Virus record (IMG/VR): IMGVR_UViG_3300036861_000887
Span: 1 to 61,345 of that record
Reading direction: 5' to 3' (one strand)
Origin: a virus
Taxonomy: Duplodnaviria; Caudoviricetes
Length of the DNA stretch: 61,345 nt
The position numbers and the translations under genes are program-made. Shown one piece after another: positions 1-61,345 of the stretch. Within the stretch, counting starts at the first letter, position 1; the number at the start of each line of letters is the position of its first letter. Below the pieces are notes generated by a model. That model saw nothing but the letters and a program-made list of their open reading frames with translations. It was not told where the DNA came from and ran no database searches.

Positions 1-1900
1 AGAGTTCCCCGACCAGATTCCCCAGCTGGACCGTTTGGAGTTTGGCCACGGGAATATTCGCGGTGGTGGCGGTGAGCACATCCAGCGTCTCGTAGCCGCC
101 CAGGTAGTCGTCAATGACCGCTCCCGTGGTATACACTTTGCGTTTAATGCCCCTTCTGGCAATAAAGCCGCTGCCGACCACGGTATGATACGTCCCTGAG
201 GCGGCCGATTTCTCCCAAAAGTAGCAGTTCGTCAACTCCACGTTCTCATGGCTGGCGCTGACGTCCCCCGAAAAGGACGAATCGTAGAAGTGCAGGGCTC
301 CCGTCCCCGTGCTCTTGATGCACAGACCGGCAGAATCCTTGATGTGCTTCGCCACGAAGAGATTGTGGAAGGTGGTGCTATAGTTCCCGCCGGTGCTCTC
401 AAAATCGAGCGTGCGGCATTTGAGTTCCGGGGTGAACTCATCGGTGTTGGTTCCCTCAATCCGGAGTTGCATCATCTCCAGGTGGCCGTCCTCCATCTTA
501 ATGATGCTGCCTTCATCGGGCATCCCGTCCGCCCGCAGAAACACGTTCCCAAACCGCCATCCGCCGCCCATGCGTTTGATATGAATGATGTGCTCCCGCA
601 AGTGGCCAGTATCCGCGAAGACCTTGGGCGGGCCATTGCGGAAGGTGTCAATGTAGTTGAGGTCGAGCCCGTCCGAATCAATGATCAGGGGATTTTGCAC
701 GCCCAGCATGTGGATGACCCCGAAATTGGTGTCTTCCGTATTGCTGTCATACCCATCCCCGGTATAATCCCCAATCTGCAGCCCAATGTAGAAGCCAAAG
801 ATCCCCAGCCGCTGGAAGATATTATTATTGGCCGTCCCCCCAGCAACGGTGCTATGCCAGAGGATCCCGGTCACCCCTTCAATGAGTGGTTGGGCGCCAT
901 TCGGCGGCACGCCCAGGTTGTAGCACATCAAACTCCCAAACATGCAGCCCTTCACTTGCAGGATTTCCACCGCCACCGCTTCGGGCGGCCCATCATAAAA
1001 AAAGCCACTACAGGGCGTAGGCGCGAAGGTGGTAAACTCCGCATGGGAGAAGCCGTAGGTGCCCGTGGGGAAGACAATCGGCGCCGTATGTCGATACATC
1101 CCTGTCGCGAGCACGCCGTACTTATGGGCCGCCGCATACTCCAAGCAATCGTTGATCGGCCCCGTATCGTCGTTGATCCGGTCTCCCATTGCCCCAAACA
1201 TTTCCGGGCTGATAATCCGGTGGCCCACTGGCGCCCAGCCCGCCGTCAGTTTGATCCAGAGGCCCAAGTCCTCATCGGTCACCTGCCCCAGCGTGGCCAG
1301 GCTGGCCCCAGAGGGCAGCGCGGCACGGGCGCTGCGCGAGACCTGCGCAATGGCGTTCACCGGCGTGCTCGCGCCGTCGACCATCTCAATCAGTTCAATA
1401 CCGTCGTCCTCAGCGTTATACCCGAAGACTTTGCGCCCACCACTTAACAGGGTCAGGCTGTCCGGGGAGGGGAGTTCCAGGTTCCGCAGAGCGTTCTGCG
1501 TCGCAAAGCGGAGCGCAGGAATCCGCGAGAGACGTTCCATCACATGATTCTGGATCTGCAACGCTTGGCGATCCACCATGCGCTCAATGGCGGGCAGGTT
1601 GATATAGCCGGCCGCCGGGAGTTCCGTGGGTTGCTCGATGGCGGGCGCGGTCGAGAGCATGAGCGTTTCGCCCACGGCCGGGATACTGCCTGCCACCATG
1701 GTGACTGTGCCACCGTCGACCGCGTCCACACCCGCCACGGTGTAGTGGGTGGTTTCGGTCAGTGTGGTCATCCCGTCGTCGCTGAACAGGATGACGATAA
1801 GGTCGGCGCTGTCCAGGATGCGGAATGGGAAGGCGAAGATCGAACTCGATCCGTCTCCAGCGTGAAATTTCGGTGGTTGATCGGTTGCGGCAACAGTCAT
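1..1900 (-). CDS. Tailspike/tail fibre, N-terminal part (runs off the left edge)
   Basis: Not in the ORF track because it has no stop in the window. ATG at 1900 overlaps the stop of the upstream gene (ATGA). Manual translation gives a T7 gp17-like anchor (MTVAATDQPPKFHAGDGSSSIFAFPFRILDSADLIV), then a beta-helix start motif (ISPEMFGAMGDRINDDTGPINDCL). Confidence 0.85.
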   Translation of the reverse strand, partial: MTVAATDQPPKFHAGDGSSSIFAFPFRILDSADLIVILFSDDGMTTLTETTHYTVAGVDAVDGGTVTMVAGSIPAVGETLMLSTAPAIEQPTELPAAGYINLPAIERMVDRQALQIQNHVMERLSRIPALRFATQNALRNLELPSPDSLTLLSGGRKVFGYNAEDDGIELIEMVDGASTPVNAIAQVSRSARAALPSGASLATLGQVTDEDLGLWIKLTAGWAPVGHRIISPEMFGAMGDRINDDTGPINDCLEYAAAHKYGVLATGMYRHTAPIVFPTGTYGFSHAEFTTFAPTPCSGFFYDGPPEAVAVEILQVKGCMFGSLMCYNLGVPPNGAQPLIEGVTGILWHSTVAGGTANNNIFQRLGIFGFYIGLQIGDYTGDGYDSNTEDTNFGVIHMLGVQNPLIIDSDGLDLNYIDTFRNGPPKVFADTGHLREHIIHIKRMGGGWRFGNVFLRADGMPDEGSIIKMEDGHLEMMQLRIEGTNTDEFTPELKCRTLDFESTGGNYSTTFHNLFVAKHIKDSAGLCIKSTGTGALHFYDSSFSGDVSASHENVELTNCYFWEKSAASGTYHTVVGSGFIARRGIKRKVYTTGAVIDDYLGGYETLDVLTATTANIPVAKLQTVQLGNLVGEL

Positions 1901-4900
1901 CGGCCACCTCCAATACTCAGGGAGCGTAAGGCTTGTTCCAATGCGGGCTCTTGTGGACTGGGCTCGACGGTGCCACGTCGTTGCCCCATAGCAGTCTTGC
2001 GGGCATCCTGCACCCGCTCAAACAGTTCCTGCTGAAACTCAGGACGGCCAGGGGTGACCATGACGCGCCGAGCCAGGTCTTGATACTGATGGGCGAGGGC
2101 GCGAATGCGCAGCGACTGTTCCCCCTCTGGCCCCGGACTCAACTTGCGAAAGGCCGCGTTGTCATACCAGTCGGTGAGCCGATCCACGAAGGTTTTGCCC
2201 CCGAGTTTCAACCCATCCCGAGCCAGCACCTGATACGCATCATACTCGGCATTGGTCATACGGACGTCGTGCTCTAAGGTCCGGGAGGGTTTCGACAAGT
2301 CCAGCCCATTCTCTAGGAGGAGGTGATTCGCGGGCAGTTGCTCCGTCTTGCGGAGGGGGAACGGCATGGCAAACCGATAGGCTCCGTTCACCATCCCCTC
2401 AGCCGCGCCATGTGCATAGAGCACTGGTTGCGCCAGGGTATTGCGCGAGGGCGCCAAGGTCGCGGAGACGCCAGGGGTCACGGCCATCAGCCCTTCCAGG
2501 ACCGTTTCGGCTTCGCGCACTTCCGGGTCAATCGCCCGCGCGAGTTGGCGGAGGAGCGACGGCTCCAGGCCTTGCACGAAGCGCGTCAGGGCCTTCGTGG
2601 GGCCTTTCATGGCGTCCGTGGCGGTATCGCCCCGTCCAGACAGCAGATCGACAACATTCGAGAAGCCCGTCAGAAACGACTTATCTTTATAGGCCTTCAT
2701 AAAGCCTAAGAGTGTGCCTGCCACCGCTTCTTGGTGTTGCCCTTCCGGAGCAGCGCCGCTCGTTTGGGCAAGAATCGCCCCTTGGATGAGGAAGTTGGAG
2801 ACGGGATCCCCACGACTCAGGCCAATCGTCTGGTCTGTGCCGGGAATATGAAGCGCCCAGGGTTGGAAGCCTTCCCCTTTCAGCATGCCTTGCAAGACGG
2901 GATTTTGGGAGCCAGGCCCCGTAATATAGCCTTGGGAAGCCAGATACGCCGTTACGCCCATCATGGCGGCCCCCAACTCCATCTTCGCCATCGTCTCCGC
3001 CGCATCAATACCGCCTCGGCCGAGGGCCGCCCGGACTTCGCGACTAGCCAGCGCAAGCCCAGGGGTGCGCTCAAAGGTATAGCGCAAGATATTGGTAGGG
3101 GTGCGCACAAAGGGGACAATCATCTTGGCGAGGGGATGAGTGTTTGAAAACATTTGAATCCCCGAGGCTCCCTGGCCCAGCCTGGCAAAGGGCACGTCAG
3201 GCGCGGAGAGTTTTTGCTGCATGGTTTGGTAAAAGGCAAAGTCCCGCGCTTTCTCAATGACTTCAACAGGTGGGTCATTGAGAAACTGGGCCATAAAGGC
3301 GGCACGGTCCGCTTCGGGGATAGTCTGCGCCGCGCGGAGCGATTCTTTCCGCAACATCATGCGATAATTGACGCCTTTGAATATCTCATCCACGGCATCC
3401 AACGCTTTCGATGGAGTGCGGATCACAGACCCCAGCAACTCCACTGCCCGCCCCACGGGGGTATTCCTCGCCAAGTTAAACGTCTCGGCGGTCATCGCAG
3501 GCTTATGGAGTTCCGCCACGCGACCGGCCGCACTGCCAAACTGTCCCTCCCCGCGCCACGAGGCTGCCGCCATTTTGAAAGCGTCCATATACCCCTCCAG
3601 CATGCCGTAGAGCATCTGCACCGCTTCCCCAGCCTGGGCATCCTCCCGCATAATCTTGGCATTGGCGACGGTCAGAAGCTGCTCAGGAATCGCCATGAGG
3701 GTGGTGAGCGCATTGCCCGCCAACTGGGACACATGCGTCTGGGGACCACTGAGGAGCCCATTCACATACAGCTCCAGAAAGGCCTGGGTTTTGGTCGGGG
3801 TGGTGGCCTGGTCAATGAAGCGGTTCAGGGCTTGGGGTGTCTTGAGGGATTGCACCATCTCTGCCAGTCGCTCGGCACTGATCCCCTCACTCGACGCGGG
3901 AATACTCATCTTTTTGAGCGCCTGCTGAATGGTCTCGTAATACTCCAGTTCTCCCGTACGACTGGCGCGGAGGATTCCCAAGGTACGCCCCGCTTCGCTC
4001 CGAATCGCGCCAGCCGATTTCTGGATTTCGCCATGGAGCACGAACTGCTTGAGAAAGTCTTGCGTCGCGTCCACATTGCCGCTCTTGACCAGGGTAGCCA
4101 GCCGGTCCAACTCGTGCGCAGAGTCCAGCAGCATCACCTGACTGGCATAGGCGAGGCGGCTATCAATCGCGTGCCCATCCCCCCGCGCCATGAGCCCTTC
4201 GGCGGTGAGTCCCATCTGCTCTGCGAGCTTCTTGGTTTCCTCGAATGATGTGCCCAGGCGGCGGCCCGCCGTAATCTCTGGCTCGAGCGTCTCACTGATG
4301 GCAGAGAGCGTGCGCTTGATATCGTCCGTCGTCACCATTTTGTTGTAGTTGATATCCCGCGCAATCCCCGTCGGGACCTGCCCCGCGTCCTGCATGCCCG
4401 TGCGCATGGCCTGCATTTGCTTGGCCCGCCCCTCAATGGTCTCCGTGTCCATGGCGTGTACGTCGGCCGCGACTTTCCCCGCACGGGCCAAAATGTTCTT
4501 CGCCATGGTACGCGCGGTATCCTGAGCCCCCTGCATGAAGTCGCTGGCGCGTTGACCCAGCGTGCCTTCTAAGGCCTCTCGGCGGACGGCCTGGGTGGCG
4601 GTGGTAATCTCTTCTTCAATGGCCGTAGACGGAAGGCGCTGGGTTAAGCGACGGATCAAGGCTGGGGAGGCGAGTGCCCCGAGTCCTGCGCCAATCAGCG
4701 CGTTTCTAATTCGCTCTCCTGGCGTATCGCCAATCATGCCCCCGGCGACTCCGCCAATACCCGCACGCGCGAGGGCAATGATCACAGCGGCCTGGGTACT
4801 GCCTTCTTCGCCAAGATAGTGCAAGGACTCAGGCGGGGCTTCCCGACGTATTTCGTTGAGGATGTCTTTGAGCGCGTCCTTGCCGCCGGGAATATCGTCT

Positions 4901-6792
4901 GGGGTCGCACCGCGTAACAGCTGTTGTACGCGCGTCATGCCTTCTCCCATCAGCCGATGGGCTTCCTCTTCCGTGACCCCGGTTTCACGAACAAGTCGTT
5001 GCACCGCCATCTGAATCCCTTCCGGCTTGTTGAGGGACGCACCATGCCGTAACGCGAGCTGTGTCGCCAATTCCGGCGCCGCTGGCGTAGCAAAGTGTTC
5101 CGGCATTTGCGTGGTAGGCGCCGCGCGGACAGGCAACGTCGGGCGATAGTCCTGCAACAATTCCTCGGCCCGGCCCAACAAGCGGTCTGCTTCCGGGCGA
5201 CTGACACCAGCCTCGGCCACCAGTTGCCGCGCCATGCGCTCCCGGCCACCCCGTGATCCCAAGAGGTCAGTGTATTGGAGCGCGAGCGCCGTGGCTTCGC
5301 GTAAGCCCTCTTCCTGGGCGAACCGTTCTGGCAGCGGAATCGCCTGGGCTACAGGCGCGGCCGCAGCGGTGGGGGCTTCCGCTGTGGTTCCAGGGGGCAA
5401 CTGTAAGGGGGCCGCCTGGGTGGGACGCGCAATGCGGCCCTGGAAAAACCCTGGCGTCCCAAAGGCGTGCCCATACGTCTCCAGGAGAAGTATCCCCGCT
5501 TCCTGGCGTGAGACATTGGTCAGGGCTTGGAGCTGGGCCACGCTCGCATTAAAGGTCTCTGGCGTGAGTAACGTGCCTTGGTGCTGTTCCACGAGTCCCA
5601 GCGCCAACGCCCCTGGACTTTTGGCCGCCGTCATCACCAGCGTCCGCGCTTCCTCCTCCGGGATGCCATGCCGCGCGGCCACGTTTTGCCATGCCTGCTG
5701 TAACCCGGCCTCCGTCCGGGCCTCCTCTCCCATGCCCAGAATCGTTGCACGGGCAGTCATGGCGGGCGTTTCGGGTGGGGGCGGGACTGGAGGGCCTGCG
5801 CCCAACTGTTTCGGCCGTCCCCAATTGTTGCTATGCGCGGCGCGGATAATCGACACTGCACCAATCGCCCCTTCAATTGCCGCGCGAAAGCCCCCCTCGG
5901 TCACCGTCGTACCCAGGCGTTCCATGAGCCGATGTTTGGCGGTATCTTCCGTGCCAGGCGGCGGCGGTTCAGTCGCCAGAAAGTCTAAGATGGGACCACG
6001 CAGCGACGGCACCAAATCCTTGAGGAGATTCGCAATATTGGGGTTGTCTGGGGAGAAGGCCGAATAACTGGCGGCAAGGCTGGCCAGCCAATCGGCCGTC
6101 TTGGGCGCTGCCCCTGCAATCCCCGCTACGCCCGTGCCGGCATAGTACATCGTAAACGCCGTGAGGAATTGGGACAGGCTCTCCGTCGTATGGCCTACAA
6201 AGCGCGCAGCAGGTGACACGCCAGGCACCTCGAGTGTCCCGATCTTGCCGCTCGATGGCGGAATGGGGAGTTCCAAGGCCTTGGCGGCTGGCCCAAGGAT
6301 GCTCACCGGCTTATCGGTAAACAGGGACGCGAAGTCATCCACCGTCTGCCCCATGCTGGTCAGGGCCTGCTGCATGCCTCGGCTCGCATCCCGGAGTAAG
6401 GGCGATATGACCGGAATTTCGATCCCCAAGGGCTGCATGCCTTGCGCACCCCGCTCCCGCTTCTTGGCCTCTTGCTCTGACTGGATGGTCTCTGCGGGAA
6501 AGGCCAGCCGCTGACGCGCGGCGGCATCCCCGGCCACGGTGCTGGCCGGGGTGGTCGGAGTGGGGGTACTCGGCTCGCCCAGGGTGCCCGGATCCGGAGC
6601 ACCAGGCAACAGGGTGGGTGGGGGCAGCGGGTTGCCGTCGGCGTCGCGTCCCAAGTCCCGCAGCGTCCGCATGAGGAGGAGCGAGCCTGGGCTATTCTCG
6701 TTATAGTACTGGCGGTAGCTATCCGCAATGGTGTTTTGCTGGGGCGGAACAACCGTCAGACCTGGCGTAGGTTGTGTGAGCGGTTCACCCAT
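1897..6792 (-). CDS. Large internal virion (ejection) protein, T7 gp16-like position
   Basis: About 1630 aa, helical and Ala-rich, with a PFVRTPTNI motif common in podoviral large ejection proteins. It is the last of three genes between the GNAT gene and the tailspike. Start moved to MGEPLTQ. Confidence 0.75.
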   Translation of the reverse strand: MGEPLTQPTPGLTVVPPQQNTIADSYRQYYNENSPGSLLLMRTLRDLGRDADGNPLPPPTLLPGAPDPGTLGEPSTPTPTTPASTVAGDAAARQRLAFPAETIQSEQEAKKRERGAQGMQPLGIEIPVISPLLRDASRGMQQALTSMGQTVDDFASLFTDKPVSILGPAAKALELPIPPSSGKIGTLEVPGVSPAARFVGHTTESLSQFLTAFTMYYAGTGVAGIAGAAPKTADWLASLAASYSAFSPDNPNIANLLKDLVPSLRGPILDFLATEPPPPGTEDTAKHRLMERLGTTVTEGGFRAAIEGAIGAVSIIRAAHSNNWGRPKQLGAGPPVPPPPETPAMTARATILGMGEEARTEAGLQQAWQNVAARHGIPEEEARTLVMTAAKSPGALALGLVEQHQGTLLTPETFNASVAQLQALTNVSRQEAGILLLETYGHAFGTPGFFQGRIARPTQAAPLQLPPGTTAEAPTAAAAPVAQAIPLPERFAQEEGLREATALALQYTDLLGSRGGRERMARQLVAEAGVSRPEADRLLGRAEELLQDYRPTLPVRAAPTTQMPEHFATPAAPELATQLALRHGASLNKPEGIQMAVQRLVRETGVTEEEAHRLMGEGMTRVQQLLRGATPDDIPGGKDALKDILNEIRREAPPESLHYLGEEGSTQAAVIIALARAGIGGVAGGMIGDTPGERIRNALIGAGLGALASPALIRRLTQRLPSTAIEEEITTATQAVRREALEGTLGQRASDFMQGAQDTARTMAKNILARAGKVAADVHAMDTETIEGRAKQMQAMRTGMQDAGQVPTGIARDINYNKMVTTDDIKRTLSAISETLEPEITAGRRLGTSFEETKKLAEQMGLTAEGLMARGDGHAIDSRLAYASQVMLLDSAHELDRLATLVKSGNVDATQDFLKQFVLHGEIQKSAGAIRSEAGRTLGILRASRTGELEYYETIQQALKKMSIPASSEGISAERLAEMVQSLKTPQALNRFIDQATTPTKTQAFLELYVNGLLSGPQTHVSQLAGNALTTLMAIPEQLLTVANAKIMREDAQAGEAVQMLYGMLEGYMDAFKMAAASWRGEGQFGSAAGRVAELHKPAMTAETFNLARNTPVGRAVELLGSVIRTPSKALDAVDEIFKGVNYRMMLRKESLRAAQTIPEADRAAFMAQFLNDPPVEVIEKARDFAFYQTMQQKLSAPDVPFARLGQGASGIQMFSNTHPLAKMIVPFVRTPTNILRYTFERTPGLALASREVRAALGRGGIDAAETMAKMELGAAMMGVTAYLASQGYITGPGSQNPVLQGMLKGEGFQPWALHIPGTDQTIGLSRGDPVSNFLIQGAILAQTSGAAPEGQHQEAVAGTLLGFMKAYKDKSFLTGFSNVVDLLSGRGDTATDAMKGPTKALTRFVQGLEPSLLRQLARAIDPEVREAETVLEGLMAVTPGVSATLAPSRNTLAQPVLYAHGAAEGMVNGAYRFAMPFPLRKTEQLPANHLLLENGLDLSKPSRTLEHDVRMTNAEYDAYQVLARDGLKLGGKTFVDRLTDWYDNAAFRKLSPGPEGEQSLRIRALAHQYQDLARRVMVTPGRPEFQQELFERVQDARKTAMGQRRGTVEPSPQEPALEQALRSLSIGGGR

Positions 6793-6796
6793 GGTT

Positions 6797-8536
6797 TTAT
6801 TTCTTCTCCGCTTTATTCTTCGCGTCCTCGGCCGCCTTGCGGTCCTCTTTGGCTTTCTGGACTTGATACTTGGACCACGCCTCAAGGATCAACAGATCAC
6901 TCTCCGCCTGACTCTTACTGACCTTCTTCTGTTGGTAGGCATTGACCACCGCCTCCGGCGTCTCAAAGCCTGCCCGTGGTCGCGGCGGCTCAATCCCCTG
7001 TGCGCTAAACCGCGTGCCAAGTTCCCGTGCGACTCCTTCCCATTGCTGCCGGAACTGGGTAGTATTCAGCCCGTCCGCGCCGCTCATCTCACTGGCTTGC
7101 CGGAAGAGTTCGAGTTGCGCGAGGCCCAGATTCTCCTTCCGGCGCTTGGCCACTTGCTGCAGATCAGCCACCCCTGAGCTTTCCAGGGCGATAATGTCGG
7201 AGGCAGGCCCAAGGATGGTGTCATTGAGAAATTGCGTGGCCTGCTTAAACTCCGCCGTGTTACTCACATGGTCCGCCCGCTGGCGCTGGCGCACATGGGT
7301 GAGCGCCTCAATCTGATGCGTGAGGTCTAGGCCAGGGACCGCCAGGACATCTTCTGGCGTCATCTGCAGCGTTGAGCCGTACAGCTTGGGCAAAATAGCC
7401 TGCATGGCTTCTTGCCCCTTGAGCATTGCCGCTTGCCGGGATTCCATGCGGGCCTCGCGCGCTTCGGACCGCGCCGCGCGCGCATCCGCTTTCGCCTCTT
7501 GCTGTTCCCCATTGACCCGGCTCTCCAGGTAGCGCTTCCGGGCCTCCAGGGCATGCTCGGGGATATTCTGGGTGTTCTGGAGGGCGATCAGCCGTTGCCG
7601 GGTGGCTTGCAATTGGGGAATACTCGCGTTGGGATCCATCATTTCATTGTCCAGGCTCCGTAACGCGACTTCGTTATTCCGGAGCGCGTCCCGCTCGCGT
7701 TGCTGTTCCGCTGCTTCCTGCCGTCGCACATGGCTATCTAGCGTCTGCCCGGCTTCGGCAATCAGCCGATCAATTTTCACCCCGCCAATTTCTAGGATGC
7801 CCTTGGCGGCCTCTGCCCGAAGATCATCCAGCTTTTGCTGGGGGTCGAGTTGGATATCCCGTCGCACGGCACCCGACACCACATCATTGGTAATCTTTTT
7901 GACGAGCCCAGCAGTTTCGTCCGGCCCCAGGAGTAGCGCCGTCTTAAAGTCCTGTTGGATGCCCAGTAATGCCTGCTGGTGATACTGCCTCTCCGTCTCA
8001 TCCGTGGCGTTGATAATGCCCTGCGTATGGGTATCGACGGACTGGAGGAGCACCGTCTTGCGCTGCGCGTCCTGCTGCTTCATGCGCTCATCGCGGGCAC
8101 GCGGGAGCAACACATTCAGATACTGCATGCTCTTCATGCGAAAGGCTTGTGAGGCGCCAGGGGAGAGCCGTTGCCCCATTGTGGCAATGATATCCTTCGA
8201 CTGCTGCTCCAGGTCTTCGGGTAAGGTACGCGGATCCCCAGACTGCCGTAGCGTGTCATAAGCCGCCTGAATCTTCGACTGCCCGGCCAGCGCCTGCTCT
8301 TCCCCGTCCAGCACGTCCTGGGCATGCTTCCGCCGTTCTTCAATCGCCCGCCCTTGCAGGTACAGCTCCGCCCCTTGCTGCACCCCCTGCCCCACGGTGG
8401 CAATGCCCGCGCCAATGGCCCCCGCCGCCCGCGTGTCGTACTGCGGAGGGGCAATGACGGGCACGTCGACCACACTACGCGGTTCGCGCGCCACATTCAG
8501 ACTCGGGTCTACCAAGGGAATATTGAGCCTGGGCAT
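6797..8536 (-). CDS. Internal virion (ejection) protein, gp15-like position
   Basis: 579 aa with an MPRL/I start, a GAIGAGIATVGQG segment and Gln/Ala coiled coils; synteny. Confidence 0.65.
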   Translation of the reverse strand: MPRLNIPLVDPSLNVAREPRSVVDVPVIAPPQYDTRAAGAIGAGIATVGQGVQQGAELYLQGRAIEERRKHAQDVLDGEEQALAGQSKIQAAYDTLRQSGDPRTLPEDLEQQSKDIIATMGQRLSPGASQAFRMKSMQYLNVLLPRARDERMKQQDAQRKTVLLQSVDTHTQGIINATDETERQYHQQALLGIQQDFKTALLLGPDETAGLVKKITNDVVSGAVRRDIQLDPQQKLDDLRAEAAKGILEIGGVKIDRLIAEAGQTLDSHVRRQEAAEQQRERDALRNNEVALRSLDNEMMDPNASIPQLQATRQRLIALQNTQNIPEHALEARKRYLESRVNGEQQEAKADARAARSEAREARMESRQAAMLKGQEAMQAILPKLYGSTLQMTPEDVLAVPGLDLTHQIEALTHVRQRQRADHVSNTAEFKQATQFLNDTILGPASDIIALESSGVADLQQVAKRRKENLGLAQLELFRQASEMSGADGLNTTQFRQQWEGVARELGTRFSAQGIEPPRPRAGFETPEAVVNAYQQKKVSKSQAESDLLILEAWSKYQVQKAKEDRKAAEDAKNKAEKK

Positions 8537-8539
8537 CGC

Positions 8540-9223
8540 TTATCCTATGTCGCCATAGCCACCACGGCCATAACCATAGCCACCTTTGCCATACTGGTAG
8601 GTCTTATAGGCTTGTCCCGCCCCTTGGGCCACCTGGCCACCGACTTGCAGCAGCCCACCCGTAAACGCCTGATCCGCCTGGCTCGCACTGATGCCGGCCT
8701 GCATGCTGCCCAGCCGGAAGCGCTCACTCCCACCATACCGAATGACTGAGGCCCCGAACTCCCGCTGGCTGGCTTCGTCCAGCAGGGCCTTCTGCCGCCC
8801 TTGCGATTCCGTGCGCGAGGCCAGTAAGCCCAGCTCGGTCTGCCGCAACGTCTCGTGCAGGGCAAACAACGGGCTCCCTTCCATGAGAAGCCCTGCCGCC
8901 GCCGTATCCGCGCGCATCTGCCCCACGAGCCGCTGTTGCTGCTCGCGCTGCTGGCGTTCCCGGAGCTTCTGGTAGTCGGCTTCCCGGCTGGCCTCTTGCC
9001 TGGCGATGTCCGCGTTGCGTTCCTCCTGCAAGGCCTCCAGATTGGCCGCTGCCTGCTGCTGTTCCGCCGTGGCACGCTGCAATTGCTCATTCTTCTTGGC
9101 GGCCGCATTCGAAGCGAGGACGGAATAGGTCGTGCCCGCCGCCGCCACCGCCACGCCAACGATGCCGATAATGGCCGCAGCCCCTAACCCGTAAGCACTT
9201 GTTTCCGCGCACTCCATAGCCAT
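8540..9223 (-). CDS. Internal virion (ejection) protein, gp14-like position
   Basis: Hydrophobic Gly/Ala N-terminus, Q/A-rich coil and an AAAGLLMEGSPL motif typical of gp14-like proteins; synteny. Confidence 0.7.
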   Translation of the reverse strand: MAMECAETSAYGLGAAAIIGIVGVAVAAAGTTYSVLASNAAAKKNEQLQRATAEQQQAAANLEALQEERNADIARQEASREADYQKLRERQQREQQQRLVGQMRADTAAAGLLMEGSPLFALHETLRQTELGLLASRTESQGRQKALLDEASQREFGASVIRYGGSERFRLGSMQAGISASQADQAFTGGLLQVGGQVAQGAGQAYKTYQYGKGGYGYGRGGYGDIG

Positions 9224-9233
9224 CTCCTTGGCA

Positions 9234-9707
9234 TTAAGGGTTGCGAAGCCAAAACCAAGAAATGAAAGTCTCCCCCCGAGGCCCATAGCAAGGCTTCCGG
9301 CATTCCAGCGTAAACCCCAGGTGCTCCACCACCCGGTGCGCGTCAGGGTCATACTCCAGCGTCAAGGTTTCGACGCGCAGCAACTCTGGGTAATCGTCCT
9401 GCATATCGCGCCACTGGTCGGTGAGCACCTTCCACAGCATGTACCGATGCGCAGGCGCGGTCGCACTAAAAAAGCTCCATAGTACCGCGAGGCCAGGCCA
9501 AGGCAAAATTAACCCGAAACACACCACGGGCACCTCATTCGCCAACAACGTCCGGGCGGGAGCAGGCTTACTTCTCCCCAGGTCGTAGAGATCCGTGCCG
9601 GCCCAGAAGACCCGTTCCCGGTCCCGTAATGGCAGCAGGAGGAGGTCATCGGCCGCAAAGTCCCGTAAGGTATAGGTGGCGCTGGGTGCGGCACGTGTGA
9701 TGAACAT
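9234..9707 (-). CDS. GNAT-fold acetyltransferase-like virion assembly protein (T7 gp13-like position)
   Basis: VVCFGLILPWPGLAVLW and HRVVEHLGFTLE...YGPRGE motifs; lies between the nozzle and the ejection genes. Confidence 0.7.
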   Translation of the reverse strand: MFITRAAPSATYTLRDFAADDLLLLPLRDRERVFWAGTDLYDLGRSKPAPARTLLANEVPVVCFGLILPWPGLAVLWSFFSATAPAHRYMLWKVLTDQWRDMQDDYPELLRVETLTLEYDPDAHRVVEHLGFTLECRKPCYGPRGETFISWFWLRNP

Positions 9708-9831
9708 GTGTTATCCTCTCCCTGGGGCGGTGGACACTGGCACCCTGGGGGCAACGTCTATAGCCCGACGTCGCGCCAGGAGAGGGCAGTATGCGGGTGG
9801 TATCCTCTCAACCGCTCCGCTGCGCATCTTG

Positions 9832-12705
9832 TTAGCCTTCAAGGTCAACATCAATAGACCCAATATATGCCAGCAAAACGGCCCCAAATGGGGCTGATGA
9901 TTCTATAACCACCTGTCCGTCCTTGTCCCACCCCATGGGTGTCACCTCCAGCCAACCGGAATAGGGCGCTTGCCCTTGTCCGGCGGGCATCCCGCTCTGG
10001 ACAGTGGGGAGGGATTGCCCCGCCACCGTCAGGCCCAGCGCGTCATGGACCAAGACGCTCGCCTGCACTACGCGCTTCTGGCGCGTCCTTATACTTCCGG
10101 CCTGTGGCAAATCGGGCGGGAGTGGCCTGGCCCGCGACGTAAACGGCAAGCCTGCCACCGCCGTAGACACGGCAACCGGCAGTGTCACTTCGCCATCCTC
10201 AACCGTAAATGTCCCAAGGTCCCCACCATCACCGACCACATTTATTTCCCTGCCCTGTAAGTGTTCCAAGCCTGTGAGCACGGCGGTTGGCGTCTCAAAG
10301 GTGAAAATCTTGGCACAGTCCAAGTAGCACCCCATCTGCCCAGTTAAGGGTTCCTCAGGGAGGAAAATTTCGAAATACTCCACATACCGCTTGGACTCCC
10401 CATCAATGAGCCGCCGCACAATCACCCACACCTGCGTGGCGTTGCGTGTCGGGTGGGGAATCGCGGCGACCGATTCAAACTGCCCCAGCGTGCTATGCCG
10501 GTGCCAGCCAATGACATTTTCCGTGAGGTCATACGTGAGCCCCAGCAGGATTCCATCGCTGCGTACCGCCCAGACAATGGGAATCGGCTCCGGGGCGTAG
10601 ATCATCTGATCCAAGACCTGCTGATTCTCCAGGAGATGCCCGCTCAAAATGGTGAGGTCGCGCGGGTCAAATTTCTCGGTCTGCGCATTGAACTGGAGTT
10701 CCCAGAGCTTCGACCCCCCGCGTTGCACCAGGAGAATGCTGCGCGCGGTGAGCAGCGGCGCAATGGCAGCAGAGCCCAGCATGCTCCCCTGCCGCACCTT
10801 AGGCGGGTTGATGGGGGTAATGGGGTCATCGTTCGTCCCGGTCAACCCATATTCGGCATGCGTGGTCCCCACAATCAGCCGATCGGAGGGGAGGATCCAG
10901 CGAATCTGATTCAGCGTGATATTGCCCCCGGCCTGGGTGATGGCCAGAATGACCGCGTCATCCGCATGTGTCCCCCGCGCGAAGTTGAACAAGCCATCCA
11001 CTTCACTTTCCCAGATGTGCTGCGGGAAGCCGCGGGTGCCCGCAAACACCAGCCGCCCTTCAAAGAGCATGGTGGTGACCGGATACCCGTTTGACCCAGT
11101 CCACACCCGGTCCTCCAAGGTCCAGGCCCCCGGGGCAGCGGCATCAGCGGTGGTCAGGGCAATCAGCAGTTGCCCCCGCGCTTTGGTCGCATCCTCCACG
11201 GCCAAAATCTTCACGAGCCCCCCGTTGAGATACACCCACTTGCCGACGTCGTCGCTACGCCACCCCTCGGCGCTGTACAGCTTGCAGGACACATCGTCCA
11301 CCACGGCCAGATAATCCTGATTGTTGCGCCATTGCAGGAATGTCGCGGTGGTTGTGGCGGTGAAAATGACCACATGCGGCTCCGCTTGCACAGGGTACGT
11401 TTGCTCCGCCTGAATATTGTCGTCCAGGCTGGTGGAGCCAATTTGCAGGCTGGAGGGGTTGAGCCGGTTGACCCAGGTCAGGCGGTAGCGCCGGCCCACC
11501 ACAGTCACAATGTCCTGCTCACGCCAGCCAATGCCCGCAGCACCCCCGTGTAGGCGTAACTCCCCGCCGGTAATCTGCGCCGTGCCGGTGCCATCGATGC
11601 TGTACACATCCCCATTCTGCCAGTCGTTACCCGCGCCACCGCCCAACGTCGGATCAAGGGTGATGGTATCGTTGGGGTTTGTCGTCGTCCCAATGGTATC
11701 GACCACCCCCTGGCTCCCATCGGTCACATTCCTGGCACGGTGCGTCTGCAGCACGCCTGCCCCGGTAAAGTCCGTCGTCGTGTCAATCAGCGTGGGCAGG
11801 CCGTTGCCGCCGTTGTGTGTGCCGGTCACAATGACGGGGCCGCTGCGGTCATCCCAGCCGGTCGCACTGGCGAACTTCCCATTCTGCACCAGCTCGGGCT
11901 CGTCCTCCTGGATCAGTTGCAAGTCCAGGTCGATGCGGGCACCCGCTGGCGTTGCGGCAGAGGGCTTCAGTTCCGCAGCGGGAGACGCTAAGAGCTGCCA
12001 GTCCCCCGCCGCAAGAGGCGTCAGGTCGTCAAAGGCATCCAACACCTGGGCATCGACGACTGTGGTAGAGGTGAAGGCGGTAATGATGACGCGCGCCGTC
12101 CCTGCGGTGAGTTGGCGCCCGACGTCGGTTTCCAGGAACACGGGGGCACTGGCCGTCAGGGTAATGTCCCCACTCACGCCATCCGGCGTCAGGGTAGCAG
12201 CGGGGAACAGGCCCGTCTCATAGGTTGGTGGGGGATCAAAGCGTATCGGGCGAAAGTCCCACTCCAGGCCGGTTTCTTCTATCCGGGTGAGGCGATAGGG
12301 TGGATTCCCTGCATGGACGAAAAACATCAGATCATTGGCCTGTACGGTCCGCAAGACCGCCAATTCCTCTGCCTGGTAGGGCGTGACCACTTCGACTGGG
12401 ACATTCGCCACCTCGACCCGCGCACTGTTGGTATAGAAGCGCAGATACTCTTCGCCCACCTCCAGGATGTATGCGTCGTCCACCGAGGCCTCAAAGGAGA
12501 GGAGCAGCGTGTCGTCTGCTGAGTCCTTCACCTCCGCGACAAACACCGTCCCCGAGCGCCGCATGAGCCCGCCCTGGAGCAGCACGAGCCAGTTGCTCAC
12601 CGTCTCCGCCCCGTTCTGGTAGCGCGGGTGCTCACTCCTGCCCCGCATCAGGGGCGACAGCTCCCCAGACGAGAAATTGTTTTTGAACGGGTAGAGTTTG
12701 GCCAT
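9832..12705 (-). CDS. Tail nozzle (tail tubular protein B, T7 gp12/P22 gp10-like) with internal insertion
   Basis: NNFSSGELSPLMRGR...QGGLMRRSGT N-terminus, GYP...FEGRLVFAG, and VIGWHRH motifs. Confidence 0.9.
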   Translation of the reverse strand: MAKLYPFKNNFSSGELSPLMRGRSEHPRYQNGAETVSNWLVLLQGGLMRRSGTVFVAEVKDSADDTLLLSFEASVDDAYILEVGEEYLRFYTNSARVEVANVPVEVVTPYQAEELAVLRTVQANDLMFFVHAGNPPYRLTRIEETGLEWDFRPIRFDPPPTYETGLFPAATLTPDGVSGDITLTASAPVFLETDVGRQLTAGTARVIITAFTSTTVVDAQVLDAFDDLTPLAAGDWQLLASPAAELKPSAATPAGARIDLDLQLIQEDEPELVQNGKFASATGWDDRSGPVIVTGTHNGGNGLPTLIDTTTDFTGAGVLQTHRARNVTDGSQGVVDTIGTTTNPNDTITLDPTLGGGAGNDWQNGDVYSIDGTGTAQITGGELRLHGGAAGIGWREQDIVTVVGRRYRLTWVNRLNPSSLQIGSTSLDDNIQAEQTYPVQAEPHVVIFTATTTATFLQWRNNQDYLAVVDDVSCKLYSAEGWRSDDVGKWVYLNGGLVKILAVEDATKARGQLLIALTTADAAAPGAWTLEDRVWTGSNGYPVTTMLFEGRLVFAGTRGFPQHIWESEVDGLFNFARGTHADDAVILAITQAGGNITLNQIRWILPSDRLIVGTTHAEYGLTGTNDDPITPINPPKVRQGSMLGSAAIAPLLTARSILLVQRGGSKLWELQFNAQTEKFDPRDLTILSGHLLENQQVLDQMIYAPEPIPIVWAVRSDGILLGLTYDLTENVIGWHRHSTLGQFESVAAIPHPTRNATQVWVIVRRLIDGESKRYVEYFEIFLPEEPLTGQMGCYLDCAKIFTFETPTAVLTGLEHLQGREINVVGDGGDLGTFTVEDGEVTLPVAVSTAVAGLPFTSRARPLPPDLPQAGSIRTRQKRVVQASVLVHDALGLTVAGQSLPTVQSGMPAGQGQAPYSGWLEVTPMGWDKDGQVVIESSAPFGAVLLAYIGSIDVDLEG

Positions 12706-12825
12706 ATTGCGTGCTACCCTATCTACGACGCTGTTGTGCTCAAACGGGGACCTCCCGTACAGGAGTGAGTCCGTGGCAGCGTCCGGGCGGGCTGTCCTGT
12801 GTACGCAGGCGCCCGCCCATCTCTG

Positions 12826-13035
12826 TTATGTCCCCAGGGGTCGATCATTGTTCACCCCTATCGGAAATCCCGTGACGCGTGTCTGCGACACAGAAAACCT
12901 CCGCCGCACCCGTTGATTCTCCGTCCCAATCGCCCGCTGCGCCTCTGTGTCCGTGGGTGGTGCGGGCGGGGGTGTGGCCGCTGGCGGCGGGGCAGGCGCC
13001 GGGGTCTTGGGGAGTATCGGGGATCCGCCTCCCAT
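12826..13035 (-). CDS. Small Pro-rich virion-associated hypothetical protein
   Basis: 69 aa, AAAGGAG RBS; MGG-x-P-rich small genes are common in this position. Confidence 0.5.
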   Translation of the reverse strand: MGGGSPILPKTPAPAPPPAATPPPAPPTDTEAQRAIGTENQRVRRRFSVSQTRVTGFPIGVNNDRPLGT

Positions 13036-13046
13036 GGGTGTCTCCT

Positions 13047-13664
13047 TTAGTCGCGCACGCGCACCAGGCCACTACTCAGGGGCACGGTGCGCGCACTCTG
13101 CTTACTATCTTTTTTTGTCGCTTCGTTGAGCCAGAACTGCATACTCTGCGTCATGGCCTGCCACTTTGCCCCCTGCCCGGTCACCGTCAACGCGAGATCG
13201 GCGGCGAGTTTGTAGGCCAACGCCTGGACGGCAATTTCGTTCCACTCGCCTGTGTTTTCCCGGCGGAATGTGCAGCGAGCCACGAGGCGCGGGGCGGTGT
13301 CACCCGTGGAGATAAGGCCGGGAGCGTGGGTATAGATGACTGTCTGGTTTCCGACCGGATCAAAGCCCAGCTCCCATTCGTCCTCGCCCTGATCCAGGCT
13401 CCAGACCATGAGCGCTTTCGGGAGATTCGGGGGGAAGTTGTACATCTTCGTCCATGGCCCCGGAGGCGGATCGGCCAGTAAGGTCAAACGGACATAGCCT
13501 GTGGCAAACGACCAGGCATACAGGGAGAGAACGGTATCCAGCGCGGAAGGGAAGAGGCGTTGACACGTGACGGCAAGCGGCGTAGTCGGGGTGTCCATGT
13601 CCACTATGGGCGATTGCCCAAGGAATCCCAGGGCCAGATTCACGATGCCAATGGGTGCAGTCAT
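13047..13664 (-). CDS. Head-tail adaptor (tail tubular protein A, T7 gp11-like)
   Basis: IVNLALGFLG...WSFAT...ALAYKLAADLA motifs; synteny. Confidence 0.85.
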   Translation of the reverse strand: MTAPIGIVNLALGFLGQSPIVDMDTPTTPLAVTCQRLFPSALDTVLSLYAWSFATGYVRLTLLADPPPGPWTKMYNFPPNLPKALMVWSLDQGEDEWELGFDPVGNQTVIYTHAPGLISTGDTAPRLVARCTFRRENTGEWNEIAVQALAYKLAADLALTVTGQGAKWQAMTQSMQFWLNEATKKDSKQSARTVPLSSGLVRVRD

Positions 13665-13703
13665 AGCGCCTCAGTGGGGAGGGAGGGCCCTCCCCCGTCT
13701 GCC

Positions 13704-14225
13704 TTAGGCCATATAGGCGATAAACCCGTCAATGGTGGCCGCTGCCAAGGGCGCAGCGCCCGCAATGGTTGCGGTGATCTCGACATCCGACCGGCTATTA
13801 AACTCCCGATGAATCAGGGCCGCCGGAATCTGAATCAACGTATTGGTCGTGCCCACCGTGGTCACCTGCCCAAAATAGAGCATCACGGCGGCATTACTGA
13901 TGTCCAGGCCGTCAATGAGCCCGTCCGGATCGGCAACCACGGCCGCCCCAGTCGGGTCCACGTAGGCCGCCCACCCGACGTCAAGCACCGTGCTCGCCGA
14001 CCAGGCGGACACGTAGATATAAGACAGCGGCAGCAAGATGCGCGAGCCCGCAGGGAGCCGACACAGATAGACCAGATCGCCGTCCGTGCCCGTTGCAGCC
14101 TGCGTGTAGGAGAAAATTTTCCCCCGCACATTGCTTTGCTTATTCCGATGCACCGCCACATCGGGCGGGACTGTCCGGTAATTGAGGGTGTATTCCGTGC
14201 TGTAGTACGGTCCAACGGTTGCCAT
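13704..14225 (-). CDS. Capsid decoration/cement-like protein
   Basis: Directly after the capsid gene; beta-rich, with LCRLPAGSRIL and LDVGW...ADPDGL motifs. Confidence 0.6.
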   Translation of the reverse strand: MATVGPYYSTEYTLNYRTVPPDVAVHRNKQSNVRGKIFSYTQAATGTDGDLVYLCRLPAGSRILLPLSYIYVSAWSASTVLDVGWAAYVDPTGAAVVADPDGLIDGLDISNAAVMLYFGQVTTVGTTNTLIQIPAALIHREFNSRSDVEITATIAGAAPLAAATIDGFIAYMA

Positions 14226-14239
14226 ATATCTCCCCTCCC

Positions 14240-15172
14240 TTACACTTCGGTGATATCGACAGCGAACACTGCCGATTCCCGCAAGCGGACCGCGTTACAG
14301 CTATAATTGACCGTCACTTGCCAGGGCAACCCGACCATGTCCTTGCGCTGGCTGATGTCAATGGCCATCTCCTTCCACACGCTCATGCCAATGGCCGATT
14401 TGTGCCAGAACAGGCACCGCCGGGTGGTACTGGTCAGCGTGAGCAGGTTGGTGACCCGAATCCGGAAGCCCATAAAGTACGGGATGTAGCCCTTCACCAG
14501 GGGCATGCGGCCGTCAATCGGGTCAATGTAGTAGTCGCTATTGGTGGTTTGCGCCATGCCCAGGAGCTGTTCATGGGCCTGGGGGGAAATCGCGGCGACA
14601 AAGCTATCAATGCCCTGCCCGCCTTCCATATCCTCAATCATTTCCTCGGTTTCATTGAAGATCCGGCGCATCTGCCGGAAGACGCCTTCCGTCATGCCCG
14701 TCGCCGTCGCATCAATGACTCGTCCCGCCCCGCCCGTGGTATAGGCGCTAGTGTTAAACGCCAGCTCCGTGTTGCCGTTCTTCCCGGTGTACGCAGTCCC
14801 GGTCACCGCTGCGAGGACCACCCGATCCCGGCGGCGGACGGCCGCATAGGCGGCACTGCGGATATAGTTCCGCTGCGGATCAATCAGCATCGCCAGTTCG
14901 TCCTGGGTGCGGAAGCCTTTCCGCCATTCCCAGTCGCGCTTCCAGACGCTGCGCCGTTGGTGGTCCGCATCTTCCAGGCTGGCGGGCGTAAACCGCTCGC
15001 CGGTAATTTCACGGTCTTCCGTCTGCGACATCTGTTCAAAGGTGTCGCGCTCTCCAACAATCCCCGACTGCACCAGGGTATGCGCCGCAAACCGAGGTGC
15101 GGTTTGCTGCGCGAGGTGCGTGACCAACGTCGAAAACGAGGTCACAAAGGCATTATTAATTGTTTCCGCCAT
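14240..15172 (-). CDS. Major capsid protein
   Basis: 310 aa; INNAFVTSFSTLVTHLAQQ, MLIDP...AAYAAVRRRDRVV, YFMGFRI and AVRLRESAV motifs typical of this podoviral capsid family; follows the scaffold. Confidence 0.9.
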   Translation of the reverse strand: MAETINNAFVTSFSTLVTHLAQQTAPRFAAHTLVQSGIVGERDTFEQMSQTEDREITGERFTPASLEDADHQRRSVWKRDWEWRKGFRTQDELAMLIDPQRNYIRSAAYAAVRRRDRVVLAAVTGTAYTGKNGNTELAFNTSAYTTGGAGRVIDATATGMTEGVFRQMRRIFNETEEMIEDMEGGQGIDSFVAAISPQAHEQLLGMAQTTNSDYYIDPIDGRMPLVKGYIPYFMGFRIRVTNLLTLTSTTRRCLFWHKSAIGMSVWKEMAIDISQRKDMVGLPWQVTVNYSCNAVRLRESAVFAVDITEV

Positions 15173-15329
15173 CTCGTCTGCCCTTTACCGAAAGGGCCTC
15201 GTCCATCACGACAGACGCGCGGGTGCCCGGTCTGTCTTGCACGTGTCGTGTGCTCTCCGCCGTGTCTTTCCACGGGGTCAGCCGGGACACTCTTGCAGGC
15301 GTGTCGCTCCAGCAGTGCCATGGCCCTCG

Positions 15330-16313
15330 TTAGCGGGTGAGGGCGCCCCGGTCGCCACTCAAGGCGAGCATTTTGCGGACGGCCGCCTGGCGCGCATCCG
15401 GCGATTGTTTCTCGTCCAGTGCCACTCCGGCCCACTTATCCAGTTCGCCCTGCAGTTCCTCCGCCGTCGGCAAGGGGCTAAACTGGCTCTCCAGCCCCAG
15501 CATCTCGGGCTCACTGCCCCACCGCTGCGTGGCCAGGGCAAAGAACTGCACAATGTCGGCGTCGTTCAGCACCTTCCCGCCATCGGGTAACCGGGCCTCC
15601 CGCAGCTTCTCTGCCACAGACTTGCCCAACTCGGTGTCTTGCGTCAGGCGCTGGAAGAACGCGGTCGCCCGCCCTTCCTCGGTGCGCGTACTGGCGCCGA
15701 AGCGGGTATAGCGCTCGCGCTGCTGCCCCTGTTCCACCTCGGCCATCTGGGCATCCAGCACATTGCGGGCATTGGCTTCCATCCTGGCATACAGCCCCAG
15801 CACGGATTCCACTTGTTTCGCAGTCATCCCCTCGACATAGGCTTGCTCGTAGAGTTGCTGGATCAGGCTGTCATCCCAGGCGGCGGCTGGTTCCCCCTCA
15901 GGACCTTTCGGCAACTCGGGCAGCTTCACGAGGTCCTTATAGCCCACAGGCTTTTCCGGGTAGCCAGGCAACTGCTTGTAGTACGCCTGCCATTCCTCCG
16001 CCTTCGCATCCTGAGCCGGTAACCGCACTCGGCGTGTCATCTCCCCCCGCCACCCCAGTGCATCCCGCACAAAATGGTTGGGGTCTTTGTAGACGTTCAG
16101 CGTTTTGGTCAGGTCGGGATTGCCACGGATTTCATCACTCAACCCCTGGCGCCAGTCCATCGCGTCATACGTCTGCACACCAAACCGGCCGCTCGCATCT
16201 CGTGCGGTGCCCGGCGTCTCTCCGGCAGCGGGTGGGGTCTCGCCAGCGCCCGCGCCGGCCCCGGCATCCGTCCCAGCTTCTTCGGCCATAAGTGGCCACC
16301 GTCGTAAGAACAT
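15330..16313 (-). CDS. Capsid scaffolding protein
   Basis: Ala/Gly-rich N-terminus, DWRQGLSDEIR, EEWQAYYKQLPGYPEKP and GMTAKQV motifs; directly upstream of the capsid gene. Confidence 0.8.
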   Translation of the reverse strand: MFLRRWPLMAEEAGTDAGAGAGAGETPPAAGETPGTARDASGRFGVQTYDAMDWRQGLSDEIRGNPDLTKTLNVYKDPNHFVRDALGWRGEMTRRVRLPAQDAKAEEWQAYYKQLPGYPEKPVGYKDLVKLPELPKGPEGEPAAAWDDSLIQQLYEQAYVEGMTAKQVESVLGLYARMEANARNVLDAQMAEVEQGQQRERYTRFGASTRTEEGRATAFFQRLTQDTELGKSVAEKLREARLPDGGKVLNDADIVQFFALATQRWGSEPEMLGLESQFSPLPTAEELQGELDKWAGVALDEKQSPDARQAAVRKMLALSGDRGALTR

Positions 16314-16357
16314 GTGCTATGCTCCTCAGAAAGACTCTTGGTGTTCTACCTGAGCAC

Positions 16358-16395
16358 AAAAAAAAGGGCCGTGGCGGCACGTGCCACGGCCCTTT
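16358..16395 (-). terminator. Intrinsic terminator
   Basis: Minus strand reads AAAGGGCCGTGGCAC-GTGCC-GCCACGGCCC followed by a run of T. Confidence 0.7.
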
Positions 16396-16456
16396 CGCTG
16401 GCGGCGCTCAACTCAACTAGCTAGGCTGAGGAACACCAAGAGTTGTTTCAACCGTC

Positions 16457-17554
16457 TTACTCGATATACTCCTCAATCGTCACTTGCTGCGCCTTCTCAG
16501 TCGGATGCACCACGACAATCACCAGTGTCTTAGTCGTTGTCGCCGTAATCCGCATCACCTCCCAGTCCTCGGCAAGTGCTATAATGGGATAGAGGTCTTT
16601 CTGTAACGCCTCGTCCGGTGTCATACCCCTCCTCCAAACCACTTGGGTTCCACCCGCCGCAGGACATACAGCGGGTCAGGCACTTCCCACCCAATCCCGA
16701 CGGGCGTGTCCTCGCGCACATACTGCACCTGGATCGGCTCCCCAAACAACGGGTACTCCGTCTCAGGATGCTCCAAGACGATCTCCGCATCCCCATACAG
16801 GGCAATCAGGCCTTGGAGTTGTGTCACGAGTTGGCTGGCACGCATCCTCATACTCCACCGGCTTCCGACTCGGGTTCCGCGTCTTCTTCGTCGCCACGAT
16901 ATTGCTCCCAGTGCAGTGTCAGGGGGGTCTGTGCGGCAAAGTTCGTTATCACAATCTCCCCTGTCGTCGTCAGAACAATGGTGCCATCGAATAATACCGT
17001 CGCCGCACTCCCAGGGGGAATATCGGCCACATGCACCGCCCCAGGAAGACGCCTCGGTCTCCTCATCCCTGCAACTCCTTCGGCAGCCGGGGCACGATCT
17101 CTACCGGGTGCGTCTCCTTCCACTGCGCCCATTGGTCCTTCAACGTCTCCTTGCAGGCAATGTGCACGCCATTTAGGAGCAAGCGGTGGACCTCCGACCA
17201 ATGGGGCACGCCTTGAAAGGAGAGTTGCCGGACATAGAGCTGCCCGTGCGCATCCACCGCCAAGGACAGGGTGATGAAGCCCTGCGGCGCGGCCACCTGG
17301 TCGATACCGTTTACGTCAGGCATTTACGCCTCCGGGACTGCTGGCAAGGCCGAAACAGGTAGCCACCAGCGAAAGTTCATAGTATTGCCATCAACCATAT
17401 CGAGCCACGTGTCATAATCATACCGGCAACTGACGATACGCCCTATCAACGTGGTCCAGTCAAAGCCCTCCGCGACCACCACAAGGATATACGGCGTGGC
17501 AGTTGGGTCAGGCTCCTGCACCTGTCGATCAATCCACCTCAACTCGTCCGCCAT
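16457..17554 (-). other. Run of about five small coupled hypothetical ORFs (e.g. 16621-16851, 17063-17323, 17324-17554)
   Basis: Abutting or overlapping start/stop codons on the late strand; no recognisable domains. Confidence 0.5.
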
Positions 17555-17808
17555 TCCTGCAAGTCCTTCAGCAGGTTGATAATTTCCATGTGCCCCACCC
17601 GCCGGTACGTATCATATGGGGTGTCACTGTAGATCGACGTGCGCGCCACTCGCTGTAGCGTCCCCGCTGGTGTTTGTTCCGTCACAATCTCCCGCCGTTC
17701 CACATATCGCGCCTCCAGCCACTCCAGCAGCATCTGCCCATCTCCCGTGTTGAGCAGCCGCGCCATGTGGCCGTAGAACGTTGCCAGGTCCTCGGAGGGC
17801 TCAGACAT
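17539..17808 (-). CDS. Bbp19-like small head-module protein
   Basis: LLNTGDGQMLLEWLEARY...YDTYRRVGHMEII resembles the small protein usually found between portal and scaffold. Confidence 0.55.
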   Translation of the reverse strand: MSEPSEDLATFYGHMARLLNTGDGQMLLEWLEARYVERREIVTEQTPAGTLQRVARTSIYSDTPYDTYRRVGHMEIINLLKDLQEWRTS

Positions 17809-17816
17809 CGCAATCC

Positions 17817-19090
17817 TCAAAATGTGGAGGCCAGCTCATCTTTCCACATCCCCTGTTCATGCAGGTGCGGCGCCTCACACGGCCCAAACCATGCGGCCAG
17901 AATCGCTCCTGGCTCTACCGGTGGCTGCCAGTGCAGGTAGTACTCCACGCAGGTACAGCCGCACACAAAATGCCACACATACGCGGGCCGCGACTCGTCC
18001 CAGGCCGCCTGCGGCACACTCATCGCGCCTCCCGGCGGGCTTTCGCCCGGGCCATGGCTGCCAGGGACTCCTCCAGCGTGGGATCATTCGCCACCTCGGT
18101 GGCATAGTCCACTTCGAGCGGCTCCGCCTCCCGTGTAAACAGGTGAGGAGGGAGCGTCCAGAGCCGCACGCCAAAGAGCCGCCGCAACTCCTGAAATCGT
18201 TCAACCGTCATGCTCGGCAGGGCCGGAGCAGGGGTGGAGGCACTGGAAGCCTCACGCGCTGGCAGCGCAACGCCCCACATCGCCGCCAGCGCCTGTTCTT
18301 GGGCCGCACGGACGTCGTAGCCATAGCTATAGCCACTCGGAGGGAGTCCCAGACGCGCCGAGATCTCGGCGTCCTGCAACTGGGCTGCGGCCCGGGCGAT
18401 CTCCGCGACTATCCGCTGTTCCCACGCGCGGATCCGCTCCGACTGGGCCAGATCTTCGGCGCTGCGATGGAGAGTGGACAACGCACACATCCTGGGCCGT
18501 TCGCTCATAGCCCCTCCTTCGGCACACACTCGATATGCTCGTAGATATACCGCAGCACCTGACACCGCGACAGCAGCGCTACCTCCCCGTCCGTGTCAGC
18601 GGGCAGCGCGTCCAGCACGGCGTTGAGTACCGCCAGCGTCTCGGTAATGAGCTGCGGCAGCGGGATCTGGCGCGTGGCGTGTAAGGTGTCCAGGGCAGTG
18701 TCTAGACTCATATCATAGAGACCTTCATGAAAAAGCCAATGGCGTGAGACCCACTTTCCAGATGGCGGATCCAGGCGGCCGTGTGGGCCGCCTGCCCCCT
18801 CCGCAGCGTCCCCCTCCGCAGCGTCCACCGCTTGGCTTTCTGCGTCCGGCGTTGGTGTGGACTCATGCTGCCTGTGCCTCCTGTGTCGCCAGCCACTTGT
18901 TCCACTTGTTCCACGCATGTTCCCGGGCGGCCGGGGTATACGCCTGGCGGGGTGGCCAGACAGATCGAAACCACCAGCGCGTGGCGCCTGCCGTGACCGT
19001 AACAGCATAGACCCACGCATCCTCGGGATAGGTGGGATACAGAGGGGCAAGGGGTGCAATCGGTTCCCACGACTCCTGCCACTGTATCAT
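17817..19090 (-). other. Run of small coupled hypothetical ORFs (17817-18023, 18020-18508, 18505-18710, 18708-18866, 18863-19090)
   Basis: ATGA-type coupling on the late strand; no recognisable domains. Confidence 0.5.
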
Positions 19091-20820
19091 GCTGCCTGTG
19101 CCTCCTGTAAGTTGACGAGTCCAGCGGTGCCCTGCTGGAACGCCGCCGCCCCCTCGCGGAGCACCTGGGCTTGTTGTGCCTGTGCCGCCTCCTGCACCCG
19201 TGTCGCCCGAATCTTGTCCCGTTGACGCGTATCCCGCAGCAGGTCACGCCGGTTCCCCAGTGCCAAGGCGGAATCCCTCAAACCCTTGTCCATGTCGAAG
19301 TTATCGACCCAATCCGTGCGGGCCGTCACCTGGGCCGCCTTCCCCAGTAAGTTTAACAGATCGTCCAGCGCGCGTACATGGGACGCCTTTTGACTGCGCG
19401 CCAGCGGGCCTTCATACCGCACCCCAATCTGTCCGCCATGCTGCTGCGCCGCCAGGAGCACTTCGCGCGGGACCAGAGGCAGCACACCATCCCGGCCACG
19501 CGCCCAGGCCTGCTCACTGGCCCGACTCATGAGCCCGAAGGTGCGGTCCATGAGGGGATCCAAGAAATCGGCCAACAACATCACGAAGACCGGCCCCATG
19601 AACCGCGCCATCAGTTCAATGCGTTGGCCCACCTCGTAGGCAGTCATCTTCCCCGTGGCATCCGGCGGCGGAATGGCCAGCAGGTCATCCACGTGGTAGG
19701 CATCCCGAATCTCTTTCTGGAGCCGCGCAATTTCCGAGACGACCTTATCGGGTTGCCCCTGGATATTGAGCGGGAACAGCGCGTCCTTCTGCTCCAGGAT
19801 GTTCACCGCCAATGGCGCAAACCGGAGTGCTCCGGTGAGGGCGCCATTGAGCAGCCCCAGCGCCGGTTGGGCATGCAATTCAACCATTTGCAGCCACATC
19901 ATAATCAATTTATTGAGTGTCTTGGCGGCGGGCAGCGCCTCATGCCCTGGCCCATACCCCCAGGCACTCTGGCCTTCGCGGTCGTAGCGACTCACCAAGA
20001 AGGGAAACTCCTCCCACCCCAGTTCCGTCACGACTTTCTTATCCGTGAGATCAATGATCACATCAGCAAACGGCAGGTTGCGACTGTCCCGGCGGCTGGG
20101 GTCTTGCACTGCGCGCGGGCAGACCACATGCAGATACGGCTCCTTTTCGTCCATTTTGCTATCGTAGTGGGTGCTCCGCATAATCCTCTTCGCCCGCTCT
20201 GGCGCTTGCTCCCGCCACTGCTCCACCGCCTGAATGGGGGTGAAGTAGAGCTTGCGCATGACGGTATCCACCCGCCCACTGGCCCCCTCGGCAATCACGT
20301 AGGAGCCGGGGTAGAGCGTCTGGAACCGCAGCGCAAACACCTGGCTTTCGTACCACAGGTCCTGCCGCTGGCCGACATACGTACAGGCCGTACCAAACAC
20401 CCCCAACTGCGCGTAGTGCTGGAAACTCTCCTGGTAGAAGTTGCTGGTGTTGTAGGCAAAGAGCATGCGGTCAGAGACCGTGCCCATCCAGGGAATCACC
20501 TCGGCGTCATCGTTGAGTTCCTCGTCTTCAAAGCCCAACTCAAACCACGGCAGCGCCGGGTTAGTCGCCGCCGCCTGCAAGTTCCCCGCAAACAGGCGCC
20601 GGGAGCGCAAGCCGGTCGCGTCAAAGAGGTCGAGGGTGCGCGTGCGGGCCAGGCCATCTGGTGTCTCGCCCCGGAAGATGTCACTCTTCGCGGGCCAAAA
20701 CAGATCCGCTTGTTGCCGCCAGGCGTCCAGGTGCGTCTGGTGCTGCCCAAAAAGATGCTCCGAGCGCGCAATGTGGCGCTCGGCCAGCGGACGGCGGTAG
20801 GGGATTACGGTGGCAGGCAT
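19087..20820 (-). CDS. Portal protein (head-tail connector, T7 gp8/Bbp21-like)
   Basis: 577 aa; LFDATG, NPALPWFEL, SNFYQE...LGVFGTAC, GRVDTV, WGYGPGHEALP and MTAYEV motifs. Confidence 0.93.
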   Translation of the reverse strand: MPATVIPYRRPLAERHIARSEHLFGQHQTHLDAWRQQADLFWPAKSDIFRGETPDGLARTRTLDLFDATGLRSRRLFAGNLQAAATNPALPWFELGFEDEELNDDAEVIPWMGTVSDRMLFAYNTSNFYQESFQHYAQLGVFGTACTYVGQRQDLWYESQVFALRFQTLYPGSYVIAEGASGRVDTVMRKLYFTPIQAVEQWREQAPERAKRIMRSTHYDSKMDEKEPYLHVVCPRAVQDPSRRDSRNLPFADVIIDLTDKKVVTELGWEEFPFLVSRYDREGQSAWGYGPGHEALPAAKTLNKLIMMWLQMVELHAQPALGLLNGALTGALRFAPLAVNILEQKDALFPLNIQGQPDKVVSEIARLQKEIRDAYHVDDLLAIPPPDATGKMTAYEVGQRIELMARFMGPVFVMLLADFLDPLMDRTFGLMSRASEQAWARGRDGVLPLVPREVLLAAQQHGGQIGVRYEGPLARSQKASHVRALDDLLNLLGKAAQVTARTDWVDNFDMDKGLRDSALALGNRRDLLRDTRQRDKIRATRVQEAAQAQQAQVLREGAAAFQQGTAGLVNLQEAQAA

Positions 20821-21092
20821 CAGTCCATCCGCTCTTTCTCCGGCACCGTGTACCGGGCAATTAACAGCTCAAGCACTTGGGCGGGCGTCAAGCTTTCATG
20901 GCGCCAGAGCCCCACGGTTCCCTCCGGGGTCCGCACATGCATGATGTCGTAGCGGCTCTGAGAAAACGTCTGACGCGCCTCGAACGCCTCTACATAGAAG
21001 GAGGGAAGTTCTATCTCCTCTGCATAGAAGGAGGGACGTGCTATCGAAAAATACCGTCCATCATAGGGTCCCCCCACACATAAAGCGCGCAT
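20820..21092 (-). CDS. Hypothetical protein
   Basis: 90 aa with a CVGGPYDG motif seen in small phage proteins; coupled to its neighbours. Confidence 0.6.
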   Translation of the reverse strand: MRALCVGGPYDGRYFSIARPSFYAEEIELPSFYVEAFEARQTFSQSRYDIMHVRTPEGTVGLWRHESLTPAQVLELLIARYTVPEKERMD

Positions 21093-21897
21093 CTACCGCC
21101 CTCCCACGGGAAAAACGGTGAACGGATTCGCGGGCTGCGGCGGTTCGCGCTCCCCCATCCGGTCCAGGGGATTGCCCGCGCCCGCGGCAAAGCCTGCGTT
21201 GGCAGAGGACTGGCGCCGTACCCCGGTGTGCTGTTCCCCAAACCAGACACACAGCCCCACGGCAAAGAGCAGATCATCATGCTGCCCAGAGCGCCAGGCC
21301 CCATATTGGTCATTCGCGTCTTTGGTAATCCGGTACTGGAAATTCTGCATTTCTTTGAGCAGCGTCGTGGCATCCGCCAGTTGATTCGACACCAGGATGC
21401 GTCGCGACTGCATGGCCACTTGCAGGCACCCCACCAGCGTCTTTTTGGGCAGCGTGTACTGCAACCAGTCATGTTGTACCGTCTGTTCCCCATGTCCCAT
21501 AGTCACCGCCACCGCAGGCACCCCTTCATGGCGAAAGAGTTCCACCACTGGGCGTCCGCACCCCGTCGCGTCAATGAGTAGGCGATAGGGCCTGGTCCCC
21601 GGATGCGCCGTCCAGTCACGCGGCATTGGCAACTTGTCGATATAGGTCAGCGTCCGCTCTAGCATCCCACCCCCAGACACCCCACCACACGGTCCGCACG
21701 GCTGCCCCGTGGGGACGGAATGCGCGCAGAGATGGGAATAGCCTGTGAGCAGCGGGAAGCGCTCCAGGTGCCGGACAGCGTACCGGGGCTCCACCTCCCC
21801 ACCAAAGTCCACCAGCGTGCGTTCGACAATGGCAATGGCAGCAGGGTCGCTTACTTGACCCACGTCAAAGACCCACCAACCAAGGCGCTATATGCAT
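21093..21897 (-). CDS. Terminase large subunit, nuclease (RNase H-like) domain; needs a +1 frameshift at 21864-21870
   Basis: Frame 1 reads MHIAPWLVGL then stop; the +1 frame reads DVGQVSDPAAIAI, followed by LLIDATGCGRPV and GQHDDLLFA catalytic motifs. Confidence 0.82.
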
Positions 21898-21929
21898 ATT
21901 ACACCTTGCTTTTCAATGCGTTGAGTCAT

Positions 21930-22346
21930 CTAATCCTTCCCTCTGCGCCGCGTGGGGGTCACTTCTGGCGCCTTCTCCACCGGCTCATGCCACGGTTGTT
22001 GCTTGGGCACGAACGGCGCACTCACCTGTTCCCGCATCGTCCCCTCCGCCATGTCTCGCGCCGCACGGGCCTGCATCTCGCGCGTCATCCCCACGCCTGG
22101 CTTCGTCGCCGGGTCATAGGCCGCGTAGCTCTGATTCATGGCATCCTTCAGTTGCTGCATGGGGAACAGCGGGGAGGGCGTGCCCAACTCCGCCCACTCC
22201 AGGCCCTTGGTCCGCCGCCGCATCGACAACACCGGGACCTCCTCGAACGTGACCACCACCTTCCCATCTTCGGTATGCAGATGGTCCCACAGCGCCGCCC
22301 AGTCCATAGTCCCCATCTCCGGCCATGCCACATGCAAGTCAGACAT
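21930..22346 (-). CDS. Hypothetical protein between the two terminase halves
   Basis: 138 aa, GGGGAG RBS, overlaps the stop of the ATPase gene. Confidence 0.65.
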   Translation of the reverse strand: MSDLHVAWPEMGTMDWAALWDHLHTEDGKVVVTFEEVPVLSMRRRTKGLEWAELGTPSPLFPMQQLKDAMNQSYAAYDPATKPGVGMTREMQARAARDMAEGTMREQVSAPFVPKQQPWHEPVEKAPEVTPTRRRGKD

Positions 22347-23217
22347 TTGCATTCTCCCCAAAAAGTCGTTGCACCTTGGAACTCAGGATCGTGTCGAGCA
22401 CCTCTCGATGATGTCCCGTGGGAAACAATGGGAGGACATCAGAGGTGAGCATATTTTGTACGTCTTCCCAGCGAAAAACCTGATCCATCGTATCCACAAA
22501 CTCACACAACCACTCCTGCCGAAACACCAAATCGGGTACCTGCCGCCGCTCATTTGCCAGGAACCGCTTGGACAGCCGAGGGCTCTCCGGCGCCGGGAGA
22601 AACGTCTTACTCCAAGTGAGCGGGCGGGTATCGGCCGCCCATTCCTCCTCGGTAATGTACGCAATCCCGAGATCGGCCAACAACGCTTCCGCCGTCGCCT
22701 TATCCATCTCTTGCGCCGTCAAATCGTCAGCTCCCGTCCAGGCCTCAAAGAACCAGCCCCGTTTCCCATACGGCGTCGTCGCCGCAATGAGGCGCCCTTG
22801 CGACATGGCCAGCATGGGGCGAATCGCATAATAGACCGCATCAGGAATCCGCGCCGCTTCGTCCAGCACCAGTAAGTCCACGCTCGAAAACCCCACAATG
22901 GTAAGGGCCGTTCCTGGAAGGCTGATAATCCGGCTACGGTTCGGCAACTCCAAACTGAGCGCCGTATCCCGCAGCAGCGGCATTGGCTGCGTTACATCGT
23001 AAAAGTGCTTGACTTTCCGAAATAACTCCCCACTTTGCCGCAAACTGGGCGAAATCAGCAGGACCAGGGCGCCGGCTTTGTTACACGCGGTCTCCAAGCT
23101 CAAGTCGGCCAGGTCCGTCGTCTTCCCCGACTGCCGATGACACACCCAGAGCTGATTCCCAGGAATGCCCGCGACCTGCGTTTGCCAGGCATCCGGCTCC
23201 AGGCCCGCGGCCCGCAT
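22339..23217 (-). CDS. Terminase large subunit, ATPase domain
   Basis: PDAWQ adenine-binding motif, HRQSGKTT Walker A, LLVLDEAARI Walker B, ATTPYGKRGWFFE motif III, FRQEWLCEF; ends before any nuclease domain. Confidence 0.9.
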   Translation of the reverse strand: MRAAGLEPDAWQTQVAGIPGNQLWVCHRQSGKTTDLADLSLETACNKAGALVLLISPSLRQSGELFRKVKHFYDVTQPMPLLRDTALSLELPNRSRIISLPGTALTIVGFSSVDLLVLDEAARIPDAVYYAIRPMLAMSQGRLIAATTPYGKRGWFFEAWTGADDLTAQEMDKATAEALLADLGIAYITEEEWAADTRPLTWSKTFLPAPESPRLSKRFLANERRQVPDLVFRQEWLCEFVDTMDQVFRWEDVQNMLTSDVLPLFPTGHHREVLDTILSSKVQRLFGENANV

Positions 23218-23221
23218 TAAC

Positions 23222-23878
23222 TCAAGCGCGGTGACCGTTCTGGCCGGGGCCTGACTCGACAGCGGTATACGTTGCTCGAAGCGCTGGAGCAGCCCCTGGC
23301 TCAGTGTGCTGTTGGAGGAACGCGCGAATCGCCTGTTGCCCTTCCGGATCTCCCACATAGCGCAATACCAATTCCACAAAGGCGTCTAGGAACGCTTCAT
23401 CTTGGCGAAAGATTTCAAAATACCGGCCCAGCAACTCCAGCGCCTTCACCTTCGGATGCAGGGTCAACTCAATCTGCGTATGGCGGTGCGTCGCCTTATC
23501 CGGCCCCGTGGTCACCCGCGACCGCACTTTGACAGACTGCACCGTCGCCGTGATATGCCGTGGCAGTTTGGCCGACGGCACCAGGGCCACCTCCCCCGCC
23601 TCGTCCCAACTCATCAGCTGACTCACATCGGCAAACGCCAAGGCCGCCAACTCTTGCAAGACCGCTTCGGGCGTAATGTGAATCGTCTCCCGGAGCTGCT
23701 TGAGTCGCGTCGTGAGGGCGACTTGCATCAGCGGCTGACTGAGAATCTGTTGCGCCCGCTGCTTCGCCGAGCTGGGCGTATACCCTGCGCGCACCGCCGC
23801 CGCCGCCGCGTTGAAATCAACCAGGTACTCTTCAAGTAACCGCGCCTTTTTTGGCGTCATCTGGCTCGGATGTGGCAT
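23222..23878 (-). CDS. terS: Terminase small subunit
   Basis: MTPKKARLLEEYLVDFNAAAAAVRAGY...VLQELAALAF...KVKALELLGRY is a classic Terminase_2 pattern. Confidence 0.9.
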   Translation of the reverse strand: MPHPSQMTPKKARLLEEYLVDFNAAAAAVRAGYTPSSAKQRAQQILSQPLMQVALTTRLKQLRETIHITPEAVLQELAALAFADVSQLMSWDEAGEVALVPSAKLPRHITATVQSVKVRSRVTTGPDKATHRHTQIELTLHPKVKALELLGRYFEIFRQDEAFLDAFVELVLRYVGDPEGQQAIRAFLQQHTEPGAAPALRATYTAVESGPGQNGHRA

Positions 23879-23881
23879 CGC

Positions 23882-24367
23882 TTATAGCCCAAACCAGTAC
23901 TTGACCAGATCGGTGCACGGCCCGTCATGCTGCCCCTGGAGCTTCTCGGCCAGCAACAGCAGCCCCTGACAGGAGCGCTTATGTTGCGCAATGGCCGCCA
24001 GCTTCGCCTGCACCAGCACTGCAAACTGCTCCAGCGTGGGCGCATGGACATCAATGAGCGGCAGGCTCTCCAAGGGAATGCCTGCCGCCAGCGCGTCTAC
24101 CTTGGCCGACAGGGCCTCCACCTCGCTCCGCATCTCTTTATAGAGGTCCTCAAAGGCGCGCACGGCATCGTGCACCGGGGTATCTGACGCCCCCGTCACC
24201 GAGGCGACACCACCCGCCGCCTTATTCTGCCGCTTCGCTGCCAGCACCATTCGCGCTACCTGGGCATCCTCGCTCCCCGGCCCCACGTCATCCGGGTCCG
24301 GCTCAATTCGGTCACTGAAGTCCAAGGTGTCCTCGGGCTCTTGGATGAAGGGATTTCCTTTGGGCAT
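23882..24367 (-). CDS. Hypothetical protein
   Basis: 161 aa, AAGGAG RBS, acidic N-terminus, C-terminal HxxxC...HxxxC. Confidence 0.6.
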   Translation of the reverse strand: MPKGNPFIQEPEDTLDFSDRIEPDPDDVGPGSEDAQVARMVLAAKRQNKAAGGVASVTGASDTPVHDAVRAFEDLYKEMRSEVEALSAKVDALAAGIPLESLPLIDVHAPTLEQFAVLVQAKLAAIAQHKRSCQGLLLLAEKLQGQHDGPCTDLVKYWFGL

Positions 24368-24369
24368 GC

Positions 24370-24540
24370 TTACTCCTTCTTTGCCATATGCATAAAATCG
24401 CCCAATTTCTTCGCCCCCATCTGGGCCATGGCTTTAACGGCCTTGCGCGCCCCTGCGGGAAACCGCGTGATCGGTGCGCCGAGGGCATAGGCCTTGGCCA
24501 TGCGGGCCGTATGCATCTGGGCTGTCGAGACAGCTGGCAC
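24370..24540 (-). CDS. Small basic protein, DUF3008-like
   Basis: GTG start; MPAVSTAQMHTARMAKAY...KAMAQMGAKKLGDFMH resembles MPAKSKAQ...MSEKELEDFA-type proteins. Confidence 0.45.
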   Translation of the reverse strand: MPAVSTAQMHTARMAKAYALGAPITRFPAGARKAVKAMAQMGAKKLGDFMHMAKKE

Positions 24541-24548
24541 AGGTCCTC

Positions 24549-25022
24549 CTAATTCGCCACCAAGCTTCCTGAGGAGCGCCACGTCAAACCATCCGAAATC
24601 ACACGGGTGCAATCATTGGCGGTGAGGACGATATCCGCCGCACCGATAGACAAGAAGGCCGCGTTGTTGTCAAGAGTGATGGAATTCGTGACCCCTACGT
24701 TACAGACGACCATTTCGCAAGCCGCGCCACCCATAGTGGTCGCCGCTGTGAACGTCGCAGAAGTAGAAGTCGTCACTGCTCCCGCAGCCGTGATCCGCTT
24801 AAGCCCTCCACATGCATCGCCGCGTATGGTATCCCCCGACGCAATGGTTTGAATCGCGGGCAGTGGCCCCATGCTCCCATCCACAAACTGATAGATCTGT
24901 CCTCGAATAGGATACCGCGCCACCGCCGCCCAGGCCACCACCGCCCAGACCAGGCCCACGACCAGGCACAGCGCCAGGCCCTTGCCCACCCCCGTCAACC
25001 TATTCCAGAGTCGTCGCATCAT
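24549..25022 (-). CDS. Signal-peptide protein, beta-rich fibre/baseplate-like domain
   Basis: Hydrophobic leader ending AWA; Thr/Ala beta strands; VISDGLTWR C-terminus. Confidence 0.65.
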   Translation of the reverse strand: MMRRLWNRLTGVGKGLALCLVVGLVWAVVAWAAVARYPIRGQIYQFVDGSMGPLPAIQTIASGDTIRGDACGGLKRITAAGAVTTSTSATFTAATTMGGAACEMVVCNVGVTNSITLDNNAAFLSIGAADIVLTANDCTRVISDGLTWRSSGSLVAN

Positions 25023-25029
25023 ATTCCTC

Positions 25030-25383
25030 CTATGGCAAGGACCAAATGTGAACCGTCGCAGAAAGACCCGTGTCGCATATGACACTTACGCTGCGTATCG
25101 GCCGCTTCTCCCAATGCACCGTTTCCCCAGCTGCCAGCGGAACCGTCGTGGAATCCACCGTGGCCGCCCCATTAAACTGATAATACACCGGGTCCCCGCT
25201 CACATTGCGGATATACCCTTCCATCCCCGGCTGCGGCGTCCCGCCACCCGCCGTAAAGGTAATCGTCGTGGTGCTTACTGTGGCTGTGGCCGCCACCACC
25301 TTGGAGAACGGCATCAGGCCCCAGGCCACTCCCCCCAGCAGCACCACCGCCAGACTCCCCACCAGGCCCCACCGCCACTGCAT
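25030..25383 (-). CDS. Signal-peptide protein, small jelly-roll-like
   Basis: Leader ending AWG; YIRNVSGDPVYYQFNG...VPLAAGET pattern. Confidence 0.65.
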   Translation of the reverse strand: MQWRWGLVGSLAVVLLGGVAWGLMPFSKVVAATATVSTTTITFTAGGGTPQPGMEGYIRNVSGDPVYYQFNGAATVDSTTVPLAAGETVHWEKRPIRSVSVICDTGLSATVHIWSLP

Positions 25384-25395
25384 TGCGTTGTCCTC

Positions 25396-25633
25396 CTACG
25401 GGACCATGCCAGCCACGGCCGCGTTCAGTGCGTCCAAGCGCGCAACCGCCTGGTCAATTTTCTCTTGATCGACCATATCCGCCTCAAGAATCGCTTTAAT
25501 CGCGGCCGTTTCATCGGCCACGGTCTGCGTTAAGGTGGTAATCATAGTCTCTAACCGTTCAGTGGATGCCATAAGCTTCGTCTCCAAGGCGTGGAGCGCC
25601 TGTAAAATATGTGTCGTCTCGTGTCCGTCCATC
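25396..25633 (-). CDS. Small coiled-coil protein (start uncertain)
   Basis: ALETKLMASTERLETMITTLTQTV heptad pattern. Confidence 0.5.
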
Positions 25634-25687
25634 CCATGCCAATACAGATGCACATGCAGGGTTAAATCAATGGGCGTTCCTCCTCTG

Positions 25688-25837
25688 TTACAACCGACCA
25701 CTCAGCAGCAGGATCACCAGAATAATCACCAGCACAAAGCCCAGGCCCGAGGGACCGTATCCCATTTGGTGATAGCCCCATGTCGGGAGACCACCCAGGC
25801 TGAAAATGATGAGGATGACCAACAAAACCAGCAACAT
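25688..25837 (-). CDS. DUF3309-family two-helix membrane protein (49 aa)
   Basis: Below the ORF-track size cutoff. Manual translation MLLVLLVILIIFSLGGLPTWGYHQMGYGPSGLGFVLVIILVILLLSGRL matches the LPTW...GYxPSG...LxGRL family pattern. Confidence 0.8.
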   Translation of the reverse strand: MLLVLLVILIIFSLGGLPTWGYHQMGYGPSGLGFVLVIILVILLLSGRL

Positions 25838-25841
25838 ACGT

Positions 25842-26051
25842 TTATGCCCTCCCCTCTGCGCCCCTCCGAAACTGCTCCACCAGTTCTTCGTATGTCGGAA
25901 TCAGTGCCAGGACATCATCTTTTGGCGCACCAGGCGGAAGCGTGGCACGCTTCCGATGCCCACACATGCAGCACACGACATGCGCCTTGCTGAGGACTGT
26001 CTTGTCCTGGCAGTAGCAGTGGTCCGCCGGGTTGCAATGGCTCCATATCAC
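25842..26051 (-). CDS. Small Cys/His-rich hypothetical protein
   Basis: HCYC...CCMCGH; coupled to the upstream gene. Confidence 0.5.
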   Translation of the reverse strand: MIWSHCNPADHCYCQDKTVLSKAHVVCCMCGHRKRATLPPGAPKDDVLALIPTYEELVEQFRRGAEGRA

Positions 26052-26383
26052 GGCCTCAGCACGAGTGGTGGTTTGTGTAAATCATTGACAATCTTGGAAA
26101 TGCATCGAAAGTTCACCCCGGCCAATTCCGTGATATCGGCCTGGTCCACGACGGCCGCCGTCGGGTACAGCGCCACAAAGGCCGCAAACGCCCGTTGGAC
26201 CGCCTCTTCCATGTTCTGCTGGGTCAGCCCGCCACTCTCCACCAGGTCATCCACTTCATCAATGAGGGGAGCCAGCGTGGGCAGAAACCGGAGGAGGACC
26301 GGGCTTTTCCCTACGCCCGGAATCCACCCCCAGATCATCGGGAGAAACAACAGCAAGGCTTTCAGTTGCAAGGCGAAACTCAT
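26048..26383 (-). CDS. Hypothetical protein with hydrophobic N-terminus
   Basis: 111 aa, GGAGGGGG RBS. Confidence 0.6.
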   Translation of the reverse strand: MSFALQLKALLLFLPMIWGWIPGVGKSPVLLRFLPTLAPLIDEVDDLVESGGLTQQNMEEAVQRAFAAFVALYPTAAVVDQADITELAGVNFRCISKIVNDLHKPPLVLRP

Positions 26384-26393
26384 ACCCCCCTCC

Positions 26394-26759
26394 CTACGGC
26401 AAGGTTAGTTGCAAAATGACTTTGAGATTACTTGGGCTCAATACTTGTGTGACAAAAACTTCATTACTTTTATCAGACTCAAGGTTCCCAGGCGCCGTCG
26501 CGGTTAAGGCGTAATACTCACCGGCCGCACACTGCGTGGTATACGTTGGTTTCGTCGCATCTGGCAGGGACGACACAGGAATGATCACATAGCTGGTATA
26601 GGTTTTACTCACCACCCCTTTGTACAGGCGATAGGCATCAAAGGCTGGCCCTCCAGGCCCTGGCGGGGTCCAGGCCCAGGTACACGGCGCTGCGTGCGCC
26701 AGTCCCATGGTCAGCACACTGAGGAGCAGCAAGACACTCCCGGTCAAGACGCGTCTCAT
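26394..26759 (-). CDS. Secreted fibronectin type III-like protein
   Basis: Signal peptide ending AHA; WTPP...YRLY...YYALTA...NLESDKSNEV is a canonical FN3 pattern. Confidence 0.8.
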   Translation of the reverse strand: MRRVLTGSVLLLLSVLTMGLAHAAPCTWAWTPPGPGGPAFDAYRLYKGVVSKTYTSYVIIPVSSLPDATKPTYTTQCAAGEYYALTATAPGNLESDKSNEVFVTQVLSPSNLKVILQLTLP

Positions 26760-26769
26760 CGATAGACTC

Positions 26770-27408
26770 CTATCCCGGGAGCGGCGGGACAGGGGCCGCC
26801 ACCGGGGTCATAATGCCCTGAAACACATACGTGGCCCCCATGCCGATCACGGTGACCAACAGCTCCACCGGAATCTCCCGCCCATCCTTACACAGGGCCA
26901 TGGTGCGAAAGGGTTGCCCGATAATGCGGGAGGGCTCCCCGGCGCGGAACGCCTGCAAGCTCTCTCGATGCTTGGCCCGCAAGGCCGCGGGAACGGCGAG
27001 CGTGGCAAACTCCTTCCCCAGCACTTCCGCCGCGAGCCAGCCCAGGAGCTTCGTCGCCGCGGCATTCCAATCCTGGACATGGCCGGTGGCCGTGAGGACG
27101 ATACACACCGGCGCCCGCTGTTCCACTTCCTGGACGAGGAGCCGCCGCGTCGTGTCGGCCTCCATCGCCTCATGCTTGGCATGCGTAAATGCGCTCTCCA
27201 CCGCCAATAATTGCCGCTCCAAGCGCTCCATCCGCGAATTGGTGTTGTGATCGACCTTGTCGACCTTGGTATCCAACACCTCCTGGTTGGTGAGCACGCT
27301 CTCGGTCTTTTTGCGCAACGCCAGAATCTGCTGGCCAATCGCGCCAACAAGCAGCACGAGCACGCCGCCCACTGCCCCAATGATCGCTGTCATGTCCCCG
27401 ATCGTCAC
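26770..27408 (-). CDS. Membrane-anchored coiled-coil plus PAS domain protein
   Basis: N-terminal TM helix and coil, then GHVQDWNAAATKLLGWLAAEVLGKEF...KHRESL...IIGQPF...ALCKDGREIPVELLV (PAS/PAC). Confidence 0.88.
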   Translation of the reverse strand: MTIGDMTAIIGAVGGVLVLLVGAIGQQILALRKKTESVLTNQEVLDTKVDKVDHNTNSRMERLERQLLAVESAFTHAKHEAMEADTTRRLLVQEVEQRAPVCIVLTATGHVQDWNAAATKLLGWLAAEVLGKEFATLAVPAALRAKHRESLQAFRAGEPSRIIGQPFRTMALCKDGREIPVELLVTVIGMGATYVFQGIMTPVAAPVPPLPG

Positions 27409-27424
27409 GGCTTCCACCCTCTTA

Positions 27425-30400
27425 CTACCGCACTGCATAGGCCTGCACCGCCTGGATCCGCCCCAGGACGGTGTACGTGGTAAAGCGCGTCGTGTCACTC
27501 TTCACCAGCCGCAGATCGACATAATCCGTGCCCACCTCCGCTAGGGATGACAGCTTCACCACCGCCACGTATTTGCCACAGTGTGTCGCGGTCATGGCAA
27601 ACGGAGCACTGGGCATCCCGCCTACCTTGCGGAACGTGCCCCCATCCAGCGTACAGCCCGAGAGCGAGGCCGTCGTCGCCGCACCGTTCGTCACAGCCAC
27701 ATCCTGCCCATAGCACGCCAGATGCCCCGTGCAGTCGTCGGTCAGCGTGTACCAGTTGGCGTCCGCCGCGTTGCTACTCGTGCAGTTGGTGCTGTCACAG
27801 GCCTGAAAGATATGGCTCGCGGCCGGACAGTCGTTGGTACTGCATGAGAACTCCAGATGTTCCTGCGCGGTCGCCCCCGGGGGGAGGTAGCAGGGCGCAT
27901 CCAGCACCGCATCACGAATCGTCAGTCCCTGGGTAAACGTCTCCCCGGCCAGCGCACAGCGCGCATGGGTCTGCGCCAGCACGCCATCCCCAGCCGGAGG
28001 CGCCGGGGCGTTGTTGGTGATATTCTTGCACCCCGCCGCCAGTTCCGTCGTGCCATTGGTGATGGGAGACGCGGTGCCCTGGGTGTAGCAGAGTTGCCGC
28101 TGCGCCTCGCCGTAGACAAAGGGGGGCGTAATCGGGATGGCGTACTGGCTCACATTAATGCGGTCGATACTGGCAGACACCGTATGCCCCGCATCGACGG
28201 CCAGGCCCGTGGCACCGGTCGCTGGCACAATCGCCCCCCCGGCCGGGTCCAGGGTCGCGACAATCGTGGTGAGATCCTCCGCTGCCACCGTCGCCAGCAG
28301 CAGCGTGGGCGCCGCGGGCGGCGCCGCCACCTGGTTCACGCAGTTCGCGATGGCCCCGTAGGCAAAATCGGCTAATGCGACACCCGTGCTGCCCGTGATG
28401 TTGCTGGCCACTGCCTTGACTCGCACGGTATGCCCCGTGACGAACGCCGTTGTCGTGGTAAACTCAAACTCATTCACGCCAATCCGCGTCCCTGTGCCGC
28501 TCATGGTCTTGTCCACACCGTTGTCATCAAAGGTGATGCCCGTGGCGCCAGACGCCGGGAGCATGTTCCCTGCCACACCTGAGCTAAACGTAATGCGCGC
28601 GGTCACATCAGACGCGGTATCGGGAATCAGACACGAGATGGGCAGGGGCGGCGGATCGGTCCCCCCAGTGAGGGTGTTGGTGATTGACTGGCTGGTGACG
28701 GCCAGCCGCTCGCCCGCAACGCCATTCGTCCCCCCGACCTGCTTCCCCGACTTGATCGCACCAGCCACCGTATAGAGCTTCAATACATCGCTCGGCTGCA
28801 TGCTGGCGCCACTGACCGTCAAGAGGAGCGAGGCCCCGCCGGCTTCGACCGGGCAGGCCGTCACCGTCCGCGCCGTGCCCGTCGTCGTGGCATCGCAAAT
28901 GCCCCCCGCCGGGTTGACACAGACGTACATCAGCCCACACGTCACGGTGATGGGGGTCTCAATGGCGCAGACCGTCGCCCGGAGCGTATGGGTATCCACG
29001 GTCGTCACCGTCGGCACCGTGGGAATTTCGAGGGCGCCTGGGTCCCCTTGGGTATTGTTGGGACAGGCCGGGCTAAAGCTGAGACTGTTGACGGCCGGGC
29101 TCGTACTCGTCAAGTTCACATTCGTCGCCGAGACAAACAGCGGGTCGGCCACCTGGCTACTCGTGTCGGGCGTGCCACTCCGCGCCTGCCAGGTCCCCAG
29201 GGTTTTACTGACCCCGCCCTCAAAGAACGGCTTGCGCCCTGTCGTGTGATGCAAAAACACATTCTGAGTCGCCGCCGTCTTCCCGCCCGTCCAATTGGCG
29301 CTGGCATTGCCCCCGAGTTCGGCACTACTGGCCGTGGCGTCCGTGTTCACCCCGTTGTTGGCCACGATACTGCGAGAGAGATTGACGGTTGCGCCGGCGG
29401 TATTGGCCTCTATCCCCATCCGGCTATTCCCCACAATCGTGCAGTTCGTGGCATTTACGGTGAGCCCCGCATGTTGCGCGACGAGCCCATCATACGCCCG
29501 GACGAGCAGGCAGCGGTTCAGCGTCACCGTGCCCGGGCCATTCAGAAAGACGGCGGAGGCAGGCACGCCAGCGGCCGCACAGGCGGGAATCCGGGGATCA
29601 CTGAGGCTGGTGAGATGATCATGGCTATACAAGCCATTGAACGTGACCGGGACGGCGGTCGAATTGGCCCCGTTATTAGGCCCCCCGCCATTGTGCACGT
29701 TGAGGTTCGTGAGGACGATATTCGACCGCTGGCACGGCGTCCCATTATGGCAGGCCGCAAAGCCACCATGAGCAAAACTGTTATACATCTCGCCGTCTAC
29801 GTCCAGGTAATCCGCAATGCTCCCATTTTTACTCAGGTCCTCCTGATCGCGCCCGGAGTCATGCCGGACCACCCGCGTGAAGGTCACATCCTGAATCACG
29901 TCCGAAGCCACATTCGTGAGGAGATACACGAGCGGCTGGCCGTCACTCGTCCCACAGCCACTACAGGCATTCCCCACCACGGTCCGGGGCGCACTAAAGG
30001 ACAACTCGACGTCCGTGACGGTAATGTGCCGGGCGTTGAATCCAATGTAGAGGGCCTGTTTCGGCGCCCCGCGAATGACGAGATTACTCACGTCCCAGTA
30101 GTCACGATCAATCAGCAGCATGGGCTGTGTTGCGCCAGTCGTCGCGATGCTCAAGGCCTCGAACCCCGGATTGCTAAAGGTATCCGGGTCCGCATCGTTC
30201 CAGGTGTACAGCTTGGCCTCGGCCGTGTTGTAGCACCACTGGTTGTTACTGGCGAGGTGTGCCGGGCAGGAGACCGGCGTACAGGAATTCGTGGCGCAAC
30301 ATGGGGGGTTATTCCCGCTCCCCGGCGCAATGTAGGTCCAACTGGAACGATTCGGATGCCAGCCGTGATCCAGGTTCATATGGGTCGATGGATTGGCCGG

Positions 30401-30928
30401 ATCATAGTCACAGGTGTAGCCGCGATGCGTCACCCCCACCATGGCAGCGGTGCCACACTGCTTATCCGCGTCCTGGAGCACCGTGGCATAGGGATTGACC
30501 GACTGGCTCGCCCACCAGACTTTGGCTTTCTCCCCACTACTCAACACACTGCACTGGCCGACGTTGCCGGTACACGTTGTCCAGCCCGTCACGAGGCTCA
30601 GGGGCGTAATAATGGGACGCACCAGCGAATTGCGAATCGTGGTACAGTTGTAGTTGGTCAGGGTAATATGCTGACTCGCCGTCCCCGAGTTGACGGTATT
30701 CGCCAAGTCGTACATGCGATGGATGGCGCCGTTACACACCCGGATCGTATCGCCTGCCACAGACACATCGACGGCGCCTTTGAGCGTCTCCTTGGCCAGC
30801 GCTTCGGTGAGGCCCGAATCGGCATTGTTCCCTGTGGGTTGATCGACATACCGCACGGTGGCCCAGGCAGGCGCAGCGAGCCCGACACAGAGGCACAGCA
30901 GGCCCAGGAACACGCGCAGATGTCGCAT
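27425..30928 (-). CDS. Large secreted Cys-rich protein: right-handed beta-helix plus Ig/SwmB-like repeats (1167 aa)
   Basis: Signal peptide ending AWA, then TVRYVDQPTGNNADSG...AKETL (DUF1565/beta-helix start); NCTIVGN, SIVANN and ADPLFVS...LTSTSPAVN motifs; Pro linkers between beta-sandwich modules. Confidence 0.8.
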   Translation of the reverse strand: MRHLRVFLGLLCLCVGLAAPAWATVRYVDQPTGNNADSGLTEALAKETLKGAVDVSVAGDTIRVCNGAIHRMYDLANTVNSGTASQHITLTNYNCTTIRNSLVRPIITPLSLVTGWTTCTGNVGQCSVLSSGEKAKVWWASQSVNPYATVLQDADKQCGTAAMVGVTHRGYTCDYDPANPSTHMNLDHGWHPNRSSWTYIAPGSGNNPPCCATNSCTPVSCPAHLASNNQWCYNTAEAKLYTWNDADPDTFSNPGFEALSIATTGATQPMLLIDRDYWDVSNLVIRGAPKQALYIGFNARHITVTDVELSFSAPRTVVGNACSGCGTSDGQPLVYLLTNVASDVIQDVTFTRVVRHDSGRDQEDLSKNGSIADYLDVDGEMYNSFAHGGFAACHNGTPCQRSNIVLTNLNVHNGGGPNNGANSTAVPVTFNGLYSHDHLTSLSDPRIPACAAAGVPASAVFLNGPGTVTLNRCLLVRAYDGLVAQHAGLTVNATNCTIVGNSRMGIEANTAGATVNLSRSIVANNGVNTDATASSAELGGNASANWTGGKTAATQNVFLHHTTGRKPFFEGGVSKTLGTWQARSGTPDTSSQVADPLFVSATNVNLTSTSPAVNSLSFSPACPNNTQGDPGALEIPTVPTVTTVDTHTLRATVCAIETPITVTCGLMYVCVNPAGGICDATTTGTARTVTACPVEAGGASLLLTVSGASMQPSDVLKLYTVAGAIKSGKQVGGTNGVAGERLAVTSQSITNTLTGGTDPPPLPISCLIPDTASDVTARITFSSGVAGNMLPASGATGITFDDNGVDKTMSGTGTRIGVNEFEFTTTTAFVTGHTVRVKAVASNITGSTGVALADFAYGAIANCVNQVAAPPAAPTLLLATVAAEDLTTIVATLDPAGGAIVPATGATGLAVDAGHTVSASIDRINVSQYAIPITPPFVYGEAQRQLCYTQGTASPITNGTTELAAGCKNITNNAPAPPAGDGVLAQTHARCALAGETFTQGLTIRDAVLDAPCYLPPGATAQEHLEFSCSTNDCPAASHIFQACDSTNCTSSNAADANWYTLTDDCTGHLACYGQDVAVTNGAATTASLSGCTLDGGTFRKVGGMPSAPFAMTATHCGKYVAVVKLSSLAEVGTDYVDLRLVKSDTTRFTTYTVLGRIQAVQAYAVR

Positions 30929-31035
30929 TATGTGATGGTCCTCACAATCGCTTGCATTGGGCCACAACGGCGGATATAACTCTTGCTGCACTGTGCAGAG
31001 TTCCACGGACCCACACCCAGAAAGGATGGACGCCG

Positions 31036-31533
31036 ATGCATCGACAGCTCATGGTTTTGGCACTGCTCCTGACCGCGACCCAAACCTTCGCCGCCAATGG
31101 GTGCCCCTCGGTAATTCCCAACGTGGCAGGCCGCACCTTTTTTGACTTGACCGCGACGCAGACCACCCGGTTGCTCGCAGCCACCGACACCACCAGCCGC
31201 CTCGCAGCCGAACAGACCACCACGGGCGAAATGGCCGCGTTGGTGGACTGTGCCGACTACGCCGACTGCTGGCAGTTTTTGCCGGGTGATACCCAGGTGG
31301 CCCACTGCTGTAGCGATATTGCGCCTACCCCCGAACCGCCGCCCCCCACGATGTCTCCTGCCTGTTTGCAGACCTTTACGAACCAGGTGGTCATGACGCG
31401 CAACAGTACAGGCGCGTACCTCTATCGCACGGCCACGGAACGCGAAGCCATGCGCCGACTGCTCAAAGCCCAGGTCCGCACGGGGATCGGCTTTGATCAA
31501 CCCACCTGGGACACCCTGTGTGTGCATCAATAA
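31036..31533 (+). CDS. Secreted Cys-rich hypothetical protein, opposite strand
   Basis: AAAGGA RBS; MHRQLMVLALLLTATQTFA signal peptide; fills the gap between minus-strand genes exactly. Confidence 0.7.
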   Translation: MHRQLMVLALLLTATQTFAANGCPSVIPNVAGRTFFDLTATQTTRLLAATDTTSRLAAEQTTTGEMAALVDCADYADCWQFLPGDTQVAHCCSDIAPTPEPPPPTMSPACLQTFTNQVVMTRNSTGAYLYRTATEREAMRRLLKAQVRTGIGFDQPTWDTLCVHQ

Positions 31534-31548
31534 CCGCATCGCCAGTCC

Positions 31549-31872
31549 CTACTTGCTACAGGCGTGATAGAGTTGCGTCCAGTCGGCTGCCCACTCGACA
31601 CAATCCGTGTCCGTGGGCAGCGGGCCACAGTCAAAGCCCGGCCGGTACCGCGCCCAAATCACATTCTGCGCATTCCCAATGGCCGCCGGGTCCGTGCTGG
31701 CAGCGGCGGCGCGGAGTTGGGCCACCTCCTCAGGGAGCAGGACCACTTTGGTGAGGCCGTGCGTCTCCCAGATCTTGACGGTGCGACAGGCCGGTTGCAC
31801 CGCGACGGCACTCCCGGCGATGCACCACCCCACCAGCACCCCAATGACCAGTCCGGTTAGTTTCCCAGCCAT
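31549..31872 (-). CDS. Secreted hypothetical protein
   Basis: GGAGGA RBS; leader ending AVA; four Cys in the mature part. Confidence 0.65.
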   Translation of the reverse strand: MAGKLTGLVIGVLVGWCIAGSAVAVQPACRTVKIWETHGLTKVVLLPEEVAQLRAAAASTDPAAIGNAQNVIWARYRPGFDCGPLPTDTDCVEWAADWTQLYHACSK

Positions 31873-32816
31873 AAGAGTCCTCCACCGGGGCGCATCCGGT
31901 CCGCAATCGCCCACCAGTAGTGCAGCACCCCCGTGGTGTTACAGTTCACCACCGTGCCAATTTGGAACCCCGTCGTACTCATGGACTGAATGCAGTCCGC
32001 GGCGGCCACGGCGCTATCCTGAAAACTCAGATCGCCCACTTGCACCCCAAAGCGGTAGCCAATATGCACCGTTGACGCCACCTTGGTCAGTAGGAACAGC
32101 GGCACTTTGGTCCAGACGCTGGTGATATCGCGGTTATCCGCCGCATCCCCGGTATAGCTGCCGGTCCATTCCGCCCCCGGACTCGCGGCCACCGCCACGT
32201 AGGCAAAGGACGAGCCGCTATTATTGACCGCCGCGTTGGTCCCCAGTTGAAACCCATCACTGTTGAGGGCCTGAATAAAGTCGGCGGCACAATTCAGGTT
32301 GCCCCACCGGCAGGACAGATCCCCGGCGGTCGCCGCCGACCGCCAGCTCCCCGTGCTACTGTTGTTACGCACAATCGTCACAAAGGCCGGGGCAAACGCT
32401 GGGCTGATGGTGAGGTTCCGCCCATCGGCCGCATCCCCGGTATACGTGCCCGTGGTGACCCCACTGCCGCCCAGCGCCACGTAGTCATAAGTAACGGCGT
32501 TGACATTGTCGCCGGTCCCAACCTGAAACGTGCCCGTGCCGAGGGATTGCACGAGGTCCGCCGCCCACACGCCAGCCGCCATCAGGCCCGCCGTGAGGTC
32601 CGCGCCCATGGTGTCCGTGGTAAAGTGCATTTGGGTCGCACCACTGCCCTTGAGGAACAGTGCCTTGATGGGAAACACCGGGGTGACGGCGATATCCCGG
32701 TTGTCCGCCGCATTGCCCACGAAGCTTCCGACCGCCACGCGGACCTCCGCCACCGCCAGTCCCGATACCAGCAGGAGTGCACAGAGCACAGAGAGGGCAC
32801 GGCGGAGTCGCATCAT
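31857..32816 (-). CDS. Signal-peptide protein with three tail-fibre-like repeats
   Basis: Leader ending AVA; three repeats of about 100 aa beginning GSFVGNAADNRDI, GTYTGDAADGRNL and GSYTGDAADNRDI, each with FQxGT...N near the end. Confidence 0.75.
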   Translation of the reverse strand: MMRLRRALSVLCALLLVSGLAVAEVRVAVGSFVGNAADNRDIAVTPVFPIKALFLKGSGATQMHFTTDTMGADLTAGLMAAGVWAADLVQSLGTGTFQVGTGDNVNAVTYDYVALGGSGVTTGTYTGDAADGRNLTISPAFAPAFVTIVRNNSSTGSWRSAATAGDLSCRWGNLNCAADFIQALNSDGFQLGTNAAVNNSGSSFAYVAVAASPGAEWTGSYTGDAADNRDITSVWTKVPLFLLTKVASTVHIGYRFGVQVGDLSFQDSAVAAADCIQSMSTTGFQIGTVVNCNTTGVLHYWWAIADRMRPGGGLLWLGN

Positions 32817-33160
32817 GGCACAAGGGCTCCCAGGTCAATACACCGCTGGTCCGTGGGAGTCAGCTCACAGTATTGCCCGATCTTCAGCGAAATATTGCGC
32901 TGTTTGTTGGCCGCAAAGTTCAGGAGATGGTCCCGTAAGACACTCACCAGATAGGCGTGTGCGTCAGGAGTCCCGCAGACAAGCGGGTCATCGGTGCAAT
33001 ACCGTTTCTCTGGGGTCCCATTCGCGACATAGGCCGCGTTCTGCGCGTTCGTCGCGGCCAGGAGGACGGTTTCCTGGTTGGCGGTCAGGGTGAGGGAATG
33101 ATTCCCCGCCTGGGCCGCCAGGGGCAGGACAAGGAGTACGAGCACCAGCAGGTATTTCAT
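32813..33160 (-). CDS. Secreted hypothetical protein
   Basis: MKYLLVLVLLVLPLAAQA signal peptide; paired Cys. Confidence 0.7.
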   Translation of the reverse strand: MKYLLVLVLLVLPLAAQAGNHSLTLTANQETVLLAATNAQNAAYVANGTPEKRYCTDDPLVCGTPDAHAYLVSVLRDHLLNFAANKQRNISLKIGQYCELTPTDQRCIDLGALVP

Positions 33161-33172
33161 GCGCCATCCTTC

Positions 33173-34468
33173 TTAGTTCGACGTCGTCTTCAGCCAGGTC
33201 ATTAACCCACCTGTCCACATGCCGGTGGTAATGGATTGCGTAGCCGTGCCGCTATCTTCGTTGTCAATAATGAGCCGGAGCGACTCCCCGGCACTACAGC
33301 CCGAGGTGGTAATGGCCACGGTATTGGAATGGTTGATCGTGTTGGTTTGATTGGAGAAGGTAATGGTCGCGGTGTTGGTGGTCCCCGTCGCCGGCGCCGT
33401 CGCCAACTGCTCGGTGGTCGCCGTGCACACCACTTGCATGTCAGCAATCATCGTCAACCCGCTCTGGTTCGTCAGGGAAAAGCCCGTGAGGGTGACACTG
33501 AGCACCCCGGCATCCCACGTGCTCGGCATTTTGGGAATCCGCAGCACCATCCGGCCGTTATCGTTGTCCAGACAGGAGATGGTGGTCTCAGCCGGATAGC
33601 TGCTCTGCGCCACGTCGCTTTGCACACAATTCACGCCGTCCACGACCAGGTTCGCCGCCGTAAACGCGATATCACTGGTGAACTTCCCGCTCCCCGTCAT
33701 GGTCAGCGTGCCTGTGAGCGTCCCTCCCGCCGCCGGGAGCAGTCCCGCTTCCGCCACGGTCCCCGGCACGAGCTTTTTACTACTGTCGAAGACCGCAATC
33801 TTGGAGGCCGTCGCATCGGTGACAATCGGCCCCACCGCCAGGGTCGTCGCGCCGGTGACGGTCAGCTTGTTCTGCGAGCCACAACTCTCCACCGCCGCAT
33901 AGGTCGTGAGCCCCGTATCGTCCATCGTCCGGCAGGTCACCTGGGTGCCCGCGCCGTTATCGATGCTGGTGGTTTCCGATTTCCCCGCCTCAATCGTATT
34001 GTTAAACGGCAGCCGGACCCCCGCCGCATCGTAGCACCGGAGGCCTGGCGCTCCAGCAACAATGCCTTGCTCACAGCGCAGATCGGGATCCCCCGCATCC
34101 GTGGTAATGAGCGCCGTCGTGGTACTGTTGCCCACGGTGGACACCGCTTGCAGGCTGGGCGTACTGGCAGATCCCGCCGCCTGGGTGTAGACAGTATCCG
34201 CGCCAAAAAAGACCGCGAGTGGACTGCGCTGGACACACACAATGTAGGGATAGGCGGCCGCCTCACTGGCGCAGTCGGTGGCAAGTTTGACGTAGGTGAG
34301 CGTGATGCCTACGGCCCCCACGCAACAGAGCGCCAGGGTGGTGAGAAGCCAGGGACGGAGACGGCGCCATGGGAGCAGCCAGCGACGCTGAGGAGTCAGC
34401 AGGCGCTGCGCCTGCCGGAGGAGACGAGCCAACCGCCATTCCGCGATGCACCGCTGCCACCAGGACAT
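33173..34468 (-). CDS. Membrane-anchored or secreted fibre-like protein
   Basis: Basic leader plus hydrophobic helix; PSLQAV...GNSTT and LLPAAGGTLTGTLT motifs typical of phage fibre shafts; C-terminal beta-sandwich. Confidence 0.65.
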   Translation of the reverse strand: MSWWQRCIAEWRLARLLRQAQRLLTPQRRWLLPWRRLRPWLLTTLALCCVGAVGITLTYVKLATDCASEAAAYPYIVCVQRSPLAVFFGADTVYTQAAGSASTPSLQAVSTVGNSTTTALITTDAGDPDLRCEQGIVAGAPGLRCYDAAGVRLPFNNTIEAGKSETTSIDNGAGTQVTCRTMDDTGLTTYAAVESCGSQNKLTVTGATTLAVGPIVTDATASKIAVFDSSKKLVPGTVAEAGLLPAAGGTLTGTLTMTGSGKFTSDIAFTAANLVVDGVNCVQSDVAQSSYPAETTISCLDNDNGRMVLRIPKMPSTWDAGVLSVTLTGFSLTNQSGLTMIADMQVVCTATTEQLATAPATGTTNTATITFSNQTNTINHSNTVAITTSGCSAGESLRLIIDNEDSGTATQSITTGMWTGGLMTWLKTTSN

Positions 34469-34689
34469 AGCGAGGTATCCATATGGATGAGGGCTGAGCT
34501 GCCTGAGGGTACCTCCTCAAGCAACCCTATAGAATTGTGGTGCGGGAAAGCTCTGGTGAGGACGGCAAGTAAGGACAATGGGCACCCCACGCAGAGGTAC
34601 CCACGATATCAAGAGGATAGGTAAAAAATATCGGGAAGTCAAGACATATAGGACAGATAGAACGACTGGGTGTCCTATTTCCGAGGAGC

Positions 34690-34938
34690 CTAGGTCATAC
34701 TGGGGTCCACCCACAGCACAAATGTCGCACCATCCCAGAGGTAGTGAATACACCCGCCAATGATCAGAGACGTTCCCGGCAGCAGGCGCAGCGGAGTCCC
34801 CGGCACCTTGACCACGTGCGGCGCGTCGATCACCATGCGCTGGCGTCCCACGACCCGGCCCTGCGCATCCAGAATGACGCGCTCATCGACCAGGGGCGGC
34901 AGGTCGTAGCCATCCGAGTCCAGCCCGTGCCAGGGCAT
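34690..34938 (-). CDS. Hypothetical protein
   Basis: 82 aa, GGGGAG RBS, directly after the HTH gene. Confidence 0.5.
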   Translation of the reverse strand: MPWHGLDSDGYDLPPLVDERVILDAQGRVVGRQRMVIDAPHVVKVPGTPLRLLPGTSLIIGGCIHYLWDGATFVLWVDPSMT

Positions 34939-34943
34939 ACGCA

Positions 34944-35174
34944 CTACTCCCCATGCACCAAAGAGTCGATACACACCCCCAGCACCTCCGCAATAGCCGC
35001 AATCGTCCAGACACTGGGATTGACCGCTTTTCCCGCGCAAATACGCTGTAAGGCACTCTCCGCAATATGGCTACGTTTCGCTAACTCATAGACCGTCACG
35101 TGTTCGCGCTGAAGTAGCGTCAGAATCCGCACAGCCAGCAGGGCGTTGTCCTTTTCGATGATGGCCACCTCCAT
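34944..35174 (-). CDS. XRE/Cro-CI family HTH regulator (candidate repressor)
   Basis: TVYELAKRSHIAESALQRICAGKAVNPSVWTIAAIAEVLGVCIDSL; AAGGAG RBS; divergent from the early promoter. Confidence 0.88.
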   Translation of the reverse strand: MEVAIIEKDNALLAVRILTLLQREHVTVYELAKRSHIAESALQRICAGKAVNPSVWTIAAIAEVLGVCIDSLVHGE

Positions 35175-35268
35175 ATGCATCTCCTTTGAGGTGTTCAAAG
35201 AGAACATACGTACTAATATATATAGGAATAATAATTTATGCCACCTCAAAATTTATTTTGAATACCAC

Positions 35269-35297
35269 TTGACGACACCTCAATTGAGGGGTATATT
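35269..35297 (+). promoter_or_regulatory. Sigma70-type early promoter with palindromic operator in the spacer
   Basis: TTGACG-17 bp-TATATT in an AT-rich island; the spacer contains the palindrome CCTCAATTGAGG. Confidence 0.8.
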
Positions 35298-35301
35298 ATC
35301 A

Positions 35302-35458
35302 CTGGTAACAGGATGGCACAACGGAAGAGCCGAAGCGGAGAGTAAAGCTGGAACGTTACCAGCGGTACGCGAGGCAGGGACGCAATAACCCCGCAACCTG
35401 AGCAGAGGGGGTAAGAAGCGAAAGACCCACTCTGGTGCTCGCGCCTCACACGGGGAGG
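35302..35458 (+). ncRNA. Candidate structured leader RNA
   Basis: Nested stems: CTGGTAAC/GTTACCAG; CGCGAG/CTCGCG enclosing CAGG/CCTG and CAGAG-GGGT/ACCC-CTCTG; CCTC/GAGG over the RBS. Confidence 0.5.
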
Positions 35459-35462
35459 TTCA

Positions 35463-38400
35463 ATGAAAGACAACCAATTGAAGCGTATGAACACCGCCCC
35501 ACAAGGAGACACGACCATGTACCGCATGCAGGCCCGACGACAGCAGCAGGAGCGCCTCAGCTATGTGCTCCTCACCGCCGCACTGATCATTCCGTTGGGA
35601 ATCATTGGATGGGTCATTATGATGGCATTACAGGGCTAACACACCCCACACAGGAGCACGACCATGGCAAAGCGCATTCTCACCAAAGGCAGCCGCGTGG
35701 CGATCATTGGCCAACTCTCCGGCCGCTGGACGGTGTATGTTGGCTATCAGGGCTCGCAGCACATTCCTGGGGAAGAAACGATCCCCGGCCGCTGGTTCAA
35801 GGGCTACAAGGATTGTAGCGCCACGTTTGCGACGGAAAAGACCGCGCTGAAGAAAGCGCAGGAGTTTCTGACCCACTGAGGGAGCCGTACATGAAGTATC
35901 GCGACCAGGCCATCAATGTCGTCTACGGCTGGGAGACCAACTACAAGAAATCCCTAACCGACGTGGACAGGGAGGGATTGGTGAGTATGATTGCGTACGC
36001 CCTGCGCAAAGCGGCATACTTTGCCCAAAAACCACAGGCGGAACCCGTTATCCACCCGGATGCCTAGCCGCACGCACAGGAGCACAGGATGTGGCAATTG
36101 TGGATCGTCTGTCACAATGGGCGGTACATTGCCAATATCGCCCCCACGCTCCAGCCACTGCTTCAGGAGGGGCAGGAGATGCTGGTCAAGTTTAGTGGAG
36201 GATATTCCAGCCTACAGTACGTCTGTATCGAAAAACTCTGGTAGGGAGAGTCTCATGGACCGCAACTTCAATGCACACCTCGCACTACAGGCGCACCGCG
36301 AGACATTACGACTCTACCGCGCCCTCTATGCGGCCGCTGAAATCGCCTGGAAACACTGGTATGAGTTTGGGCCAGAGCATGGGTTTGGCGAATGTATGGA
36401 CCGAATCGAGCGGGAATTAGCGGCGCTCGGAGCATTGACCGAGCAGAAGTTTGACAAAAAACAGGTCTTTGACATGCTTGGGCGCATGTTTGACGAGGAG
36501 AGGAAGCCCAGAAAGTGAGGGGATATGTCCAACACCATCAAGCTCATGGCCCGCGTCAATGGCGAGGAGTATACGCAAATTGTGGAGGTGGAGGAATCAA
36601 CCACAGAGAGTGATTGCGACGATCTGGCCGAAGAGTTTTACTGGCACATTGCGCACATGGAAAATAACGATGGGTATCAATGGGAGGAAGTCCCCGATGG
36701 CGCAGCAGCGGTATCACCCCTGCGAGAACCGCCACGGCTGTGAGCGCCTGGTCGCGCAGGGCACGGAGTACTGCTGTCTGCCCTGTCGCTTGGCGGCAGA
36801 AGGCGGCTACGAGATCCACGAGGGCGGGATCCTTGGGCATTCTGAGGGATGTGACACACGGCAAAAGCTGAGAAGGATGGAGTAAATGGCCACACTGAAC
36901 ATGGACGAAAACGACATCGTTGCCACCTTGGCCGACCTCGGACTGACCGGACAGGCCAGGTTGCACGGCATCATCCTGTCTACACGGCAAGAGAACGATG
37001 CCGAGTGGATGTTTGCTGGCTCCGTTGCCGATGAGCAAGAAGCGCAACGGACAATTGATGCCTACTTTGCCTAAACGACACCCCGCGCCGCCGATTCCTG
37101 CCACAGAGTGACGGCGCGGGAGGAATCCCTTTCCCCACACAAGGAATGGAGCGCACATGACTGTACCACAGACCGAGCCACACGACAAGCACCGCGTGCG
37201 GCGTCCTGGGATGTCCAGAGGCTGGAGAGCGCGGCAGATGAGTCCTGAGGCGTTGGCGAAAGACATCGCAGAGTCCATCATGTTGGACAGCGTGTATGGC
37301 CAGCCGGTACGCACACCGGACGCATTTACCACCTGTCCCGAAACGGTAGCCCTCGTCGCGGCCCTGCTGGCTGCGGCCTAACCCCCACGGGGCGGGACAT
37401 CCCGCCCCACAAGGAGACCTAACCGTGGCACACGACACAGACGCCTATGCGTACCACGGCTACATGGTGCGCGAGGCAGACACCGCTCCCGACGAGATCC
37501 GTCTCTGGTACGCCACCCCACTGGATCGCGACGAAGAGCTCTATGGGCCATGTGAAAGCCCCGCAGACGTCGAGACATGGATTGACGAGAAGCAGACTGA
37601 GTAATCACCAGACCGGGCGGGCCATCCCGCCCTCAGAAGGAGCACACACATGGACGCAGCAGCACGGCAGCAGATACGACAGGCCCAAGACGAACACGAA
37701 GCGCTCTACGATGCCCTCCAGGCCACGCTGTCCGCCGCCGAGTGGCAGGCCCTCATCGCCTTCAACACCTATTGCGCACACAAATGCGGCCTCCGCCTCG
37801 ACCTGTATCGACGCGACACAGGCACCCCAGCCTATCGATTTCGCCCAATGACCCCGGCAGAAATCCAGGACTGGGCGGAAGGTCGCGTCGAGGATCAACT
37901 CTAACCACCCCGCACCGGGCGGGCCGCCCCGCCCCACAAGGAGCCCTGACCATGTCCCCTGAGACGGTGTACCGCACGGCCACCCGCCACTTCACCGTGG
38001 TGGAGGCCCATCCCTATCATCAGCGGCTGGCGCCCCCGACCCGGGGCCTCACCAATCCGACCCTACCGCCCGACGACAGCGGGGTGTACCGGCGCGCCTA
38101 TGACCCGCAGTGCCCACGGTGTCGCGCCGAGAGGAGCCACAACCATGGCCACTGACGTGATCAAGGAAGTCTATTGGGACGTGATAGCCACCAACCGCGA
38201 CCGTTGTTTTACCGGCGGCGACTATGACTATGGACGGACCTTGTACCGGAACATTGAGACCGGACTGATTGAAGCAGAGCGGCACTGGACAAGTGCGGAC
38301 TTCGAGTACTGCCCTGTCTACGGCGGGTTTGGCTGTTCCCATGGCTACCTGGATGCCGAATGCCATGTGGCCCTGTGGGAGACAATCGACAGTCTCCACG

Positions 38401-38687
38401 TGCTCTTTACCGTCGAGATGCTCCCGACCACCAGAAAGGACTAACCCATGACCACGCTCACGACCGACGATCCAGAGTCCCTCCTGTTACGCGCCCTGCA
38501 CGTCACGCAGCAAGCGCACATCAACGCCCTTCTGGTCCTGAATATGCGCTACTACGCCGCCCTACAACGCCTCGCGGTGGTGCACACGCCCCGGGGCTGG
38601 CGGTGTAGCCTATGTCACAGGACCGGCCTGACGGCGGCCCTGCTCACGCATTGCGGGAGCTGCCTGCTGGTCGCCCCATCCGCCTAA
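35463..38687 (+). other. Early array of about 14 small genes (e.g. 35517-35639 TM peptide, 35664-35879, 35891-36067, 36255-36518, 36525-36743, 36886-37074, 37157-37381, 37425-37604, 37650-37904, 38145-38444, 38448-38687)
   Basis: Short ORFs, most with a strong (A)GGAG RBS, co-oriented downstream of the promoter; no known domains recognised. Confidence 0.7.
37389..37943 (+). repeat. Three intergenic GGGCGGG-N4-CCCGCCC hairpin plus AAGGAG elements
   Basis: Copies at 37389-37416, 37615-37642 and 37917-37943. Confidence 0.85.
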
Positions 38688-38695
38688 CCGCCTCT

Positions 38696-38717
38696 GGGCA
38701 CTCCCCACAGAGTGCCC
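38696..38717. terminator. Hairpin at the convergence of two operons
   Basis: GGGCACTC-cccaca-GAGTGCCC; no U-tract, so its terminator role is uncertain. Confidence 0.45.
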
Positions 38718-39665
38718 TAGAAATACCAGCAGTCTTTCAGCTGCCCCGACCCCCGGCAGTTGGGACACTGCTGGATGTCCCCATCATACGGCCCATTGAT
38801 ATAATCATCACTGTCCCAATTGACCCCTACAATCCCCCAGCCCTCGCCCCCGCAGGTCCAGCAGGACGTGTCGCAGAGCGGACACCCTTCCTGTTGACAC
38901 CCACAGCGGTCCTCCTCCTCGCGCTCGTCCACTGGCTCAGCCATCTTGGTCCCTCCGCGTACCCGCCTCCACGGCCACGCGCGGGAGGAACGGGTCGCCC
39001 TCCCGCTGCCGCCGCATCCCCCCACACCACTCCGGACTGGCACAGTGCCAATAATCCGCAGACCGGCAGTCCGGACAATACAGCCCCGCCGGACAGTCGC
39101 GGACTGGCGCATCCGCCGCCGGCACCGGCTCCAAATAGTCCCAGGGTTCCCGTGTCATGTCAAAACCTCCAGTGTGCCATTCTACCCACCCAGCAGCCTC
39201 ACCAAGCCACGCTGCCTATATCCCCACGCTTTTCACCCGTTCTCGCAGCCGTGGCCCCCTCTCGTTCGCCGTTGCGCTATTCCTGTGGCTCTTCTCGCAC
39301 CACCCCCGCACAATGCGGCAAACTGGGATGCGGATGCAGCATGTCATGCACACGCACCCAGAACCCACAGTACCCGCACTCCCGCTCCAGGACACGCTTG
39401 AGCAGCCGCGTGGCTGCCGGGAGCGGCAGGCCCACGACGCGCGCCAGCACCTCGCAGACCGGGCAGCCGAGGGGTGGGTAGGTGGCGAGCATCAGCGCAC
39501 CCTCCCCTTCTTCTTCCGCACCGGCGCCTCCCCGGCGGGCAGTGCTGGCACCACGAGCACGGGTTGCTCCTCTTCCAGTCCACACACGGTACAGCGAGCC
39601 GCGTACAGGCTGCGCGAAAAGTACGCGGTAATGAGGTGCCAGTCGCAGACATGGGGCTCGCTCAT
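38717..39665 (-). other. Cluster of small CxxC (zinc-finger-like) hypothetical ORFs
   Basis: CWTCGGEG...CPNCRGSG (DnaJ-zinc-finger-like), LYCPDC and CPVC...CGYC motifs in successive short ORFs. Confidence 0.5.
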
Positions 39666-40006
39666 GGCTGCTGCCCCTCCAGTGGCTCATACGTCGCATA
39701 CAGCCGCCGCACCTCCGCGAGCACCTCGGGCAACATGTCATGGCACAGGCAGTAGAACACCGCATTGGCCTGACTCGTGCGCCCATTGCCCGTGATCGCC
39801 ACCCACACGGCTTCCTCAGCGGGGTCTTTGCCTTCCTCGAGTTGAATGACCCCATGCACGGTCGCCCCCGGGGACCTGCGGACACAATCGGCAAAGTACT
39901 GCACCGGGTCCTGATCGTCGGGGAACGCCGCCCAGGCGACCGGGGCGGACGTGGCCGCGGCCGTCAGGCCCTCCAGGGAGGCTAGCAGATCACGGGAGAG
40001 CGGCAT
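39662..40006 (-). CDS. Ead/Ea22-like protein
   Basis: LEGLTAAATSAP...ANAVFYCLCHDMLPEVLAEVRRL pattern. Confidence 0.55.
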   Translation of the reverse strand: MPLSRDLLASLEGLTAAATSAPVAWAAFPDDQDPVQYFADCVRRSPGATVHGVIQLEEGKDPAEEAVWVAITGNGRTSQANAVFYCLCHDMLPEVLAEVRRLYATYEPLEGQQP

Positions 40007-40373
40007 GAGAGTCCTCCGTCGGAAAGAGCCCTGGCGCGTCCGCGAGCGCCACCGCCTGGAGCGTCGTGACAATGTCCTGTTGCAGGCTGATGCGCGCGTC
40101 CGCATCCCGTTGCAGGAGTACGCCCTGGCGAACGTAGTGGGCATACACCCGCTCCATCCGCTCCAACTGATTCTGGGCTTCGGTAATCTGTTGGGCAATG
40201 GTGCTCATACGAACCTCCCTTGGGTTATTGCTGCCGGAATCCTGGCCACAGCCAACACACCACACGACTGAGCCGTGCTGCAAGACTGGGCGCCCATGCA
40301 AACACTTCCGCAAGAAACCACACCACAACTCGTTTTGTCCGCACGCCCCAGCCCATTGGTGGCAATAGATGCA

Positions 40374-42107
40374 TTAGTCGGCAACTCCTTCAGCCCCTTC
40401 TGGGCCAAATTCGTTGTACCGTCCACAGCTTTTCTCTAGCCATAAATCAATCTTCCCCGGATGACCAATCTCTCGATACCGCACTTTTTGCACATGCAAC
40501 TCAACGTGACCGTCTCCCGCCTCAACATCCCGCCAGAGGGTTAAGCAGTTATCCGCTTTATTCCGCCAATGGGAACTACCAGAAATGTCATAGGGGCTTG
40601 GTGGAGGGTATTGCCCTGCATACGCACCGGAGACCGCCTTTGTCATCTTGGTCGGATGCACCACAATCCAGACATGCACCCCGTGAATACGGGCAAACCG
40701 CCGAATCTGTGTCAGGGTTTGGGAGATGTATTCTGTTTCGGTCATATGCGAGGGACGACTGTGCTCAATCTCATTCCACGGATCAATAATGAGCCCCTTA
40801 ATGCCCATGCGATAGACCTGGACCTTGGCAAGATCGAGCAACGCGCCAATGGTCGGGGCTTCGTCCTCTGGAAGCAGAAAGCAGAAGCTCGCGTTGAGCC
40901 AGTCCATAGCCTGTTCCATCTGCTGGGGAGGCATCCGGACCGCCGCACCATCAAATGGTTGGCCAGTCTGTTGCTCCATCAGGAGCGCCGCATAGCGTTC
41001 GAGCGGATATTGTTCCGGGGTAAACACCGCAAAACGCCAGCCGTGCGAGGCCGCGAGATTGATCATCATGGCACTCACAAACTGACTCTTCCCGTGCGAC
41101 GGAATCCCTGTGACAATGGTAAACTCTCCCGCTCGCACGGTGTAATGCTGCGCCACTTTGTGCCATCCTGGAGACGTGCCACGCTGTATCCCCTGATGGT
41201 AGAGTTGGGTAATGCCATTGCGAATCATGTCAATGGTGACAATCCCCTGGACAGGCCAGGGCTCCGCATGCTCGATACATTCCCGCACGATATGTGCGCC
41301 CTGATGCATCAGCACATCGTTGGCATCTTTACATTCACTGGACCACTGCACGGTATAGCAGCGTTCCGGGCCAAGCCTTCGCGCCAGCTCTTGCGCCAGG
41401 CGCTGCCCAGGGAGGTCATTGTCTACGGCCAGGATAATGCGCTTGAGCGGTTTCAGGAGCGCTTCTGCGGAGAGGAGAAAGTCAAATTTGTGCTCATAAT
41501 GCTTTGTGTCTGGCGCTGGCGCACCATCGGGCACTGAGACGACACTCGTATAGCCCGCCACTTCGAGCGACAGCTTGTCGATTTCCCCTTCGCAGATCAG
41601 TACGGTGCTTCCCGCGATATCATCCAACCCGTACAAGATGCGCTCGGCACCGCCAGACATCCGGAAGAACTTGCGCCCATCGCGGTATTTGACATTGACC
41701 ACTTCGCCGTTCCGAAAATAGGGGAACTGGATGGCGGGAACCTCTTGTTCAACCTGAGGCATGTATACCGGGCCGTAGCTGATGCGATTCCGGGCCAGAA
41801 TCTTTTCAGGAATCTCCCGTGTAGCAAACCAGTCAACCACGCGCTGGGGAAGCGCCGTCTGTCGGTAGACTGGTTTGCGAAAAATGAGCGGGGTGGCATA
41901 CGGGTTGGACCGTCGGTCTTCCCCTTTCCCGAGGGTGCCAGACCACTCACAATGCCAGCAATGCCACACGCCTTTATCAAGATTGAGGTTGAGACACGGG
42001 TAGTGTTTTTTCTTGCGGTGAGCCGAACACGCCGGACACACCGTTTTGAATTCGCCCGTGGTATGTCCTTTGGTATCGATGCCAAAATCTGTCCACGTCC
42101 GTTGCAT
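40374..42107 (-). CDS. Twinkle/T7 gp4-like primase-helicase
   Basis: CPAC...CWHC zinc finger; ICEGEIDKLS and LAVDND TOPRIM motifs; TGIPSHGKS Walker A; LIIDPWN; YDISGSSHWRNKADN. Confidence 0.93.
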   Translation of the reverse strand: MQRTWTDFGIDTKGHTTGEFKTVCPACSAHRKKKHYPCLNLNLDKGVWHCWHCEWSGTLGKGEDRRSNPYATPLIFRKPVYRQTALPQRVVDWFATREIPEKILARNRISYGPVYMPQVEQEVPAIQFPYFRNGEVVNVKYRDGRKFFRMSGGAERILYGLDDIAGSTVLICEGEIDKLSLEVAGYTSVVSVPDGAPAPDTKHYEHKFDFLLSAEALLKPLKRIILAVDNDLPGQRLAQELARRLGPERCYTVQWSSECKDANDVLMHQGAHIVRECIEHAEPWPVQGIVTIDMIRNGITQLYHQGIQRGTSPGWHKVAQHYTVRAGEFTIVTGIPSHGKSQFVSAMMINLAASHGWRFAVFTPEQYPLERYAALLMEQQTGQPFDGAAVRMPPQQMEQAMDWLNASFCFLLPEDEAPTIGALLDLAKVQVYRMGIKGLIIDPWNEIEHSRPSHMTETEYISQTLTQIRRFARIHGVHVWIVVHPTKMTKAVSGAYAGQYPPPSPYDISGSSHWRNKADNCLTLWRDVEAGDGHVELHVQKVRYREIGHPGKIDLWLEKSCGRYNEFGPEGAEGVAD

Positions 42108-42119
42108 ATCATGCTCCTG

Positions 42120-42917
42120 TTAGAGAACTAACCCGCTGCGGGTAGACTGTCCCCCACGTGGGGAGAGACGCGCAGCAGCATTGCGCATCCATTTGCGCCA
42201 CGCTTTGGCCCAATCGCTATGCGGGTCTTTGTACTCGTGGTCGCGCATCTGCGCCGTTTCCCAGTCAATATCGACGGCTGGGACTTCACGCGCAGCCCAT
42301 AATCGGAGCGCCTCAGTGACGACAAAGGTGTCTGGCACAAATTTCGAAATGGGCGATAGGTTTGACCTGGGGGAGACTCTAGAGAGGGGGTCTTTCTTAC
42401 TCTTCTTCAATCCTAGCTTCTTCTCAATCCTAGAAGACAAATCAGGTTGACCGAAATTCGGTTGAACGGATTTCTGTACAGGTTCACCGAAATCAGGTTT
42501 GGTGACTTCGGATGAAGCGCTTGATTTTTCTACACATTCACCGAAATCAGGTTTGGCGACTTCGGCTCCGAAATTATGTTTCGTGACTTCGGTACCGATA
42601 TCAGGTTTAATGATTTCGGTTGGGCATTCGTACACAATCGTTTCCCAGCCGGTAAACTTTCCTCCGTGTCCCTTGACACGTTCCCGCTTCGCATAGCCGA
42701 TGGCTTCGAGTTCATGAAATGCCGAAGCAATAGAAATCCGGCCCTCGCTTGGACTTTGGGCCACAAGATCTTCATAGCGGATTTCCCAATTGTCTGGCTT
42801 AGTGAGGAGGTAGGTGAGCAGCCCGCGTGCCCTGAAGCTCAGGCGCGTATCATTCAGGCCGGTTTTATCCAGAATGACATAGTTATGCTCATGTCTGAGC
42901 ACACGAACTATCGGCAT
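42120..42917 (-). CDS. Phage replication initiator protein
   Basis: NDTRLSFRARGLLTYLLTKPDNWEI winged-helix N-terminus, repetitive linker, DWAKAWRKWMRN C-terminus; directly upstream of the helicase. Confidence 0.85.
   Translation of the reverse strand: MPIVRVLRHEHNYVILDKTGLNDTRLSFRARGLLTYLLTKPDNWEIRYEDLVAQSPSEGRISIASAFHELEAIGYAKRERVKGHGGKFTGWETIVYECPTEIIKPDIGTEVTKHNFGAEVAKPDFGECVEKSSASSEVTKPDFGEPVQKSVQPNFGQPDLSSRIEKKLGLKKSKKDPLSRVSPRSNLSPISKFVPDTFVVTEALRLWAAREVPAVDIDWETAQMRDHEYKDPHSDWAKAWRKWMRNAAARLSPRGGQSTRSGLVL
42487..42619. repeat. Iteron-like repeats (candidate replication origin)
   Basis: Four 25-bp units of consensus CCGAAATCAGGTTTGGTGACTTCGG at 42487, 42541, 42568 and 42595, plus degenerate copies at 42439-42464. 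Confidence 0.8.
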
Positions 42918-42975
42918 AACATCCCCTCTGCCCATTTGTTCCCTCTGGCACGGACGTGATACATGGTGTATATTC

Positions 42976-43020
42976 CCAGTAACGTACTGGCTTCATGATA
43001 CATTACCAGCAACTTACTGG
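42976..43020. promoter_or_regulatory. Tandem palindromic operators between rep and the RHH gene
   Basis: CCAGTAACGTACTGG (42976-42990) and CCAGCAACTTACTGG (43006-43020), 30 bp apart. Confidence 0.65.
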
Positions 43021-43030
43021 CAATAGAATA

Positions 43031-43216
43031 ATGGATAAACCAAAGCGGCGAAAATCCCCAAAAAGTGCGATGGCGACCAAGAAAGTCACCATCGTGATCC
43101 CCGAGGCCCTAGACGCGCACATCTACGCGCTCGCGGAACAGGAGTACGTCGGGATAAGTGAGATGTACGCCTGCCTCCTCCAAGAAGCGCTCGACCACCG
43201 CGCGCGCCAGGGCTAG
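43031..43216 (+). CDS. Ribbon-helix-helix regulator
   Basis: KKVTIVIPEALDAHIYALAEQEYVGISEMYACLLQEAL is an RHH pattern. Confidence 0.75.
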   Translation: MDKPKRRKSPKSAMATKKVTIVIPEALDAHIYALAEQEYVGISEMYACLLQEALDHRARQG

Positions 43217-43220
43217 CCCA

Positions 43221-43553
43221 TCACCACCGCACACGGGACCGCCGCCCCGGCCGCCGACTCCGGCGCCGCACCTCCGCCCGTGGCAGGGCCGCGACTTCCG
43301 CTGCCGCGCGCGCATTGTTACACCGCAGACACGCCAGCACCGTCCGCTCCTCGCCATCGGGGCCTCTCTCCCGTCGCCCCGGATCGAGTCGGCTCCGGAG
43401 GTGGTCGACCGTCGCCATCTCGGGCGGCAGGTGTTTGAGATGCGCCGACGGATACCCCGGCATCTCCTCCGGGGGAATCGTCTTGACCCCACAATAGACA
43501 CAGTGCGGATTCTGCGCCCAGAGCCGCCGCCGCCGGTATTTCAGCTTCGCCAT
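43221..43553 (-). CDS. HNH endonuclease
   Basis: HCVYCG...ATVDHL...VLACLRCNNAR. Confidence 0.85.
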   Translation of the reverse strand: MAKLKYRRRRLWAQNPHCVYCGVKTIPPEEMPGYPSAHLKHLPPEMATVDHLRSRLDPGRRERGPDGEERTVLACLRCNNARAAAEVAALPRAEVRRRSRRPGRRSRVRW

Positions 43554-44187
43554 GGCGCTCCTCCTCCCCGCACCGCCGACACTGCGCCACCCATGGAGCA
43601 AAGCAGCGGCGACACACCGGGCACTGCCACCCCTTCGGCGCCTGCTGCACCTCCAATGCGCGCAGCGTCTTCGCCTCATTCCGCGTGAGCGGCCGGAGAT
43701 ACCGCAGCATCTTGAGGCGGCTCGCTTCCTTGAGGGCCACCCGCTTCCCCTCGCGCATCCGCCCAATCGTGGAGAACGAGAGCCCACAGGCCTGTGCCAC
43801 GATGCGGAGCGGCTGCCCCGCGCCTTTCGTCACAAAGGCCGTAATGAGTGCGTCGTCTGCCTCGCGCATAGCCTCCACTTCTCCCACACTGGTGTCCGCA
43901 GGCTGCCGCGCCAGCATCTCGTCCGGCACGAGCACCAACGCAGGCCCCGCCACGTTCAAGACGTTACGCATGGCGCTATCGAGCTTGACGCGGAGCCAGG
44001 TGGCGATGCTGGTCCCTTTGGCCGGATCGTAACTGGCATGCGCCAGGGTGATGGCGAGGTTGCCCACCTCCTGGTAGTCCGACCGATCCGTCCGCTTCCC
44101 CTGGGCACGCCACCAGAAATCCGCCCGCTGCGCGCATAGGACAAGCACCTGCGACCAGGGCAGGCCATGGCAGGTGGCGTCGTCCAT
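43318..44187 (-). CDS. Sigma-region-2-like protein with C-terminal HTH and zinc finger
   Basis: DYQEVGNLAITLAHASYDPAKGTSIATW resembles sigma region 2; LRIVAQACGLSFSTIGRM HTH; GWQCPVC...CRRC. The 3' end overlaps the HNH gene. Confidence 0.55.
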   Translation of the reverse strand: MDDATCHGLPWSQVLVLCAQRADFWWRAQGKRTDRSDYQEVGNLAITLAHASYDPAKGTSIATWLRVKLDSAMRNVLNVAGPALVLVPDEMLARQPADTSVGEVEAMREADDALITAFVTKGAGQPLRIVAQACGLSFSTIGRMREGKRVALKEASRLKMLRYLRPLTRNEAKTLRALEVQQAPKGWQCPVCRRCFAPWVAQCRRCGEEERHGEAEIPAAAALGAESALCLLWGQDDSPGGDAGVSVGASQTPAARDGDGRPPPEPTRSGATGERPRWRGADGAGVSAV

Positions 44188-44679
44188 CCTTCCCCCTAGC
44201 GCGGCGCCTCCACCCGCACATCGGTGAGCTGCCGCGCTACCTCCGGGTCCATCTTGTACCGCAGGTGGCGATCCATCGTCCGGCAGCCGAGGCGATACCC
44301 CTGCACACACACCCAGCACTCACAGGCCTTCAGGTCCCAATGCTGCGACATAATTTGGAGCACAATATCCCTCGGCGTCTGTAACAGGTCCTCAATCGTC
44401 ATAGCGTCATGCCTCCTCTCTCGCTTCTCGTGACATCTCCTCCGCCACCGCCAACCCGTGCTCAAACTGCCGCAATGCCTCCGGCGTCAGGCTCGCCCGA
44501 AACGCCGCGATGTGGTCCAGGTACTCCTGCGCCGAGGGCACCTGCGGGAATAGCTTGAGCCTGGTCCCGCAGGTGCCCACAGGTCAGGGGCGTATGCTGC
44601 CCACAGGTGCGGCAGGTCGGCAGGCTGGGCACGGTGGTCCAGCGGCGACAGGTGGGGCAAAAGGTCTGGTCAGCGGGCA

Positions 44680-45342
44680 TTAGGTCACTCCTCTGAGTAG
44701 TTGCAAACCGATCCATTTTGTATAGGCTGGGGGAATGGCTTGCGACAGTTCCTCGCGACTCATCCAATCAATCCCCATGGCTTTCTGGGCGTCTGCATGC
44801 GAGATAGACGGCCGACGAATCCGGCTGCCGCCCTTCGCGGTTTTGCCAATGGTGTGGCCCCGCCCTTTCGCCACGCCCCCAAAGACGATGGCGTAGTCTG
44901 CCGTATGATCGCCGCAGTCGGTGCCAAAGAGGAGGCGGGAGGATTCAAACAGGCGGTGACGTTTCACCCGGATCCCGAGCGCTAAGCCACAAATCTGTAT
45001 GGGGAATCGGAGCGGAGCTCTCACGACATTCTCTAGGACATAGGGCACCTGCAACTGAAGGAGCATCTCCCGGAGCGGCGCAATGAGACGAGGGTGGTCG
45101 GTGCGGCCGTGGATGTTATTCGCGACGGTATAGGCCTGGCAGGGCGGGGAGGCGTGTATCAGATCATATTCCTGGCCATGTGCCGCAACGTATTCCAGCG
45201 CATCCGCCTGGATAAATGTCTCACCGCAATATCGTGCTTGAGGCTTGATATCGACACCGGTGACGCGGAATCCAGCATCCTGGTATCCTTTTGTTGCGCC
45301 ACCAGCCCCGCAGAAGAGATCAAGAAGGTGTGGTTTGCTCAT
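44680..45342 (-). CDS. DNA (cytosine-5) methyltransferase, orphan
   Basis: LLDLFCGAGG motif I, HASPPCQ catalytic motif IV, ENV motif VI, RHRLFE motif VIII, QAIPP motif X. Confidence 0.92.
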   Translation of the reverse strand: MSKPHLLDLFCGAGGATKGYQDAGFRVTGVDIKPQARYCGETFIQADALEYVAAHGQEYDLIHASPPCQAYTVANNIHGRTDHPRLIAPLREMLLQLQVPYVLENVVRAPLRFPIQICGLALGIRVKRHRLFESSRLLFGTDCGDHTADYAIVFGGVAKGRGHTIGKTAKGGSRIRRPSISHADAQKAMGIDWMSREELSQAIPPAYTKWIGLQLLRGVT

Positions 45343-45402
45343 GACACGCCTCGTATGCTGCAAGGCGTGCTCGCAATATTGGATGTCTCCTCTGCTGGCG
45401 TC

Positions 45403-45594
45403 GTGTCCGATTGGTGTCCGGGACTGGGAGGGACACAGGGGGAATTGTCCGGCATTTTGGTGGGACTGGTAGAGCGAAGCAGTAGGAGTTTTCCCAAGGT
45501 TTTCCCCAAGAAAGACGCCATATGTTGCCCATCATGCGCAACCGGTTTCCCCGTCATAGAACCTCCTCGTCTGACAGTGTCCGCTCAGTGTCCG
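45403..45594. other. Candidate attP region with arm-type repeats
   Basis: GTGTCCG pairs spaced 11 bp at 45403/45414 and 45577/45588, plus single copies, downstream of the integrase operon. Confidence 0.5.
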
Positions 45595-46126
45595 AGTTCA
45601 GAAAAAACGTAAAAGGATTCGGGGCATCCTCGGGAGGGGTGAATCCTCTGCCAAAGATATTCAATTGGGGTTGTAGCAGGGCGATACACCATCTTTCAAA
45701 CAGCTTGGCCTCTTCTTCAGAGCATTCAAGGTAGGCGAAATCCGTAAAGGCCTTCTCCTCGCTGCGATGTCGGGCAATCCGAGTCATGATATCGGTCGAT
45801 CGTCCAACGTAGACGATGGTCGTGAACGAGAGGAGAAAATAGAGCCCGCAGAGGGGCTTAAAGGGTTGCGCATGGCGACGGATTAACCATTCGACATGCT
45901 CCCGATCAATCGTCTTCAGCGTCAGTGGTCCATAGAGGGCTTCGAGGGGTTTTTTCCCAATACTGTGTAGATCGAGGACGTGGGAGAGCCGTTTTTTGAG
46001 CAAGAGCTGCGCAACAAACTCTGACGTGGAGCCAGAGGACTCCCGATGTTCCTTCCCATTCCGTGAGTAGGCAATCCACCAGATGTTCTTCCGCTGAAAC
46101 ACGCGTCCCTCACCCCGCATCTTCAT
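45554..46126 (-). CDS. Integrase-arm-domain plus GIY-YIG nuclease fusion
   Basis: N-terminus MRGEGRVFQRKNIWWIAYSRNGKEHRESS is paralogous to the integrase N-terminus; C-terminus GLYFL...VYVGRSTDIMTRIARH...E...PQLN. Confidence 0.82.
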   Translation of the reverse strand: MKMRGEGRVFQRKNIWWIAYSRNGKEHRESSGSTSEFVAQLLLKKRLSHVLDLHSIGKKPLEALYGPLTLKTIDREHVEWLIRRHAQPFKPLCGLYFLLSFTTIVYVGRSTDIMTRIARHRSEEKAFTDFAYLECSEEEAKLFERWCIALLQPQLNIFGRGFTPPEDAPNPFTFFLNSDTERTLSDEEVL

Positions 46127-47177
46127 CACTCTCCTTTTGCATATATAGTAACTGTCCCGAAGCGAATGCTTCGAGCCGCCGCATGGCCTCCCGCAAATCC
46201 GCATCACTGACAATATGATACCGATCAAACATACTCCGCGTGGCATGCCCACTGATGGCCATGGCGACTCGCTCCGGAATCCCCGCCTGCACCATGTTCC
46301 GGACGGCCGTCCGGCGCAGATCGTGGAACAGCCGGTAGGGAATGCCCGCCTTGCGTGTGGCCGTCTTCCAGGCGGTGTCAATGTCCCGTACCCGGCGCCC
46401 CTCCCGATGAAAGACGTACGGCACCAGCCGATCCCCAACGGTCCGCTGCGTGGCGCGGTGGTCGATCACTCGGCGCAGGGGGCCATGGAGCGGAATCTGT
46501 CGTCCGCGCCGTGTTTTACTCTGCGCGCTTCGCAGTCGCACCGTCCCTGCCTTGAGATCCACATCCCGCCATTCGAGCGAGAGGATTTCGCCCTTCCGCC
46601 ACCCGGTATAGTACCCAAAGCGCGTGATATCCTGGAGATACGGGGGGAGGTGCGGCAAGAGCCGGTCCAGGTCCGCCGCCTCAAAGAAGCCCTCCCGCAC
46701 ATTGTCCACCGGCAAGCGGCGGATGTGGGGCACACGCAGCACCTGTTGCCGCCGATAGCCGAGCTTCAGGGCTTGTCCCAGGAGTCCGGTGCGCCGGTTC
46801 ACGCTGGCTGGTGCGGCCCCAGCCGCGCGCTGCGCCTGCACGAAGCGGTCAATGACTGTTTCCGTGACGTCCTGGGCGCGCATGGTGCCACAGAACGCCG
46901 TCACATGGGCCAGGTGGGACTGGATATGCCGGAGACTGGCGACATTGCGGAGCGCCAGGTCGGTGACCAGGGCCTCCAGCAGGGTGCTGAGGCGCACCGT
47001 CCGGCTGCCCGCACTGGGCAACGTCCCCTGGTCGCGTTGGGCTAATCGCTGGGTGAGGAGCATCCGGGCCTCACTGCGCCGGGGCGACCGGCTGCTTTCT
47101 CGGGATTCCTGGCCATTCGAGGAATACGCAATCCACCAGACGGGACCGCGCTTGAAGACACGACCATCGCCGCGCAT
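46110..47177 (-). CDS. int: Tyrosine integrase
   Basis: TGWRKGE, SKT, FHDLRRT, SGHAT and RYHI give the full R-K-H-R-H-Y catalytic set. Confidence 0.95.
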   Translation of the reverse strand: MRGDGRVFKRGPVWWIAYSSNGQESRESSRSPRRSEARMLLTQRLAQRDQGTLPSAGSRTVRLSTLLEALVTDLALRNVASLRHIQSHLAHVTAFCGTMRAQDVTETVIDRFVQAQRAAGAAPASVNRRTGLLGQALKLGYRRQQVLRVPHIRRLPVDNVREGFFEAADLDRLLPHLPPYLQDITRFGYYTGWRKGEILSLEWRDVDLKAGTVRLRSAQSKTRRGRQIPLHGPLRRVIDHRATQRTVGDRLVPYVFHREGRRVRDIDTAWKTATRKAGIPYRLFHDLRRTAVRNMVQAGIPERVAMAISGHATRSMFDRYHIVSDADLREAMRRLEAFASGQLLYMQKESDEDAG

Positions 47178-47204
47178 AGGGTCTTCCTTTCGGGTTTGGG
47201 GAGG

Positions 47205-47540
47205 TTATGCGCGCGCATTATGGGGATCTCCGTTGCGGGAGGCAAGCCACTGCCGCATCCCGGCCTCGGAACAGTACCACCGGTGGCCATCGTGGATGGT
47301 AAACGGCAGCGTGGCCACCCGCTTGTAGAGCCATTTCTGTGTGACACCCAGGTGCCGTGCCGCGTCCGTGACCGTCAAGAGCGTCAGGCTGGCGGGCAGC
47401 GCGTGCGGGAGGAGCAGGAGTTGCACGCCCAGCGCACTCTGGAGCGCTGCAACCAGCGGGACGAGCGCGACCACCTCCTCTCGACTCAGTTCGGGCACGA
47501 GCGTGAGGAGCCGGTGCACCTGCTGCTGGGGCGTGTCCAT
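47205..47540 (-). CDS. Excisionase-like HTH_17 protein
   Basis: LLTVTDAARHLGVTQKWLYKR; directly upstream of int. Confidence 0.75.
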   Translation of the reverse strand: MDTPQQQVHRLLTLVPELSREEVVALVPLVAALQSALGVQLLLLPHALPASLTLLTVTDAARHLGVTQKWLYKRVATLPFTIHDGHRWYCSEAGMRQWLASRNGDPHNARA

Positions 47541-48701
47541 TAGTCGTTGGTCCTTCCAAGGTGGCCCGCCAGGACGATGGAGATGCTGCTCGCCCAGCCG
47601 AAACAGCACCCCGCCAGCAGGAGCACCGGGCTACACTCGGTCTCAAAGAGCGACGTCACGTAGCACAGGCCAGCGACGCCATAGAGGCCCCATCCGAGCC
47701 GTCGCAGATTGCGCCAATGCACCGCGCTACATGCCGTACAGGCGCGGGCACCATCGGGCGGCATATGCGGGAGCCCTCCGTGCGGGCAGGGCACCTGCTG
47801 TTGGGGCGTGTCCATCATTGCTCCCCGCGGGCGAGGAATCCCGCCAACCGGCTGGACTCCGCGACCCAGCCGACATTGGTCAGCACCAGCACTACTGTCT
47901 CCCCAACCACCCGGTGCCCGCATACCTCGTAGACGTCGATTCCGTGCCGGGGCGGGGTAAGCCAGCGGATGGCGTAGCGGACCTGACTGCCGACCTGCTG
48001 TGGTGTTTCCACGCGCTACCCCTCCATCTCTCGCCACGTGGCAGGAATGTGGGGTGCGTGCCTCGTCTTGGCATAGACCCAGTCAAACTCGGCGCAGAAG
48101 AGGACGGCCATGGCATTCATCTCCCAGATATTGTGGTAGGCTGTGCGCCGCAGCGCCTGCTCCAGGTAGGCAGCGCGCGCCTCCAGGGGATCCCTGTAGG
48201 CAATCGTGAGGCAGCAGGGCTCCTGGGGCGGGTCAGGCATCATTCCTCCTTGCGGGCGATGACGGCGGCCACCCGTAATGTCTCCAAATCGTCGGCAGTG
48301 AGCCGGTCCCTGCCATAGAGCACCATGACGAGGGTTTGTACGTAGCGCGTGAGTTGTGCGACCTCCACCGCGATCCTCGCCAGGCGTTCCCGCGTCTCTG
48401 TGTCCATTCCTCAGTCCCCTCTCACGGGCCTGGCCGGGTTCCTCTCCAGGTGGTGCCATGCACTGTCACGCCCCGGCACGACCAGGCCCGCTCGCTTACT
48501 CCGGATTGATGAAGATCCCGTCATACTCCACGTCGGCCCCCTCGCCGTGTACCGCCAACGACCGCCCGGCGGGAAACGTGAGCGGGGAGCAGCGCCAGCG
48601 GCCGGGTGGAATAACCACCGCGTCACTTTCCCCATCCCAGACCAGCGGCTGCGTGGCGCCAGTGTCTAGATTTGTTAAGGTGGCGAGCACGTGTTCCATC
48701 C
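47540..48701 (-). other. Run of small coupled ORFs (47540-47818 CxxC plus TM, 47815-48012, 48016-48243 and others)
   Basis: Coupled ORFs with RBSs; three genes in this area share an M(D/E)TPQQ(Q)V start. Confidence 0.55.
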
Positions 48702-48725
48702 CTCGTCCCTCCTCCCCCGTGGGGG

Positions 48726-49112
48726 TTAGTCCTGTGGCCGGATCGATGCCGGCCAGCATTGCAGTTTGGTATGCTCCGTCTTCTCATTAAGCTCCATAGC
48801 ATATTCTGTCGTATTGTTGTACGTATATGAACGTGCGGGGATCATTCTTCCAGGGAGTTGCGACTTGATGAGTAACTCTTTCGTGACATCGTAGGCATGC
48901 TGCATATAGGTCATGCACTCTGGTAACGTATTGAACGCATACCAGGGTCTCCAGGTGCGAGCAGCCCAGTCTTGTTGCTTCGAATACTTCCCAGGGACGT
49001 TCATATCTTTCCCCCACAACACCCACCCGCAGTCTACCGGTACGGGCTGCTGCGCCTGCACCACTGTACCGAGAAGCACCAGCCCTACCACCATGCCAAT
49101 GTATCGCCGCAT
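48726..49112 (-). CDS. Secreted hypothetical protein
   Basis: MRRYIGMVVGLVLLGTVVQA signal peptide; GGAGG RBS; visibly lower GC. Confidence 0.7.
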   Translation of the reverse strand: MRRYIGMVVGLVLLGTVVQAQQPVPVDCGWVLWGKDMNVPGKYSKQQDWAARTWRPWYAFNTLPECMTYMQHAYDVTKELLIKSQLPGRMIPARSYTYNNTTEYAMELNEKTEHTKLQCWPASIRPQD

Positions 49113-49114
49113 GG

Positions 49115-49681
49115 CTATGCCTCCTCGTCTTGAGGAGTGCCATTCCCGTCTTCAGCATCTTTCTTGAGCCAGTCCAGACGCTTTGCTGCGCCTTTGACCG
49201 GGTCATGCCATACCGTTGAGCGGCAGTCATCATAGTTGCACTTCGCTGGACGCTTGTAGGAGTCCATGGGTTTCGTCACCCCAACGGCAACAATCCATTC
49301 GCGATGGCAGACAAAGCAGAAATGCTTCAAGTACCGCCAAGGGGATTTAAGGATGAGTAAGTCCGTGGCGTCTGACACTTTTTCGAGGCCTATCATTTTT
49401 CCTGTCTCTCCCTCTTGACTATCCATAATGGGGATACTATACTCCCCTTCAGGGTTAGTTGTCAAGCGGTCGATTTCTCGTTGCAACGCATGGAGCATAC
49501 GCGTGCCTTCTTCTGTCAGTTGGAGTGGTTCTCTCTCAGGATTTGTGCGCCGCCTGGCAAACCGCCCTTCGCCTGAGAGCTTGAGTGTTTCGCCCAGCAT
49601 GATTTGCAACTGGGCGAGATGCAGTTCAATGGGTCGGGTGTCTTGGGACGGATCATGGAGCCGTCGTTTGCGCTCGGCCAT
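49115..49681 (-). CDS. Hypothetical protein with C-terminal Cys cluster
   Basis: 188 aa; CFVC...CNYDDC; GGAG RBS. Confidence 0.65.
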   Translation of the reverse strand: MAERKRRLHDPSQDTRPIELHLAQLQIMLGETLKLSGEGRFARRRTNPEREPLQLTEEGTRMLHALQREIDRLTTNPEGEYSIPIMDSQEGETGKMIGLEKVSDATDLLILKSPWRYLKHFCFVCHREWIVAVGVTKPMDSYKRPAKCNYDDCRSTVWHDPVKGAAKRLDWLKKDAEDGNGTPQDEEA

Positions 49682-49791
49682 AGAGATCTCCGGTAGCCCG
49701 CACCCGGGACACTTCCCCTGCAGGACGGGTACGGAAAGCTGGGGGAGCGGCTGGGCTGTTTCCTTTGGCGAGTTGGCAGCCCAGCCGACGA

Positions 49792-49974
49792 TTACACGTG
49801 GGGATCATGGGTCCGACAGCAGGATAAGAACCGCTCAACGGCCTCTTCGATTAATGCCTGCAAGGTTTTGTCGTGTTGGGCTAAGCGCACCCGGAGTTCC
49901 TGGTGCGTTGGTCGGTCAACCCAGGCCTGGATATGGGCACGCGCTGGCTTCGGGGGCCGTTCTTGCTCTGTCAC
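49792..49974 (-). CDS. Ribbon-helix-helix regulator
   Basis: AHIQAWVDRPTHQELRVRLAQHDKTLQALIEEAVERFL; GAGGAGG RBS; first gene of the leftward operon. Confidence 0.7.
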   Translation of the reverse strand: MTEQERPPKPARAHIQAWVDRPTHQELRVRLAQHDKTLQALIEEAVERFLSCCRTHDPHV

Positions 49975-50182
49975 CTTGGGTCCTCCTCTCATGGACTCAT
50001 GACTTCATGATGCAACAAGTATACCCCGCACCGCCTGAGCGGGCTAGGGGTAGGAAAGGGGTCGGGTATGCGGATCAATTGGGCTTTTCTGTTCGGTGTG
50101 CCGGTGTGTCTGGTGTTATCGGTGGCCAGCTATGTGGGATTGGTCGTGATTGCGCGCTGGATCTTCAGCTAGGAGCCATGGT

Positions 50183-50935
50183 GTGTCCAATCTGATCCCG
50201 TTCGAGTTCCATGGGCAAGAAGTTCCTGTACATATGGATGACTCGGGGAACCCTTGGTGGAATGCGTCAGAAATTGGGAAGGTGCTGGAGCATAGCAACC
50301 TTGCGATGCTGGTCAAGCGGCTGGACGAAGATGAGAAGGTCCTAAATTCAATTTATACCCCTGGTGGGCCGCAAGATACGTGGTTTGTCAACGAGTCTGG
50401 CCTGTACAACCTCATCATGGGGAGCCGCAAGAAAGAAGCCAAAGCCTTCAAGCGGTGGGTCACCCATGAAGTACTCCCCGCCATCCGGAAGACAGGGAAG
50501 TATGAAGTACCCAAGGTCCATGACCCGGCGCTACAAGCGCTCATCACCATGTCTGAACAGGTGAAAACGCTGGTCGTGGAACTCGATGCCACCCGGCAGG
50601 TTGCGCATGCTGCAGAGGAAAAAGCCGTCCGGGCCGAGACGAAAGCTGATCTGGCCTTGGAAGATGCGCACTATATGACCGTCAAAGAGTTTATTGGCAA
50701 GAACGGGCTGCTGCGGCAATTCCCGGTCCCGCAGCACAGTCGGATCGGCGCGTGGCTGAAGCGGTACTGCCTGCAATACGGCATTCCTATCCGCAGCAGC
50801 CCGGTCCATGGGGAGTCATGGGAGGAGGAGAACAGCTACAAGGTTGATGTGTTTTATGTCTGGCTGAAGTGGGAACAGACAAAGCCGCAGCAGCAGACGT
50901 TGCGGGCGGTGGCACCAGAACGGAAGACGACATGA
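50183..50935 (+). CDS. BRO-N domain antirepressor-like protein
   Basis: SNLIPFEFHG...PWW...TPGGPQ...VNESGLYNLIMGSRKKEAKAFKRWVTHEVLPAIRKTGKY. Confidence 0.92.
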   Translation: MSNLIPFEFHGQEVPVHMDDSGNPWWNASEIGKVLEHSNLAMLVKRLDEDEKVLNSIYTPGGPQDTWFVNESGLYNLIMGSRKKEAKAFKRWVTHEVLPAIRKTGKYEVPKVHDPALQALITMSEQVKTLVVELDATRQVAHAAEEKAVRAETKADLALEDAHYMTVKEFIGKNGLLRQFPVPQHSRIGAWLKRYCLQYGIPIRSSPVHGESWEEENSYKVDVFYVWLKWEQTKPQQQTLRAVAPERKTT

Positions 50936-50944
50936 GGAGCACTA

Positions 50945-51529
50945 ATGACCACTGAGGCGCTACACGGGACGACCTGGACCGAACTCTACCGAAAACGCGA
51001 CACGCTGGCCGCCTACTGGTATACGCGGCAAGGCACCCGCATTCCCTTGGAAGAGTACCAGAGCATGGGCAATGAGGCGCTCGCAGAAGGCCTCGCCACC
51101 TTTGACCCCACGAAAAGTCTGTCGCTGCTGCCCTACGTGACCATCCTGCTGCACAACCGACTGCGCCAGGTGCGGCTGCGGCAGGCGGGGGCAGGCAACC
51201 TCCAGCGCACCAACGGCGCGACGCGGGGCTTGCAGAAGTATCAGACGGACACGCAGGACGCGGCGTGGTGGCCGGTGCATGCCGGCATCACCCGTCCGGT
51301 GGGCGAGGCGCGGGTGTACCTCACCCAGATTCTCGCCTACCTGAAGGCCACCCTCGCCGACGACACCTGGCAGATGTTCGAGCAGCATGTGCACGGCGAC
51401 ACCCTGCGGGAGATCGGGGACGCGCATGGCGTGAGCCTGCGCCGCGTGGATTATCTGTTACGACACGCCCGGCAGGCGCTGTACGCCTGGCAGGGGCAGA
51501 AGGAGCGACGATGTCTGGAGAACTATTAA
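50945..51529 (+). CDS. Sigma70-family sigma factor (regions 2 and 4)
   Basis: EEYQSMGNEALAEGLATFDPTKS and TLREIGDAHGVSLRRV. Confidence 0.75.
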   Translation: MTTEALHGTTWTELYRKRDTLAAYWYTRQGTRIPLEEYQSMGNEALAEGLATFDPTKSLSLLPYVTILLHNRLRQVRLRQAGAGNLQRTNGATRGLQKYQTDTQDAAWWPVHAGITRPVGEARVYLTQILAYLKATLADDTWQMFEQHVHGDTLREIGDAHGVSLRRVDYLLRHARQALYAWQGQKERRCLENY

Positions 51530-51867
51530 CCGTGCGGGAGGCGATGGCGCGGATGGGCGTCACGAAACAGTGCGTGTACCAACGCATCGCGGAGGGGAGC
51601 CTCCCCGCCGTCCGGGTTCGCACTGCGAACCGGCGCTTGCAGGGGCAGCTGATGGTGCCTGCGGCGGCGGTTGAGCGGTTTCGCCAGTGTCCCGAGGACC
51701 TGAGCATTCCGACGGTGGCGCAGCAATGGGGGTGCAGTCACCAGGTTGTGTACCTCCGGGTGATGAGTGGGCGGTTGCCATCGCATCTGCACGGGACGCG
51801 CATGCTGGTGCGGCAGGCGGATGCCGAGCGGCTGGGGCAGGAGTATGCGCGCGGGAAAGGAGCATAA
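51511..51867 (+). CDS. Tandem excisionase-like (HTH_17 x2) DNA-binding protein
   Basis: LLTVREAMARMGVTKQCVYQRIAEGSLPA and LSIPTVAQQWGCSHQVVYLRVMSGRLPS. Confidence 0.8.
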   Translation: MSGELLTVREAMARMGVTKQCVYQRIAEGSLPAVRVRTANRRLQGQLMVPAAAVERFRQCPEDLSIPTVAQQWGCSHQVVYLRVMSGRLPSHLHGTRMLVRQADAERLGQEYARGKGA

Positions 51868-52476
51868 CGCGATGCCAACACCGGCAGAGGTGGGCTTTCA
51901 GATTGCCAATGTCCTCCGGGAGGCGCTGGCCACGGCAGGCGTTGAGGCGACGATGGATGAGTATATCACGGGGTTTATAGGGTACTTTGGCGCCCTGATT
52001 CAGGCGAATGAGCCACCAGAGCGGCAGCAGCTGGCTGCGGGGCGGGCGATCTGTGCCCTGGCGCACCTCTTCGACATGGAGCTGTTGCCAGTGACGGACG
52101 TGCCGGAAGATGCGTCGCAGAACTAAGAGGAGTCAGGCAATGAGCCAGTGGGAGTTGATTGACCGACGGGTGCCAGGGTCGACAGACACGATTGCCGGGA
52201 ATTCGGTGGACAGGGACATGTTCCCCTACGCCCTCCAAGTGCCCGCCCCACCATTTATGCTGGGCAAACTGGGGGCACTGATTCCGCACGACGGCAAGGA
52301 GGAGGCACGGCTGATGCAGTATGCCCCGGAGCTGCTGGCGGTGTGTAAAGCATTCTATGTGGCCTGGCGAAGCCACCGGCGTGAGAAATCGCCTATGACA
52401 GACAACGAATTGACCGAGATTGCCCGGCACTGCGGCCTGGCGATTGTGAAGGCGACAGGGCAATTACCCGACTAAC

Positions 52477-52523
52477 CACCCTGCATCCTGACTGGCTTGG
52501 CGGCAGAGGCAGGATGCAGGGTG
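52477..52523. repeat. Intergenic 14-bp perfect inverted repeat
   Basis: CACCCTGCATCCTG ... CAGGATGCAGGGTG. Confidence 0.75.
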
Positions 52524-52555
52524 ATCACACACTCACGAGACATACGGAGCATGTA

Positions 52556-53194
52556 ATGCACACACGTACCACACCACGACGACTGACACAATCTGCCCAC
52601 CTGGGCACCGCGTTGACCCTGGCCTTGACGCTGCTGGCGACCACCGCCAGTGCGGCCCCGCATTGCCCCCTCGGCATGAAGATTGGGCAGAGCCTCTGGC
52701 ATGCCAGCCATTTCTACCGGACCGAGGTGCTCGATACCAAGTACGGGGATGGCCTGTCCTTATATGTGTACACCAAAAATGTCGGGCCAGGACCCAGCAC
52801 CTGTTCCACCTCGATTGGCGCCTGTGGCTGGACGGGACGGTTACGCCAAGGTCGCATGCACAGCACCCGCTGCCTGCTGTACGAGCAACGGGAGACCGGA
52901 CGCTATACCGTCTGGCAAGTGGGGCAGGGGCCGCACTGCTTCTATCGCTTTGAGTTGTGCCAGTTGCCGAAAGGGGCGGTCCTGCCGGTCAGCACGCGCG
53001 ATGGTGCCGAAGAGGCTGGCGAGGGCAATGAACTCGCGGACGATAGCAACAACCCGGCTGGCCCGGGCGGTATCGATTTTTCCGGCGCCCTGGACCAGGA
53101 GGACCGCAGCAACGCGGACGAGGACGACGTAGCGGGCGAGGAGCAAAGTGAGTCGGCGGATGATGGCGTGGGGAACCCGGGGGGAGAACACTAA
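52556..53194 (+). CDS. Secreted Cys-containing protein with acidic tail
   Basis: LTLALTLLATTASA leader; D/E-rich C-terminus. Confidence 0.6.
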   Translation: MHTRTTPRRLTQSAHLGTALTLALTLLATTASAAPHCPLGMKIGQSLWHASHFYRTEVLDTKYGDGLSLYVYTKNVGPGPSTCSTSIGACGWTGRLRQGRMHSTRCLLYEQRETGRYTVWQVGQGPHCFYRFELCQLPKGAVLPVSTRDGAEEAGEGNELADDSNNPAGPGGIDFSGALDQEDRSNADEDDVAGEEQSESADDGVGNPGGEH

Positions 53195-53198
53195 GGAG

Positions 53199-53519
53199 AT
53201 GCGTGTGGAACAACTCACGAAAGAGCAGGCGATTCGCTTTGCCGCGAGCGGCGCATGGGAAAGCATGTCCCTCATGGACCGCGCCCGCTTCCAACTAGAG
53301 CAAGGCAAGCTCTGTATGCCGTTCGAGGTCTTTCATGCTGCCGTAGAGCATGCTCTTGGGCGCCCGGTCTGGACCCATGAGTTTGCGGACCCGCAGACGT
53401 TGCGCGATGAACTGTATGAGCGCAGTCCAAAAGCGACCATGGCGGAGGTGGTGGCAAAGATTCCCCAGGGCAAGCAGGTCATCATTGCGAAAGTACGCGA
53501 GACAGGCAGCGAACACTAG
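53199..53519 (+). CDS. Conserved phage hypothetical protein
   Basis: LCMPFEVFHAAVEHALGRPVWTHEF motif; AAGGAG RBS. Confidence 0.65.
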   Translation: MRVEQLTKEQAIRFAASGAWESMSLMDRARFQLEQGKLCMPFEVFHAAVEHALGRPVWTHEFADPQTLRDELYERSPKATMAEVVAKIPQGKQVIIAKVRETGSEH

Positions 53520-54255
53520 CTGAGAGGAGGAATGCCCACATGCCACATCTGATCTACCAAGTTGCCTGTGGGGACAAGCATCGATTTGACACAAAGGATG
53601 AGGGGACACGGGTTTTGTTGATCATGCGCAAATACGGACACACCAGATTGTGTGTGGATAAGTGCAACTTCTGTCCTGGCTATCACATCGCCCATAGAGA
53701 CCACTCACCAAGTACCCGTCTCAGAAAAAAGCGATGGCGGGCACGCAAGCGGCTGGCAGCACAGCAGGGGCAGGACGGGAGAGGCGTACACACCCATGAC
53801 GAATAAAATTCGGATCACGCAAAATGACGAGCAATTGTGCGCATATTCAGGCGAGGTGAAAGGTGTCGTCCTTCTGGGCATTGGGGCAAATACCATAGCG
53901 CTCTGCCCAGAATGCGCAGCGGCTGTTGCCCAAGAACTCCTCCGGAAAGCCAGAGGAGGGAACGGGAGTAGCGAACACTAATCGCCCCCGTGGGGGCAAG
54001 GAGGGAGCCAGTGGAGCGACCGACGACGCTCGAGCAGTTACAAGCCCAGCCGGGGATGACCGCGGTGTTTGCCGCACACGAGTTGCGGGTGTCCTGTGAC
54101 GAATGCGGGGCGCAGAACCTGGACGCGACGGCGGGCTTTTACGTGCTGCAAGCCCGCAGCATCTTTCCCGACAGAAACCGGAGGAACCTCCTGCTGACCT
54201 GGGCGATCTGCGAATTGTGTGCGCAGGGCGTGCTGCACGGTGAGGGGGAATAGCG

Positions 54256-54519
54256 ATGCCCACCATCCCTTCCCACTTACCACCGGGCTGGTCCTGGGAG
54301 CCAATGGCGCCAGGGCTTGAGCCAGTCTTGACCTACTATCCGCCTGCTGCGCCACCGGGGACACGGGGCCGCAAGCTGACCGCCGAGCAGGTGTTGGATA
54401 TTCGGCGCAGCAGGCTCCCAGCGGGAGTCTTGGCAGGAGTGTACCGCGTGACTCCCTTCCATATTTGGAGAATTCAGCAGCGGCTCCAGTGGGCGCAGCT
54501 GCGAGGGGAGGGCGAATAG
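54256..54519 (+). CDS. Small HTH protein resembling the C-terminal DNA-binding domain of HNH homing nucleases
   Basis: KLTAEQVLDIRRS...LAGVYRVTPFHIWRI. Confidence 0.6.
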   Translation: MPTIPSHLPPGWSWEPMAPGLEPVLTYYPPAAPPGTRGRKLTAEQVLDIRRSRLPAGVLAGVYRVTPFHIWRIQQRLQWAQLRGEGE

Positions 54520-55016
54520 GCCATGTTCTCCTTTGCTGAACCGTTTTGCTACGACCCGACGGAACCGGAATCGCAGCAGTGGGATACCGTGTATCTCCTG
54601 CTGCTCGAGCGCGAGACGAAGCAGCACTTTATGCGGCTCCTGTTGGCCCTGCCCCAGCACGGGGCCACGGGACCATGCTGGCTGTCGCCGCAAGGGGCGG
54701 TGACGCTGATGTTCAACTGACGAAAGGACGCGGACAGTATGTCTGAAGACCCAATCCGGTATTACACCTCCTGGCATGCATCAGGCAGGACACCCCTCAT
54801 GGTGCAGTTTACGAAAGATATTGACACCCAAAACATGCAAGGGCACGACTACCATCTGATGCGGCGCCGCTATAGTGCGGAAGGTCAGGACCTCTGTGAC
54901 CATCTCATCCGCCACCTGCCCGGTGGCCTGATTGACGCACTCTTTGGGGCGTTGTGTGCCTATAAAGCGAGTGTCTTTGTTGTCTCCCATGTGGAACCAG
55001 AAGAAGGAAAATAGTC

Positions 55017-57074
55017 ATGGCTGAGAACGGCAGTAGCTTGATTGTAGCGACGTCAACCGCCCTGCAGGAACATCAGCAGGTCGATACCGCCATCATTGAG
55101 AAAGCGCTGATGTATGGGGATGTGGCGAAGCTGGACCCTGCGCAGCGGGTGCAGTTCTACCGCGCCATCTGTGCCAGTGTCGGTCTTAACCCTTTAACAC
55201 AACCATTTACTTTTTTAAAGCGCCAGGATGGTACGCTGTGGCCCTACGCCAACGCCTCCTGTGGCGAGCAATTGCGGAAGCTACACCGAGTCAGCACGCG
55301 GATTGTCAAGCGGGAGCACGAGGACATCTTTGGGGAGCGCATCTACCGAGTGGAGGCAGAGGCCTCAACGCCGGATGGGCGCACCTATCCGACGCAAGCC
55401 GTCGTGCCCCTCATGAAGGCGAAGCTGGAGCCCACCGGACAGAAATGGCCCGATGGCAATCCGAAGATGCGAGAGAAGCGGGATGCCGAGGGCGAAGTCA
55501 TCATGGCGCCGTTGCGTGGCGTGGAGTTGGCCAACGCCCTTATGCGGGCCGACTGTGTGCCGCTGGAGAGCGAAATTCTGACGCGGAAGGGCTGGAAAAC
55601 CTACGACGCGGTGAAGATTGGTGACGAAGTACTCGCCTACGATTGCGCAGATGATACCTGCCACTGGACACCGCTGGAAAACATTACCGTCTTTCCAGAG
55701 GCACTGACGATGGTGTTTGGTACGGAACTCCATAGCTTTCGATGCACCCCTGACCACTCCTGGGCTATTCGTGCAGAGGGGTACAAGCAGCGTGGCGCGA
55801 CCGCGCGAGGGCCATATACCAATCGGCAAGCCTCTCGACGCTTAGAAAAAGCGCATGCAGTCAAGGCTGGGCACCGGGTGATACTGTCAGCACCCGCCGA
55901 AGAAGGCAGCAGCACTCTTACGCCGGCAGAAGCAGCAATTCTTGGCTGGGTGATGACTGATGGCACGATACAGCAGCGTAAAGCCTCCTTTCGAGTGGGT
56001 ATTTGCCAGAGCAAGGAAGAAAACTTTGAGGCGATTGAGACCGCCCTGACCGGTACAGGCTATGCCGTATCGAAGGTGGTAGGGAAGCCCACAACGCGAG
56101 ACTTTGGGACGTATGTCTCCGAGTGTAAGCCACAAGTCTGGTGGTATCTCTCCGCCCATGATTCCCGGGCCTTATTCGCAAAAGCGGGGATTGCAGGTCC
56201 TCAGGATTTATCCCGTGTCGTAACGCAACTCTCACGGGCAGCTCGTCAGGCAATGTTTGCCGCCATGATGGCTGCTGATGGAGACGCCCGGCTCAATTTC
56301 GGGAAGATACGGAAACCCGGAGTGATGGATGCGTGGCAAATTCTCGCTACGCTAGAAGGCTATGCCCTTGGAAAGCTCGCGACTGAGCGGAATGTCCCCA
56401 CCCAGCGAGCCAGGAAGCAGCGCTATATGGCAGGCAGTAACGTGGAACTACGCGAGGCCTTTGTTGAAGCGGTTTGGTGTCCTACGACAAAATACGGAAC
56501 ATGGGTGATGCGGCAGCACGGGAATGTCACCATTACCGGCAACACGAAAGCCTCCCGCCGGGCGACTATGGGGTTGATTGGATTGGGGTGGATGGATCAG
56601 GAGGAGTATGGGGCGTACAAGGTGGGCTTCAATCCGCAGACGGGGGACGTGATTGAGGGACATGCTGAGCCTGTGGTGCCGAAGCCTCTCGAAACGCCGT
56701 CACCGGAAAAAGCCCAGCGCAACATCGAAGAGATGTTTGGGGATCGCCAACCAGCGTATAATCCTCCCAGTACCGCGACCACAGCGCAGGGGACGGTGAA
56801 CACAGAGACAGGCGAGGTGCTGGACGGGGAGACGACAGCGGACACGCGAGAGCCCGCCACCCAGCAAGAGTGGCTGGATCGCTGCTATCGTCTCTGCCAC
56901 GAGCGCGGCATCCCCCAGTTCGATTTCCGAGAGGATGTGCAACGCTATTGGACAGCACCCCTAGGCGTGCTGCCAGCGCGCCAGTTGTCCGAGGTCGCAG
57001 AGTGGTTGTTGAGTGGCGAACTCCCGGCGCGGTTGCAGGTGGTGGGGAGCGAGGCAGGGGAGACACAGCCATGA
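55017..57074 (+). CDS. Putative single-strand annealing/recombination protein interrupted by an intein
   Basis: GDVAKLDPAQRVQFYRAICASVGLNPLTQPF and ANALMRAD|TKASRRAT (the M-K-A-E-T-K-A-x-R-R motif of phage SSAP-like proteins); low-complexity C-terminus. Confidence 0.7.
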   Translation: MAENGSSLIVATSTALQEHQQVDTAIIEKALMYGDVAKLDPAQRVQFYRAICASVGLNPLTQPFTFLKRQDGTLWPYANASCGEQLRKLHRVSTRIVKREHEDIFGERIYRVEAEASTPDGRTYPTQAVVPLMKAKLEPTGQKWPDGNPKMREKRDAEGEVIMAPLRGVELANALMRADCVPLESEILTRKGWKTYDAVKIGDEVLAYDCADDTCHWTPLENITVFPEALTMVFGTELHSFRCTPDHSWAIRAEGYKQRGATARGPYTNRQASRRLEKAHAVKAGHRVILSAPAEEGSSTLTPAEAAILGWVMTDGTIQQRKASFRVGICQSKEENFEAIETALTGTGYAVSKVVGKPTTRDFGTYVSECKPQVWWYLSAHDSRALFAKAGIAGPQDLSRVVTQLSRAARQAMFAAMMAADGDARLNFGKIRKPGVMDAWQILATLEGYALGKLATERNVPTQRARKQRYMAGSNVELREAFVEAVWCPTTKYGTWVMRQHGNVTITGNTKASRRATMGLIGLGWMDQEEYGAYKVGFNPQTGDVIEGHAEPVVPKPLETPSPEKAQRNIEEMFGDRQPAYNPPSTATTAQGTVNTETGEVLDGETTADTREPATQQEWLDRCYRLCHERGIPQFDFREDVQRYWTAPLGVLPARQLSEVAEWLLSGELPARLQVVGSEAGETQP
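55554..56543 (+). mobile_element. Intein with LAGLIDADG homing endonuclease (330 aa)
   Basis: Starts CVPLESEILTRKGW; block B CTPDHSW; AAILGWVMTDG and AAMMAADG motifs; ends VWCPTT...ITGN followed by Thr. Confidence 0.92.
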
Positions 57075-57425
57075 CCGATGACACCGGCACGGCGTTACTC
57101 TGCCCACAGTGTGGGCACCCCCGCGTCAGCGATGCGAGCGCCTACAACGCCGCAGTGGTGTGGGTGTGCCTGGGCTGTGGATGGCAGAAAGGGGAAATTG
57201 CAGAGGAGGAAACCGCTCCATGCCCCGAGGCATAATGCAGGATCTCGACCAATACCTCGCCGCTGTCCATTCTCATTTAGCCGCCTGCCAGGTCCACTGT
57301 GGCATCACGCACGACCGGGCAGTTGACTCGCCATTGTGGCATGAGGCGGTGGCAGCAACATTGGAGGACGTGCGGCGGACGTGGCAGGTTGTGCAACGAC
57401 TGGCAGGTGAGGAGAAAGACACGCG

Positions 57426-57863
57426 ATGACTCTACATCTCACCCCGGCCCAAGCACGCACGTTACAACTCGCCCCCTCGTCGCAGCGGAAGATCCCCGTG
57501 GCCCCAAAGGAGGAGCGCACATATCACGGAATCCTGTATGATTCCAAGGGGGAATCCGACTTCGCCGCGCAATGTGATCTCCGCAAGGCGGACGGGGAAT
57601 TGGTGGACTGGGCCTATCACCCACCTCCCTACGCGCTGGACATCCGTGGCTACGAGGTGGGCCGCTACACCATGGACTTTGCGCTGTATTACGCCGATGG
57701 ACGCAAAAAATTGATCGAAGTGAAAGGTGCGTATTGGACGCCACGGGACCGGCTGCGGTGGAAGGTGTTTCTGGCGTGCTGGCAGGACCAGTTGCGGGAG
57801 ATGGGGTGGACGATTACGCTGGTGCAGAAGCCGCAGACACCGAGGAGGAGACGCCATGTCTGA
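57426..57863 (+). CDS. DUF1064-like PD-(D/E)xK nuclease
   Basis: YHGILYDSKGE...YTMDF...IEVKG. Confidence 0.8.
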   Translation: MTLHLTPAQARTLQLAPSSQRKIPVAPKEERTYHGILYDSKGESDFAAQCDLRKADGELVDWAYHPPPYALDIRGYEVGRYTMDFALYYADGRKKLIEVKGAYWTPRDRLRWKVFLACWQDQLREMGWTITLVQKPQTPRRRRHV

Positions 57864-58507
57864 GCCCCAGTACTTACTCTATGAAAACTCCCAGGGGACC
57901 CACCTGGCCGAAATACAGATTGTCCGGGAAATTGCCCTGACCTGGCAGACAGAAGTGGATACGGCAGCCACTCTGGAGGCCGACGGCTATCAATGCCTCG
58001 GGGACCTGCTGCCAGAGACGGTCATTGTTGCGGAAGACTGCTGGTGGGGGGACTGGTCGGCAGAATTGTGGATCTACGCCACCGACTGGGCGCAGTGGCA
58101 GGCAGCAGCCCAGCAGAAAGGCACGGACCATGCCTGAGCCCCAGATGTTACGCGACTGGCTAGAGGCGCGGTACGTGCGTGCGGGTGGAGGGGTGTACCA
58201 AGTGTTGCTCACCTTGGAACGGCTCCACGCTCCCGCCTTAGACGCGCCAGTCCAAACCATCTGGCCTCCCGAGACGGAAGCCGCTGCGCGTGCCGCTGGC
58301 TGGCGTCCGGTGACTCTGTCGGCGCATCAGGTGGCGCTGCTGGCACAGGACCTGCGGGAGTGGAAGACTATGATAGATGCGTCCATAGAGTCTCCCGTAG
58401 ATCGTGGCGTCCATTGGGGACTGAAGCACTGTATAGACACCCTGAAATGGATTATTGGTCGTGACGTGATCCGCGACTGGATTGCCCGCGCGCCGACGAA
58501 GAAATAA
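57856..58507 (+). other. Two coupled hypothetical ORFs (57856-58137, 58130-58507)
   Basis: Both begin M(S/P)EPQ; RBS present; overlapping junctions. Confidence 0.55.
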
Positions 58508-58671
58508 GAAGGCCCCACCGGGGGAGAATGTGTGTACGTTTTGTCATAAGTCATTTCTGAGCGCTGACAGCGCGCACTCTACGCGCTAGCGCGCAAAGTG
58601 GTTTCATGACCTGGCGCTGCATGCAATTCTTTGAACACCCCCGGTGGGGAGATTTGAGTATAGAGGTTCCA

Positions 58672-59142
58672 ATGACCGATGACCCGCCCCTCACCGCACG
58701 CTACGTCGCCTTGGTGACGCGCTTGCGCCAGCCGATGCTGGCTTGGTGCGCGCGGCAGTGCCCGCAGGATGCCGAAGACGTGTACCAAACGGCGGTGCTG
58801 GCGGCCTGGGAAGGGTGGCCCCCTCGGCACCTGGATGCCGCCGAGGCCTGGCTGTGGAGCTACATGTATCACAAAGCCTTGCACGCCAGACGGTGGCATG
58901 CCCGGCGCCGGCGGGATGCGCACTTGCTCCGGCATCTGCCCGAATATACGCCCCGGCAGCAACCCATGAGTCGTCCGTTGGAAATCCGGGAGGCTTTTGC
59001 CGCCGTGGCCCCCTCCGCGCGGGAGATGGTGCTGCGGTATGCGATGGGGGAGAGCGTGCAGACCCTGGCCATGCAGGAGGGGCGGACGGTCAAGGCGGAA
59101 CAAAATCACTTGTCGCGGGCACGGCGGGTGTTGGCGCGATGA
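58672..59142 (+). CDS. ECF-type sigma factor
   Basis: DAEDVYQTAVLAAW...AWLWSYMYHKALHARR (region 2); AREMVLRYAMGESVQTLA...NHLSRARRVL (region 4). Confidence 0.8.
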   Translation: MTDDPPLTARYVALVTRLRQPMLAWCARQCPQDAEDVYQTAVLAAWEGWPPRHLDAAEAWLWSYMYHKALHARRWHARRRRDAHLLRHLPEYTPRQQPMSRPLEIREAFAAVAPSAREMVLRYAMGESVQTLAMQEGRTVKAEQNHLSRARRVLAR

Positions 59143-59153
59143 GAGGAGACGCA

Positions 59154-59441
59154 ATGCAGGTAGGGGTGTTCCTGAATATCACGGCCACTCTGCTACTGTT
59201 CTGGCTGGCGATGATACAGGGGGACCGGATTGCGCAGCAGCGCCAACGGCTCCTGACCATGGAATGGCAGCTGCGCGAGGTGGAACGGCGCACCATGGCC
59301 CCCCCCGTGTGTATCTTCAACAACACGCAGCAGACGAAAGCCTGTTACTACACGCTGGCTGAGGCCTTGCAGTCACTGGAGCAGGAGGGCTTACACATTT
59401 ATTCTGAGAAGGAGACACGCCATGCGACGCATCCTGAGTAG
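59154..59441 (+). CDS. Single-TM plus coiled-coil protein
   Basis: Hydrophobic N-terminal helix; GAGGAG RBS; follows the ECF sigma. Confidence 0.6.
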   Translation: MQVGVFLNITATLLLFWLAMIQGDRIAQQRQRLLTMEWQLREVERRTMAPPVCIFNNTQQTKACYYTLAEALQSLEQEGLHIYSEKETRHATHPE

Positions 59442-59943
59442 CGCCTTGCTCCTGCTGGGCCTGGTGGCGCCAAGCTGGGCAGGCGAACCCTTGCGCGTCA
59501 TTGATGGCGATACCGTCGCAAACTCCGTAGGACGTATGCGCCTGTACGGCATTGATGCGCCAGAGTGGTCGCCGACTGGCAAGCACCCGCAGCCATGGGG
59601 GAAGGAGTCCACAGCGTGTTTACAGGAGCTGCTCGACACCTACCCAAATAATCAAGGCATTACCGGACTGCAATTTGACTGCCGGACGAACCGCGAACTG
59701 GTACGGATCGCGCTGGAATATCTCACTGCATGTGCTGGAGTAGACGGCACTGGACGCTGTGTAGGGCATCTCGACGTGAGCACCGAGCTGGTGCGCCGAG
59801 GCTGTGCGCATTGGTATAGGGCTTACGCCACGCATGACGACGCCTTGCGCCAGGCTGAAGCGGAAGCACAGGCGGCGAAGCGCGGGCTGTGGGCACAGGA
59901 ACACATTGTGGCGCCATGGGACTGGCGAAGGGGACGGCGATGA
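59422..59943 (+). CDS. Secreted thermonuclease (SNase family)
   Basis: Signal peptide; RVIDGDT...MRLYGIDAPE...QPWGKES...DGTGRCVG...AKRGLW...PWDWR. Confidence 0.92.
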   Translation: MRRILSSALLLLGLVAPSWAGEPLRVIDGDTVANSVGRMRLYGIDAPEWSPTGKHPQPWGKESTACLQELLDTYPNNQGITGLQFDCRTNRELVRIALEYLTACAGVDGTGRCVGHLDVSTELVRRGCAHWYRAYATHDDALRQAEAEAQAAKRGLWAQEHIVAPWDWRRGRR

Positions 59944-60389
59944 CAAGACTGCTGACGACTGCCCTGCTCCTGCTGGGCCTGGTGGTGCCGGGGTGGGCAG
60001 GACTGACGTCGTGTGAACGGAATACCAGTGGCTATGTCATCTGTACAGATGACTTGCTCCTACCCTTCTTGCCCAATGGGAAGGTCGTCTCCAGCTGTGT
60101 GACACCGCCCTGTGACTCCTGGCGCCTTGTCCCGCTGGAGGAGCCCACACCACGCGCCTGCCCGACGTGGTACTTTGGGGAGTCGATCACCGTGAAAGTG
60201 GCCAATATCCTGGCACTCTCAACGGACTATACGGTGTGGGACACTCCAGACAAGGCATATCGCCTCTTTATCACGGTGCGGCATGTGGACCATACTATCG
60301 TGTCAACGTTACACTACCCCACCGCTGCCGCACGGGACACCGAATATGCCACGCTACAAGAGGCCCTGCGCTGCCAGGGGAAGGAGTAG
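59940..60389 (+). CDS. Secreted hypothetical protein
   Basis: MTRLLTTALLLLGLVVPGWA signal peptide; Cys pairs. Confidence 0.7.
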   Translation: MTRLLTTALLLLGLVVPGWAGLTSCERNTSGYVICTDDLLLPFLPNGKVVSSCVTPPCDSWRLVPLEEPTPRACPTWYFGESITVKVANILALSTDYTVWDTPDKAYRLFITVRHVDHTIVSTLHYPTAAARDTEYATLQEALRCQGKE

Positions 60390-60392
60390 CGT

Positions 60393-60602
60393 ATGTGGAT
60401 CCTCACCGACTATTGGCCCCACTGGCTCTTACTGGGCGTGCTCCTGGGCGGGTGTCTCGTGTGGCACCCGGAGGAGGCTCCACGCACGCACTGTTATTAT
60501 GAGAGCGACACGGGCACGCAGTGTTTTGCCACCGACGCGGAACGGGGGAAGGCCTTCGATGCCGCGATCACGCGCTACCAGGCGACCCGGTCACGCAAGT
60601 AG
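60393..60602 (+). CDS. Small membrane protein
   Basis: AAGGAG RBS; hydrophobic WLLLGVLLGGCLVW. Confidence 0.6.
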   Translation: MWILTDYWPHWLLLGVLLGGCLVWHPEEAPRTHCYYESDTGTQCFATDAERGKAFDAAITRYQATRSRK

Positions 60603-60605
60603 GGG

Positions 60606-60899
60606 CTAGCCCTTCCCGCCGGCCTCGGCCACCTTGCCCTTGTCCTCAATGGCCTGTACGTCGTCCAGGATCTTCTGCCGGTCGGTAAAGGAGGCCTCCT
60701 GGAGCGTTTTCATGGCCGGCTGGAGTTGCTGGGCCAAGCGGGTGCGTTTTTCCTGGCCCAGGCGAGCGCGGAGTTCCCCCAGCGCAGCATCGGTGAGCAC
60801 CTGGGGGTCCGCCGTCAGGTCGGCCAGGAGGAGGACGTCGTCGTCCGAGAGCATCAGGGCACTGCTGCCCGTCAAAAAGGTAATCGTAATCAGGGGCAT
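60606..60899 (-). CDS. Small helical protein after the tailspike (possible fibre chaperone)
   Basis: AAAGGAG RBS; last gene of the late strand. Confidence 0.55.
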   Translation of the reverse strand: MPLITITFLTGSSALMLSDDDVLLLADLTADPQVLTDAALGELRARLGQEKRTRLAQQLQPAMKTLQEASFTDRQKILDDVQAIEDKGKVAEAGGKG

Positions 60900-60909
60900 A
60901 TGTGCTCCT

Positions 60910-61345
60910 TTAAACCACAATGGGGAAGCTATTGGTAAAGTCTGCCGTGTTAAGCAACGCGCCAATGCCGTTGCTATTCATGTACGTCACCTTATACCCC
61001 AGGCGGGCATTGGTATGTTGCACCGCGTCGTGGGTGTTGAACTGGGTCAGCTTGAAACTGACGGTATACGGCCCGCTCCCCGCCACGGTAATGGTTGGCG
61101 TGACAATCAGCGCCGAATAGTCGGCGCCACTGTACGCCACAGCGGTCCGCAGCAACGTGGCCGCATCCGTAATGTCGAAGCCTCCCGCGACGCCAGTAAG
61201 CACTGTCCCGGCATTATTCAGGCAGGCGCTATACCGCACCTCCCCCCAGGCATCAAAGTTCTGCGGCCCAGGCCCCCGGTAGAGGTGGTAGTCAAAGGTC
61301 ACCGCAATACTATCGCCGTCACTCGTCAGGACGTACGTTGCTAGC
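60910..61345 (-). CDS. Probable C-terminal domain of the tailspike (enters from the right edge)
   Basis: Frame is open to the window edge (LATYVLTSDGDSIAVTFDYHLY...); beta-rich; same strand as the gene leaving at position 1. Confidence 0.65.
   Translation of the reverse strand, partial: LATYVLTSDGDSIAVTFDYHLYRGPGPQNFDAWGEVRYSACLNNAGTVLTGVAGGFDITDAATLLRTAVAYSGADYSALIVTPTITVAGSGPYTVSFKLTQFNTHDAVQHTNARLGYKVTYMNSNGIGALLNTADFTNSFPIVV

Follow-up and report, generated by a model that had tools for sequence, protein, structure and literature searches.

Start of the nuclease gene

The question raised by this locus is whether a CTT TGA C heptamer, interrupting the start of a predicted terminase nuclease gene of a soil phage, is a programmed +1 frameshift site of the type known from the release factor 2 (RF2) gene prfB, or the trace of an accidental insertion. 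The window is an entire IMG/VR virus record of 61,345 b (CheckV completeness 85%) that lacks end repeats, and it carries the nuclease gene at 21093-21897 of the minus strand. Direct reading of this strand gives a ribosome-binding site AAGGTG (21907-21902), a 4-nt spacer and ATG 21897-95, followed by the codons CAT ATA GCG CCT TGG TTG GTG GGT CTT TGA C GTG GGT CAA, where CTT occupies 21870-68, TGA 21867-65, C 21864 and GTG 21863-61; the duplex of AAGGTG with a generic anti-SD tail, which may not be that of the host, has an energy of -6.7 kcal/mol. The 0 frame, opened by ATG 21897, comprises the ancestral start and the first ten codons of the nuclease gene (21868..21897; MHIAPWLVGL); it is closed by CTT TGA C (21870-21864), where one extra T places a UGA directly after the Leu10 codon. 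The +1 frame following TGA reads DVGQVSD and is open for 257-258 codons; if CTTT is decoded as Leu in one step, the product is MHIAPWLVGLDVGQVSD..., 267 residues long, with the stop codon at 21093-95. In the alignment, homologues match the 0 frame as far as Leu10 and, beginning with Asp11 (GAC 21866-21864), the +1 frame; in the closest homologue, P0003, the counterpart of MHIAPWLVGL is MPLAPFLLGL. Since the match switches frame exactly at Leu10/Asp11, the extra base is one T of the run 21867-21869. The original prediction had read all these elements, from the ribosome-binding site to the GTG, exactly, and it had also stated that a +1 shift restores the GLDxGQ strand with the catalytic Asp, which agrees with the invariance of D11 in 23/23 rows of the alignment.

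The first stop met upstream in the nuclease frame is TAG 21890-88, and between this codon and GAC 21866-64 there is no ATG, GTG or TTG. Asp11 is thus out of reach of ordinary initiation and can only be included in the product via a +1 shift. Gene callers choose the in-frame GTG at 21861..21863, from which the long ORF (21093-21863) encodes 256 aa (P0034); as had been pointed out in the original prediction, this start omits strand 1 and the Asp, and the model strand E6-11 and D11 are indeed absent from the shorter product. Reading UGA as a sense codon was considered and rejected, as the 0 frame past the UGA is unlike the homologues.

The heptamer CTTTGAC occurs 11 times in the window, compared to 5.7 expected copies, and 3/100 shuffled sequences reach 11. 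Only one of the 11 copies, that at 21870, lies at a frame junction, where a short frame closed by its TGA meets a long open +1 frame; there, the +1 frame is closed six codons upstream. Several other copies are plain TTT-GAC codon pairs within long ORFs.

A 13-codon mini-ORF, MTQRIEKQGVICI, is located in the nuclease frame (21888..21929, minus strand) and closed by TAG 21890-88; it begins at the base right after the stop codon of the neighbouring 143-aa ORF (TAG ATG), and its closing TAG overlaps the first codons of the ATG 21897 frame. In the predicted RNA fold of 21880-21910 (minus strand), the AAGGUGU of the ribosome-binding site pairs with GCGCCUU of codons 4-5, with the AUG in the loop; overall, the region of the ribosome-binding site and AUG folds no better than shuffled sequences (z -0.25).

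Predicted product of the interrupted gene

The 256-aa ORF matches phrog_27743, annotated in PHROGs as of unknown function, and a Pfam search with the nuclease sequence (P0001) returned no families at E <= 0.01; the profile Terminase_6C (PF17289) is matched by 5/23 members of the nuclease family, with the best E-value being 6.7e-09. A search of the PDB with a profile of these 23 members indicates relatedness to the nucleases of the large terminase subunits (TerL) of phages G20c and P74-26 (E 2e-11). AlphaFold modelling of the nuclease (pLDDT 83.8, pTM 0.79) and a Foldseek search point in the same direction, as every PDB match listed, including 35 at E <= 0.001, is a terminase of a phage or herpesvirus or the nuclease domain of one, and G20c is the top match (E 5.7e-07, TM-score 0.65 on the target, identity 18%). 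The body of the protein (21093..21866, minus strand, +1 frame, from Asp11 to the stop) is predicted, from profile and fold, to be a stand-alone TerL nuclease of the RNase H/RuvC-like type, and the profile match and the fold bear out the identity of a terminase nuclease proposed earlier.

The profile alignment places GLDVGQxxD opposite GADFGKNQD of G20c and HDD opposite HDD. The residue numbering of G20c was mapped by motif spacing against PMC5389553; the spacing of D294/D300 and the match of HDD to H427-D428-D429 make Asp11 the counterpart of G20c D294 and, judging from the alignment, the first catalytic carboxylate. The G20c study (PMC5389553) describes D294, D347 and D429 of G20c as indispensable and D294N as being among the least active mutants. 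Residues D11, D109 and D208, aligned with the G20c motifs as equivalents of D294, D347 and D429, are invariant in 23/23 rows. In the model, Asp11 terminates the strand E6-11, and the catalytic D11 is found only in the +1-shifted product. The metal-binding pattern of G20c (PDB code 5m1f) and P74-26 (PDB code 5tge), consisting of GxD...D and HDD, is also seen in the nuclease of the window; unlike the G20c nuclease, which is the C-terminal domain of a single TerL chain, that of the window would be a separate 267-aa product with additional inserts. Past the interrupted site, every one of the 36 alignment columns invariant among the ten closest proteins is preserved in the nuclease, and no second lesion was found in the rest of the gene. 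A search of the 61-kb record for a second nuclease copy gave only the single match.

Split terminase and its gene neighbourhood

Counting along the minus strand, the order of genes is small terminase subunit, ATPase, 143-aa ORF, nuclease, 90-aa ORF and portal. The small terminase subunit (23222..23878) matches PF03592 at 7.7e-26, and the TerL ATPase subunit, encoded by a separate gene (22339..23379), matches phrog_7579 at 6e-53 and PF03237, with the relatives matching it over residues 4-326. The portal, a T7-type head-to-tail connector (19087..20820), matches PF12236 at 3e-88; all these genes are located on the minus strand.

In 75/80 related viral loci (L002-L081), a separate ATPase ORF lies just upstream of the nuclease, with frame offsets distributed as 45/16/14. 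The Asp codon is located 18-108 nt past the ATPase stop in 53/75 loci and 150-1099 nt past it in 20/75, the remaining two being anomalous. The nuclease start overlaps the ATPase gene by 4 nt in 24/75 loci, a heuristic count that takes the candidate start nearest the ATPase stop. A split TerL, ATPase followed by nuclease, is a trait of the family. No match to the stand-alone nuclease was found among 50,697 records of cultured phages at E 1e-5. The ATPase matches a 415-aa gene of Meiothermus phage MMP17 annotated as 'terminase, ATPase subunit', which was not counted as a precedent for a split terminase, and the phrase 'split terminase' was absent from the literature searched.

The 143-aa ORFan between the ATPase and nuclease genes (21930..22361, minus strand) has no Pfam or PHROG match; among 5.8 billion proteins, its sole match is the gene call of the window itself, and no counterpart was found in the 80 related loci. 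The ATPase and nuclease genes abut in most relatives, and this ORF sits between them in the window; its GC3 of 0.82 is the second highest in a rough gene map of the phage.

Conservation of the site among relatives

A protein database search revealed 32 homologues of the nuclease, 184-267 aa long and all stand-alone. No interruption is seen in any of the 22 aligned homologues, among which P0003 is the closest, with 72% identity and an N-terminus reading MPLAPFLLGLDIGQ; each of the 22 begins with M-x(1-25)-hydrophobic-G-[LVIC]-D-x-G-[QK], and residues G9, D11, G13 and D17 are invariant in the nuclease alignment. At the DNA level, the Asp codon and an upstream start codon share the same ORF in 79/80 viral loci, the remaining locus being cut by the contig end, so that none of the 80 is interrupted before the Asp. 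The search patterns used for these loci lie downstream of the site, and the sample is thus unbiased with respect to it. Among metagenome contigs, 76/80 copies are intact, two are at contig ends, one (L101) is broken mid-gene and one (L136) is without a canonical start; one of the two search patterns used there includes the GLD motif, which biases this sample towards intact copies. Genome contigs, mostly MAGs, contributed 71/80 intact copies, one at a contig edge and eight broken at other positions, several of the latter adjoining homopolymer runs.

The Leu-Asp pair is written CTT GAC in 19/237 relatives, and none of the 237 has CTTTGAC at this pair; the closest relative, P0003, entered the comparison as a protein, encoded on a 27.5-kb Logan contig. 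Since relatives already use CTT GAC, one slipped T suffices to give CTT TGA C; the heptamer follows from pre-existing codons, and its match to the RF2 site is not independent evidence of design. Metagenome contigs searched with the nuclease of the window yielded 116 stretches fitting the patterns, none of them confirmed, and a search of metagenome and genome contigs with the alignment of the ten closest proteins found relatives whose best segment is only 32-49% identical. A check proposed with the original prediction, whether homologous nuclease genes keep CTTTGAC, thus gave a negative answer at every level (0/22 proteins and 0/80 viral loci interrupted; 0/237 with the heptamer). The comparison of these sequences indicates that the interruption is lineage-specific and is neither a family trait nor a conserved recoding signal.

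Two side observations concern the relatives. The broken nuclease genes of the genome contigs L212, L231 and L237 (also L223; ~3750-4010 in each locus) come, for the first three, from the unrelated taxa Thermomicrobiales, Methanomicrobia and Rhodothermia, and their breaks lie at approximately the same place, positions 27-45 of the family profile, downstream of the catalytic strand; the frame change in L237 adjoins a run of eight A. These breaks may be long-read homopolymer errors or decay, and their shared position is curious. Loci L072, L076, L077 and L078 (~2860-3010) encode an N-terminal extension of ~45 residues ahead of the GLDLGQ strand; this extension contains two Cys-x-x-Cys pairs and resembles a zinc ribbon.

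The additional T and the choice of start

The region is held by two soil-metagenome runs, designated X1 and X2, from two studies, with X1 probably being the source run. In the Logan assembly of X1, a 12,604-b contig (depth 10.5) covers 17000-27000 without differences, and the gene call P0034 (256 aa) from this contig shows the same break. In X2, another sample from another study, a 788-b contig (depth 4.8) matches 21865-22652 end to end, also with 0 differences, and thus carries GGTCTTTGA; it stops 2 nt beyond the T-run, short of the 31 nt of the bridging rule. No indels or variants are listed for X1 or X2, and contigs hide minority alleles such as a TT subpopulation. As the sequences of the two runs are identical, they represent one clone rather than independent retention. 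A TT/TTT polymorphism was also considered as a cause of the X2 contig ending at 21865 and rejected, as a branch of that kind should have broken the contig off at 21868 and the assembly of X2 is fragmented as a whole; low coverage would account for the end.

These data bear directly on the reading that the true sequence is CTTGAC, that the gene is intact and that the extra T is a sequencing or assembly artefact. A single-base change in homopolymer length is what such an artefact would look like, and this very gene is broken in 8/80 genome (MAG) contigs, several times beside homopolymer runs; against this, what are probably the source reads gave an identical sequence with a second assembler (depth 10.5), TTT-GA is also read at depth 4.8 in the other run, from a different study, neither run has a listed indel or variant, and a run of three T is short. 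The extra T was taken to be real DNA, and the sequencing error mentioned as a competing explanation in the original prediction is now very unlikely, both contigs having TTT. It is extremely unlikely that the gene is meant to yield the 256-aa protein starting from GTG 21863, whether ribosomes restart there past the UGA or initiate directly. The GTG stands 1 nt past the UGA with GGTGGG 8 nt upstream, which could serve as a ribosome-binding site there, and the Logan gene caller picked this start; the product, however, would not contain the strand E6-11 predicted for the RNase H core nor Asp11, which is invariant in 23/23 rows and equivalent to a residue, D294, described as indispensable in G20c (PMC5389553), and 79/80 viral loci start upstream of the Asp. 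Initiation at ATG 21929 in the nuclease frame, with TAG 21890-88 being read through, has a negligible likelihood: that frame does enter the nuclease with a single stop, and some homologues have longer N-termini, but the RLGWWVF that it would place before the Asp is unlike the invariant G9 and L10, whereas the ATG 21897 frame fits, and no suppressor tRNA gene was found in the record (0 tRNAs).

Comparison with the prfB frameshift site

In the review by Atkins and colleagues (PMC5009743), CUU UGA C is given as the RF2 shift site, with the C following the UGA weakening termination, a stimulatory Shine-Dalgarno (SD) element 3 nt from the shift site being mentioned for +1 events and the RF2 frameshift cassette being described as highly conserved. 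The original prediction had named the same heptamer as the programmed RF2 shift site, in agreement with this source. The window site corresponds to prfB in several respects: it shares CUU UGA C and the +1 codon GAC, its product is in the +1 frame, a G-rich stretch precedes it and it lies early in the ORF; the mechanism would match as well, with UGA-C being read slowly as peptidyl-tRNA-Leu leaves CUU and re-pairs with UUU, as described for prfB in the same review (PMC5009743).

The upstream signal is less clear. The motif GGTGGG (21872..21877, minus strand) contains GGTG 3 nt before CTT, forming four pairs with CACC of the anti-SD at -6.0 kcal/mol, or -7.9 kcal/mol with a bulge, computed against a generic anti-SD that may not match the 16S tail of the host; among 5352 codon positions in the phage's own genes, this pairing is in the top 5.0%. 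The earlier description of GGTG/GGTGGG as only a weak SD thus holds for this generic tail. Pairing of GGTG with CACC suggests a register different from that of a GGAGG core at the same spacing. GGTGGG also consists of codons for the conserved Leu-Val-Gly. The E-site codon of the window is GGU, with a G:C pair at position 2, rather than a weakly pairing codon; in E. coli prfB, it is UAU. In an RF2 reporter study (PMC2377451), shifting was reduced when the E-site codon formed G:C pairs. No RNA structure was found downstream of the shift site (z 0.52 and -0.25).

Other differences from prfB concern the product and the family. The window site leads to a terminase nuclease and not to RF2, the factor that reads the 0-frame stop, so that there is no feedback loop, and the cassette is unconserved among orthologues (0/22 proteins, 0/80 loci, 0/237 relatives). 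With no relative carrying the site, weak signals, a GGU E-site codon and no structure, the site was not filed as a prfB-type cassette; the proposal of a prfB-type programmed gate, or of a link to RF2 levels, made in the original prediction, is unsupported by these comparisons.

Probable accidental insertion and possible slippage

The interruption is probably a lineage-specific, unselected T insertion in the Leu10-Asp11 pair, leaving either an unprogrammed +1 slippage or a null allele. From the observed insertion, its position and its lack of conservation, the following course may be inferred. A T inserted at the Leu10-Asp11 codons would have changed CTT GAC to CTT TGA C, and ribosomes starting at ATG 21897 would reach the UGA at codon 11. 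Peptidyl-tRNA-Leu might then slip from CUU to UUU (+1), giving a 267-aa active enzyme; ribosomes that do not slip would release a 10-residue peptide, and some may restart at GTG 21863, producing a 256-aa protein without strand 1 and the metal-binding Asp. The accident would have created the most shift-prone +1 site known, with a weak UGA-C stop, and low-level 'compensatory' slippage is likely for that reason. Within the insertion reading, slippage sufficient to keep the phage viable is a real possibility, although we would put it below even, and an allele that is in effect null is rather doubtful. The original prediction had mentioned an inactivating mutation as a competing explanation; a real mutation is the best reading of the locus, with either an inactivating or a leaky effect.

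Several considerations favour a sufficient yield. The large conserved genes that were checked look intact, each being a single long ORF with a family match, no broken copy was seen among the 80 viral contigs, and the same allele is present in two runs; moreover, the lesion lies where slippage within this gene would be likeliest, and only about 1/1000 of the possible single-base indels in the nuclease gene would, by our estimate, create the heptamer, which favours the allele being tolerated. On the other side, the phage is temperate and 8/80 genome-borne copies of the gene are broken, the signals are weak, and scanning very many windows yields such coincidences by chance.

The reading that stands against an accident is an evolved prfB-type +1 frameshift, where selection keeps CUU UGA C together with GGUGGG and holds the nuclease low or tracking RF2; we regard it as improbable. 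It draws on the identity of the heptamer to the RF2 site, including the C after the UGA, on GGTG placed exactly 3 nt before CTT, the spacing given for +1 stimulators in PMC5009743, and on the gene being intact downstream of the site, and as these would also be features of an evolved site, they count against the accident. The same allele in two runs from two studies and an integrase located mid-contig with phage-like genes on both sides, suggesting a non-integrated genome, can be added. However, the homologous proteins (0/22) and viral loci (0/80) are uninterrupted, the closest relative (72% identity) among them, and CTTTGAC is found in 0/237 relatives; the codons of the conserved Leu-Val-Gly dictate the G-rich stretch, whose pairing is weak, the register of GGTG probably differs from that of a GGAGG core, the E-site codon is unfavourable, and the two runs are one clone, which removes independent retention. 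It is accordingly unlikely that the TTT allele is functional and maintained, with a shifty stop throttling the nuclease of the split terminase and the output rising when host RF2 falls. That a 'savior indel' lowers the exposure of terminase to host sensors detecting TerL is pure speculation.

The preferred reading, an accidental insertion, has partial counterparts elsewhere. In PMC5009743, 'compensatory' frameshifting is described for an indel in the G-run of herpes virus thymidine kinase, with low-level decoding. This 'savior-indel' case resembles the window in that an indel in a useful gene is offset by low-level shifting and the non-shifted product is useless; it differs in being a slip in a run of seven G under drug selection, whereas the window has a shifty stop with no known selective benefit and the shifting is predicted. 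[quoted passage not shown] Hau3 and the window share a phage terminase gene requiring non-standard decoding for the full product, with bypassing in the former and a +1 shift at a stop in the latter. A non-exhaustive literature search revealed no title or abstract with a +1 shift in a terminase. The structural genes of Listeria phage PSA have +1 shifts beside a stop, yielding two useful products, at sites other than CUU UGA C; a phage late gene with a +1 shift next to a stop would be common to both. The site is a further example of known phenomena, namely a frameshift mutation and, possibly, shifty-stop compensatory frameshifting.

If the allele is only a lesion, the finding is routine, concerning one broken gene in one metagenomic phage; it also warns that slippage by one T in CTT-GAC produces a look-alike of the RF2 signal. 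Should the phage be viable, an essential phage enzyme would here depend in nature on unprogrammed slippage, which could represent a first step towards programmed frameshifts, and the amount of terminase nuclease required by a phage could be measured in a simple system. A functional and maintained allele would be the first case of RF2 sensing by a recoding site in a phage packaging enzyme. The wider context may outweigh the site itself: a large family of uncultured phages in which the large terminase is split into ATPase and nuclease genes.

Phage genome

The record belongs to a temperate, T7-like or podovirus-like soil phage. In addition to the packaging genes, it encodes a tail protein, an internal virion protein and a primase/helicase, and a tyrosine integrase is located mid-record (46110-47177, minus strand; phrog_1, 3e-47). 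Beyond the integrase, 47341-61345 is a plus-strand block with genes for Bro-N, an SNase homologue and many unknowns. No tRNA genes and no clear host gene were found in the record; with phage-like genes on both sides of the integrase, the map suggests a free or circular form rather than a prophage. Three large ORFs appear from sequence searches to belong to no known family: one of 1193 aa (27425-31006, minus strand) and one of 431 aa (33173-34468, minus strand), each without a PHROG match at 1e-5, and one of 685 aa (55017-57074, plus strand), with neither a PHROG nor a Pfam match.

Follow-up and report, generated by a model that had tools for sequence, protein, structure and literature searches.

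An integrase-type N-terminal domain fused to a GIY-YIG nuclease beside the integrase gene of a temperate phage: a possible homing endonuclease aimed at attachment sites

The genome of a temperate phage (Caudoviricetes; IMG/VR record IMGVR_UViG_3300036861_000887), analysed here as one stretch of 61,345 nt that we call the window, encodes next to its tyrosine integrase a 188-residue protein in which an integrase-type N-terminal domain is joined to a GIY-YIG nuclease domain. We hypothesize that this gene is an optional homing-type GIY-YIG endonuclease aimed at att arm sites, a reading to which we give a probability of roughly 45%. The pairing suggests an undescribed kind of optional and probably selfish, site-directed nuclease, and, in line with the original prediction that no example had been described, no paper on an arm-domain GIY-YIG module was found among the open-access papers searched. 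Of the three roles that had been put forward, namely cutting of competing elements, homing and modulation of directionality, homing is favoured by the att position of such genes and by their presence and absence among relatives. We also propose, tentatively and with some doubt, that GIY-YIG nucleases have repeatedly captured the arm domain of the adjacent tyrosine integrase, in at least three unrelated-looking classes, and that they constitute widespread att-site homing endonucleases, which are inserted in attP, cut the att arms of rivals and drive their own spread together with that of int/att.

The integrase operon and its fusion protein

The fusion gene is the last of a minus-strand operon, in which it is preceded by an HTH_17 Xis-like gene and int (Table 1). 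The product of the first gene matches the Pfam HTH_17 model with an E-value of 9.5e-6 and 26.2 bits, just below the 27-bit cut-off; the fusion protein, P0003, has no HTH, and the excisionase slot is filled by this separate gene. The integrase, P0002, contains a tyrosine recombinase catalytic domain (Phage_integrase, PF00589, E-value 4.6e-23, 82.3 bits) and matches the phrog_1 integrase profile (E-value 3.2e-47), and its first 47 residues are presumed to bind arm-type DNA, a role assigned from their position in a lambda-like integrase. At the int stop codon the two genes have 11 nt in common. An AAGGAG motif within the 3' end of int is located 10 nt ahead of the ATG of the fusion gene and 4 nt ahead of an alternative ATG at 46126 (MKM...).

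Table 1. Features of the int region (positions in the window)
Feature	Position	Strand	Remarks
GTGTCCG dimer, candidate arm-type site	45403..45420	+	11-bp spacing; copies at 45403 and 45414
Two one-mismatch GTGTCCG copies	45430..45451		copy at 45430 inverted (-), copy at 45445 direct
Intergenic stretch between fusion gene and methylase gene	45364..45553		190 bp; candidate attP core region
Fusion gene (Int N-domain/GIY-YIG), P0003	45554..46120	-	188 aa; ATG at 46120, stop codon 45554-45556
Second GTGTCCG dimer	45577..45594	+	11-bp spacing; copies at 45577 and 45588, within the final 14 fusion-gene codons
GIY-YIG nuclease domain of P0003	45656..45859	-	residues 88-155
N-domain copy in P0003	45980..46120	-	residues 1-47; three strands and a helix (predicted)
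Ribosome-binding site AAGGAG	46131..46136	-	inside the int 3' end; read from the sequence
Tyrosine integrase gene, P0002	46110..47177	-	355 aa
Int N-terminal domain	47037..47177	-	residues 1-47; presumed arm-type DNA-binding
Xis/AlpA-like HTH_17 gene	47205..47609	-	first gene of the operon, directly upstream of int

As claimed in the original prediction, the N-terminus of the integrase is echoed in the overlapping downstream gene. A BLASTP comparison of both proteins gives 36 identical residues out of 79 (46%, E-value 4e-11), and when P0003 is searched against its own record the sole matches are the protein itself and the Int N-terminus (57% identity over residues 1-47, E-value 5.2e-13), while an integrase-only profile matches the N-domain of P0003 with an E-value of 6.6e-28 and many integrase N-termini in the library search are 54-67% identical to it. 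In the predicted structures, three strands (residues 5-10, 13-20 and 23-28 of P0003) are followed by a helix (residues 34-51), and Int residues 1-50 are likewise arranged as strand-strand-strand-helix. The description of the domain as a paralogue of the phage's own integrase proved too strong for the window: the phage's own integrase ranks only 19th in closeness among 122 same-class integrase N-domains, so that pair-specific matching is not seen in the window. Compared with the arm domain of lambda Int (PF09003), the window domain, which is of the MRG type, is found at the equivalent place in its integrase, with a predicted strand-strand-strand-helix order, whereas it matches none of the Pfam arm-domain models and its fold matches are non-specific. 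A fold search with the N-domain alone returned nothing distinctive (best Z 5.7, AP2 entries at Z 4.0-4.6, many unrelated structures), and the P4-like Int arm domain 3rmp was found by Foldseek with an E-value of 0.67, also amid many unrelated entries.

The nuclease half is assigned with more than one method. Against Pfam PF01541, P0003 stays below the threshold (16.6 bits versus a gathering score of 22.6, E-value 0.01), which is cleared by its relatives P0007 (24.1 bits), L100 (28.3), L041 (23.5) and L108 (22.8), and P0003 also matches phrog_16880, annotated as 'endonuclease', with an E-value of 4.8e-6. The family profile aligns with the GIY-YIG domain of UvrC (1ycz, E-value 0.0015), and in this alignment the GIY, YIG, Arg, Glu and Asn positions of the two coincide. 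An AlphaFold model of P0003 (pLDDT 85.6) superposes through residues 88-159 on UvrC 1ycz (Z 8.7, rmsd 1.5 over 68 residues), on I-TevI 1ln0 (Z 7.6) and on 2wsh (Z 6.8), and is matched to 1yd6 by Foldseek with a probability of 1.00 and an E-value of 1.9e-3; structure prediction, which had been suggested as a check, recovers the GIY-YIG fold. The two motifs, which in this superfamily lie ~10 residues apart on a three-stranded sheet, are GLY (residues 92-94) and YVG (residues 104-106) and align to those of UvrC. Alignments A1 and A2 show no substitution in these motifs or at residues Y94, Y104, R114, H118, E142 and N154, and the corresponding columns of A4 are invariant as well. We take R114, E142 and N154 to be the equivalents of UvrC R39, E76 and N88. 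The claim of a GIY-YIG domain with intact Tyr, Arg, Glu and Asn positions is borne out by these columns, and we accept P0003 as a member of the superfamily on profile and fold evidence, with metal-dependent cleavage as a prediction.

The gene also ends, as had been stated, on candidate arm repeats, the second of two GTGTCCG dimers that are 174 bp apart. GTGTCCG occurs 16 times in the window versus 11.4 expected, a count reached in 13 of 100 shuffles, and Markov-shuffled sequence yields 0-4 such clusters per 61 kb; the clustering is only moderately unusual, and the repeats are a candidate arm site judged from sequence. No GTGTCC clusters were found at 27 related-integrase loci. The window contains no tRNA genes, and no tRNA-like fragments were detected in 45250-45750; the intergenic stretch beyond the fusion gene is proposed as the candidate attP core region from its position.

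Nuclease relatives, integrase linkage and att position

In a protein library of 1.84 billion representatives, 1576 relatives of the GIY-YIG domain of P0003 were found and, as described below, integrase-type N-domains recur among gene-bearing loci in three classes, so the fusion is not the one-off chimera without homologues that the original prediction had allowed for. In the full-length relatives P0007 (51% identity) and P0008 (44%), both domains are present and no catalytic residue is lost. Exact MRG-type fusions are rare, with 4-5 library clusters (P0003, P0007, P0008, P0009 and the borderline P0052), and P0009 keeps more integrase sequence than the others. P0007, P0008 and P0009, which are the only relatives of full length, originate from Logan or ENA contigs of 15.4, 8.8 and 63 kb, respectively. 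Among the best 150 of the 1576 matches, 131 are GIY-domain proteins, and integrase-N-terminus profiles match 22 AP2-like, 5 MRG-type and 1 lambda-type protein; in other members of the family the N-terminus is of a coiled-coil or HTH-like kind. In its size and modularity the nuclease family resembles homing endonucleases.

An integrase-type N-domain is present at 22 of 81 gene-bearing loci and belongs to the MRG class, the AP2-like class or the Pfam Arm-DNA-bind_1 class of lambda Int. Sister fusions of the last class (L078, L108, P0045 and P0125) match PF09003 Arm-DNA-bind_1 with 36.6-44.2 bits against a cut-off of 22, which by analogy backs the idea of arm-site targeting. Sister proteins with an AP2-like N-domain give weak hints of Pfam AP2 and Arm-DNA-bind_4, and T5orf172 Pfam matches on relatives are marginal (E-values 0.045-0.069). 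Searches of isolated phages by tblastn gave no match for P0003, and a lambda-type sister gave domain-level matches only, to a 'hypothetical protein' in 3 phages. Viral contigs yielded no close relative of either P0003 or P0002, and NCBIfam returned nothing near any cut-off. A tree of the GIY domain, meant to count fusion events, gave no resolution (2 starred branches of 128). GIY-YIG clusters at 0.80-0.81 were noted in the ESM Atlas and are treated as leads only.

The search for this architecture and its linkage to int, also part of the original proposal, bore the linkage out. Fusions with an integrase-type N-domain adjoin a same-class integrase within 165 bp at 19 of 22 loci, the other three being at contig or locus edges, whereas only 7 of 59 loci without such a domain lie within 300 bp of an integrase and 52 do not. 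The class of the N-domain is that of the neighbouring integrase in every case, and in-locus BLASTP ties the two together at 12 loci and in the window (E-values 1e-4 to 1e-13). For the AP2-type pairs, no other Int matches better than the cognate one in 5 of 8 non-redundant cases, with a mean score of 115.8 on the diagonal versus 91.9 off it, and the similarities of the GIY and Int N-domains are roughly congruent, a pattern that also fits long co-inheritance with occasional loss. Seen from the integrase, the partner is sporadic, since a GIY domain adjoins the integrase at none of 109 MRG-type integrase loci and is present at one (L010), away from the integrase. The 109 loci comprise a set of 27, one of which has a GIY domain, and a set of 82, none of which has one; in the scans of genomes and metagenomes, for which the MRG-type alignment was used, almost all matches were integrase N-termini.

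At several loci the gene lies in a recognizable att region. In L041 and L042 the order is tRNA-Met, four TTACGCAA repeats, GIY gene and int, and in L111 a distance of ~75 bp separates the gene from a 25-bp core that looks like the 3' end of a tRNA, with int on the opposite side of the gene. Close relatives lack the gene: the integrases of gene-less L114 and L115 are 86% and 82% identical to that of L036, and those of gene-less L193 and L203 are 75% and 70% identical to that of L041. When L111 is compared with L114 and L115, and L191 with L193 and L203, both flanks are conserved around an indel of ~630-740 bp, which is placed in these two lineages between int and the arm repeats or the tRNA-like att core. 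The integrases from these gene-less loci are nested within a group of gene-bearing ones that are less similar (57-71% identity). Sporadic presence and absence, a criterion of free-standing homing endonucleases, is thus observed in two sister lineages, which are the scope of this comparison, the window lineage having no close relatives. Gene-bearing L191 retains all four TTACGCAA repeats, and the window too retains its repeats.

Proposed homing and alternative roles

We propose that the targeting module is a copy of a lambda-like integrase N-terminal (arm-type) domain, which is followed by a ~35-residue linker and the nuclease. Because this class of domain reads repeats beside int in attP, such a fusion would automatically be aimed at DNA beside its own gene, which would provide the basic requirement of a free-standing homing endonuclease. 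In related phages or prophages without the gene, the protein would bind the arm-type repeats where int meets attP, and the nuclease would cut near the arm repeats of such a rival. Repair from the gene-bearing genome would then copy the nuclease gene, together with the flanking int/att alleles, into the rival. Since carrier genomes keep the repeats, self-cutting must be avoided somehow, and by analogy with I-TevI-type enzymes the carrier may be spared because its cleavage site has changed while the adjacent binding sites are kept.

I-TevI and the Seg enzymes, which belong to the free-standing and intron-encoded GIY-YIG homing endonucleases of phages, have in common with the fusion the catalytic fold, a two-part design of nuclease, linker and DNA-binding domain, and an optional gene that is present or absent among close relatives; a possible second role as a repressor, which is reported for I-TevI, would also be shared. 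In contrast to these enzymes, the order of the fusion is reversed, with the DNA-binding domain at the N-terminus, an integrase arm-type domain is used instead of NUMOD or HTH modules, the gene is located in attP beside int of temperate phages, and homing is predicted. Odn (origin-directed nuclease) of ICP1 and Odn-like T5orf172 proteins reportedly also combine a GIY-YIG-superfamily nuclease with a DNA-binding domain homologous to that of another protein that binds repeated cis sites; their specificity is gained via domain shuffling, as that of the fusion would be. However, the RepA_N domain of Odn is reported to be borrowed from a hostile satellite, whose origin is cut, whereas the domain of the fusion resembles that of the integrase encoded next to it in its own genome, and the presumed targets are att arm sites. 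HNH-AP2 homing endonucleases (Magnani et al. 2004, as cited in PMC10448857) similarly pair a nuclease with a three-stranded-sheet DNA-binding domain of the AP2 or integrase-N type; here, the nuclease is GIY-YIG and not HNH, and the domain is matched to, and encoded beside, an integrase.

An accessory or regulatory role in recombination, in which the protein acts at the arm sites by repressing the int operon, by competing with Int and thereby biasing integration versus excision, or by processing recombination intermediates with its nuclease, appears rather unlikely to us. Such a role would be consistent with the 11-nt overlap, by which the window gene is coupled to int in translation or as part of one operon, and with the repeats in L041 and L045, which occupy promoter-proximal positions relative to the GIY and int genes. 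I-TevI reportedly also acts as a repressor where its cleavage site is out of range, and arm-site autoregulation of the integrase gene is reported for IntS of KplE1. However, pure DNA binding leaves the invariant catalytic residues unexplained, and integrases that are 70-86% identical manage without the gene, which indicates that the fusion is not an essential cofactor. The window also has an Xis-like HTH_17 gene already, and most family members, as at the 52 loci mentioned above, are found away from integrases.

It is improbable, in our view, that the gene is instead a domesticated exclusion nuclease similar to Odn, which would destroy the attP of competing phages, satellites or islands sharing the integrase type or attachment site, and so protect the site or block superinfection without selfish homing. 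Odn itself is a precedent, being reported as a T5orf172 GIY-YIG-type nuclease with a DNA-binding domain borrowed from a protein of its target, and mobile elements in conflict are known to target attP, as reported for Adi. Other integrases are closer to the window N-domain than the phage's own, which would be expected of a domain acquired from another element or directed against one, and the gene is transcribed as one unit with xis and int. Nevertheless, the domain class is always that of the adjacent integrase and the gene lies inside its own att region, which makes self-targeting equally problematic for exclusion and for homing; furthermore, PADLOC gave weak domain-level matches only (E-values 6e-4 to 2e-3) and no motif-bearing competitor element was identified.

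An accidental chimera or decaying partial int duplication without function, as the rarity of the exact MRG-type fusion in the library and the additional integrase sequence in P0009, suggestive of untidy junctions, might imply, is very hard to reconcile with an intact frame behind a strong ribosome-binding site, relatives at 44-51% identity that keep both domains and all catalytic residues, a confident model and the recurrence of the design in two further N-domain classes. A restriction-modification-like reading together with the adjacent C5 methylase was dropped as a general explanation, as no related methylase is found at any other module locus.

Implications for integration modules

Integrase/att modules set the chromosomal entry site of temperate phages, satellites and islands, and they are swapped between phages. 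If the homing reading is correct, a nuclease that reads the arm sites of the integrase, is located in attP and comes and goes among relatives would provide a concrete mechanism for int/att swapping as well as for competition over attachment sites. It would also represent a second natural route, beside that of Odn, to a nuclease whose specificity comes from the copied DNA-binding domain of a repeat-binding protein. The L191/L193 and L111/L114 allele pairs are ready-made test substrates, and matched pairs of integrase and nuclease that have a recognition domain in common could be a source of paired tools. For temperate phages, integration-site specificity would, if homing is true, be a trait that spreads by gene drive.

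The fusion protein and its gene cluster

The nuclease gene of the window belongs to a run of four consecutive minus-strand genes (see table). The stop codon of int lies 11 nt past the start of the 188-aa gene, so that the two overlap, and an AAGGAG motif, read from the sequence, is found 10 nt 5' of this start. The IMG/VR record is classed as linear (61,345 bp, estimated completeness 85%). Its neighbouring genes comprise phage replication genes, among them a Toprim/DnaB-like primase-helicase, as well as an HNH and a Bro-N gene, further mobile-nuclease or anti-repressor-type genes of the same early region. The C5-methylase-like gene is located directly downstream of the candidate attP; a related methylase was found in no other locus with an integrase-nuclease module. 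Just upstream of the primase-helicase gene, an ORF with a repeated peptide motif contains clusters of 7-mers which, given this neighbour, look like origin iterons within a replication-initiator gene.

Features of the window and of loci from other contigs
Sequence	Feature	Position	Strand	Remark
Window	HTH_17 Xis-like gene	47205-47609	-	first of four genes
Window	tyrosine integrase, 355 aa	46110-47177	-	PF00589, 4.6e-23
Window	fusion gene, 188 aa (P0003)	45554-46120	-	third gene
Window	short C5 cytosine-methylase-like gene, 227 aa	44680-45363	-	fourth gene, beyond 190-bp gap; Pfam DNA_methylase 25 bits, barely above cut-off; PADLOC MTase_II 4.5e-11
Window	weak HNH endonuclease match	43221-43787	-	E 0.0079, under cut-off
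Window	clear Bro-N domain protein	50150-50935	+	8e-21
Window	ORF with peptide repeat	42120-42935	-	EVTKPDFGE
Window	7-mer clusters	42441-42620		ATTTCGG, ACCTGAT, overlapping words; four to five copies, spacings ~27-54 bp
L045	four GTGTGGA copies	4625-4699		only copies in 13-kb locus; two 11 bp apart
L049	GIY gene	7890-8351		divergent from AP2-type Int; ~27 residues before nuclease domain
L203	weaker GIY-domain ORF	5591-6298	+	E 1.5e-8; ~1.6 kb downstream of int
L100	tandem array	4054-4168		period 27 bp
L043	tandem array	4828-4926		period ~22-25 bp
L037	tandem array	9013-9121		period 12 bp

As stated in the original prediction, the Int N-terminus is echoed in the overlapping downstream gene: the fusion protein P0003 is 46% identical to it over 79 residues (BLASTP, E 4e-11), and when the entire record was searched with P0003, the Int N-terminus (57%, residues 1-47) was the sole match besides P0003 itself. 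The C-terminal half of P0003 is a GIY-YIG domain, with the proposed catalytic positions intact, despite a sub-threshold Pfam score (16.6 vs 22.6 bits), since several lines agree: a match to a PHROG 'endonuclease' family (4.8e-6), alignment of the family profile with the UvrC GIY-YIG domain (E 0.0015, catalytic residues in register), superposition of a confident model (pLDDT 85.6) on UvrC 1ycz (Z 8.7, rmsd 1.5 over 68 residues) and I-TevI 1ln0 (Z 7.6), and residues Y94, Y104, R114, H118, E142 and N154, which are unchanged across aligned relatives. The N-domain is modelled as three strands and a helix. Structural searches with it were non-specific, the top hit being an unrelated protein (Z 5.7); AP2 domains scored Z 4.0-4.6, and a P4-like integrase arm domain matched only at a Foldseek E of 0.67.

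Relatives and their linkage to integrases

Searched exhaustively with HMMER, 1.84 billion representatives contained 1576 matches, in which the nuclease domain is abundant and the N-terminal modules are many and varied. Full-length relatives with the 'MRG...' N-domain of the window are few, namely P0007 (51% identity), P0008 (44%), P0009 and the borderline P0052. P0009, a 269-aa variant from a 63-kb ENA contig, retains ~130 integrase residues before the GIY-YIG domain, some of them from the SAM-like core-binding domain (a weak Phage_int_SAM_3 hint); hence, the fusion junction differs between relatives. The top 150 matches include 131 GIY-domain proteins, of which profiles built from integrase N-termini alone matched 22 (AP2-like), 5 (MRG) and 1 (lambda). 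For four lambda-class fusions, the curated Pfam model of the lambda Int arm-binding domain, Arm-DNA-bind_1, scores well over its cut-off of 22 (36.6-44.2 bits).

From the 246 relatives that an AP2-type alignment detected in viral contigs, a set of 80 loci was retained, giving 81 loci with the window. An integrase-type N-domain is present in 22 of these: 15 AP2-like, the window and six lambda-like (two Pfam-tested, two their duplicates, one assigned by BLASTP, one by eye). The predicted linkage to int was recovered, with a tyrosine integrase at most 165 bp away in 19 of the 22, the other three lying at a locus or contig edge; for other N-termini an integrase is found within 300 bp in 7/59 loci. 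Without near-duplicates, adjacency holds in 14/17, the three exceptions again being those at an edge. Pfam confirms the neighbours as genuine integrases, and the nuclease gene can be upstream of, divergent from or, as in the window, downstream of int. When the pre-GIY regions of 69 ORFs were compared by BLASTP within their loci, the N-terminus of the neighbouring integrase was matched in 12 loci and the window (E 1e-4 to 1e-13); in the other adjacent cases both N-termini are of one class by eye. Some GIY-YIG genes with other N-termini also adjoin an integrase, as in L049 and in L043/L044, where a coiled-coil-type gene is immediately upstream of int.

In 5/8 non-redundant AP2-type pairs, the nuclease N-domain matches its cognate integrase best (mean score over all cognate pairs 115.8, over non-cognate pairs 91.9), suggesting, in a small sample of related sequences, a pair-specific signal beyond one old duplication and passive co-inheritance. 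This signal is absent from the window, whose own Int comes only 19th among 122 same-class integrase N-domains, and the proposal that the N-domain is a paralogue of its own Int specifically is too strong here.

Repeats and gene gain or loss at att sites

The GTGTCCG repeats of the window are real and of moderate statistical weight. They form two dimers, each with 11-bp spacing, 174 bp apart, with two one-mismatch copies in between; the second dimer falls within the last 14 codons of the fusion gene, which does end on the candidate arm repeats as claimed. A similar layout is seen in L045, where GTGTGGA copies begin at the int start codon and occupy the stretch from which int and the nuclease gene diverge. 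Tandem arrays in flanking phage DNA of L100, L043 and L037, which could represent iterons or repeats within coding sequence, have no relation to the module.

In L041/L042 the order is tRNA-Met, four TTACGCAA repeats (two 10 bp apart), nuclease gene and int. In L193 and L203, whose integrases are 75% and 70% identical to that of L041, the same repeats lead straight to the start codon of int and the nuclease gene is missing; the 627-bp difference starts just past the last repeat. L203 has a weaker GIY-domain ORF elsewhere. In the divergent arrangement of L111 (one contig with L039), a 25-bp tRNA-3'-end-like segment, read by eye as a T-loop and an acceptor end finishing in CCA, separates the nuclease gene from int; L114 and L115 (integrases 86% and 82% identical) have both flanks and no nuclease gene. 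These gene-less integrases fall among more distant relatives (57-71% identity) that do carry the gene, which has therefore been gained or lost repeatedly. Among 109 MRG-class integrase loci from genomes, metagenomes and viral contigs, a GIY domain adjoins the integrase in none and is present in one (L010), away from the integrase.

A proposed nuclease directed to att arms

The closest known systems are GIY-YIG homing endonucleases such as I-TevI, HNH-AP2 homing endonucleases, ICP1 Odn and Adi. In the open-access literature searched, no paper was found uniting GIY-YIG with arm-binding domains, excisionases or attP, in agreement with the original 'no described example', and the text of the 2006 GIY-YIG superfamily survey contains neither 'integrase' nor 'AP2'. 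We tentatively favour, at a probability of roughly 0.45, a free-standing homing-type endonuclease, because the integrase-side targeting domain is of the arm-repeat class. The nuclease would bind att arm repeats and cut nearby in gene-less rivals, into which repair would copy the gene and its flanks. A weakness of this reading is that the repeats are retained in carrier genomes, which must therefore be protected from their own nuclease in some other way, perhaps through the cleavage site.

A role at arm sites as an accessory factor in recombination, or as a regulator, is rather unlikely, given the invariant catalytic residues and close relatives that manage without the gene. It is improbable that the protein is an exclusion nuclease aimed at competitors' attP, for which there are likenesses in Odn, a nuclease with a DNA-binding domain borrowed from a replication initiator, and in Adi, which shows that elements can come into conflict over attP. 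A functionless chimera is very improbable, since homologues show that the fusion is not a one-off.

The earlier interpretation stands in part. Its subject has grown from a single gene to an integrase-nuclease module that recurs at att sites, for which no earlier description was found in the open-access literature searched. The family resembles site-specific phage nucleases of modular build, and its integrase-side subset uses a targeting domain of the class that recognises the repeats beside int.
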